A DNA stretch of 64,000 nt, taken from contig JAQGDQ010000331.1 of NCBI GenBank assembly GCA_030141605.1, positions 124,001-188,000 of the forward strand. The letters run 5' to 3'. Below, piece after piece: positions 1 to 64,000 of this stretch. This DNA comes from Tubiluchus corallicola. Taxonomy: Eukaryota > Animalia > Priapulida. The notes below the pieces were generated by a model. It ran no database searches, was not told the DNA's origin, and saw nothing but the letters and a program-made list of their open reading frames with translations. How positions within the stretch are numbered: the stretch's first letter is position 1; each line of letters opens with the position of its first letter. The translations under genes and the position numbers were made by a program.

Positions 1-2
1 CA

Positions 3-1841
3 CGAAATAAATTTAATAGCTACAACAGGAAACTCAAAAATAAATATTATATTAATAAATGCAATGATGCAACTACACCTAAGCAAAAATGGCGTTTAAT
101 TAATGACGTACTTAACAGGTACAGAAACGATCAATTACAAATAAATAGTTTACGAGAAAATGACAGTATAATATCTGATCCAGTTGACATTGCTAACAAA
201 TTAAATTCCACATTTATCAATCTCGGAAAATTTGACAACTTGCCACACCAACATACTGCAAATATACACAATATATACAAAAACAAATCAGTAATACAAT
301 CCACTTTCTCATTTACTAGCGTCACAGAATACGACATCTTTAGAATATTAAACAGTTTAAATATAAATAAAGGAAGTGGACCCTCAGACATGCCAATAAA
401 AATCTTAAAAGACTGTGCCAGCATCATTACTCCTCATCTAACATATATCACAAACCAAGTCTTAATGCGCTCAGAATTTCCAGCAGTGTGTAAACAAGCA
501 AACATAACTCCAATACACAAGAAAGATGCTAAAGATGACGCTAAAAGCTACAGACCAATCTCAGTAGTGCACGTACTAGCCAACGTATTTGAAAGAGTTA
601 TCTACAACCAAATAAACCATTACATTGAAAATAATAAGTTACTGTCAAATCATCAATTTGGTTTTAGAAAACTACATTCTACAATAGACGCGATAATTGA
701 TGCCACTAAAAAGTGGCGTTACAACTTAAATAAAAATAAATATATAACAGCAGCATTTTTAGATCTAAGTAAAGCTTTTGACAGCCTCGATCACAATTTA
801 CTACTAGACAACTTACGCCAACTAGGATTCGATTATACTTCTCTCAAACTAATTAATAATTACCTACACAATAGAAAACAAAGAGTCAAGCTGAACAAAC
901 ACACTTTTTCAACATGGGACACACCACAGAGAGGCATCCCACAAGGTACGATATTAGGTCCATTACTCTTTTGTTTATACGTAAATAAAATTCATTTAGT
1001 TTTACATAATTCAGACTTAACACAATATGCCGATGATACAACACTCTATACAGCACAAGCAGACTTTCTAACATCAAAAAATAATCTAGAAAAAGACATA
1101 ACAAATATAAATGCAGCATTTAACTATTTTGGTTTAAAAATGAATGATGATAAGACAGAATTTATGGTAATATCACCCAAATCAAATGACATTACTTCTT
1201 CTAATGCAACACTAAAAGTAGGTGACTGTTCCATAGAACAAGCAAAAACTGTAAAATTTTTAGGCATTACAGTCGACAATAAACTCACTTGGGATGAACA
1301 GTTTCATCAAATACACAACAAGATGGCATTAAGCACGACATGCTTACGCCAAACCAGAGGCCATCTAACCAAGAAAACAAAAATTCTCATCTACAAAAGT
1401 CTAATATTACCACATTATCTATATGGTTGCACTTTACTTCAAAACGTTAAATATGAAAACTTTAGAAAACTAAATACAATGCAAAACTACGCACTTAGAT
1501 TAATTCATGGTTACTCTAACAAAACTGCTAAACAACATGCTGCTTCTTCAACAAGCTTAAGAACGTCTACAAAAATACCAATATTAGAAGCCTATCGAGA
1601 TTACAAAACACTGATATTTCTTTATAAATATATAAATAAACTGAGCATTCCATTTATAAACAATCCCTTGGCATTTATTCCTGATACCACTTTAAACACT
1701 AGAACATACAATTTAAAGCAAATTACAGTAAACAATAAATTTGGAAATAACTCTATATCAAAACAGGCCATACATTTATGGAACTTACTACACAGTGAAA
1801 TAAAACAAATAGAATCTCTCCACCACTTTAAAAAGAAATAA
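3..1841 (+). CDS. LINE ORF2 reverse transcriptase (5'-partial; C-terminal TAA may be a point mutation)
   Basis: The 533-aa ORF 240-1841 extends upstream without stops to the window edge (RNKFNSYNRKLK...KWRLIN...IANKLNSTF). Catalytic YADD is intact. Confidence 0.9.
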   Translation, partial: RNKFNSYNRKLKNKYYINKCNDATTPKQKWRLINDVLNRYRNDQLQINSLRENDSIISDPVDIANKLNSTFINLGKFDNLPHQHTANIHNIYKNKSVIQSTFSFTSVTEYDIFRILNSLNINKGSGPSDMPIKILKDCASIITPHLTYITNQVLMRSEFPAVCKQANITPIHKKDAKDDAKSYRPISVVHVLANVFERVIYNQINHYIENNKLLSNHQFGFRKLHSTIDAIIDATKKWRYNLNKNKYITAAFLDLSKAFDSLDHNLLLDNLRQLGFDYTSLKLINNYLHNRKQRVKLNKHTFSTWDTPQRGIPQGTILGPLLFCLYVNKIHLVLHNSDLTQYADDTTLYTAQADFLTSKNNLEKDITNINAAFNYFGLKMNDDKTEFMVISPKSNDITSSNATLKVGDCSIEQAKTVKFLGITVDNKLTWDEQFHQIHNKMALSTTCLRQTRGHLTKKTKILIYKSLILPHYLYGCTLLQNVKYENFRKLNTMQNYALRLIHGYSNKTAKQHAASSTSLRTSTKIPILEAYRDYKTLIFLYKYINKLSIPFINNPLAFIPDTTLNTRTYNLKQITVNNKFGNNSISKQAIHLWNLLHSEIKQIESLHHFKKK

Positions 1842-2280
1842 AAAGAATATCAATATAACAGGTTTCAACTTCCACATTGTGCATCTGATACTAATTACAC
1901 ACACTCCACTTTCATCTACCCCCGCCCCTGACTCCATATAACGATTAAAAATGAAAATTTAAAAAAAAATTATGTAATGTAATACGTGTTATGTTAGTTT
2001 CGTGTTTCGTAATGTTAAATGTATAAATAGTGTACACTATGTCATGTAAAATTTAATGTACTTTCGCGTAATTGTTTTGTAAAAATATTTTAATATGGTG
2101 TTTGTAAATATGTTCATTTATTGTATATAGTTTTGCACTTTAGTTTTTTTTAGTATGCACTGGACGCATTTGTCTTGAACAGTGTGGTTGTTTTAACATT
2201 GCACTGAGGCTAGCTCAATTTTATTGTAATGAGTGAGCCGTTTTTTATGACAAATAAAGAATTAATATATATATATATTA
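3..2280 (+). mobile_element. L2/CR1-group non-LTR retrotransposon (LINE), 5' end outside window
   Basis: Frame is open from position 3. RT motifs YRPIS, HQFGFR, FLDLSKAFD, GIPQGTILGP, QYADD and KFLG are present. The 3' UTR has a hairpin (2208-2239), AATAAA (~2253) and a (TA)n tail. Confidence 0.92.
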
Positions 2281-3212
2281 AAGCAAAATGACTTGTCATT
2301 TTGTCAGATTAAAAAATTTCAAAAGTGACAGGTTTCAAAACTGTCAAAGAGAGGAACTTGTCATTTTTGTTTTTCTAGGCGGCCTAAATATAAATTCCTT
2401 TTTAATCATTTGCATTCCGTTAACCGATGTTTACTTTATACTCTTAGATAGAAAGACACCTTCTACAAAATAGAATAGCCATTTTTTATTGATTATCATA
2501 ATATCATCGAGCTTTATAATTTTTCTTATGAAACCCGTTAGTGATTCAAGTTCTGATAAGTTTCAAAATTCGTTTATTAAACTCTGAATAAACTATATGA
2601 ATAAACTTCACCAGTGTATCTTACCTGCAAAAACTCGTACAAGTAGACAGCTTGTTATTATTGCACTGATTAATAAAAATTTCACACGTGGACCCATTAT
2701 CTCTAATAATTTAATACCTGCGTAGGATCTGACAGGTAGCCCTGCTGTTTTTCTGCAAGCTCTCCAAGCTTCTACGTGTACAACGCCCGAAGCTATCTAC
2801 TTGAATTCACAGTGGAATTTCAAGAGCAGTTCAGTTTTACACGAAAAACCTACTCTTATTATCCTCACAATAGGGATACAATTGCTTGGGGCATTTTTCC
2901 TTCGCTCTGGATTTAAACCGGAATGCCATCTGACGACGTTTTGTTGTTGTTAACTTGTTCCACTGTCCGCACGTTAAGGACTGCTGGGTTAACTTCAAGT
3001 TCCGATAATATTTGCCAATTTTGTGATTATATGTACACCCATTTACTTTGCTCCACGCTACTTTAAAGACAAACTTTCTTGCTATAATTCGTATATTTTG
3101 CAAATAACTTTGAATTTCTTAAAATGACTCACGTTTCTTTTTAAAAAATTAAATGCTTCATAGATTGCACCAGTTAATGGTTTTTTTGACAGACGAGATG
3201 ATGCCACGTACT

Positions 3213-3536
3213 TATAGGCGAGCGGGCCGATTTTTCCAAGATGGTTGAGCCACTTTTGCCCGACTGAATGTGCAGCGCCAACCCCCTCCAGCCAAAAAAA
3301 GAACTGGCAAAACATTGCCCCACCCCACCCATGATAAAAAAATCCCGGACTTCGGGCACTTCATTTGGCGGCATTGAGGAATTTTGACATTTCCTTTTAT
3401 AAAAATTAGTAATTTATTTTTTTCATCATTTGGCTGGTAACCGAAAAATTTGGTAATTGCCCGAAAAAAATGTGTTTGCTCGAATCCGAGAGGCTGCAAC
3501 ACCCTTTCCCAGCCCCCCCCGGCTCGTACGCTTATA
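3213..3536. mobile_element. hAT-type MITE
   Basis: Imperfect TIRs TATAGGCGAGCGGGCC / revcomp TATAAGCGTACGAGCC, flanked by an 8-bp near-duplication CACGTACT (3205-3212) / CACGTGCT (3537-3544). Confidence 0.75.
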
Positions 3537-6500
3537 CACGTGCTTGGCATAATATCAGAACAAAATATTTCAAATCTTTATGTTACAAATAAACAGAGAA
3601 AATGGCTTTTAAATTGCCCAAGTTTATGTATCAAGATGAAATGTTGTTAGAAAAATAATCTATGAAAAGAAAAAAAGCTTTATAGAATTCACTTTTAATT
3701 AAATTTATAATTACTGTACGCTTAGCAGTTTTATTATGATACAGTTGATACTGCAATGGTACCTTTAACTCTTAAAACTTCCAATTTCCTGTTACTGACT
3801 TAACGTTGCTAATACTATCCAGAGAATATGTATTTGGAAAGTGAATAATCCCTTTTCAGTTTTCATAGTAAGCGCATTTTACAGAAATTTTCGAGATCGA
3901 CCACGCATTTCAGCGAACACGCATATCAGTACGGGCAGTCTAGAAAGCAAAACAAAAAAATGTTTTACACAAGAGTATTATGCTCAAAATTATTAATAAA
4001 CCTTTCAAGGCATGCCTGAACATTTATGTGCTGCATAGTTCAATTATTCGTAGCATCGGTATAAGCTTAATCGAAGTAGTACTATTTGTTGTATGAAGTG
4101 TTTCCCTCACCCCCACCCATATTATGTTTTCGCTCTCGTCTTATCTTGTTGGAGTCTGAAGGCATGAGGCGATATTATTTGATTGCAGTGATATAGGCTC
4201 ACTAATAATTCCCATATAATTTTCATTTCAAGGTACAAGGCGGTACATACGCAGAGTTTTAATGGCAGCTAAATCTCTGCCAGAAAGTAACGTTATCATC
4301 TCTTATGCTTCTACTTTTACATTATACTAGCAAAGAAAATTTACGGTGTTGTTATCCTGCAGATGCACATAATCTCTTAGCATTTACATACACACCATTT
4401 GCTAATCTTACGACGATTAGCAAATCGAGCAGTCGAGCCATTCCCCTGCAAACATCCTGTGCCCGGAAATTCAGCACTGCAAATGCGATGGTTAATCGAC
4501 TGTAATAAACCATATGTTTTGAAAAGGCGTGAGTTTTTTAAACCGTATGTGCGGAAAACTGCTGGTGACATTCTGACGTTCCTGGTCAGAGATTAAATTC
4601 AGAGATTAAATTATGACTAAATTACAAATCAAACGATTTGCACAGGGCTTAAAAAAGAACCCACATCTACCCCTATACCTGTTAGCTAATAATTGCATTG
4701 ATACTACATACCGGTTGAGCATAACTAGACATAGTCTGGATAACTTAAATAACTTACATTTGTATGATAGTTCATTATGTTACTAACGTATATATCCTTG
4801 TGTATGAAATTTGAACCATTCGTAGTGTTCTAATAAGCTTCATCAGCATAACATAGAGGTACTAAAAGATCTATATTTATATGAGTTATTTATAATACAA
4901 ATAATTTCATTTTAATAGAAAATACAAGCAAACTGTACTTAAAAAATGCGAAAAACTTAATACAGTGCATATATATAGTACAACGCACTTTTTTGAACAA
5001 AATGCAGGTTTACTAGTTCTGAGCTCTTTTGCCTTGTAAATTAAGATGTAATCAAGTATTTTCAGCTGTTACACAAAATCACTTAACAGTGTGAGTCATG
5101 TATATTGAAATTCTATCTCTTTAGAGAGAAATATTTAACATGAAACCCATTGAAGGTTTATTAGCGTTTATTTGTGAACACTCAACGTATGGTCTTGTTA
5201 TGAATGTCTTAGTTTATTTTGGCAGTTGAAAACATGTGGTCCATGTTACACGTGTGATACCGCATCCGCACACAAGAACACTAGAGCAAGAGTGTTCTTC
5301 AGCACGACATACCAAGATTTTTCTATTTCGCTGACGGTGTTTAAGCTGATTATAGAAGGATTTGTGTGTTCAGTGAAAAACATGGTGAGTATTTTTTGAC
5401 CATTTATTTATTACATGTGTGTTATGCCAACTTCTAAGTGAAGCTTTGTGCAGTTTTGCCCATGAAGCTTTTCCGTTGACGCCATGCTGTGCAAAGCTAT
5501 TTATTTTCAGGGTGTTGCTCACATGCAGTTCATGTATTTTAGTATGAGATTTTTGAATTGTTAATTAAATCAGTTTGCTCCAGATATAGCAGTATAGGGA
5601 CCATAACATACAGCTGAAAGTTTAATAGACATGCTTTACTTTTTTGAAAAGTCTTCTAATTACATATTTCGACCTATTAGAATAATTGCACTGCGATCTA
5701 CTATAGCTTTGGATGTACGTTACCATTTTTCAAGTTTTATCATGTGCATATACTTTTAACGTGTACAAATACTTCACAGCATCATGTCAGCTTCAAGTAA
5801 AGGTATGTTATGAAACTTGGTAAAGTACAGTGAGCAGCTCTGTAATTGCTATGTCCTTGTAATAGTTATGATGCTCGGGTCACGCTGTTCACTTTCAGTT
5901 TAAATTTCTTTCACTATGTGGCAGCACATGCTTAGCATCACAGAAGTCGAGGAATTCTTTTCAACTGTGTAAAATGAAATTACTAAAATCATTTAATGGT
6001 CTCCAACTTCCTCAGACATTTAGACAGAGCCTGCAAACGTTTGTATCAACAGTTTTTGGTTATTACTGTTATTTTTATGTACATAGATTAGTAATTTAAA
6101 AAGGCAGTGGTGTTAAGTACGACTAACAATTAAACAGCTCTGTTTATTACATATTTATTCCTGTTTACACATCAAAGGCAAAGACCTAATGAAACTTTTA
6201 TGAATTTTTAATTTTTGGATGCTTGGAGCAAATCACAATATTTTGTGCTTTTCGTTTTTGTTTTTTTTATGCTTCGTGTTTAGCTCAGATAATACTTGGA
6301 GAAATTGTCTATTTCTTGTTTGGATCATCACTTTGGCTTCGAGTTTCGTGCCTCGTGCTACATTTCTGTACATTGATATTCTATATATTTTATATATGCA
6401 ATACAAGTAAAATCGTTTAAAATGAATCAGATTAGGAAGCCGACTGCGTATGCATGACTCATCTGTCTCTTCAAACATAACCCGATGAATCACAGCCTAA

Positions 6501-7633
6501 TGTTTTCACAAGGCAATTTGTTTGATTTACTGCACCCATCAAATGTGAATGAATAGAACAATAGAAAATACAAGAGAACTCGTCCATATATATATATATA
6601 TATATATAAAATTATTGTTCTAATACAAGGTAGGGCTGATCGCATTTTCGTATTTCTAACAAATTTGCTTTCAGTTATTAAGAATTTGAGTTCGATCTAG
6701 TACTAAGGCAGTTGTTGTCATTAATTATAAATATCTTAATATATTTATGCAATATTGCCAATTAAAAATCTTAACTGTTCTCAACGTTTTTCCGTAATAC
6801 TTGTATAAATTCATCATTATAGATTTATTAACAGTTATGCTTTTAAGCACAATCCACTGGTGTTTTTCTTTTGTCACCGATTAATCAATATTTTTGTGGA
6901 GCTCTCATATCTATGTTATGTCGTGTCACCCGCAGGCTCAGCTTATATTGGATGACGCATAAAACGAGCAAATGTTGCGGTAGCTAAATGAAAGAAAGCT
7001 TCCGGTGACAGCTGCGTCCAAATTTCCAAGACACGCGTATGCTGGTCATAAAATTGTTCCTAATCACGACAGATTGCTGGATCAGTCCCGTTCAGGAGCC
7101 CCGGGAAGGCATAAACAATAATTCATGAAGCCTTGTGCATTATTGATGCACATTTGGGAGGGTGAAGTGGAAAGTCAGACCGGCGGCGCGCAGTTTTGTA
7201 TGGTCTCATTCTTGGTTACATTAGGTTTTAAGTTGTATGCTAGTTCAGCATTTCAAAAAAGTCTGTTTTTCTGACTGCATTTCGGTTTCAGAAGCATTTG
7301 CTAAGCTGTATGAAGCCTGTTGGCTATTGAAGGTTTACAGTTGAGTGCAGGAGATTTTTATGTATACGTCGCTGCTTCGAAAGTGAGGCACCAGGGACAT
7401 ATTTTATATTGAGGGTTTCTTAATTAATTTTTAACTAGAGCCGTTAATTATTCAAGTACTCAGAACTGTCGCTAGTTTTAAATGTTTACGTGTGCGTACC
7501 ATAATTTTATTTCTAACGATTCGGATTGAGCATATGGACTAAAATTTGCAAACGGTTACAAGATCTAGGTTTTACATTAAACGCTATATTTTAAAGCTGA
7601 GAATTGTTGCCGAGAGCTACAGAAGGCAGAAAA

Positions 7634-8080
7634 ATGGAAGGCGATGTGGTAGCTGATACCTCTGATCTCATTCAGAAAGGAGAGTCGCCAGATTCAGCTG
7701 TATTTACCAAGGTGGAGTATTCTCCAAGCAGCACACCACCACGCACCAAGCCGAAAATGTCGACCATGTTTGGATTTGTTGCTGATGCTCATGAAAACAA
7801 AAGTATCCTGAGTGGTCCGGAAGTTGAAAGTCCTTATGAACGACGTCTGCGAGAAAAAGCTGAGCGTGAAGCCATCACTGCACAGCGGGAACAGGACTTC
7901 CAGAGCCCCAGCAAATATGGAACGCAGTCGATTGATACAAATGTAGGATCTACTGGCGAAGACGCAAATGTCAAAGAAAGTGTAAATGAGAATATGGCAG
8001 GTCGTAGGCTACCAGTAACCGAAGTGATTGAAGCCAAAACGGCTAAGGAAGTTGTTGCTGAACCTTGGAGAGATAACAAG
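7634..8080 (+). CDS. Alternative first coding exon (long isoform) of the DHP/CRMP gene
   Basis: AAAATGG start, 149 codons, ends AAG|GTAAGA in phase 0, matching the acceptor at 23347. Contains PRTKPKMSTMFGFVADAHENKSI, resembling the vertebrate CRMP long-isoform motif (recalled as PRQKYGGMFxxVEGAyEnKTI). Confidence 0.72.
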
Positions 8081-8326
8081 GTAAGAAATTCTTACAACTA
8101 ATGCTAAAATGTTTATTATCTTTGACCAACTGCCGAGCCCATTGTATTGCTGCATGTACTTTTCATGCAGCTTTGACATTTATACATGTATTTATAATAC
8201 CTTAGGGTTTAAATCCTCGTTATACAAGTTGCATTCGATTTTTTGATAGATGGAGAACTAAATAACATAATGTGCAAAGAGCGATTTTACTTAACTTTAC
8301 TTAAATGTGCTATACACACCCACACC

Positions 8327-8330
<4 letters not shown>

Positions 8331-8377
<47 letters not shown>

Positions 8378-8403
8378 GTGTGGGTGTGTATGTATATATG
8401 TAT
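8331..8403. repeat. (TA)n microsatellite with CACCCA/TGGGTG inverted flanks
   Basis: Direct reading. Confidence 0.9.
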
Positions 8404-8741
8404 GTAAATTATATTATAATAGTTTGCACACAATATAATTTTATTGGCTTTGCTAGTGCTGTAATGCTGAATTTGTTCCTGTACAAAACATTATAATGAC
8501 GACTGTTATAATATTTGTTTCTCATATAATCGTATTATACGTATTATGTCAGAGAATTATTGTATGTCATTGTATGTCAAAAATCATTTGCAGCATATTA
8601 TTTTGGGTTATAATGGCTCACCTGTGGAAAAGCTGCGTCGGCTGGAAGCTGGAAGCGACTTCGTTTGAGCTTACAGGCTTGCGCCCATGTTAGAGGCTCG
8701 CGAGCAGGGGAGCTGGCGACCAGTGCATTTTGAAGAGCTAG

Positions 8742-8855
<114 letters not shown>

Positions 8856-10352
8856 CCCAGTTTTCGGTGAAATCCCTTTTTTGTTCTTTATTCAGTTATC
8901 AAATAACCTTTGTCAACTACTCGTTTGGCAGCTTTTGGTCAGAATTTCGCATATTTTAACTTTTCTAGGCCAATTTTTCAATGTTTTTGTGCTTTTTGTT
9001 GATCGTCGCTAATGATCGCAAATCGACTAAAATATTTTACTCTGTGGCCGATTCGTCTGTTATTCTCTATCGAGTGGTGGTTATGCCACTCAAGCCATCC
9101 AAGATACAGAAATTGATTTGTTGTCGATCTCTGAATGATTACTGATCGTATTCCACATGAGAGAGTTTGGTTCTTTGGACAGAGCTTGTGTAAGTTTTCC
9201 ATTTGACATTAATACTGCAAAAGCGTTTCTAACAGCAGGCGAGCCCAACTATTAATGACATCCCAAACTAACATAATTTTCAACAGCAAAAATATTCCAC
9301 GAGGGTGTTGCACGTGTTTGCGAAAGCTAAAATTGAAGTACAGCACTACCGTAAGATATTCAGTGTGCTCTACTAAAACTAGGCATGTTTTAAGATAAAA
9401 ATTCAAATTTACCGGTGTGCTCACGCATGAACTGTCCAACGTGTGTAGTTTGTCAGAAACTAACACATCAGTACTGAAAGGTACAGCACATATTTTTTGT
9501 GCAATACGATGAATGCGTTTCCAAAATGCAGGCGCTATTGCCCGTCTAACTAGCGAATGGCGATCGCGAACGCGAAATTGTGTTTGTGTGGTAATCATTC
9601 TTTCATGTAAGTAATTTCTAAAAAAATAGTATGTTTACTTTCAATATTTTAAAGAGTAGATTGTTTTGACCTACAGTTTAAGATTGGGTCCGGTTTTGCT
9701 TTTGCTGTGCCGCTTCATCCAAAACCGTACTTTAATTCTCGAGACGTAGAAATTCAACTCCTTTTCTTTTTGATCATTTAGTGACCGCTAATTAACTATG
9801 TGAAAAAAGAGGCTACATGTATTTTGGCCCTGAGGCTGGGCGCTGTCGGGATGAGGGGTTGGGGATATTGAAACGCCAGAAACCACTACACACTACATTT
9901 CATTTTCTTCCAAGTTAGGTGGAGTGTTTTGGGTACTTTAGACCTTGTTTAGGGCAAAAGTTGGTTATATTCAAGCAAATAATTCTGCTTTAAAATTTCC
10001 AAACTTAAGATTTTAATATTCAAAAATTACTTACGTACTTTTAAAGTGTTTCTTGCACAGCGATGTGTTTTTAACTTTTAATAATAATAATAGTACCTGC
10101 TATCAAATTTAGTTCACTAAACTACGTAAATCATTCATACACTGTTTAAGTACTGCTTTTCAATGTACTTAATGTACATTAACTTTTCAATGTAAAGGTT
10201 ATAAACATGTTTGTAAAGTTTGTAAAAGAAAAATATAGACCGTCATAATTTGTTTGAATTTCTGAAACAAATGTTAGAAAAAGTATATCAGAAAATATTT
10301 GTATCTTTGTTTAGTGAAAACACGAAACTTTGACTTGTGACTTTTTAGACTT

Positions 10353-10537
10353 TAGTATAAATACTTTGTTTTTTAAACACATTTGTCAGTCTTTATTATA
10401 TGTAATTATGAGCTCCCCATTGGATACAAATAGATATAAATATAAATACATATAATGATATAGCCCTATAAGTATAAATACTTTGTTTTTAAACACATTT
10501 CTTAGTCCTTATCATATGTAATTTTGGGCTCCCCATT
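10353..10537. repeat. Two diverged ~67-bp direct repeats
   Basis: AGTATAAATACTTTGTTTTT...GCTCCCCATT occurs at 10353-10420 and 10471-10537. Confidence 0.85.
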
Positions 10538-10651
10538 GTTTGCACTGGTTAGGGTAACCTAGAAAATTTTCTGGGCAAATTCCTTTTGCCCCCTTACTAA
10601 TTTCCTCTCGCACGCCAGTGTAATCGACTGTGTCCTATCTACCCATTAAGA

Positions 10652-12079
10652 TTAAACCTGCTTTAAATTTGCACATGTGTAAGATAATGTAAGTTCATAT
10701 AAGAGAACATTTCCAAGTTTCTCTGTCTGACTTTCGTCAATCTTCCAGCATTTGTTGCCCGTGAACTCGTCAAGGGACAACGCTGTGGTCTCATTGTTGA
10801 AATGCAGTTGCAGTTCTTTTTCAGAATAACTCCAGGATCCTAGTTCCAATATAAAATTCGTAGGTTCTGTTCTACCAAGGTCTGGGTTGTACACTTCAAA
10901 TTTTACAGGTGCTTTCCAAACAACAGTTCCATTGTGATTTGCTATAACATCAACTTCTTCGTGTGGAAATCGCTTTATAGTATAACTGTTGAAAGAAGTT
11001 AGTTGAAAGAAGTTGAAACATCAAGTCAGTTTACTAAATTAAATTCAGTTGACTGTTAATTAATTCGCTACATACTCAGATACCGTTGGCGCTATATTAA
11101 TTTTATAAACTCGATTTGTAAGTGTTTGGTAGAACTGCTATAAAGGTGTTTTCACATGTGCAAAATATATTACCTGTTTTATATACTATTACTATAGTAT
11201 ATAGTTTACCTGTTGAGTAATGATACATCCGGTTTCCAGATGTTATTTTCGTCTATATGTATAAATTCAGTATCAGATTTCTCCACGTCCCATCTAAGTC
11301 TGTCATCTTTCCATTTCTAAATTTGAATAGAAAAGGTAAATTAGATTCGATATCGAGATGAAATTTTCAATTCTTTCATTCGCTAGTTTCTTCATTCATT
11401 CATTCATTCATTCTAAAGACGATAATTTTAATTATACGTGCTTACAGTTGTCATGACTCCCACGAGAATCAGAACATTGGCTTCCTCATCTACACTGAGA
11501 TGTCTAAGAGACAGAGTAAGTTCGACATTTAGTGGTCTCTCATCGTGCTGCTCTGGGATTTGTACGAACCCTATGTATTCAAGGCGCTTGGCGAGGACTT
11601 GCTCTGGTCTTCTTCTGTCGCGACCAATTCCTAATCGATCAAATAAACTGGCTTCACGACTCTTACTTTCTGATTGGGGAATTCTATCAAAATCCGGATC
11701 AATTCCCGGGCGAAACAGATTCGGGAAATTGTCGCTTCCAGATTCGGAATCGCTGTCTTCAGTGAATCGATCAAAGAAATCTCCATCTCTACCTCCACGA
11801 AATCGTTTAAAAAAACTTGGCCTGCCATTTCTCAAGCCTGTAAATTATTCGTATAAGCATTTACAACGTGTACGTAGCGTACATGTATCTACACAAAGGA
11901 TAAGTGAAAAAATTAAAAACTTTAATTAGATGATGTCGTCTTGAAAATATTGCATCGTGTAAATTTTACTTGTTTTGAACGTGTTTTGAAGAATTTTTCT
12001 CACCTGCGCGATGCCCTTCTGCTTGAGCAGCAAAGTTAAGACCATAAATAATCAAACACGCCAAGCCCAATTTCATCAT
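10652..12079 (-). CDS. Secreted AChBP-like protein B (nAChR ligand-binding domain only; no Cys-loop cysteines, loop C deleted), ~302 aa
   Basis: Exons 12079-12004, 11837-11446, 11316-11210 and 10985-10652, all GT-AG and in frame (909 nt). Signal peptide MMKLGLACLIIYGLNFAAQA; motifs KWKDDRLRWD, IWKPDVSLLN, GTVVW and LGSWSY; stop after beta10, no TM helices. Confidence 0.82.
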
Positions 12080-12353
12080 GCCATACACGTTCTAAGATAC
12101 GTGAAATATCACAACAGCTTATTTCTTTCTTTAGCTAACCAGTGTTACTAAGTGCCCAGAACTTAGAATGCTGAAATAAACTCTTATTTTGTGATTTGGC
12201 AAGCTGGTAATGGCAACAGCTGGCTACTATTTAGTAAGAATTAATTAAAAACTGTAGAGAGTGATTCATGCGTAACATCTGTCATTTACTTCCTTCCCCA
12301 TCCATCAGACAAAAAATAGCTTCAAATACTTATTTTTTTACATGTACATATGG

Positions 12354-12357
<4 letters not shown>

Positions 12358-12439
<82 letters not shown>

Positions 12440-12460
12440 ACGCACACGTACACATACACG
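12358..12460. repeat. (CA)n/(CACG)n microsatellite
   Basis: Direct reading. Confidence 0.95.
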
Positions 12461-13122
12461 TATACACATATATACTAGTTAGATAACGAAAAACAGTGTT
12501 TAAATCTTTTTCCCCTGTTCTCGACTGGTGTCTCGTGTCTCTTTTCCACGTGATTGGTGTCCAAAGTTTAGATTTTTGAACTACTGTCTTTTTATTAATA
12601 AAAAGCCCACTTAACTATTACGAACTTGCTAACAGCATATACAGTCCACTGCTTAACTCATGTAATTTTATGTAGTAGGCCCTACAGTCGGACTACTTAT
12701 CCGTGTGAATTGTTATAGTAAGGTTGTTTATTAATAAAAATAGTGTATTACTTGCTATTATTTAGTATAGCTAAACTTATATTATCTGACTGTTTAGTTA
12801 AAAAAAACAGTAATATTTTAAGTATTAAATATTAACATATCTTTTTATTGACAACTACTGTTACACCAGCTAAGGTCTTTACTCATCTGCACTGTGCCAC
12901 GTCAACTTCGTAGCAATAAACAACATTTTATTTCTAACTTAACGCTTGCTACTTTACTGTAGCTCCGGACGAAACTTTATTTCTTAAAATTCTCACCTAC
13001 TTTATGAATTTAGCGGTTATAACACGAAAACTATTGAGAACATTTAGTAAAGTAAATTCTATTGTTTTTTACATTTTGCGTCAGTTAATTTTTTTATTTA
13101 CTGTAATCTGGTTCACACGTGC

Positions 13123-15203
13123 TTACAATTTTGCAACAGTTAGATCATAATTGAACTGTATAAATGGATCAGGGCAGCATGGATGATAGTTTTCCTCACG
13201 CACAGCGGTATTGTTCAGTAAATTCCAGTCATGATTTCCTTCATAGTCAGTGACATCCATCGATTCCAGATCATCAAAGAACGTAAAGTCCAACTCGCTA
13301 GAGATGTAAGACCAGGAACCAAATTTCAAAGTAAACCTAGATGGTGTGTGCTGAATGAAATCTTTCAAGTACACCTGGAATCGACATGGAGTGACCCAGA
13401 TTATCGTTCCAGATGATTGTAGCACTAGATTAACGGGATGGTGCGTAAAGAAGTTTGTGGTGTAGCTGAAATAAAATACAACAGCGAATTGACTATTGAG
13501 TAGCACAATCTGAGTGGCAACATCAAACTAATACGTGAGTAACTTCAAATTAGCGAAAATAATCACAAAGAGTGTGACTGAGTCACGTCAGATAATTTAA
13601 CATTTTAAAGCGAACCGTTAATTATTACGGACTTTTCATATGTCAGTTATTACGGCCTGTACTTTCCTTTAATCGTAAGCAATTAGTCGCTAAAAAGTTA
13701 CCTGCTAAGAAAAATGACAATACCTATTGAAAAGAGCTACATCTGGTAACCAGATGTCATCTTCTGTGACAACAATTGATTTAATATCGTCGTAGTCCTC
13801 TGGATCCCAGGTTAGGCGATAGTCTGTCCAACTCTGAAAAGATTTTGAATTTTCAGTTATGGCACTTTTAATTTGTACCGTTTTACAAGCATGTGTGAAA
13901 GTGAATTAGTGAGGTATGTATTACTTGGGAAAAGCGGATAGAGCTTCGAAAAGAGAAATTGCATTGATTTTGGTACTTGTAAAACTAACGTTGCATGTTT
14001 ATCGTTCGACTCATACAAATGTTTAGTACTTGCAGGCCAAGACTAAGACCCTAAATATAAAATCATAATATGGGTACTTTAGCGCATTTACCTGTTTACT
14101 ATAAGTGTTCACTGTCAGCAAATGAGATCCCGTGTCCTGAAATTGTACGAACATAATAAGCGATTGAACAAATGCTTTAAACGCTCCTACAGCCTTAGAT
14201 CAGACCTACCCTGGATAACTCGTTTCTCCAAAACATGGAGCTAGTTGCCAATTGTTAAGCTTTAGTGCCTAAGTGCCAATTAAGTTCAGGTAGGCAAACT
14301 AACACGCCAAGCTTTACTGAATTATTTACAACATTTAGAAAAATCACTTTAAGGAAACTTTATAAATACATAAGCCAGGTTATTTTGATACATACCACGT
14401 CAAGATGCAGCAGAGAAAGTCCAAACGCCACTTTCAGGGGTGTACCAAGCTCCACTATAGGTATGACGACATGGTTGTAATTGTGAAATAGTTTCTTGTA
14501 AAGCTTTTCTCTGACACTACCTGTTGCCAACCACGCGTTGTGTTCAGTCATTGTCGGGCACGACGTTTTGTCTGTTAAGCAATATTATGTTCATTTTTTA
14601 CATTGTAGTAAAATACACTATCGTGACACTGCTCAATGTAGTATTTTTTTCTATAATTAAACCGTCATATTGAGCTTATAATAAATCATACTACATAATC
14701 TAACATGTTGCAAATAGTAAGACAGCTTAGCTAAATGTTTTTATGATAACAACGTGAAATTTATATATAGATGCGTTTGAAAAAATATGTAACTTCATTT
14801 TTCGAAGCAGTGCCAAGCTGGATATAAAAACTTGTGGCAACCATCTTCAACTACAATATGGCGCCACGTATTACACGTGTCTACGAAAATCTCCACAACC
14901 AAGCATCTTTGTAAACAATTTGCAGTAATGTTACATTAACAGCTTGGTAGAAAATGCAAAATTCTATACTTTGTAGATGGCACACTTACAGATTAGTGGA
15001 AAGTCTCTGATAAAAAGAGAAAATATTATTTCACTGTTTTAGTAAATCTAAGTTGCTATATAAATTCCAATTTTGTGCAATATAACGGATTCTCATTTAC
15101 CTGAACATGTTTTTGCGCCGTCTTCGTCACTTTGATCTTTTCTCTTAGCAAAAACTACGAAGAGAAAAATCAGCACACAGAAAAGTAAGGTAGCCGAGCG
15201 CAT
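13123..15203 (-). CDS. Secreted AChBP-like protein A (nAChR alpha-type ligand-binding domain only; no Cys-loop cysteines, loop C CC kept), ~258 aa
   Basis: Exons 15203-15101, 14571-14396, 14136-14092 (45 nt), 13833-13724 (110 nt) and 13465-13123 (777 nt in total). The 45/110-nt exons are typical of nAChR genes. Signal peptide MRSATLLFCVLIFLFVVFA; motifs KLYKKLFHNY, WTDYRLTWDP, IWLPDVALFN, KFGSWSY and YHPCCPDPF; stop right after beta10 with a nearby AATAAA. Confidence 0.88.
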
Positions 15204-17280
15204 TTTCGTCTAGCTTTTCACTTACGCAAAACCTTTTTAATATTTGTTCAACTTATTTTCAAACACCCAGTCTTCATTCTCCAAGGACATCATACGAAGG
15301 TGGATCTAAGTAACATATACATATTCTTTAATGTACTTTCAACTGTCATTTCTAAATTTGTTTTGCAAATTTCTTTAACAGGCTCCTTATGTTCACGTTT
15401 GATAGGCATTTACTGGCCCTTCTTCTACTAGATTTATAATAATTATTTGTGTTAATAAAATATATCCGGTGACGCCTCCTACATCCATTCGTAACTGCTT
15501 GACAGAATTCAAGAAAACCACCAATAATATTAGCCGAAAATTTTAATTCGCAAGTTCTATAGTGTAATCCTAGTACAGTTTTAATATTGGGCAACAATTC
15601 TGCAAAGCTACGTTTCTCCTGCTTTTCCAGTCCTCCCTTTCCAGAGCGCAAAGATTCAATTAAGATTTGAACTTACAACTAGAGAATGTAATATGTGCTA
15701 CGCTCTTACAACTGATAAAGCTTTTTATCTATTTGTCTACCATTTGAGTAAACGGCCATGCCAACCAGTACAAATTATAAATTCGATCAAAAGCTGATAT
15801 GCCAAAAATGTGATGAACTCTTTAGAAAAAGCATGTCGCTGTATAATCAGTCGTGTGAAACATGAACCTAGGCTAGTCCAGAACTTGGTGAACTTAATCC
15901 CATTTAATTCTGGGTATTGGAAGAAGTTAGCCCTACTTACATATAGATGTTTGATTAAACTTCCTAATTAAATCCGAATTTCTGAAAGTAAAATTGTGTG
16001 AAACACGAGTCGGTCGAAAAACTGATAAGTTACAAATCGAACATATACAAGTGGAAACAGACCTCACGCGATCATATGTAGGCCTGTGTAAGCGACGCTA
16101 AGCCTACTGGTTAACCGGAATCGTACCAGTACTATTGCAAAGCCTATCGAGGACTAACTTCGTTTTCGTTTTCTGAAGTCATTTTGCTTTCCTTTGTATA
16201 TAAATAAAATACATGTATTTCATATCAAAAATAAAATATTGCTGCTATTTTTTGTTCTGGGCATTTTTTATATTACATTCTATTTATCGTCGTATTACGT
16301 GTAACCGTTAGATTAGCTGGATTAACTATAGGGCTGTTAAAACAGGAGTCTGGAGCTGTTGCAACTGGTGTTTTGTGTTCGCGCAAGGCCGACTGGAAAA
16401 TTTGTAAAGGTTCTTAGTCAACTACATAGGTTTATTGCTTGTTAAACTGGGCTTATTCAGTATTTTCCTTAGTAATCCAACCATGTCTAACGCAGCTAAC
16501 CATAATGGTTGAGGTGTGTCATACTGTTAAACTTAGAATGTTCATTATTGTTCGAAGCTCAAACTAAAAGTCCTGGAACGCCTAGTCGCTCTGCGCTGAC
16601 CTATGTGTGTGCGTGTGCTCTGCAACAAATGATTACGATTTGCGTGCACGTGTTTAAAATTAATCAAGTTATTATAAATTAGATACATGTTAACCAGATG
16701 TATATTTTATATGTGGAATTTGATGTTAACTGGTTAACTTCTAAAGCAGGACTTTGTAAATATATGTGGACGATAGATGTCGTAGACCGAGCTTAATTTT
16801 AATCAGTTTATCATACAAACAGGTTTGGGCGACCCCAAGGCGCTTGAGTAGAGTTTAGAGAACTTAAAACAATATCACGTGAAAGCCTGCTTGACAAGGG
16901 AGCGTGGTGATTTGTACTCACAAACTGGTATTTTGCTATTTTTTGACTAGTTTAGCTTTCAACGCAGTCTTGGCAACTTTCTGAGATATTCCAATTTCTA
17001 TGTGTATACAACGTGTGCAAGAATTAGTTTACCCACATACTTACCTATGTTTGTTGTAGTACTGGCGGAATGTTTGTTGTAGTACTGTGTTTGGAATAGC
17101 GTAAATTTAAACATATTTGTGCTGATTTGAAAAGATAACTGTTATACGTCGAAAAAAGCTATAGGTTTATACGTGATGTGAGTGGGTGAATGGTTAATGG
17201 ACATTATAGGAAATTGCTTCCTTTTTAACGGGTTTCTGGTAAGTCGTGAATTATTTCAATTACCGTAACGCGGCTTGACA

Positions 17281-17709
17281 ATGTCTCATGAACGTCCGCA
17301 GAATCCAGAGAAGTCACTTCAACAAAGTGAACCGCCACATCATCGTCAGTTTCAGATGCCCCATTATTATCCATACAGTGCTCTTTATGGTCCATCACCG
17401 GCTCCTACAGGACCACCTATTATTTATCCTAGCTATGCAGGTACGCGGCCTTTGGCATACCAGATGACTAGCTCATTAAACAGTCCATCAAATGAGCCTG
17501 TGAGTAATGCATCACACCAAGACCAAAATGTCTATAAGAGGACTCCAACGTCACCTGTTTATTATGGTCACGACTTGGATAACAGTCCGTCTGCAATCTC
17601 GCGTCAGCGAGGGTACATGAAGAACGTGTCAGCGATGGACAATTGGTACACAACGCCCCTGCCGGTACATGCTTCACCTCCACCACAACCTGCGTCTATA
17701 TCGGAAAAG
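17281..17709 (+). CDS. Candidate alternative first coding exon of the DHP/CRMP gene (Pro/Ser/Tyr-rich)
   Basis: ACAATG start, 143 codons open, coding-like GC content, ends AAG|GTAACT in phase 0. Confidence 0.6.
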
Positions 17710-18689
17710 GTAACTACTTACATAATTTAATTGTAAAAACAATACAAGTGTTTATAATCCCATAAAATTTTACTTTCAATACGCCGACTCAAGCATTATT
17801 GGCGTACTGAGCAGAAGTTGTAAATTTGTCTTGTCGAGTCAGTCTGGTCCTGACAGCCGCGTGACAGGTCTGGTCAGTCATCGTATACAGATTACATATC
17901 ATAGTCAAGTTAACCAGCTAATTTCCTTGAACCCAAGCAAGAACTTGCATCATTCATTTCTACATGTATCTCAGTTGTATGTTTTCAGATATAGCCAAGT
18001 ATTAGCAGCCAAGCATTAAGTAACAACTCTACGGGTACTACTAGTATTATGTACTACTACTACGGGTGCTAATTTACCTTAAGTCTTTAATCCAAAATTA
18101 CTTTTATTTGACAGTTGCCAAGTTTCATTTCTATAATTCATGGACAGTCGTTAGCTAGACACTTGCGGTTTCGTTTGGCAGTTGGCATTTTAACTCATAA
18201 TACCAAAAACAATAATAAACAAATAATTATGTTAGTCATCACACAAGAGAAAAACTAATTCGCTGTTATTCACAAGAATCTCTGAATTAAGGTAAGCGGC
18301 CATTAGCAGTTATCATGCTTCAGTGGTTTTGGGGCTTAACTGGATCTCCACACGGCACCATCAGTATCAGAGATGATAGCTGCGTGTTCCGCAGCAGATA
18401 CTCCTGCCAAGATGACTAGAATGACCTTACTAGTAATGAACACAGCAAGTGTGAATTGAAACAACCAAGAAGGCAATCATATAATAAAACAAAGATACGA
18501 GTTATAACCTAGTTACAAAGCAAACCCTACAAGCGCACCGTATTAAGGTGTCGACATCACTCCAGTCAGCCAAGGAATTGCAGATGACTACTTACCTTAA
18601 CGTAATTACTGTAATCGTAATGTCAAAATTATTATTGATGATGTTACAATTAATTAAATTTTGATACGACAGTTGAAATATAGGAAATG

Positions 18690-18770
18690 TGGAAAAATTG
18701 GAATGAAGCCTGGATTTGAGCCAGAGAATTTTTTCTTACAGTGCAGACGCTTAGATCACTAGGGCACCGC
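18690..18770 (-). repeat. Degenerate tRNA-like (SINE-type) sequence
   Basis: The minus strand reads GGTGCCCTAGTGATCTAAGCG...GGCTCAAATCC, with A-box- and B-box-like motifs but no clean cloverleaf. Confidence 0.45.
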
Positions 18771-19184
18771 ATTGGCTAGTAGTCAAGGCAGCCCAAAGTT
18801 TAACTTATTTCTTATAGCTGGCTTAATTCAGCATTTCCCAAATCGCTCACATTAGAGTAACTATTGTTGTAGCGATGGCATCGTTTGTTGGACATAGGCC
18901 TAGTTCTGCATTTGTATTTTTATAAACCAAGCAAAAAATTGAACTTTATACACTGCAGCTAGTAAGGTATATAATCATGTTTATTACATGTATTCCAAAA
19001 CGAATTTATTCAGCTTTGGTAGTCTACGCTGCATTTTCTTCTGATTGAAATAATACACGATCTGAAGTCTGACGACTGAAGTCTGTCTGTCTGAGTCACG
19101 CTATTGTACAGCCAATGAAATTCTTGAAATGCAGCAAAATAAAACGGAAACTTTATTGTGCGTGTTGGTGAATGTTGTGCGAAA

Positions 19185-19331
19185 ATGTGTAACGCTCCTG
19201 TTCGTCACTGTCTCCCTCCTCGATTAAGCCCTTGGTTTAGCGGAGGATGGAAGTCAGAGTCAAATACGCAGTCTAATGCATCAGATTCTGATGAAGACGG
19301 GCAAAGCAGTTTCACCGACCAGGATAAGACG
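19185..19331 (+). CDS. Candidate alternative first coding exon of the DHP/CRMP gene
   Basis: AAAATG start, 49 codons (MCNAPVRHCLPP...SDSDEDGQSSFTDQDKT), ends ACG|GTAAGA in phase 0. TGAGTCA (19092) and CCAAT (~19112) lie upstream. Confidence 0.45.
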
Positions 19332-19454
19332 GTAAGACATCCGGGAGACAGGATACTTAGCCTGTGTAAGTCATACAGAAAGCATTGCTCTGATTTGCCG
19401 TAGTTGTTCGAACGGTCACAGTAACTGAAATAGGGCAGTTTATTTTGCCGCAAG

Positions 19455-19470
19455 AAGATGGCGGCACGTG
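19455..19470. promoter_or_regulatory. YY1-like site overlapping an E-box
   Basis: AAGATGGCGGC followed by CACGTG, lying between candidate first exons. Confidence 0.35.
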
Positions 19471-20557
19471 CTTTAGCCAACTATGCAATTTTGCTAAACA
19501 AACATGAGAATTTAAGTAGGCCCTATAGTATATTATAGCCCAAGCGTTAATGTAATTAACTAACATTGCAGTAAGTCTGCTGCTAGGATTATGGTTTGTT
19601 TATTTATTTATATTGCGATTATTATTTTTTTACTTTTGCAGTTGGATCTTAACTTTTAGCAGCCAACTTAATAGCTGGCTATTACATTCGTCTGCATCTT
19701 GTCTTTGAAATTTATATTATGAAAGATACCATGCTTATTTGTAGGCCGAAGCGAATGCGTGTGCTAAAATCAATAAAATGTTGCAAACTTGTATTTAAGT
19801 GTGAACATTTTCTACAGAAAGCGAATTCTAATCGAATCGAATTTATGACTTTCATGCTCCAATCAAACCGATGTTCATTATTTTCGAATCCGAATCGAAT
19901 TGGAATTCAGTTTTAAAGATTTTCGAATAACTAATAAAAAGCGAACAAAGATCATGCCAGATTTCCGTTCATTGCCTTTCTATTAGAGCTAATTTAGGTT
20001 TATATCTATCACAGGTTTTTTTTTGGTAGAAAACAAGTTGTGCATGTAAATTGGACTATTATTTGCTCTTCATGAATAGCAAATGGGGGTTGGCTGTCCG
20101 GCGTACCAATGAGTCACTGTCAGTTAAATTATTAATGAACTGTGGTACTTGTGCGTATCTATAAAGTTACATTATGCGTTATCGGGGCCTCTAGCGTCTG
20201 GAGCAGCTTGCAAGTGGTTTTGATCAATAGTTTTCCTGGTGCGCGGCTGCTCCGTTGCTCTACTGCATGCTGGTTCCAGTTTATACAACTTCCTCTTCTA
20301 TACATGAATTTAGCCAGCTAGCGAAGATTGTGCGTGTGACAGCCATGAAAAATCGTTTACCCTTCTGTGTGAAAATAAACATTTTAAATCGTACGTATAT
20401 AACTGTTGTTGGATATCACATGGTGTGAAGTCCCGAACGATAGCTTGAGTGAGGTAGCTATAGGCCTAGTAGGCTTAGATTGCTAGCCAATAAGCTATGC
20501 TAGTTGAATACTATTATGTGATTATATAATTTAAGTTGGTTTATAAAAACTGAAAAG

Positions 20558-29022
<8,465 letters not shown>

Positions 29023-32000
29023 CTGCCCACTTTTAAACGGAGGTGGTGCACCAACTTTGCTGAGGCAGATTCAACATAATTCTTTGCATGTCTCTTCTTT
29101 TTTCAACTGGTATGTTGTTAGATGAATGTAACAAGTTTTATTTATGAATTATGCACCAAAAGGAAATTTTCTATAGTTATAAACTTGTGATTGGTAATGT
29201 GAATGTACCAATTTTTCAGCGACCATTTTGTAGTTGTAAGTTTAGATCATTGAGCATTACAGGTAATTTTATATACCTTTGTTGCAGAAAATAGAAAATG
29301 AATTATACATTTTAATTTTCCACTGTTTCTACTTAAGTTGATATCTGCAGTTACAAAACCAAGATATTTTTATACGTAAAGCTAGTCTTGCATTTTGTTA
29401 GTGTGAAGTATAATAGTACAAGTGTAATAACTTAAATTTAATATCCCTGTTGTATATTTTGCAAATTCACTTTTTGTAATGTGCTATTGTTTGGTAGAAA
29501 ATGGGTTCTTTTATAGTATCTTTGTAAAGTGTTTTGTAATTTCATAATTTTATTTAAAAAGAAATTTAATGTAATGCTTTAGAGAAATAGTTTTTTTTCA
29601 CAAACATAGTTATTAGATGAAAAAATATCATGTTTAGTTGCTACTGTTATTGTTCTTAGTGAGGTACCATATATTGCTGGCTTAATAGGGTAACAAATAA
29701 CATAGTGGTCATGTTGTGCGCTTAAGTGTCCGAAGTTAAAGGAACACTATGCTGATTCAGTATCTTATCTTAGAGGATGAATGACTAAATTCCAGTCCTA
29801 CCACAACCATCTACATTAAGTACGTACTTTCACTGTACTGAGTGCTGAATCATAGAAAAAATAAAAATTAGTGGATGTAGATGTTTCCATATTAGGTAGC
29901 TTAGTTTAGTTTACCTACTACTGCATGGCCTATATCTTGTAATTAGACATTCATAGCTTTTCTTGTTTATTATGAATGAGATTTTTTCTTTGTAGAAAGT
30001 AGGTAAGGAAAGGCCAATGCTATAGCTTACAAAATGTTGAATTTGTTTGTATTTACTTTGTATAGTTGTCATAAATATTATATTCCAGAAAATAATCAGC
30101 TTTAATAATTAATGTGATCCATCTTTGAATTGCCCGTTAAATTATGCACACTATTGATGACTACTATAATACTTTTATTAGAAGATAGATTGTATGAAGT
30201 TTGTCACAACCGAAATTTAAGACAGCACAACCATTACAAATGTACTATTTTTATTAGGCAGTTATAAACAGGTTTCTCTACTTAATCACTTGTACCTCAA
30301 ACATGTATCTGGTAAAATGTCATTCGTTCACAAGAGGATCATCAAAGAATTGGGTAGACCTTCATAGTGTGTCATAGTAGCTTGTGACTTGCTCATGTAT
30401 TGGTGTAATAAAATAATTTTAAGAAACACAAGTTATGCATGTATGGCCTGTTTGTAATTGTAGCAGTTGCTTATTGCTAATGATCTTAACAATTTTAAAG
30501 AAAGCACTGACAATCGATAGTCATCCAGAAACAAAAATTTGCCATTGCACAAAATTGCAAAATAAACTTTAAAATGTGCATTAAGTAAAAGCAAATGCAG
30601 GATAGAAACCGTTGTATCTTATTCTACAAGTTAATGCTGACACATTAACAACAGAGGCTTCCAGGACTTTCAAGTCTGGCTGTAAGACTTGACATTGTCT
30701 CTGGCAAGGCCGGTTCATTAACGATAATTATTAGCGATTATTGTGGAATGCCCACAGGTATAATTAGAAGAGTGTAAATTGTCCCACCATAAACAAAACT
30801 GGAGCTTTGTAGTTTATAGTTCTTGTTTTCATGCCGATTAGCGGAGTAGTCTTAATAATAGTATTGCCAATTAAGCTAGGATTCTCAAGAGAGTAGAAAG
30901 GAAGTTTTACAGCGGTAAGTGGGAAAATAGTTGGCCACACAACAACAAAAATGCCAGCAGAAAAATTTTCCATCTCACAAAATGTTCTGCAGCCACAAGA
31001 GTAAGATTTCTTAATCTCTGACACTGCAACCAGTAGTTTGATGGTTTTTAATGGTTTTCCTTGATTTTCATTTATTCAACAACTGTTCCACAACTTGGAC
31101 TGTTAAACAAGACCCATGCTTTAAAAATCCAACACTGGTTGTGTTTTAAGCATTACATCCGTGTTAATAGTGTCCTTTTAAGAATTCAATACTGGCAACT
31201 CAAGCTCCACTGGAGGAGTTTCTGAAAAGTGATGGTAGTTATTTGTGAGCAATCACAAGTCAGCATTGAAAATCACAGGTACCTTGCTCTGCATTTTTAC
31301 ATGCTCAGTAATCAGAATTCAGAAGTGCTATATTTATTTTTGCCTAATAATGATTAGAGAGTATGTGAGCTAGTGTTTCATTATTATAAGATTGAGAATT
31401 TCATCTATGACTATGAGTTTTTCTGCTGAAAGGATGCAATGCATTTATGAAGTATAAGCTTTAATATGTATTTCATGTGCACAGAGAATATTCATCCACA
31501 TGTGACTGCATTCTTGGAGTTTGCTTTGAAAATGAAATAACAATACCCAACTTATTTTACAGGCATTATTACTGTTATTTGTTACAAAAATACATGCTGT
31601 ACAGTTTACGACCAAGCTAGCAATCAACTTTTTACTTACAAGTGGTTTATATACAGTCATTAGTCTATTTCTTAGTCTTACAGCAAGAAGTTTTACAAAT
31701 TATATATACAGTACAAGCATTAAACTATTCTATACCTGTTGTTATATATATATGCAAATGACATAGTGTTTTGGAACAAACAAGATGGATTTTGATTTAT
31801 GCAAATGAGTTCTGAATCAATGTGCAAAATGTAATGAAAATGGAAAAATGATGCTAACTGATGGTACACTGATGGAATTCACCACACTTTATTCACGTCA
31901 TGATTTGCAAAGATGTAAAACATCAAAAAAGATAAAATGCAATAAAAAAATTTGTTATGGATAATGAAAGCAGCTTGATGAAAAGGATTTGATAAAGTTA

Positions 32001-32111
32001 CTCAAAACTAGAAGTTTTAAGATGAATCGAATCTATATACAAGAATAAAAGCAAAAATCTAATTGTTACAATATACAAGCTAGCAATCTAGTAATATCAC
32101 TTACTATGAAT

Positions 32112-35100
32112 TTAGATGGACATTCGTTGTTTTTTCACCTCGTTACAGAAGCCATCATCATTCCTAGTTATATCTAAATCATCAGAAGAGTATAGCTGCC
32201 GCTTCAAAGGAGTCTTGAATGTCACCTCCTCATCTTCTTCGGAACTTGGGTCATCTCTGGAGGTCATGTTTGTGTCAGAATTTGACAGTGTTTCCTGAGG
32301 CTGTGTCATCATGTGCAGGCTTTGCTTATATGCTGGTCTTGCTCGGGAATAGAACAGAATATATGCTTGGCAACTGAGAATGTCTACCTCCGAGTACGGC
32401 TCTAGTCTTCCGTCGTTGCACTGTATCCAAGAATCTAAATCAAAAATCCATAAAAACAAATCAGATTTTAAAAAAGGACAGATAAATGGATTTTCCACAT
32501 AAATAGATGATCAAAATGGTCAGCAGATGGCACCTGTCATACTGTGGAAAACATGAAATAACCATGAGTTACTGAAAAGTTTTTTCCTGTTTTTTCTGAT
32601 TACTTCATTATCCCATTGTGTTCTAAGTTAGATGTTGACTCATTTGACTGCAGGTCAAATTTGTCATATTGATTCTTTTGAATGTTTTAGCTCGGTCAAT
32701 CAAAACATACCGGCATTGCTATTCCAGCAGTAGCAAGTATAATGGCCAGAACCAAAACCACGACCGTGATGTATAATCGCTCCACTGAGCTCATAAGCAA
32801 AACTCTGCTCTGGTGAGGCAGGGTTACAGTATGACTGAACATTCAACTTGTGCTTGAAATTTACATGAACTTTGATCTTCTCCCGATGAAGTCTTCCCGC
32901 CCACCTGCAATCACGAAAATGTATCACAAAAGGTTGGTAAAGTTCTTAAGGCCTAAAATACTGCAGCAAAATGTAACAAAAAGTAAGACAGCTATATTCA
33001 GTGAAATGTCTTTCATGGTGATCTCAAATAAAACATACTATTGACACAAAGTCACTACTATACTATTTAATAAACCATTGAAATGTTATCCATGAACAAT
33101 CACCATCTATAATGGAAAAGGATTATTCTCAGTATTATAATCAATGTTTGCTTAACGAAACGCATGGTTATTTTACTCTTCACTGCAAGAAAGGTAACAG
33201 TTTGTTACAATAGCAGCACAAGTTTTTACCTAAAACGTTTCAAATGAAGACGTAAAACATTTGGCAGCCGGTGCACCATGAGACTTTTATAAGCTGAGGT
33301 GTAAGTCAGAGGCTTTTTGGAAGTCGAACGTCTTCGACCTGAAAAACAAGGAATAACAATAATGAAGTCCAAAGAGAGGGGCATGCAGCTGGTACATTGG
33401 GTCATGGGGCCCAAGCCGCGGAGCCCATAAATATTAAATTTTGTACGTTGGCATGACCAGTATTCGTGTCAATTCGAATTAGATGCCCTACTTACAAATG
33501 TATATTCTTCTTGCAATACCTGCTGCTACTGTTACCTCTGCAGAGTGCTCATTCAAACAGGTTCAAAATTTCCTTAGATCCACAATGACACAGGGACGGC
33601 TAGTAGACCTGGCAAGATTGAGTCCTGACACTGAATTTGTTAAGAAGGTCAATCTTGATGAGGTTGTTCATTGTTTTGTAAGGAAAAAAGCCGAAATAGC
33701 AACTTCATTTAGCAGAAAATGAACTGGCACATATTATATGGTTCAGTGTGAATAAACATATTTCAGATATAATAAAGACTATTGAACATAAATTATTGCA
33801 TTATATTTCATAGTCTTCATGCCCTGGTATAGGTGAGGGAGGGGGCCAAAATTTGTCTTGCTCTGGCAGGTAAAAATTCTTTCGGTGGCCCTGATGAAGT
33901 CAATAAAGCCCCATTCAGTTTTTTCTCAAACATATTTAAAATGATATTTGAAATTTGACCACTCATTACATGGTAAAATATTTTCTTGGTAGAATTTCCC
34001 AGTTTTTTTATGGGATACGAAAGATTGCAATATTACACAGGCATGACTCAAAAAATTTCAGAAATATATTTTATATAAGTACAAAAAACAAAACAGTGGG
34101 AACAAGAGAACCAAAGATATGCTTAGTCACAGTACATAGAGAAAGACCCATGATTAGACACTACAAAAAGTAACAAAAATAAATGATGGCACTATAAATT
34201 TTGTTTCACACAAAAACAGCAAAAAAATCAGACTTCTATTCAATGTAACGGACTTACTGTTACATTGATCACAGGCATAGACGTTTCCTTCTAACGATTC
34301 CTTCTCTGTAAACTTTGCCAACATTTCTAGATAAACAAAACATTTACTGTTATAAAGGTTAACTTTAGGCAACTGGTATGTGAAATGAAGTTTTGATTTT
34401 TAAATTTTAATTATTAAAATAGTTTAATAAAATTTTCTTGAGAATATTAAGCACAATCATAAAAAAGCAATTGTACAACCAATTTTGGATTGTTACAAAA
34501 TTTAAGTTTTGCTGCAATCAATAAAAAGCTAATTCTGAGATACTGAAAATATTAAGTATTAAAAAACTTAAGTGTTTTTTGCCAATTCAATGAAAAATAA
34601 AGAAATCACAATCTGGCTCCTACTTGCTTTAAAGCTATAACATGAAATGCATAGAAATCAAAACTCGAGGCACAAAAATATCAATAACATATTGATAATA
34701 AAAGCAACATGCATAAACTTTTAACTGAATATAAAAATAAGCAAAAACAAATAGAATTCTAACCTATTGTAAAAGTGTTGAATAATAACAGCCGAGTAAG
34801 CCAAAAATCGGTGCCCAAATGCATAATCCAAATAAGTTTACACACACCGCACTGCTCACATAGCTGCTAGATATTAGCAGGTCTAGTACATTCAACAATA
34901 CTGTGTAAAGTTACCATGCATAATATATTTTGTGGTTCACGTGAACTTGGCAAATAACCAAGCTTGGGCGCAGTGATTACCTAGTGAAGCACATTTTTCT
35001 TGCCAGCAATCCATTCTGTGTTATGAAAATAAGTTTCTGAATCTTGGCACTTTGGGAGTTTACATGATTTTACTTTTAAATTAATAGTTTACAACTTAAA

Positions 35101-38100
35101 TTGTTTTACGTCTGAATGTCAGCTGAGACGAAGTGAAGCATCAAGACTACGGTAAAATATTATGTAACTAAATGGTGAAATGCAAAATTGGAGTGTTGTT
35201 TACAATGTATTATGATTGAAAAATCAGCAATAAAAAATCAGCCTTAACGAAAATCTAAAAAATACATGAGCAATAAAAGTTGAATTTGAAAAAGTTTCTT
35301 CGTGGTTTTACTTTCAGCACTGCAGACATTTTTTTAGTGGTGGGGTGTGGTAAATACTCTTTGCATTAAAATTTTATCTGAAGCACTGCCAAGAGTTACT
35401 GAAAGGTTTCATCAAATTTCAGAAGTCAATTAAGATTGCAATAATGATTTATTAATAAACCTGTTAAATCACAACTTTCTTCTGAGAAGGTACCGTCAGG
35501 TGAATTTAAAATATTGTAGCGATCTGGAAACTCCAATGATAAATCCCAGAATGGTTCGTATGTGTGTGATTTGTGACCGCAAGCTATACAAGACACCTAG
35601 GAAGTTAAATACGAGAAAATAAAAAAGAAGAAACAATTCTTTAGCATTTGCAGTGTCCATACAGGCAGTCACATGAGGAGACACGTACATGTGCTAATTT
35701 TGAAACGATTCTACCTATTAAAATATTTGACTGTATAAATACCCCCTGCCACTAGGGCCAGCTTATGGTCCTTTGGTGCCTTTAGGTTAAAGAAGTTGTG
35801 GGTCTCTTACAGAAAAAGCCACCCTTTAACTTGCTTGCACCTGTTTTTCAATATTTTTAGTCATAATGTATTTTAGCGACATTTACATAGCTTGAAATAA
35901 ACTTATTGCAAATTCTTTAAATAATCAAGAATAGCAATCTTTTGTTTGTCAATAAAAATACTCTTTAAGAAGATTCCACTATTTTACTATTTATTGCAAA
36001 CCAAATGAAAAAAAACAGACTTTCTACCAAATGTTTTCAAAGCTTGAGGGCCCTAGGCTGCAGCCTATACTAGCTTATAGGATAATCCGGCCCTGCCTGT
36101 CACAATTTATTCTTAAAAGCGATTGATTTTTAACAAATAAATGCATAAAATTCATCAGTATTGATAATCAGTACACATTACTTCAATAACATTTACTCTA
36201 TATAATAAATGCGTAAGGAAATATCCAAGTTGGTTTTTCTATTTATTGTTACCGGAGATAATGAAAAAAGCAATTCCAAATATATTTAAATGCTGTAGTT
36301 TATCTATAGATAATATCTACAGCATTAGTTAATAGTCAGTCTCACCTCACTGACTAGCTCTCCTTGAAATATTTCTGTCACAATTGTATGGTGAGCACAT
36401 TTCTGATTAGCTGTTGTTATAGGGACATACACCCATCCACGTGGACAATTACGATTAAGATTCTCTGTGAAACGTCGCTGAGATAATGAGCTGGTTAATT
36501 CTGTATGCACTCTTTCTATCAACTCACTGTAGAAACAAATTATAAGAATTACTCACTCTGTCACTTAACTGTACATCAGGCATTTAGTTATAGATCTTTC
36601 ATTTAAGGCAAAATATAAATTAGTACCAACAATAGTGTTTAAATGTTATCATTTATACCTTAAACTCCACTCACATTTTGACTACTATAACCACCCTATA
36701 ATAAGATATAATAAATTTCTAAGCTGTTATGCTTAATTGCAAACCAAAACCCTCCATAAGTCGGCACAGTTGAAACTACGTAAAAAAGACGCTTCAAATT
36801 AAAATGTATCAAATGTGGTCAAATGTCAATTTTTCGTTTTTTTATAAAAACACATGTTAAATATATTTGACTTTTATATTCTAACATCAAATAATCAAGA
36901 AAGTGTTCAGAAATACTAAAAATTTAATTTTACAACCCCGAACTCACTTTTTATCTAGAAACTGGTACTACAATTGTATAAAAAATTGTATTTTCAAACT
37001 TCGATAGCAGCTCGTAGAAGAGTCGTTTTGCTTCGTTTTTTTCTGTTGCCAAGGCCAGAACTTCGTCAGGAAGAGCTATCTACTGGATTTAGTCATAACT
37101 TTAACGTGTTCTTGCAAAATCCATAACAACCAACTTTTGTGCGGTTGCTAAGATTTCGTAGAACTGCGACAAAAACAATGGCTAACTTTAAGAGCAATTT
37201 TCTCAAGGTTACAGTTTTCAGTGTATAGCCTGCACCTCAACTTCAATGTGGATTATCTCAGTTCAGAAATAACATAGAACGATGATTTTGGTATTAAAGT
37301 GACCCTTATGAAATAGAGATTCAGGATGCGTGAATAACTAGAAAAGCTTAATTGCCGACTTATGGAAGTTTCTACCATGCAAACACACATATAATGAAAT
37401 TTTCTAACAATATAAATACTCAGTTATAAAAACCACCACAGCTGGCCAATATTGTCAAAATGAAGGGACGGACATTTAATTTTTTTTTGCAATCTAAGCT
37501 ATAGATTATTTAAAAAAAAGAAAATTAAGATAAATACGTTACCATAAAAATTCTTGCGCATCTTGTTGTGCAAAACCTTTAAAAGAGGGAATGGCTTTCC
37601 AGACGGCATGTAACATGGAATGTGGGCTAACGATCGCCCACTTGCCTGACCATAACACACGAAATAAATCATGCAACTCATGACATAAGGACCTGAAATG
37701 ACAAAAATATAATGGAAAAGAATTATGCTGTCATAAGAAAGTTATGAAATGCAATAACTATAATTAATAGAATATTTTTATGTATGGTTGGTAATAACCT
37801 GTTACTGATAACTTTTAACTGAATAACAAAACATTTTATCCTTTTATTCATAGCCTATAATTTAGATACTGCTCAAGCCGCTTGATATTTTTTATCTTTG
37901 ATAAGACAGAAATGTACGAATGAGCCATAAATGATTCATTTGTGAGATGGTTTTTGGTTAGGTTTAGAAAGATCTTTGATTCATTACTTCTTCTAGATCT
38001 ACAAAAGTGGTTTCTTTACTTTCATCTGTACAAGTATTAATACACCAGTGCATCATAAGCAACACCTAAGTGGCTGACCATATGCACACAACTTTCTTAA

Positions 38101-41100
38101 ATTACATCACTACATAAATATAGCATCAATCCTTGTTCTTCATTTTGCAATTTCATTTTCACTTCCGTAATACTTTTTCATCTTTAAAACTTTATTAGCT
38201 ATGTGCATTATAGAGTTACATATGACAAATGTATTTCATGCAATAAAAACATGTACATACACAGTTTCTGCATCCTTTTCTTCAACTTGCATTTTCTGTA
38301 TACCCGTGTTGATACTTGGAGAGCTTCCACCATTTAATCCGCCTTGTTTACGACGGTGCTGTTTAGCATTGTTGTTCTCAGGTTTGTTTTTGTTAGACTC
38401 ATTGTCCTTGTGCTCAACATGCTATGAAAAGGAAAAAAAAGCGGTTCAATGATCTATGCATAAAACACACATTTTCAAGTTGTAACTCTAAAAATACGCT
38501 ATACATGCAACTAATTATTAAAATACTTGCTGTAAAGTATAAAACCATTTTGATTTTCTGGCACTTTTTTTCTACTAACAAGCCTAAAAGTTATATCTAC
38601 TACCTATTTTCTAACAAATCATAAGAATAATTTGTTTTGTGTTGCTACATCCATTCCATTTGTAGTAGTTTAAAATAAATAAAACAATCTAAATACCCAC
38701 TTGTGGTAACATGATATTGCAAATGAGGTCAACGGAAACTAATAATTTTGCAGTAATTTCAGGAATTCTTAAAACAAAAATCCCTAAATTCAGCCTAACT
38801 ATTGACTTTTGTATCTTTAGTTCTCTATTTGGCTAATCAGAGGAATAAGTATTTAATGTCTTGCAATACTCCATTAGCATATAACAAGTCAACCATGCCT
38901 TTAAACTTTCATATTGTTTTTGCGGATTGTGCAAGGCCAAACAAATAAGAATACGTCCTTAGAGAAAAACAGACAAATACTATATTTTGTTAAAAAAACA
39001 TTTTTCCATGTAATAAATGGGTTTATTGCATATGAAATAAATATGATCCAATTTCCTTAAATTTTCCAAAAAAACAACGCTAAAAACTTGGCAACCTTTT
39101 ACCAAGATGGCAGTATGGCAAGCAATATAATAATGCATGCAGATAAGATACTACAACCACATAAGGTACTTGAGTTTTGATGAGTGATAAAAATGGCAAA
39201 TTACGCACATACAGTATGACAATTCACCTTAAATGAGCACAGTTTTTTACTTTTCCAAATATGTCACACATAATTTAACACATAAAGCAGAATTACATGA
39301 GTGCTTATTTGTCATAAGGTTACTGAGTATTACATGACTGCTTATTTGTCATGTGCTTACTGAATATGACAAAATTACCTGCTTTGCTTCCATAGTTGTT
39401 TGTCTGGCATATGTGCGTTCATAAACATTGTTCTCAGGTAAAGAGTTCTTCTTAATCTTGTTCTGCTTGTTTGGCTTTCTAGTGTAGACGTTGCAATGAC
39501 TAACCTCCATGTTAACAAAAAATTCTCGAAACTGTGGTATGTGCCTGAGAAAAACACAAAGTAGAGTTGAATGTAAATAACAGAATTTTTTGCAAATGAA
39601 AATCTTAAACAAGTTTTACTTTATTTGCCAAATGGGAAACTTCATTTGGTATATATGTTGTATTCATAATTATGTTATTTTTTTACTTATATCAATTTTG
39701 TGTTATTTTAAGGTTCTAGAATATAGTTAGGCAGCAAATGAATTCTAACATGTTGAGTAACTGAGTTCATATTATAGCTTCACCATTTGCCCATGACAAA
39801 ATTTCTTTGAAATATAGATGAAAAAAGTGTAAACTACCATTAGTAAGAAGTCTCAAAGGATTGATACTTGATATCAATCAAATTAGCTGGGCGTTACTTT
39901 ACAACAGATTTGATGATTAAGGTAATCCGCATCATTTCTTTTAATTCTGCAAATCTTTGCAATTATTCACTAGCCGTTACTCTTTAAATAATGTACCACA
40001 AAACTTCACTTATTTTATTCTCAGGAATGTTACAACTTACCCAAGAACTTGTATAATAGAGTTCATGTAGCAGGTGTTACCAAGATTTCGTAGTCCTGTG
40101 ACACCTGGTGTAAACACTTGTTTTCTCTTTGGTGAAATGGGTGCTGTCACCTCCTTTGGTGGCGTTAAAGTGGTGGACAAGTCTTTCATGTAGCGAGCAT
40201 ATGCACGCCAAGCTAAAAATGTTTTTTGAAGGAGCGTTAAACGTCGATGTCGGAAAGCTGTAAATGTCTTATCCGCATCTCTTAATACAGACTCTGCAGA
40301 TCTGCAATAAACACGAAAGCAGTGTTAAACGGTAATTCAAATCAGTTAAAAACATAGATGAACCTTAGCATTTTTACCGATAGTGAAAAACAATAACAAT
40401 TCTTATCTTCATATAGGATTGTCATTGCTGTTTTGTCAATAGATAGAATTTAAGTTTTATTGCAATGGCAGTGTAAGCAAAAATATCAACGGAAAATGTA
40501 GCCATAGCATAATGTTGTGAATGTTTGTTTGATTAGGATGGCTAGCCAAAGAAATGGAAAAACAGTAGTCACAGATTGGTATAATTTTCACAGAGACAGA
40601 AGATTAATGTTTGAGACAAAGTTTTGACAACCAAAAAATTGAGACAAAAATTAGGACAATTTTTTTTGGCTAAGTATAGCCTTCTACAGATACGCAATAT
40701 ACATTTAATGGCTTTGAAAACACAGTAACAAACTGAGAAAATTATTTTCTTGTCTCAATATTAAATCAACTTTCTCAAAAGTGAATCTAATAACCAAGAA
40801 ACCGCTAATCCAATAATGCACATTATTTCAGCTTGTTTAGTTATAAACAACTATTGACCAACAAAATCAGCCCTGGAAAATGCCTTTGCAGCTGAGCTCA
40901 TTTCTGATTGGCCTAAAGTAAAGCTTTTCATATAAATAAAGTAGCGAAATTAACTTACTCAGAATCGCTAGAAGAACTGAAAGCTGATCGCATAAACCTA
41001 CTGCTTCTACCTTCGAGATTCTCAAAACTTTGAGAAGCAATGGCACTAAGCATAGTTCTAAGCAGCTTGATTTCACCAGCAGCATTATCATTCAACACAT

Positions 41101-44100
41101 AGTCATCACACATATAGCTAAATACAGAAAACAATGATATAATTAAAGTCACACACACCAAGCTGATCACTGTAGAGCATTTTTAAGTTTGATTTGCTCA
41201 AGAAATGGAAGTTGTTTCTGCTAATTTGGTTGCAAAAGGAAAAACCTATATCAATCGTTTTTTGCAATCATATTGTATTCTATAACTTGTACTGCTTTTT
41301 ATATTTTTGTGCAGGCATTCTTGTTTAAAAGTTAAAATTAAAACAAGGATAGAGAATGCTGTTTGTTATGGTTTTAAATAGAGATGGGCAGAATCCAGAA
41401 AATAATTACTAAATCGAATCAGAATTTTTTCAGTTTTTTAAACCGAACTGAACTGAACAAGCCGAAACCACATAGGCCCAACAAAAATTTACGCGAAACT
41501 GCAGCAGGCATAACTGAAACAAAACTGAAACTGAAGTAGGTCTACAAGTACAACCAAATCAGAGCAGAAATCGTAAAAACTTAATAAGAATGTATTGAAA
41601 AGATGGCAATATTTCAACATATCAAGCTATTGAAGTTGTGCACAAGTTTCATGGACAAAATTTTCCTACCTTGCAGCACAGGCCTCGAAATTACAAAAAT
41701 TTATATCATTGTTCTCGTGGTATTTGGCTTATAACTTGTCATTCAGTTGCTTAGAATGATTATACAAATGTGGTAATATAATATTGTGTGTAAAAATTAT
41801 AATTAACAACTTTACTTGCATTAGAAAAGTAAATGTTGCATGTCATGCATGATGTACATAAACTGCCTAATCCATTATCAAAAATACAAGTAATTGTTCA
41901 AATTTTTCTGCAAAAAAAAGGAACTAGTTCAGGTTCTAAGTTCCAAGTCTGGAATATTATTTACACTAATTACAGCAAAATTTAAAAAGTAGTTAAAGGG
42001 ATATGACTAAAAATAATCATTCTCCAAAGTACCTCATCCACCAAAGCACTTTTTTGGCCAGTGTTGCTTAACCATTGAAGGTAGAATGAGTGGCTATAAT
42101 TCTAGTAATAAAACTTTTCCAAAAACCAAATAATTAGCACCTGTACTGGTAGGTGATTAAACAGCCAAACTGGCATTAATGGTATTACATACTACATAAT
42201 CGTTAGAATTACGATAGTAAGCTGTTTGGGCCAGTTGCCAAAACGTGCTCTGCAAAATGCAGGTTATCAGGTCTTCACTGAGCAGTAAAATCGAGATACA
42301 AAATCAATAAAATGTTCTCTTCCTATAATTGGAATGGGTGGGCATAAATACAGTAACATTATGCACGATGCATTCAAGGTCATTTACCTTGGCTGTGAGC
42401 CTGTGGCTATGTATAAATAGCAAGCGGTAGGCAGTATAGTATTGTACATATTGGCACAGATTGTACATTTTCATCAACCAAACCGAAGCCAATTTCTTTA
42501 TGCTTGGATGCTACCAAACCAATGTTTAACCGAATGATTGGCCGTGCTGCAGAACCAATTTTTGAATAAAATATCAAGTTAAATTGCAATACCGAACCGA
42601 AGCCGAACCAATTTTCTTTGTAATTTTCTTGTAATTCCAAGTGAAAAGAATTATATATTCTATAATGCTTTATCATTTTAAGTTAGTAGAAATTGGTTAG
42701 CAGTATAAAACTGTTGATTACTAAATGTACGTTTGTATTTAATGTTATGTAGAACAGCGTTAAGTATTTTAAAAGCAGCCACAATTCTTTCAAAAGCCCT
42801 ATAACTATTTTGTATAATCAATAAAAGCAGTATTTAAGCAATAAGAACAGTATATAATTGTTTACTAGCTTGAGCTCTCATTGATTTATTCCATCGCATA
42901 TAAGCAAATACAGCACTGCCACGCTATTGCGCATGACATGACTTGTGTACCGACGGTGTTTCGCATTCTTCAAGTTATCATACAGAAACAGAAAGCAAAA
43001 TGTCAGCTGTTGCGCTGTGTTCACTGTTTACTATCAATCTATCTTCGGATAACTTTTTATAAGCATTACAGAAATTCAGTTTGTTTAACATAATCTTCAG
43101 CAAATGTGACAATTATTAAAAAAGTAGGTTCTGTACACCGAGGAGTGAGTAACATGCATATATAGATCTTAATAAGAGATGAAGCGGGTGTTTGAATTTG
43201 TTCAGATCATAATTTTTCATGTAGGCCTATTTACTGAACCGAAACTTTGCTCTATCCCAGATTCCCAGACGAATCGAATCGAAACAAATCATAGATTCAT
43301 CTCCCGAATCCGAGACAGATTACACTCGAACCCAATCCTAGCTATAAGGGACTGAAACCCTATCCAGTTTACGTCTATATCCACTTTAATCCTAGTTTAG
43401 ACAGAGGCAGATCAAACTTTTCATGTACCTTACTGAGTCAGTGCATTGTTGGTACAGCTCGGTAAAAAAAGTCGCAAAGAAATGGTCATAATTTGTCTTA
43501 AATTTCATAAACAACTCAAGTAAAAAACCTTTACTTGTAACTTTTATTAAGTAATTTTTTATGGTTGTTCATGGCCTGCAAGATGGAACTTGTCTAACTG
43601 CTTTAAACATGGCTATAATTTGACTAATTATTAGGTGAGGCATTTAGATAATAACAGAATTTAATAATCTATCACTGTATAGAGGTGACAAATACATCTC
43701 AATAACGCTGTCATACTTTCAGAAGAATAAGAAGGATAACTAGGAAATGCCAAGTTAGGACAAAGTTACTAGCTAGCAATTTCTATACAATATCATTAAA
43801 ATAAAAAAGTTACTTACCAATATACATATTTCTCATTCACTTCAATAGCTATTGGATGCTAAAAAATTATAAAGAATAATAAGAGCTATGTACACATGTG
43901 CTCTTTATTAATCAATTCAAAAAACATTTTTTACAAATACCTAAGCAACATAAATTCTTATTACACGAAGAAAAATACACAAACTATTGTTATTATTATT
44001 ATTTTCAATACATAATGTCCCACATTAAGTATGCTTATATAGCAAACTCATCTAGTTAATAATGTCAATATTTCTAAGCAGACTGTAGAAAACAAAAAAA

Positions 44101-44547
44101 ATTGATTTTAATTTATCACTGACAAACTACACAGAAAATATCTTACAGTAGATTCCTTAAAGTGGTTGACAGCATGTTCTTGATTAAAACGTCCACACCC
44201 AACATGAAAACAATTCAGGCAAGCCTAAAATACAAAAAATGTGTAAAAGCAGTAACACAATTTTGTGCTAAAGCCAATGGACTGGTAACATCCACTTACA
44301 ATAACAATTAATTCAAAAACTAAAGATAATATGCAGGTAACAATTTTAATGCCTTCGTCAGTTGCTAAACGAACTGCAATTCGGTTTTCTATGTACATGC
44401 ATGCTAATATTGAATTCACAAGTAATGTTTTCATACCCAAACACTTTCAGTAGATTCACAGTCTGCACAAATCCACTTCTGAGGGTTTAAAATGGAATGG
44501 TTATCTCCTAAATTGAAGCGAGAAACGTGCTTACACTTATCTGTCAT
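32112..44547 (-). CDS. USP44: Ubiquitin-specific protease, USP44/USP49-like (ZnF-UBP plus USP domain), ~712 aa
   Basis: 14 exons in frame: 44547-44437, 44224-44147, 43858-43818, 41117-40959, 40301-40041, 39544-39379, 38421-38261, 37692-37543, 36526-36346, 35596-35461, 34326-34258, 33338-33230, 32904-32711 and 32434-32112. N-terminus [25 protein letters not shown]; Cys box [13 protein letters not shown]; QQDAQEFL; EPFWDLSL; LHLKRF; His box [11 protein letters not shown]; CND; AYILFY. USP44 versus USP49 is not resolvable. Confidence 0.92.
33370..33893 (+). mobile_element. Internally deleted hAT transposon keeping the transposase dimerization-domain coding region
   Basis: Perfect 8-bp TSD ATGAAGTC (33362-33369 and 33894-33901); right end GGCCCTG. 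ORF 33483-33722 reads [15 protein letters not shown]...[12 protein letters not shown], typical of the hAT C-terminal dimerization domain. Confidence 0.85.
35753..36095. mobile_element. hAT-type MITE
   Basis: TIRs TAGGGCCAGCTTA / revcomp CAGGGCCGGATTA; 8-bp flanks CCTGCCAC / CCTGTCAC. Confidence 0.78.
36749..37370. mobile_element. Non-autonomous TIR element (~620 bp)
   Basis: Inverted repeats TCCATAAGTCGGCA (36753-36766) and TGCCGACTTATGGA (37353-37366). Confidence 0.7.
41379..43320. mobile_element. Degraded DNA-transposon remnants with AACCG/GAATC subterminal repeats
   Basis: TAGAGATGGG start; clusters of AACCGAAC/CGAATC at 41410-41530, 42590-42610 and 43235-43310; boundaries uncertain. Confidence 0.4.
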
Positions 44548-46262
44548 TTTTATGCAGCTACCTGATACCTGCAAAACATCAGTAAAAATATTAGGATTGA
44601 AAATGTGCTTAAAGATATCGATTAATCACGTCAAAATCAGAGGTTATAATATTTCGCAGTAGAAAAAAGACAACCAAAGCTATTCAGAACTAGAGTAATC
44701 TCATAGGTCCAATGGTTGTTTCCGGGTAACTACAAATGATTGATTAAAAAAATTGCCAGCCCAACATAGAAGGCATGTATTAACCAGATGAGGATGTATT
44801 AAGGAGAATGGCAATTGGCAGGAGAAAGAGAGAGACAGAGAGAGCATAATGGACACCAGTAAAGCACTCAACTGATCACTCTTAAATATAAAGAAAATTA
44901 ACAAAAATACAATCACCAGACATTCAGATAAATGACATCGATGGTGGACGTAAGAAAACCCGGGTCTGACATTTGAATTTTGTTGAAATAACTAAGTCTA
45001 CAAAATCGCTTACTCATAATTTTATAGAAACTGTGAAACTACCTGCAACATCATGGAACATACTTAGTAATTGCATAAATGTGTACACATAAACTCATAA
45101 TACGTTTGAAGTATCTACACGAGCATAGCATTATTTTGTGATTCAACTATTTTATAAGCTTGAGTACATAAATTTTAGATCAATATGCTCTTACGTCATG
45201 TCTCGTGAGAGATACAGTTTTATTTACGATGATGTGTTTTACGTCTCTTTTTATTTGAACACATTAACATCATTAAGCAAGGACACAAAAAATCATTGCA
45301 TTTCCAATATATTAGAGTGAAATTGGACTTTCCTTTAGTAGTAATACTAGTACCATAGCACAAAATAGTCATACTATATCACATTGCGTAGGATTCCAGG
45401 AAGATTAAAACTGTTATCACCCAGAACACCACAAGTAATTTACAATTTTAAATAATATTTTACTTCTAAAGTTATATGCATTTTTTTATCTGAGGTTTTT
45501 TATGAGTTGGTATACTGCAAGCTTATCAGAGTGGTTTTCCAAAAAGTGACAAATACACATTTGGTTACACAAACATTTTTTTGCCAATAGATGGCACAGC
45601 TCAATAATGTATCTACAGGGTACAATTAAAATTTAAAGTTTTCCTGTTAGCCTGTAAAGTTACTTTTTCTGCTTACCATAACAGCTGTCTGATCATGACA
45701 ATGATGACTACATTTCAAGTACTAAAATTAGTAATAATATGACAATGATGTAGGTCATTAGCTAATTACTTAGTACGTAACAAACTTTGCAGTAAATAAC
45801 TATAAATCTCCAGTGGAAATGAGTATTTCTGTCTTTTTCTCTTTTTTGTACACGTGTGTCTTTTTGCACTAATGTTTTTCTTTTACTAATAGGTATCTTT
45901 ACGACTTTTGTTACTTTATTAATAAAAGGTATAAATCAATTAAAATGAAATTATTCATTCATCGCAGCCTATATCTGTATCTGTTTCCACTTGGAAAATG
46001 CTCTTAGCTTATAACCAGCAAATACCAGTGATACAAAAAATTTTGAATGTATTATTGTAACATTAATTTTGCGAATGAATCACTAATATTCTTATAATTT
46101 GCCCCCCTCCCTCAACATAGCCCATCTTTAATAGTTATGATGGCTACATTACTACCATCAATTATATTTAAATGCTCTATACAATTATAGTTATTACTAC
46201 AAGTATAATGTATAATTTAATCTCTTCTCCCCCACTTAAATTTGAGTATATACATGTATATG

Positions 46263-46299
<37 letters not shown>

Positions 46300-46937
46300 C
46301 ATTGTATATACAAGTAAGCAATATGGTGCATTGTAATACAAGTGGTACATTGACAGATAATCACATATTCGTAACTATTTAAAAAAAATACCTCGCACTA
46401 CTCAAATCATTTTATTTAAAGTTTATTAATGTGTATGATATTGTATGTTGATGTGTGAAAACAAATTGTTCATAGTATACCTGCAGAAAATAGTACTGAC
46501 GATTTAGGTTTTCTTATGCAAAAATGTACACCTTTACATGTTTGCGTTAGCCACAAGTAATTAAATTGTCAGAATAAAACGACCCGAATTTAGCTCATAG
46601 TTGAACTGTCAAAAATTATCATTGCTGTAGTGTGTGATAAAGAAGTGATAAGACCACATGAACGATTTGAATACAACTGGCAAAACTAAACTTCTTTACT
46701 TAGAGCTCCTTCCAAGACTTCTATCCTTTGTGCTGAGAACCATAATTATAATGGCATGAAAAAAGGTGAGGTTTAAATTTGTTAAATCAAACCAATATTT
46801 AAAATACTTGCTTGACTACAAAGCAGACTCTGCACTATACCAGCAAACCCAAAATTCTTGCGTGCAAGTTAAAAAATACTTGGACTGTTGAAAATCTTTT
46901 GTTGCAAAATTTAATGAGGTTATCGTACGAATACGGA

Positions 46938-46975
46938 GGCCGCCATTACATAAGAAGCGCCTTTTGATTGGTTAC
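46938..46975. promoter_or_regulatory. Candidate promoter core (YY1-like GCCGCCAT, reverse CCAAT box)
   Basis: GC-richer patch GGCCGCCATT ... GATTGGTT between the USP 5' end and a candidate + strand exon. Confidence 0.3.
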
Positions 46976-47305
46976 CGCGATTACGATGAGTTCTGGGAAA
47001 AGGAGTGTGCAATTTTTTATATAACATTGATTTTCGTATTTTTACAGCAAATGCTTTGAGTTTTGAAAATAAATTTGAGGAATTTATTTTAATGAGAAGT
47101 AAATTGTAAAAAAAAACAATGTTGACAAATTATTAATGAAATCAAACTTAAGTTACTGAAAGGTGCTGCTACCTTGTAGTATGGTCTCACAATTTCACAA
47201 ACATCCGTCACATCAGAATACGTGATTTCGTACTGTATCCAGTGTCTAAAGAAGTTTGTAAAGAGCCTTTGTAAAATAAACGATTAATGTTTGATTACAC
47301 AGACC

Positions 47306-47353
47306 ATGGCTAAAGCAAGCTTACCGTTTTATGCTTTCTTTGAAAAGGGACGG
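47306..47353 (+). CDS. Candidate short first coding exon, unknown gene
   Basis: ACCATGG context, MAKASLPFYAFFEKGR, strong donor CGG|GTAAGT. Confidence 0.3.
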
Positions 47354-47631
47354 GTAAGTTTGATCAGGGTTACTTTGTTTTTTGCATCACGAAAAGTGTG
47401 TTATGTACAACTACAACTTAGTACAAGTTAATAATTAATTTAGTTCAGCTAAAACTGGGATGCCTCGATTGATTATTATTTATGGTTATCTTGATTGTTT
47501 TTGTGAGTTGTAACATTTTACCGTTTTGTGATTTCGCAAATATATTTTTTTTCAACAAATTCTTAGTAATAAGTACCCATCGTAACCGTCGTTCTTCTAA
47601 AAATATTATTATTACTTACAAGTTACAGTTA

Positions 47632-47840
47632 CCGTATATACTTACATACAAGTCGAATTTTTGGGTGGCGATTTTAATGTGAAATTTTTGGGGTCGACTT
47701 ATACTTGACGATATTTTTTTGGGAGATGTCGCTAAAGAGTCGTCTACAATACGAATGTGTAAAGAAATTCTTCATTATACGCTAGACTGAAGGGCCAGTC
47801 TGCATTATCATGGATTGCATTGAGGGCCCTCAACATGAAT

Positions 47841-47873
<33 letters not shown>

Positions 47874-48101
47874 CATCGGGTAGGTGTAATATACTCGGCC
47901 CAGGCACTAGCACATATCTTACACACTAACACAGTAGGCTATTGATTTATTACTTGGCCATTGTTGACATCATTTACTCTGGAAGATCTTAATATGTTAT
48001 GGTCGGCTTGTACACAGGTAATATATAAAATGATGCAATTTTTGGTCTTAAAATGCACATCGACTTGTGCATAAGGTTGACTTGTACACACGTATATATG
48101 G
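47632..48101. mobile_element. Tc1/pogo-type MITE
   Basis: TA-flanked TIRs CCGTATATACTTACATACAAGTCGA / revcomp CCATATATACGTGTGTACAAGTCAA, with internal GTCGACTTATAC-like copies. Confidence 0.75.
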
Positions 48102-50654
48102 TACGTATAATTCAACGTTCTTTCCAGGACAGTATGTCTTATTATTTTTTTAAAGATTATCTTTAATTCTTTAAGCCTGTAGAGCTTACATTGTTTATAT
48201 GCGTCAAACTAGATTTATAAAAATGCTCATTGATTTTACGTCTCTAACCGTAGTCATAAAGTGTAGTTATAATTTGCTTTACTCATATATTTAGGCCTGA
48301 AATATTTTTCTCTGCACTATTGTTTTACTTTATATTTATAAATAACAAATTGGTTACAGTGGCAGTAATAGCCTTGCAGCACAATTGAATATGAGAAATT
48401 AATAAGTAACTAAGTGAGATCATCAGTACTACTTTATTTAATAAACTAACTAGCTTTTAGGTATTAATGTTTCATTCACAGACTGTTAAAGTTCCTGTAC
48501 ACATGGCTTTCAGTGAATCAGCAAATTATTTTATATTGTGAACTTAGATTAAAAAGTGTCTGCCAAATTTTAATTTCGCAATAAAAAGTGTAAAACTGCT
48601 GTTCACTTTTAGATATGACTGGTAGTTGGCATTCAGTACTAGTTTGTACTCAACGCCTTAAGCATGCTTAGATAGGTTCTAATGAGATCCCCATTAAATT
48701 AGTGACTTAGGTCGGAGTTGTCTTAATGCATGAAATTAATATACCAGTTCTTACTTTTCGTTAAGTACTAATTAAAATTTAGCGAAGTGTAACAAGAAGC
48801 AGTACAACTGGTTTTACCTGCCTAGTAGATGGCAGATTAGATCATGATTTATTGTCAGTGTGCTTGTGGTTGACATTGTCGTATTATGGTAATTAACACT
48901 GCCGCCTGTTATGATAATGATTATAAGATATTGGTCTTACTGACAGCAAATAATATTGTAATGACAAGAAAATAATAATTACTTAATACTCAAGTGTTAA
49001 TATGCATGTATGTAATAATTTTGCTCATAGACAAAAAAAAGAATTTAATTTCCTTTTTCCTTTAGGCTAGCAGGGCCTTTTTCCTTGTTTTTTGTTTTGT
49101 GCTGACTGCTTAAATAAGGCTTGGGTTTTGACACAAATGTAGTACTTATGGGTATGAGCCATGTAGGAAGTCATGTTATCTTTTCCTGTAAAGTGTACAG
49201 TATGTAGGTTCATCATAGCCACCTACTGCGCCTGTAATAGTAAGCTTTTAGTTTGCCTATCATTCAAGTAGATTTATTTGTCCTTTTTATGGGAAACCAG
49301 CAAACTACCTTACAACGCTTACACTATGATAGGATTCACAAAATTTTGTTGGTAACTAAATGAGTCGGGGTTTTGATAACTGTAATTCCATTTACGAGGT
49401 ATCAGTTGTTTATGTTGATATGTGTTAATCAAGTTATTTATTTTAGGAAAGTAGTTGTTTCTTACAGCTACATTCTAGCCAGTATTACAGGCTTTATTAA
49501 TATGAAAATAGGCTATCTGTTGTAATTTATGAATCACTATTTCACAATTTACAGTTCTGCCAGTCTTTACACATCCCTTGTTCACCTGACTGTTTCTACT
49601 TTTAAGTTGAAATTTAATATTTTAGCAATATATGTACAGCCGTTGTGGTTCCTTTTTCTAGTTCATATTTTTATGAATTTTGCTTATGTATAGTTACACA
49701 CATCCTGTCTTGTAGTTCCTACTCGAGAAGGAAAACAGATTGAAAAGGCAGTCATTTGGATTGTTGCAGACTGGCTGATTTAAATTTAATTAATGGACAT
49801 TTTTGTCTGTGTCAAAAACTGTAGTAATATTCTGCTTCTGTGATACTTTATGTGACAGCTTTTGTTTTTCAAATAAAAAATGTTTTCCAGTGTATAGTTA
49901 ACATAATGTATGTAACTGCTGTTGTGCTTGACATTAAAAGCTTTGGTGAAACCGGAGCTCGTCATTTTTTCACCAATGGCTCGTAACTCAAGGCTCTGAA
50001 GGACACAGTAGTGCCCTCTGTTGAAGGTGTTTGTTTGTGACGTACTGCATACATTCGATAGCTCATGCCTGAGCACAGCGGTAAATTTGAAATTTGAGTT
50101 TTTATCTTGAAACTTGCCCAGTTTTAGTACGACACATTGAATCTCTTACAGTAGTGCTGTACTTCAGTTTTGCTTTTGCAAATAGGGGCAACGCAACGTT
50201 CTTGCGGTTGAAAATTATTTTCGTTTGTGATGTCATCAATAGTTGGGCTGCCCACTGTTAATTAAGATGTAAATCTATTATTTACTTATCAGAAACTTGT
50301 TTGCACTATTATTGGTATTAAAATGTATACTTTTTACTGTACTTGAAAATGGGGTTAGTATATGAAAAATCTTCCTGCCTTCTTTTAAGTTAGTTCCGTG
50401 TTGCTTTTCTTAGCAACCAAACACACAGCATAACTACACAAGAATTTTCTTTCCCAGTTATCAGCAAACTTCAGAAAGTTGCAAAATAATTAATTTTACT
50501 AGCATTTTAACTGTAGCACATCCAAACCAATTTTAAGGAAAATTCAGTCTAATATTATTTTTAGGAACTAACAAAACCTGACGTAAGCATTTTGCATAAT
50601 GTCCAAACAGTGTGAACTGGAAAAGAACATAAAAATGTGTGAGGCAAAAACTGA

Positions 50655-50727
50655 ATGGGGATTCGAATTCCTGGCTTTTAGATGCTCTTGAGCAGAATTC
50701 AATGTACTAGCCAGTTGCGCCACCGGT
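50655..50727 (-). repeat. Degenerate tRNA-like (SINE-type) sequence within a larger repeat
   Basis: The minus strand has GGTGGCGCAACTGG (A-box-like) and GAATTCGAATCCC (B-box-like); no proper acceptor or anticodon stems. Confidence 0.5.
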
Positions 50728-53700
50728 ACACCGAGTAATTATATTGGGTTAAACACGACATATAGTGTGGCACGCTGTGACTTTCAGATTGAAATTTCCG
50801 TTATTTAGCCGAGAATTTGTTGATCGATGTTCGCGCTCATTTGGGTGTTTTCAAAATGGACTTCTATCATCTTGTTGGCCAGCTCTTTCTCTTTCCAAAG
50901 AGCTATAAAACTCCCTTAAACACTCCGAAAACAAGCCTGACAAACGCATTTTCTTGACGATATTCCGCGAACATTTTAACACTGAGTTCGGACCTTTTCA
51001 TCTTTAACCTGTGGGCTTGAGGTCCAGCGTTCATCAAAATCGGCAAAACTCACATCATTCGATTCATCTCATCGAGAGCTTCCATTTGATATATTACACG
51101 ATACTGTTACTCGACATTGGACAGCCTGGACCCCGCCTAGCCACACACCAAAAACTGTGGCTCTAGCCCAAAAACTGTAGTTTGAAATCCAACCTAACGA
51201 AAAAATATTCCCTGCCCACTCCGTGACATTTGACCCAGGGGTAACGGGCCACATAAATTAATATTATGCGCCCTGTGAGTTCGTGGCCCTAGCCCTGTGC
51301 TTGTGCGAGATATTAAAGAAACAAAAAGGGAGAAGAATAAAACTAGTAAATTGCAGACAGAATCTTAACTGCATGATTCAATGAATCCACCCATTCAATC
51401 TCAGCTCCCTAATTCATCATTTTTACAAATGTGACGCAGATGTTGAATTTATGTGTTGCTGCAGGTCGGAAATTGACAGGTGCTGCCGCATGTCGGAAAT
51501 TGTAGGAATATGCTTAGATAATTGCTTAGAAGTTAGAATGTTTTAATGCGCGTGTCAGTAGAAAAGTTCAATGAGGTTAACTATGATAGACTTCATTTTT
51601 GAAAACTTGCATCCTATTCTCATGTTTTTGGTTAATTACAGTTATTTAGTTAAGAGTATTGCTAAGCGGGCGTTATCATCACATTATCATTGATTTTTCA
51701 GCAGTTTATGTTGTCATACTTGTGGTTTTTAATTGCACCTACTGACTTACTTTTCTTTGAAACAAATATAAATGGGACGTGGCTGTCGTGCCACAAATAC
51801 TTTTGCTTTTAAAACTCTTTAAATTTATTGTGTAAAGCTATAAGCAAGCAAACATAAATACAAATTGGATGCTAGACCAAGCTTATTGAAATTTTACTGT
51901 GGGTCAATCCATACATGAAATTTGAATGTGAATTAGAAACAGTAAGTTGATCAATGGAAACACTTGTCAAAAAATAAATAGCAGTTTCTGAAGGCCAGTG
52001 AATGTTACTTTTTCAAGTTTTAGAAAACAGTTTTTTTTAAGTCCAAATGAGAAAATAGTTTTTTTAAAGTACAGATCGTGATACATGTACGGTTATTTCG
52101 ATTTTTTACTTGTTATATTGTAATATATATATACTTTTGGCATAACTTTGCTATCCATATGGTTACCAGTAACGTTTTCAGCACACAGTTGTTTCAAACT
52201 TTTAGTTTTGTTTTGTATCTACGTTATCGCATAATTATCGAATATCGTATAGTCTCTTCTTCATATGGTATGAAGCCTCAAATTATCGTATGTTCCGATA
52301 ATTATTGTATAACGGCAACCCTGGCACGGCGCCCAATTGTCTCTCACCCAAGTGTCTGGCGCCCATACGCCCAGTTTACCCGCAGATGCTTCACATACAA
52401 CCAAAAATAGATTTTTTTATTCCAGTTTGTCAGTTTGATATGTTTTGAAGTAAACAAATTACGTTTATGGTGGAATACAATATTTGCAGAATGAAAGTGC
52501 ATTTTTTGCTTGTTAGTCTAAATATTATAGTATATATAACATAATGTAATAACGTGTAGCATGTATACATTTATATGTCATACATATATAAATATGTATT
52601 ATATGTGCAAAGTAAATTTCTCCAAAAGATAATTTTAAATTCAGTAAGGTCCTGCCGAATATTTTCTGCAACTTCAGATACAAGAATAATCATTTGAAGA
52701 CAGTAAATCTTTTGAAAATTACTTGAAGACAGTAATTTTTGAAAATTCTAGGTTTTGTTTGCCCTGTCTCATGTTTTCAAAATCAGTAACCCAATTGAAA
52801 GTAACATTAATATGATTTCAGGTATTTTTATTTTTGCTTTTACAAATTCTGACAGCTGTCGTAATTCACGTTTTTCATTACTGTAATAGACTGTATTATC
52901 TTTTTTCTCTTTCTACCTGGCCTTGACCTAATGTGTGCAAATTATTAAATACATAATGACAATTTCTGTGCTACAATAACTGTCAGCCAGTTATCACTCA
53001 CACCGTTCCATTGTTAGCTAGGCAATCGATGAATGAATGCTGTTTTTACCTGTATTATAAATGTGAAAGCCGCATAATCCTTCCTATTATGGTATTACCT
53101 GAAGCTGTTTGTAGAAAATATGTGTCAGAGTGGACTTCTAGTGTGAGTTTTAACACTTACCAATGGCCAATTGGGTTATTTATAGTTTATATAGCTAGTT
53201 AAGAACTGTTTATAAACAACTTAGAAATTATTAATTTGTAATTAATTTGAGTTTTTGCTCCATTGACTTAGTTATAATATTCTTAAGGTTAAGGTGCGTG
53301 CGCGTAGTTTGTTGCTGGCATGTCTTTAAAAACTCATGGTAACTAGAAATGAAGTTTGTAGCGTTGTAGATAAAAAAGAATAGGTCTACAGTTTTGGTCA
53401 TAATGTTTAATTTTGTCTTACTCGCTAGCCAATAACTCCATAGAGCTGTTCAACCTGCCGTATTGTTCTCCTAGTTCATGTAATGCAAAACCTTGACATT
53501 TACTCATTGTGAGGTAAATAATGCGTACAAAACCTTCTCAAACTTGGATTCGTAACAACTGTAATTTTTTAGATGTAAAACAGAGCAAACTGTTAGCAGC
53601 TAGCTTATTATCATCATTTCAGCCGAGTTCTTATATCGTCTTAATCGTTATGCTCTGGTCCCTAAGCATTCATTTTTCGAAAAATTTATTTCCTTCTGGA

Positions 53701-55317
53701 ATGTTACCGATTCTTCGACGCTTAACTATTGTAAGACGAAAGAAATCTTTGAGCAAATGATGTCAGTATTTTTAATAGTTTAATAATGAATTTCGCAATG
53801 CAAAGCTAAATAGGCAATGACTAGAAAGAGGGGGAAGGAGTGAAAAAGAGCAGAAGAATTAGAGAGCATTAAAAAAGTTAACAGTAATAATAATAATAAT
53901 AAATCTATTATATACTGTTATGTACAGTAATAATATTACCCCTCTATTTGCAGAGAAAATGACTCTACTAATATAACAGTTACATATTTAGATATCACCA
54001 CTACATAGTCAACACCTGATCTTAAATAATGTACTTTAAATAATATAATTATAATTTAAATAGGAAAACAAAACATAATTAATTATCATCTAAATTTACA
54101 ACGATATCAGAAGGATAATAAGGAATAATGTAGAAAAACAATACATATGCAGTCTGAGTTGCATGTAAAACTTTGTACACTATATACAAATTGCTATATT
54201 TTTCACTAATGAGCTACATAGTGAAAATTGTATTTTCTGCGTGATTCATAGCGTCTTTAGCAACATATTAAATCTTTAACAACATTTACAAGTGCAAAAA
54301 AAGAATTTTTGTCTCCATAGCAGCATATATCTTTCAGATAAAAACTTTGCATAACTATTCTTATTTGTTGTTGTAAGGTTTGTTTTTAGTAATGGAAGAT
54401 TGAATGCGTTGGCGTTTGTATGTCTGTCCTACAAACGCACATATTAGTGTCAGTTAGGCCTACTAAATTATAATCATTGTTGCAATCACGTCCTAGTAGC
54501 AAATTTGCTGCAGTTAATTCTATTCGGCGCCTATACCATTCTGTGGAGAGAGTCCAAGTGAATTGAGAAATAACGTAAATCGTGATGTACATGTAAATGT
54601 CTGGCGCACTAGTTCATAATCTATAATACTGCTCTCGCTTTCACTCATGCACTAAATATCTGTAAAACAAGTACGGTATGTGGAGTGCCCAAGTGCCGCA
54701 CTGCGTTTCATTACACTTAAAATTATAAGCATTAATCAAAGTTACGCAGTTTTTTTAGTGTTGTAGCTTTTCAACAAGTTGCATTTAACACCTATGTACA
54801 TTGTAGAATTTTGTGGTCTAATCATCTAAGAGCTTGAATTTTTTTCTTATCTGAGACTGAGTTCTATATTAGTCTTACGGATCTAGGAATTATAATCCGT
54901 ATCGTGCTCAATTCATGAATTCAAAAGTCAAAACACTGAGATATAAGTAAATCACCAGCTTGTAAACTATAACCAGTAGGTTTTTACACTTGAAAAATGC
55001 AATTAAAGACACTACAAGTAACCCGTACATTATTGTATAGATACTATATAGAACATAATTAAGGGTTTAGAGCTTAGCAGCACTAGCTAAGCAGTAGAAC
55101 TTACATTACAAAACACTGATTAGGAGGCAAGCAGTTCACAGTCGGTAGAGAAAAAGTGTTTGATGAGGTAAGCATCTCACCTGCTTGTACCTAAAATGCG
55201 TTGTAATTCAAATGACATGCTAAGCAAAACGATATTTATTATTACAATATAATTTGGCCAGAACAACGGGCCTTTTTAAGCTTACGAAGTATGTAATATT
55301 TAAAAATATCTGGAAAC

Positions 55318-55408
55318 TGTGTGTGTGTGTGTGTGTGTGTGGGTGTGGGTGTGTGTGTGTGTGTGTGTGTCTGTGTGTGTGCGCGTGCTTGCGCGTGCGT
55401 GCGTGTGT
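55318..55408. repeat. (TG)n/(TGCG)n microsatellite
   Basis: Direct reading. Confidence 0.95.
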
Positions 55409-58400
55409 ATTTGTTATTATTCAATAAAAAGGAAAACGTCGAGTAAGCTCAACACGTTTTAAAATCTATAATGCAGCTCAGTTTTTCTTGTTTGACAGCC
55501 CATGTAAACACAGGTTCGTGACAATGGCACATAGTGTTTTAAACGACAGTTCCCTGCAGTTTGGCAGAAAAAAACAAATAGGCGAGCAACCAAAAATGCT
55601 TCGCATTCTGGACTAGTTTTTTGTAGTTGCAAATTTTTTCCAACATTTTTTCATTTGTCTGTGAACGAATTTCTAAGCATTGCGAAATGAGATATTTTGA
55701 CTAGGATAAGAGTAGTATCAAATTAAAGCCTTACACTCTTGTTGATACTCGTTCCTAGTAAGAAAATGCCGCATTTATCCGCTTTTGCACATCTTAGGGC
55801 AGACTGTAAGGACGATTATGTTGTGGTGTCGAAAAAATTCAATTTTAAATTGTCAATTAATTAATGAATATAGGTTTAGTAATAATGTTCGTTATTTTGT
55901 TACAGTGTTACAGTATATGTTTTTACAAGTTTATTTTATTGCGTTTAATAGAAAGCCATCTATAGACGTGCTTACGTCCTTTGTACGTGTGCATTTGTAC
56001 TGGTTGTAATTTTATTTGTTTTAAAAGAATTTGGCTTTACCGACTCTAATTCTCTAAAGAAAGGTTTGTGTTGTGTGTAAGGTTCTCGGGCCTAACTGCT
56101 TAGAAATAATAATTGATCTAGTTGTTTAAGATACATTATGTATACTTTAGTAAAATTAATATCGAGCACCATCTGTCAAAAAATTCAGTCAGTTCCTTTA
56201 AGAATGTTTGTTGGTGTACCCACGTATTTGATTTTAAGCAAGTAATGCTATTTGGACTGTTCGTAAGCTTTTATTTTCGACTGAAGATATTTCCTGTAAA
56301 ATAAGCACGTGGAAAGACTTAAAATAATATTCAGTTCTGCCCTTTTGCGCAGCTTCTTTTATCGCAAGTTATCAATCGCTGTACTGTAAGTTAATGGCTT
56401 TGGTGAACTTGTAACAGACCTTTACTTTTAATTAAACTTGCTAGATATTCTAGGCATATGTTGATAAATGACTTTATAATAACGAAGTTTGTTGGACATT
56501 GAACGCTTCTTTTGTCTTGTTCGTTATTCATTTGTAGAAATTCTCTGTCAACCAAATTCCAAGTTACTTGTTTGTCCTTGTTACAAGTATTTGTACTTAA
56601 AATAACTAATGATTGTGCATGTAGGTAAAATCTTACTAACACAGTTCCGGGTTCATTGGTTTATATAATATTTTTATTTTCACGTTATTGTTTCTTATTC
56701 AAGGACTTGTCGTTGACGTATTACAGAAATCTTCCTATTAAGCTGGTAAACGATCTAAACAACATGCACATTTTACCGCTCTGTATTAGTTGTTTTGTGT
56801 TTTGAAGGAAAGAAAAATAAGCAGGATTAGCGAGTTTAATACTTAGCTTTGTGGTTTGGTTCTAGCTAATCAGATTTAACCTAGAATAAAGCCTTTCAGT
56901 TATTATCTATATCTGTGGAATTTAGTTCACTGTTCCAATAAAATGTTCAGAGTTTGATACTTTGTAATAACCAAGTTCTTCAAAAATTAAACATTTTAAG
57001 AATGGTGAAGTATTGTTTTTAATACATCCGATAGCTTTTAATCGTTGAAAGTGGTCTTGCACGATTTTATCAATATTTTGGTTGTATGCACAAAATTTTC
57101 ATTGTATTTTAGTCAGCGCAAAGCCATTACAGCAGTAAATATAAAAATTGTGATTTCGTTTAAACCAGAGAATCAGGATCTTACATAGTAGCGCGTGCTT
57201 GTTAGTGAAAGAGGAATGGCTATAACACTGTATAAACAAGCTATAGTGGACAAATTATCCGAGAATAAATTTCGTGTAAATACGCATTATAGAATGACGG
57301 TTCCAAAGGTATTCCAAAATACCTTGTGTCCAAATTACTTGTGCTTCGTGGCGAAGCATCATGTGTCCACCGAAATGTCTTTAGCCTTTACCCCGGATTT
57401 ATTAATTGAGGCAATTTCATAATATAAGCATTTGTACTTGATTCACTGACATGTCACAACTGAAATGTGACTAAATTAAGTAATTACAAAAAAATCCGGA
57501 TTTGCTGCTGAGCGGAGCCATTTCATACATCTACCTATAGAAATGGGCTTAGCCTTTTTGTCTGGGTAACCTAGAAGTAAAAACTGGGGGCTTCAGCGGC
57601 AGCATTTGTTTGGATTTTACAGAAAAGCCAGTTTGTCTGTTATGAGCCCTAAGCCCCTGTTTAGGTGAGGGTAACCGAACGGCTCACCAAAACATACCAG
57701 TCACCTAAACAGTAGGGTGGTTCGAAAAAAAACTTCTTTTCGCCAATCAACTGTAATCATATAGGGATTTATGAGACTTGACCTAACTAAGAAAATGCCC
57801 AATTTTAATTTTGCTTGAGTAATGGAACACCTTTTTTCAGGTCAAACTTTGGTGAAAGCGTGAATAATAACAGATAATACCGATCAGTATAAAATAAAAT
57901 AAAAATCAACAATTAACTGGAATCACTCGGCGATTTAAGAGACTTAACTGGATTAAAAAAGAAACTGTTTTATTTTTATTTAATATGGCTATTAGTAATA
58001 CATTCTACAATTTTGCGAAAATGCTAATAATAGACGTTTTTACATTCTTTATTAAAAGTCATTGCAATAATAGAATTCAAGTAATACTGGTGAAATTATT
58101 TTCGTGATAGGTAGACCTACTGTAGATGTTTTTCAGTCTTTTTTCTAACTGATCTCTATGTTAACTTAATTCACACTGGAAAAGACACAAGAGTAAAAGA
58201 TGCTCACTAGATCAGTAGTTGCTGCAAAATCAAGGAATAGAAAATAAAAAGTACAACAAACAAATGGCAATTACACAGGTATTTAACAAATGTGTTTGGA
58301 ATAAGAAGTTGCTAAATTTTTATGTGATTTGATTATTAGAAACACTTTTACTTCCTGATCAAAATTTGACAAAACTGACGACTGTGGTGTTATTTAATTG

Positions 58401-59204
58401 ATACATTTTTTTTGTTTAAGACAGCATTTTATTCGCAATGAATTTTGTAGTTTTTCTTTGAACTAAATTCGGGCATTCCAAAGATAATTAAAGTAAACAT
58501 ATCGACATAAGTTGAACATTGAAAGTTTACTGTATTAAATAATAAATAAAAATGATGGATTTTATTGAAAGTCACAGCATTGCAGCAATAACAGAATACA
58601 AGATTGGAATACTATAAAAATAGATAAAGACGACTAAAGCAAAACTATATAAGCAATAAAACATGAAGTTTTGTACGATACATTGCTTACAAGAAAACAT
58701 CGAGAGAAATGACATCTCACGAAAGGTATCTTTTTAGTATTGTTTACTAAACAGTAATGGCTCTAGGTCACTTTGGCAGCTGACTTGTATATCCCTAGCT
58801 GTTTACCAATCTGCCAATCTACCTAACTTCCTACTTGCTTGCCCTCCTGCCTACCTACCAAAACCGTTCAGACATGTGGCATATTGACACAAGGCACGTA
58901 GGTTTGAAAAACACTGTCCTGTTCCATTCCATTACATTCAGCTCCATTATATTATGTTCCTGACCGATTTATTCCACTCTGTTCTGTTCTGTTCTCCTCG
59001 GCTGTGTTCTTCACAACAAGAAAGTTAATCAGTCTGTTACTGACCAAGTAAGTAATGAAGTAAGTAGGTAGTCAGGCAGGCAAGCAGGCTAGTTGATTGG
59101 TTTGTTGGGAGGTAGGTAGATACTGGATAGGTAGGCAGGTAAGCATGAAGGTAGGTAAAAGCTGACAACCTCCCTTGCAAAAAAAGTTTTGGCACTGCTT
59201 GAAT

Positions 59205-59400
59205 CGTCCACTGCCCAGGAGCCACTGTCCAAGCACCACAGCCCAAGTGTTCGTTGCCCAAGTGTCCTACTTCCCAATTGTCTAGTGCCCAAATGTCCAC
59301 TGCCTAAGTGTCCGCTGCGTAAGGGTCCACTGCCCAAATGTCTACTCCCCAAGTGTCCAAGGGTCCACTACAGAAGCGTCCACAATGCCAAAATGTCCGC
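59205..59400. repeat. 15-bp-unit minisatellite (consensus ~GCCCAAGTGTCCACT)
   Basis: Roughly a dozen degenerate copies; they generate the spurious PKCPL/GHLGS repeat ORFs. Confidence 0.85.
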
Positions 59401-61172
59401 TAATGTGATAGTGATTACATTGTAAAACACAATGACTGAGATTCAACCACCTTGAAAATTTAAGATGTGCGTAGAATTTTTTTTATAATGCATGTCATTG
59501 AAACTTTCCGAGTGGCGGTTAAAATTTCCTGGAAAACCTAAAGCAGATAATCTTCACTAATTATAATTTTATTGGTGCGATAATGATCTAAATTTAGTTA
59601 CCCGCTGTTAGACTTTGTGGTTTTTGTGGAATGGTTGGCTTGCATATTTTTGATAAAGTTGATATATCGTAATTTATTATGGAAGTTTTGGCCAAAGTTT
59701 ACAATTACCCACACACAAGAAATTAGTTCGAGAAGCGGATTAGGTTAGGGTATTTAAATTGTTCGGGAAATTGTAAACTTCTTCCAAAGTTTTCAAGTTT
59801 GGGCACTAGATAAAACAACGTGTATTATGACAGTATTGTAGATGTTTGCGAATGCGATGCTACTACAATGTTATCTTACAACCAAGGTTTGTTTTTAACT
59901 CTAATGTAAAAACTAACAAGCTAATTGGAGAAAAAAAATATTGACGCTCGGGCGAATCATGTAGTTTTTTTGCCATTACTTTATTTCTTAATAGAAAAGA
60001 CAAATAAATGTGAACGTGTGATTTCTGATGCAGTTTTGCTACGCAGTGCGTCCAGTTTCGTGAGGACTGAAACTCGTCACTCCGAGACAGCTGTCTATAG
60101 TGGGATGAAGATATTCGTATGCCCGCTCTTGTGCGTAAACTTTGGTGAAAACCTGAAGGCACCCCACTGGTAAATAGTTCATTATTATTTCCACTCAACG
60201 AGTGATACCCAACTGCTGGCACGCGCCACTCGTAATGAGTTGGCAACGGACGGGGTTATGTCGAATCACTCCAATGTGCTTCATGTGTTGCGGAGATCTT
60301 ACAATCATAACTGCTAGACTGCGGATCAGGCGTGCAGTAGTAGTGAGCTCTAACATCTTGCTAAAGGAGTGAGGAATTTATCACAGTCGGTATGAGTGGG
60401 TCATCTTAGTGAAGTGTGCAGAGGCGGAAAATATGACCTAGTGTTCAGTGTGCATGTTTTGTTGAGAAATTCTGCTGTTTGTGAAGTGTACTCAAGTGTA
60501 TTACTGCGTTTTATGTGCATTTCTTAGTCAAGGTAGCCAAATACACAGCGACTTGCGTGGAAAGCAGTTAAAACAAACTTTTGTGACAGTTTCTGTTTAA
60601 TTGCCTGAATCACAAATCTAATGCATGTTCCTCGCTTTTGATTTAAAATTTTTGTGTTCGGTTTATTAAAAACGCATAGTAAGGAACGGTGTAATTTACA
60701 GTGCTTTGAAATTGTCTGCTAAATTTGGATTAAGAAATCGCATTAGGCGCTTGGTTTCCAGAGCAACTAATCATTTAGTCATTGGCCGAGTCACGTGACG
60801 AATGCAAATCAATAGTGCATCTTGCTCCAATGAGTGATTGGTCAGTAATTGTTAATTATCCAGTCGCTTCGTTCAGGCCAAATTGACGAGTTCCTGTGCA
60901 AAGGAAGCTTGGAGAGACTCAATATTGAACTGAGGCGATAGTATAACTGTATTTTGAAATTACAGTCTGTATGTAGTACTAGAAACTGGTGATTTTATAC
61001 AAAGGCGTTTATATATATGAAACACTATATATGAAACACATATAGAATATTGTGTTGTCACAATGTGATACGTCAAGCAGTTACTAGATTGTTCATTTGA
61101 GCATAACAATTATCGTGACATTTCTGTATCTTGAAAAATTCAGTGTTGAAGCGTTTGTCATTCTTAGGGATC

Positions 61173-61379
61173 ATGGGGCTCACATCTTCAAGATCTCACA
61201 GTGAGAGTAAACAAACTATGAGCAATATTTTACATGACAATAACAGCAGTTTAGATCGTTCTGAGAGTTTAATACGTAAACAAGATCGTGTGAATATGGT
61301 ATTCGCTCCAACTAAAGCTATCACGGCTCATATACTGGACCAAATTGTTGATTGCAGAAAAGCAGACAAAATATATAAG
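61173..61379 (+). CDS. Candidate first coding exon of an unknown gene with an N-myristoylation motif
   Basis: Acceptor TTCTTAG at 61167, ATCATGG start, MGLTSSR (MGxxxS), 69 codons, AAG|GTAACG phase-0 donor. No downstream exon recognised in the window. Confidence 0.5.
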
Positions 61380-64000
61380 GTAACGATATCATTTCTAGTT
61401 TGCATTAAATGAATTCAGATCTAGTGATTCGTTGACTTACTAGTGAACATTTAATTGACGCCTTTCTCCTTCAAGGAAACTCAAATCACTAAATCTGGAT
61501 TGCGTTTAAAAAGAACAATCAGCTTACATTGATTTTGACTTTCCTTGCTCATTAAAATGTAAATGTTTTTGAAATATAAAACATAGTTGAAATTTTGACG
61601 AAGAAAATAAGCCAATGATCAGATGGTTTTGGTGCATCGAAAGCTTTTAACCTTCATTTTATAAGTTGTACTTTTGTGATTTTTCGTTGTGTTAAAAGAT
61701 TTTATGAGCGCTCAGAGTAGATATCAACTACGTCTGTATCATGTAATTCACGTAATGTTTATGTTTACGTCTGCATGTCTGCGGTAGGTATTGCAAAACA
61801 TCATGCAGTTTCCGCTAAAATACTGAATGAGGCTCTGTACTCAGGTGGTTTGAGTTTGAACTACACATAGAATGCAGAAATATAGCAAAAATTGTTTGCA
61901 AATCGTGAATAGTGCGCATATCAGGCAAACTGTACTCTAATTGCTAAACTGTAAGGTATCCTAGGAAAAAACGTCGTTAGTTACGTTTGTGAAACGTAAA
62001 TATTACATTGTCATAATTCACAGCATATATAACAAAGTAATTAACAACAAAAAGAGACATCCAAAGTGGTTATGATAATAAAAAACAGTGCAAATGCTTT
62101 TTATTTTATGACACATTTTCAAGAACACAATGAATAATGTTTGCTTTACCACCATGAGCTGAGTGCGTGTTTAAAACAAATACTGTTTTCTAATCACATC
62201 AACTTTTTCACTTGTGATTTCAATTTAATAAATTATGTTGAATCTACAGGCTTTTCAGCTTGCTGTATACCATTGTATCTACTTAATAAAAATAAATACT
62301 TATCGTTTATGTAGGCGATGCAGTAATTTCGTTCATATTAATTTTAAGTTAGTTATTCTAATTCCTGGCTGAATAATGGCAGATGTTTAGCTGCTGTTGC
62401 TGTTACCAGCTGTATGCTTTGTCTAATTTGAAGACGCTAACCAGTCGGGTCGGTGGACATTAATTGATTCTATTGTCGTATAGTTCAGGTCAAAGGTTTG
62501 CAATTAATACTCTGCGCATAGAATAGTAGTTCTTCTTTTCCAATGTTGAATGAAACACCATTGTCATCAAATCTAGGTTTATCTGTTTTCATAGACGATT
62601 TGTACAGTTTATACGTGAGAAACTGCGACAATCATAGATTAAGCGAAAATTTTAAGTGTAAGACCTATTTACTACTAATTGACTTTTTCAGTGTAGTAAA
62701 GTGATTGAGAACTGGTGAGCGATTAGAGCGCTTACAGATTAAAGCGATTTATATATCGTATTATTTGGTTTAAATTATTTTAATTGATGAACCAGCATGT
62801 GGACCAATGTAGCATATCATTTTTTATACAAACAAGTTTTTAGAACGCAAAAAGAATAATAGCTTATAAAGCTATAGGTCGTTGAGCGCGTTAGTGCCCC
62901 GTAATCTTCCGTTTGGCCATCATGTTGTTAAAAGACCAAACTTAAACAGACTCATGTCATGAGACTGGAGGTCAGAATTTCTTTGTTGGTGGTTTGTTTT
63001 TGTGCTAAGTTTCGCGACGGTCAAACTGTGCAAATGTTGATTGTACAAGGTTGTTTGTGTAAAGCACGCTAATGTCGCTGACTTAACGCAAATCGAAATC
63101 ATATACCTTGCAGTAAGATATGTTAGGTAAATATAGAACAGTGTTTTGACAGTAAGTACTTAAGCAGAATTTATAAAGCCAAGTTCCGCAACAATATCTA
63201 GAGTACTCGAAATCTGTAACAGATTTCGCCAAATTTGGTCCGAAATCACTAACTGAAATAGATCAGCTTCTTATTAAAAATTCGAAAAGTTAAAACCACG
63301 TTTTTGGAACAGACGCCATGGACAAAAATGTTTATTAGTTTATTGCTTTGTTGTATAATGCACTTTGTTCAAATTTCTATATTTATCTAGATCGGCATGC
63401 AATATTATGTAATATGATTGTACGCCTTTAAATTTTGACGCTAACATTTTTCTTGTTACACAACATTTTCTTAATTCTACCGTTGTAAACATTCTCCTTT
63501 AATATTGGAGGTATGACAGTATTTTGTTGATGTGTCTGCTTTTGACTAATTGATCAGTCAGCGTGCCAAAGTATGTTGACAACAAATATTGCAGTTTTAA
63601 GCCAGTCTTTTTGAGAAGGCCAATAAATATATAATAAGCAAAGTGACGAAACATTTTATAGCAGCTTTTAAAAATAAATTGTAAATAACAGTACATGTAT
63701 CCTCAGGATTCTGTAATTATTGTATCAAATTATTTAAGAAAATAAACACTTAATCAATGATACATTTTATCAGTCTCGTTTTTGTTAAGAAATGTATGCC
63801 CCTTAACTTACACGAAAATAGATTTGTGGTATCGCCAGCCTTCCGTGATAGTATAACCAGTTATGCAGTAATGACTTTTGATCAACAGATCCTTCGTAGT
63901 TTGTAAGACACTTACGTAAAGTAGATCTGTTAAGGTCTGGACCTGCTAATGTGCCACGAGTCAAGTGGGTTTTAAAGATCCTTACTATGTAATGTGCACA

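What the first reader, a model, noticed from the sequence alone, without database searches (positions are those of the whole stretch)
10652..15203. Tandem pair of secreted AChBP-like genes lacking the Cys-loop cysteines
Seen: two spliced genes each encode a signal peptide plus a complete nAChR-type extracellular domain, ending just after beta10 with no transmembrane exons. In both, the Cys-loop is shortened and lacks both cysteines: A reads WVTPCRFQVYLKDFIQHTPSRFTLKFGSWSY and B reads WKAPVKFEVYNPDLGRTEPTNFILELGSWSY, versus WxPPAIYKSSC-x13-CxxKFGSW. Known: molluscan AChBPs and nAChR subunits keep this disulfide, and Cys-less pLGICs are mostly membrane channels. Inference: this may be an undescribed soluble family derived from an nAChR alpha gene, since the 45/110-nt exon pattern is kept. 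It could act as a ligand or toxin sink, or as a structural or mineralisation protein like the AChBP-related ACCBP of pearl oyster.
Basis: partly seen in the sequence, partly recalled or inferred. Interest (0 to 1): 0.85.

Follow-up and report, generated by a model that had tools for sequence, protein, structure and literature searches.

The report
Secreted nicotinic-receptor heads without Cys-loop bond
Two neighbouring animal genes encode only the outer, ligand-catching part of a nicotinic acetylcholine receptor, with no channel and without the family's hallmark disulfide bond, and they likely make secreted ring-shaped binding proteins whose altered pockets would catch something other than acetylcholine.

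Summary
Gene A (15203-13123, 5 exons, 258 aa) and gene B (12079-10652, 4 exons, 302 aa) are open, GT-AG spliced genes. Each has a hydrophobic N-terminus and a nicotinic-type extracellular domain that stops after beta10, and both lack the two Cys-loop cysteines. No transmembrane exon was found in the window. Spliced A-like sequences exist (an 84%-identical database protein and contigs of a probable RNA run); B has no RNA support yet.

Three corrections. Only A keeps the 45/110-nt exons and the vicinal cysteines. A 10-residue loop is ordinary among soluble relatives. Cys-less soluble forms are not unique: 3 of 143 relatives are such, one a Capitella gene model, probably from separate losses (tree unresolved).

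Additions. A has His at the key Tyr190 position, where 27 of 27 soluble relatives have Tyr. B has lost the binding site, carries an 80-residue charged extension, and probably gained a new disulfide. My paper searches found no description of such proteins, and the scan had not noted this on other DNA. Verdict: new variant of the AChBP-like kind; ligand and role untested.

The parts
15101..15203 (-). Gene A exon 1 (103 nt): start codon, predicted signal peptide, start of short N-terminal extension
   Evidence: best 11-residue hydropathy 3.58 at residue 7; SignalP not available
14396..14571 (-). Gene A exon 2 (176 nt): rest of the extension, helix alpha1, beta1
   Evidence: X2 contig covers 14395-14572 and continues into exon 3 letters
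14092..14136 (-). Gene A exon 3 (45 nt): beta2/loop D, Tyr105 at the Trp55 position
13724..13833 (-). Gene A exon 4 (110 nt): to loop A, Phe143 at the Tyr93 position
   Evidence: Pfam E 6e-11
13123..13465 (-). Gene A exon 5 (343 nt): Cys-less loop (13368-13333), Trp196 of loop B, loop C with His239 and Cys241-Cys242, beta10, stop
   Evidence: P0001 ends at the same position; AATAAA at 13098
12004..12079 (-). Gene B exon 1 (76 nt): start codon, predicted signal peptide
   Evidence: best N-terminal 11-residue hydropathy 2.4; weaker than in A
11446..11837 (-). Gene B exon 2 (392 nt): about 80-residue Arg/Asp/Phe-rich extension with four F-[DK]-R-hydrophobic repeats and a basic cluster (11622-11608, possible convertase site), then alpha1, beta1, beta2 (45-nt exon fused in)
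   Evidence: cleavage is inference
11210..11316 (-). Gene B exon 3 (107 nt): to loop A, Leu190 at the Tyr93 position
   Evidence: Pfam E 3e-07
10652..10985 (-). Gene B exon 4 (334 nt): Cys-less loop (10888-10853), Trp243, loop C shortened by 8 residues with no vicinal cysteines, Cys271 and Cys296 at the foot of the beta9-beta10 hairpin, stop
   Evidence: Pfam E 1.7e-06; AATAAA at 10397

Best explanation
Genes A and B encode nicotinic-receptor extracellular domains without channel helices or Cys-loop cysteines, likely arose from one truncated receptor gene by tandem duplication, and likely make secreted ring-shaped oligomers in which A would act as a sink for a non-acetylcholine amine or alkaloid and B would act as a non-binding or accessory subunit. 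SHOWN: the gene structures, the stops after beta10, loss of both cysteines, the pocket residues, and that B's closest relative in my set is A. PREDICTED: the canonical fold and ring-type subunit interface of an A orthologue. INFERRED: once the channel was lost, the beta6-beta7 loop no longer had to couple to membrane helices, so it shortened and lost its disulfide. A keeps Trp149, the vicinal cysteines and a ring side chain at all five cage positions, but has His for Tyr190 and Tyr or His for Trp55, which should weaken acetylcholine binding. B keeps only Trp149 and probably closes its shortened beta9-beta10 hairpin with a new Cys271-Cys296 bond. UNTESTED: secretion, pentamer, ligand, tissue, expression of B.
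For: Open spliced frames. P0001 is an intron-free A-like protein from a 1083-nt contig, 84.4% identical over 205 columns, with the same Cys-less loop and the same end. Contigs of run X2 (RNA is a guess by the tool) join exon 2 to exon 3 letters and run past the end of beta10 into non-coding-like sequence. No TM exon. P0001 model: pLDDT 95.4, pTM 0.90, TM-score 0.87-0.92 to nAChR domains. Four-copy model: score 0.84, best of 3 controls 0.00, runs agree in at least 87% of contacts, partner pLDDT at least 85. That mark was reached by 21 of 30 solved pairs and 0 of 23 single chains (eukaryotes 17 of 29 and 0 of 30), and the pass may be from memory of solved rings. B against A: blastp 113 bits, next non-A hit 72 bits among 146 domains. 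Tyr190 is kept in 27 of 27 soluble non-FPxD relatives and Trp55 in 23 of 27; A has neither. In mouse AChR, loss of Tyr190 costs much ACh binding energy, while Y93F and Y198F cost essentially none (PMC11655062, passages). Cys271+Cys296 = Gly283+Asn284 in residue sum, the register of a hairpin with a two-residue turn.
Against: No ligand data at all. A still has Trp149 and Cys-Cys, and BgAChBP1 also has Phe at the loop A position (PMC3423370, passages), so plain acetylcholine binding is not excluded. A+B monophyly is weak in the careful tree (53/89; 93 in the quick tree), and B is a long branch. A single origin of all six Cys-less soluble proteins was not rejected (AU p 0.113). Of 16 codons differing between A and X2, 9 are amino-acid changes and 7 silent: only modest constraint. 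The models are of P0001, not of A or B. The B disulfide rests on alignment and arithmetic, and MAFFT placed B's C-terminus differently.
Confidence: 0.55

Rival explanations
1. A is an ordinary acetylcholine buffer like glial AChBP, and the Cys-loop loss is a neutral side effect.
For: Trp149, the vicinal cysteines and ring residues at all five cage positions are kept. Y93F and Y198F are tolerated (PMC11655062). The fold is canonical.
Against: His at Tyr190 in A and P0001, against Tyr in 27 of 27 soluble relatives; Trp55 replaced. It does not explain B, which has lost loop C.
Confidence: 0.2
2. The proteins, B above all, are structural or matrix proteins of body fluid or cuticle, like ACCBP, using the ring as a scaffold; B's charged extension binds ions or polymers.
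For: B has lost the site and gained a charged repeat extension. Both are acidic (pI 4.98 and 5.17) with 1 and 2 N-glycosylation motifs. ACCBP and probably BgAChBP1 bind CaCO3 (PMC3423370, passages).
Against: A keeps a pocket that looks selected. ACCBP is described as glycan-rich, and these have few motifs. Unchecked earlier notes place this genome near priapulids, which from recall have no carbonate shell.
Confidence: 0.12
3. B is a decaying duplicate and only A is functional.
For: B is a very long branch (2.49) and has lost the binding site.
Against: At 32.5% identity to A B still has four in-frame GT-AG exons with no stop over 302 codons, a hydrophobic N-terminus and the core motifs. A dead copy this diverged would be expected to carry stops or frameshifts.
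Confidence: 0.07
4. These are the 5' halves of membrane channel genes whose transmembrane exons lie further on, or the stops are errors.
For: The TM scan found only 8 of 16 control fragments at E<0.01. The window ends 10.6 kb past B. A Cys-less membrane form (P0075) exists among the relatives.
Against: No TM match in the window. The donor-like sites in A's last exon are at 13199 and 13126, and B's last exon has none. P0001 ends where A ends. The X2 contig reads past beta10 into a stop (read by hand). X1 contigs match both stop regions with 0 differences (X1 may be the source sample). The FPxD coupling motif is gone.
Confidence: 0.06

Closest known systems
Acetylcholine-binding proteins (Lymnaea, Aplysia, Bulinus, Biomphalaria; Capitella teleta AChBP, PDB 4afg; spider CsAChBP)
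   Same: Signal peptide plus one nAChR-type extracellular domain, no channel; variable loop length (PMC4569296, passages); A has the vicinal cysteines and Trp149.
   Different: Both Cys-loop cysteines, called strictly conserved in PMC3423370, are absent. Tyr190 is His in A. B lacks the loop C tip. A keeps nAChR-like intron positions, whereas the Biomphalaria genes share only intron 1 with nAChRs. By sequence P0001 is nearer nAChR subunits (E 2.8e-33 to about 1e-31) than Capitella AChBP (7.5e-24) or 'soluble acetylcholine receptor' entries (1.1e-19 or weaker).
Uncharacterised soluble Cys-less database proteins: Capitella teleta ELU06282.1 (CAPTEDRAFT_200491, P0137), P0095, P0022
   Same: Hydrophobic N-terminus, extracellular domain only, both Cys-loop cysteines missing, vicinal cysteines kept.
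   Different: They keep Tyr190 and have different loop sequences. In the tree each sits with Cys-retaining proteins rather than with A/B (98/97 for the clade holding P0137), though one origin was not rejected.
Eukaryotic Cys-less (Pro-loop) pLGICs (Jaiteh et al., PMC4795631; schistosome clade, PMC9874803)
   Same: No Cys-loop disulfide. The loop proline appears to be kept in A and B (alignment). PMC4795631 notes a few secondary losses.
   Different: Those are membrane channels that keep FPxD (PMC9874803, abstract and legend). A and B are soluble, lack the Phe and Asp of FPxD, and match nAChRs best.
ACCBP of Pinctada and Haliotis
   Same: Soluble, acidic nAChR-domain protein with a possible non-neural role.
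   Different: Described as glycan-rich, di-pentameric and CaCO3-binding (PMC3423370, passages). None of this was shown here, and no named ACCBP was in my tree.
Alvinella Alpo4 orphan receptor (PMC10338036)
   Same: nAChR-like pocket with loop A Phe that binds a non-acetylcholine ligand (CHAPS) and shows no acetylcholine binding: a precedent for a repurposed site.
   Different: Alpo4 is a full membrane channel with both loop C tyrosines.

Membership tests
AChBP | Signal peptide and one complete Neur_chan_LBD domain | tested here: met
   (signal peptide by hydropathy only)
AChBP | No transmembrane domain | tested here: met
   for B genomic evidence only
AChBP | Cys-loop disulfide | tested here: not met
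AChBP | Vicinal cysteines in loop C | tested here: inconclusive
   Present in A (Cys241-Cys242), absent in B
AChBP | Aromatic cage Tyr93, Trp149, Tyr190, Tyr198, Trp55 | tested here: not met
   A: Phe, Trp, His, Phe, Tyr. B: only Trp149 securely kept
AChBP | Homopentamer | tested here: inconclusive
   Four-copy model of P0001 scored 0.84 against 0.00; five copies cannot be run and the pass may be from memory
AChBP | Binds acetylcholine or nicotine | not testable with these tools
   needs assay
AChBP | Groups with molluscan or Capitella AChBP in a tree | not tested
   No named natural AChBP was in my trees; only ranking by E-value
nAChR alpha subunit | 13-residue Cys-loop with FPxD | tested here: not met
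   10 residues, no cysteines; 84 of 87 canonical hits have 13
nAChR alpha subunit | M1-M4 channel helices | tested here: not met
Cys-less Pro-loop channel clade | No Cys-loop cysteines | tested here: met
Cys-less Pro-loop channel clade | FPxD motif and transmembrane domain | tested here: not met
   only the Pro appears kept
Cys-less Pro-loop channel clade | Branches with protist Cys-less channels | not tested
   No identified member of that clade in my trees
ACCBP | CaCO3 binding, heavy glycosylation, di-pentamer | not testable with these tools
   Only motif counts: 1 and 2 N-x-S/T

The most novel reading that the evidence does not exclude
An independently evolved, two-subunit secreted chemical-sink system in a little-studied animal lineage. 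A supplies a re-tuned pocket for a non-acetylcholine ligand such as an environmental or dietary alkaloid. B is a 'non-alpha' partner made as a pro-protein, activated by cleavage and stapled by a new disulfide in place of the Cys-loop bond. The two assemble into soluble mixed pentamers, repeating the alpha/non-alpha logic of channels without any channel.
Probability: 0.15. Interest if true: 0.8.

Novelty: new variant of a known kind. Interest (0 to 1): 0.5.

Why it matters
In channels the Cys-loop disulfide names the family, and described AChBPs keep it. These genes, with three other database proteins, are natural evidence that the bond is dispensable once the channel is gone. That supports a coupling role rather than a folding role for it, and it can be tested directly by expressing a small soluble protein. 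They also suggest that soluble receptor heads arose and were re-tuned several times in invertebrates. AChBPs are standard crystallographic and toxin-screening surrogates, so a natural one with His at Tyr190 would be a useful new scaffold. The physiological role of AChBPs is itself unsettled (PMC4569296, PMC3423370).

Tried and rejected
No whole genome is held, so further paralogues elsewhere and the parent nAChR gene could not be sought. No RNA holder was listed for the stretch. X2 laid no contig on B's exons, and the search with B's last exon found nothing among 69 candidates of 194-2000 aa: neither is evidence that B is silent. The P0001 search found only itself among 49 candidates. JGI metagenome contigs: 196 pattern matches, none confirmed. 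The single-sequence fold was useless (pLDDT 42.5) and was replaced by a 94-sequence alignment. B could not be folded whole because no spliced B protein is in the databases. The ESM Atlas gave only generic Neur_chan_LBD clusters. A weak Pfam hit of A exon 5 to CARDS_D3 (E 0.042, 14.3 bits against cutoff 27) was dismissed as noise. The shorter acceptor for A exon 2 (14520) was set aside because the X2 contig extends to 14572. B's extension as an RFamide precursor was rejected by eye (no RF-G-basic motif). The Capitella AChBP paper (PMC4780051) is not held. Rows dropped: 6 of 149 hits had short coverage; the trees used 71 and 43 of 146 domains with the Cys-loop columns removed. The lineage of the organism was not tested by me.
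Full report
OBSERVATION. Both genes lie on the minus strand, head to tail. Gene A has exons 15203-15101, 14571-14396, 14136-14092, 13833-13724 and 13465-13123 (103/176/45/110/343 nt; 258 aa). Gene B has exons 12079-12004, 11837-11446, 11316-11210 and 10985-10652 (76/392/107/334 nt; 302 aa). All introns are GT-AG and neither frame has an internal stop. Pfam Neur_chan_LBD hits 5 of 6 exon pieces tested. A profile built from relatives hits the window at E 2.6e-30, against 0.084 at best in 5 shuffles, and shows no third copy in the window. Each protein has a hydrophobic N-terminus and no later 19-residue segment above 1.52. The two Cys-loop positions are L178/F189 in A and N225/F236 in B, 10 residues apart; 84 of 87 canonical channel hits have 13. 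The loop proline appears to be kept, while the Phe and Asp of FPxD are lost (alignment). The 45/110-nt exon pair is present in A only. That these sizes are typical of nAChR genes is recalled, not from a call.

SOLUBLE OR TRUNCATED? Profiles of M1-M3 and M4 built from 54 hits found nothing among 3577 six-frame peptides of the window (best E 0.44 and 0.27); 8 of 16 control fragments scored E<0.01. P0001, from a 1083-nt Logan contig, is an intron-free A-like protein, 84.4% identical over 205 columns. It has the same Cys-less loop and ends at the position of A's last residue. I could not fetch its contig, so its mRNA origin and true stop are inferred. Run X2 (RNA by the tool's guess; same species label but about 91-94% alike) has a contig over 14395-14572 whose 13 loose letters match the start of exon 3, a splice junction, and another over 13128-13241 that goes on for four codons to a stop (read by hand, assuming the printed letters adjoin the joint). 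X2 shares only 3 of its 9 amino-acid changes with P0001, so three versions of A are known. X1 contigs match both stop regions without a difference, but X1 may be the source sample. B has genomic support only.

FOLD AND ASSEMBLY. With a 94-sequence alignment P0001 folds at pLDDT 95.4 and pTM 0.90, and matches nAChR extracellular domains at TM-score 0.87-0.92. Four copies scored 0.84 against a best control of 0.00, with contact agreement of at least 87% and partner pLDDT of at least 85. The mark was reached by 21 of 30 solved pairs and 0 of 23 single chains (eukaryotes 17 of 29 and 0 of 30). The job is unlike the two-copy calibration, and solved rings may be remembered. It shows that the interface looks intact, not that it forms.

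POCKET. A has Phe143, Trp196, His239, Phe246 and Tyr105 at the Tyr93, Trp149, Tyr190, Tyr198 and Trp55 positions, plus Cys241-Cys242. Among 27 soluble non-FPxD relatives Tyr190 is invariant and Trp55 is kept in 23. In mouse AChR, Y93F and Y198F have essentially no effect on acetylcholine binding energy, while loss of Tyr190 costs much (PMC11655062, passages). A therefore likely still binds a cation at Trp196, but acetylcholine more weakly. B keeps only the loop B Trp. Its beta9-beta10 hairpin is 8 residues shorter and has no vicinal cysteines. Cys271 sits at the Glu175 position, and Cys271/Cys296 are symmetric about Gly283-Asn284, so I infer a new cross-strand disulfide on the face where the Cys-loop bond was lost. 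B also has an extension of about 80 residues rich in Arg, Asp and Phe, ending in a basic cluster that may be a convertase site (inference).

ORIGIN AND RELATIVES. By sequence P0001 matches nAChR subunits better than AChBPs. B's best relative among 146 domains is A (113 against 72 bits), and the two share loop length and the last intron position, so one loss before a tandem duplication is likely. Tree support for A+B is only 53/89 (careful tree, 43 rows) and 93 (quick tree, 71 rows). Of 149 non-self hits, 6 were dropped for short coverage. Of the 143 left, 24 keep both cysteines, lack FPxD and have no TM segment by my hydropathy rule (the set includes one probable engineered chimera and may include fragments). 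Ten residues is their commonest loop length (6 of 24). Four lack both cysteines: three soluble (P0137 = Capitella teleta ELU06282.1, P0095, P0022) and one membrane form (P0075). Each soluble one groups with Cys-retaining proteins, P0137 at 98/97, but forcing all six Cys-less soluble rows together was not rejected (p-AU 0.113). Repeated loss is likely, not shown.

CONTEXT. A dihydropyrimidinase/CRMP gene lies on the plus strand, with its first conserved exon at 23347 in phase 0. Three upstream plus-strand frames end in phase-0 donors (8080, 17709, 19331). If the first is an alternative first exon, A and B are nested antisense in an intron; this is untested. Unchecked earlier notes call this genome priapulid-like; I did not test that.

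LITERATURE. PMC3423370 (passages): both disulfides are called strictly conserved; ACCBP and toxin-sink roles; gene structure unlike nAChRs. PMC4569296 (passages): spider AChBP, variable loop length, role unclear. PMC4795631 (passages): a Cys-less clade and a few secondary losses; the terms AChBP and soluble do not occur in its main text. PMC9874803 (abstract and legend): Cys-less channels keep FPxD. PMC13174522 (passages): molluscan Cys-less clade; no occurrence of AChBP or soluble. PMC10338036 (passages). No supplements were read. Ten searches (listings only, except the papers above) showed no paper on a soluble Cys-less AChBP-like protein. 'AChBP' with 'cys-less' gave one paper, on a prokaryotic chimera, and 'acetylcholine binding protein' with 'priapul' gave one spider paper. 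The library lacks most subscription journals, including the Capitella AChBP paper. The scan's own index held nothing similar.

VERDICT. A real, well-formed pair of AChBP-like genes. They work like AChBPs in architecture but fail the membership test on the Cys-loop bond and the aromatic cage. Most likely A is a secreted ring-shaped sink with shifted ligand preference and B an accessory or structural subunit (0.55). Interest 0.5.

Noticed in passing
window 7601-8080, 17269-17709, 19143-19331 (+) and 23347 onward (+): Three low-complexity open frames end in phase-0 donors upstream of the first conserved, phase-0 exon of a dihydropyrimidinase/CRMP gene: candidate alternative 5' exons, which would nest genes A and B antisense in an intron.
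   Followed up: partly
window 3-1838 (+): Long open frame with reverse-transcriptase-like motifs of a LINE element (identification from recall).
   Followed up: no
window about 9230-9700: Very high-copy dispersed repeat just downstream of gene B (summed contig depth above 40,000 in X1; also in X2).
   Followed up: no
window about 32112-41182 (-): Multi-exon ubiquitin-specific protease gene (Pfam UCH, E 4.6e-06); USP44/49-like by recall.
   Followed up: partly
window 10354-10422 and 10471-10538: 69-nt direct duplication (89.9% identical) in the 3' flank of gene B; the first copy holds the AATAAA at 10397.
   Followed up: no
proteins P0008, P0010, P0026, P0034 (Lineus), P0053, P0056 (Haliotis), P0119, P0126, P0133 and others: Many unnamed or mislabelled extracellular-domain-only nAChR-like proteins with signal peptides are in databases (24 of 143 hits by my rule): AChBP-like proteins look far more widespread than the literature lists.
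   Followed up: partly
protein P0075: A 396-aa nAChR-like membrane protein that lacks both Cys-loop cysteines and FPxD but keeps the vicinal cysteines and a short TM region.
   Followed up: no
gene A residues 33, 39 and 172: Two cysteines in the N-terminal extension could pair with each other (a similar pair is in Capitella P0137). Cys172 is conserved in P0001 and has no obvious partner.
   Followed up: no
window 8745-8851 and about 12358-12470: Long (CT)n and (CA)n/(CACG)n microsatellites, the second between the two genes.
   Followed up: no
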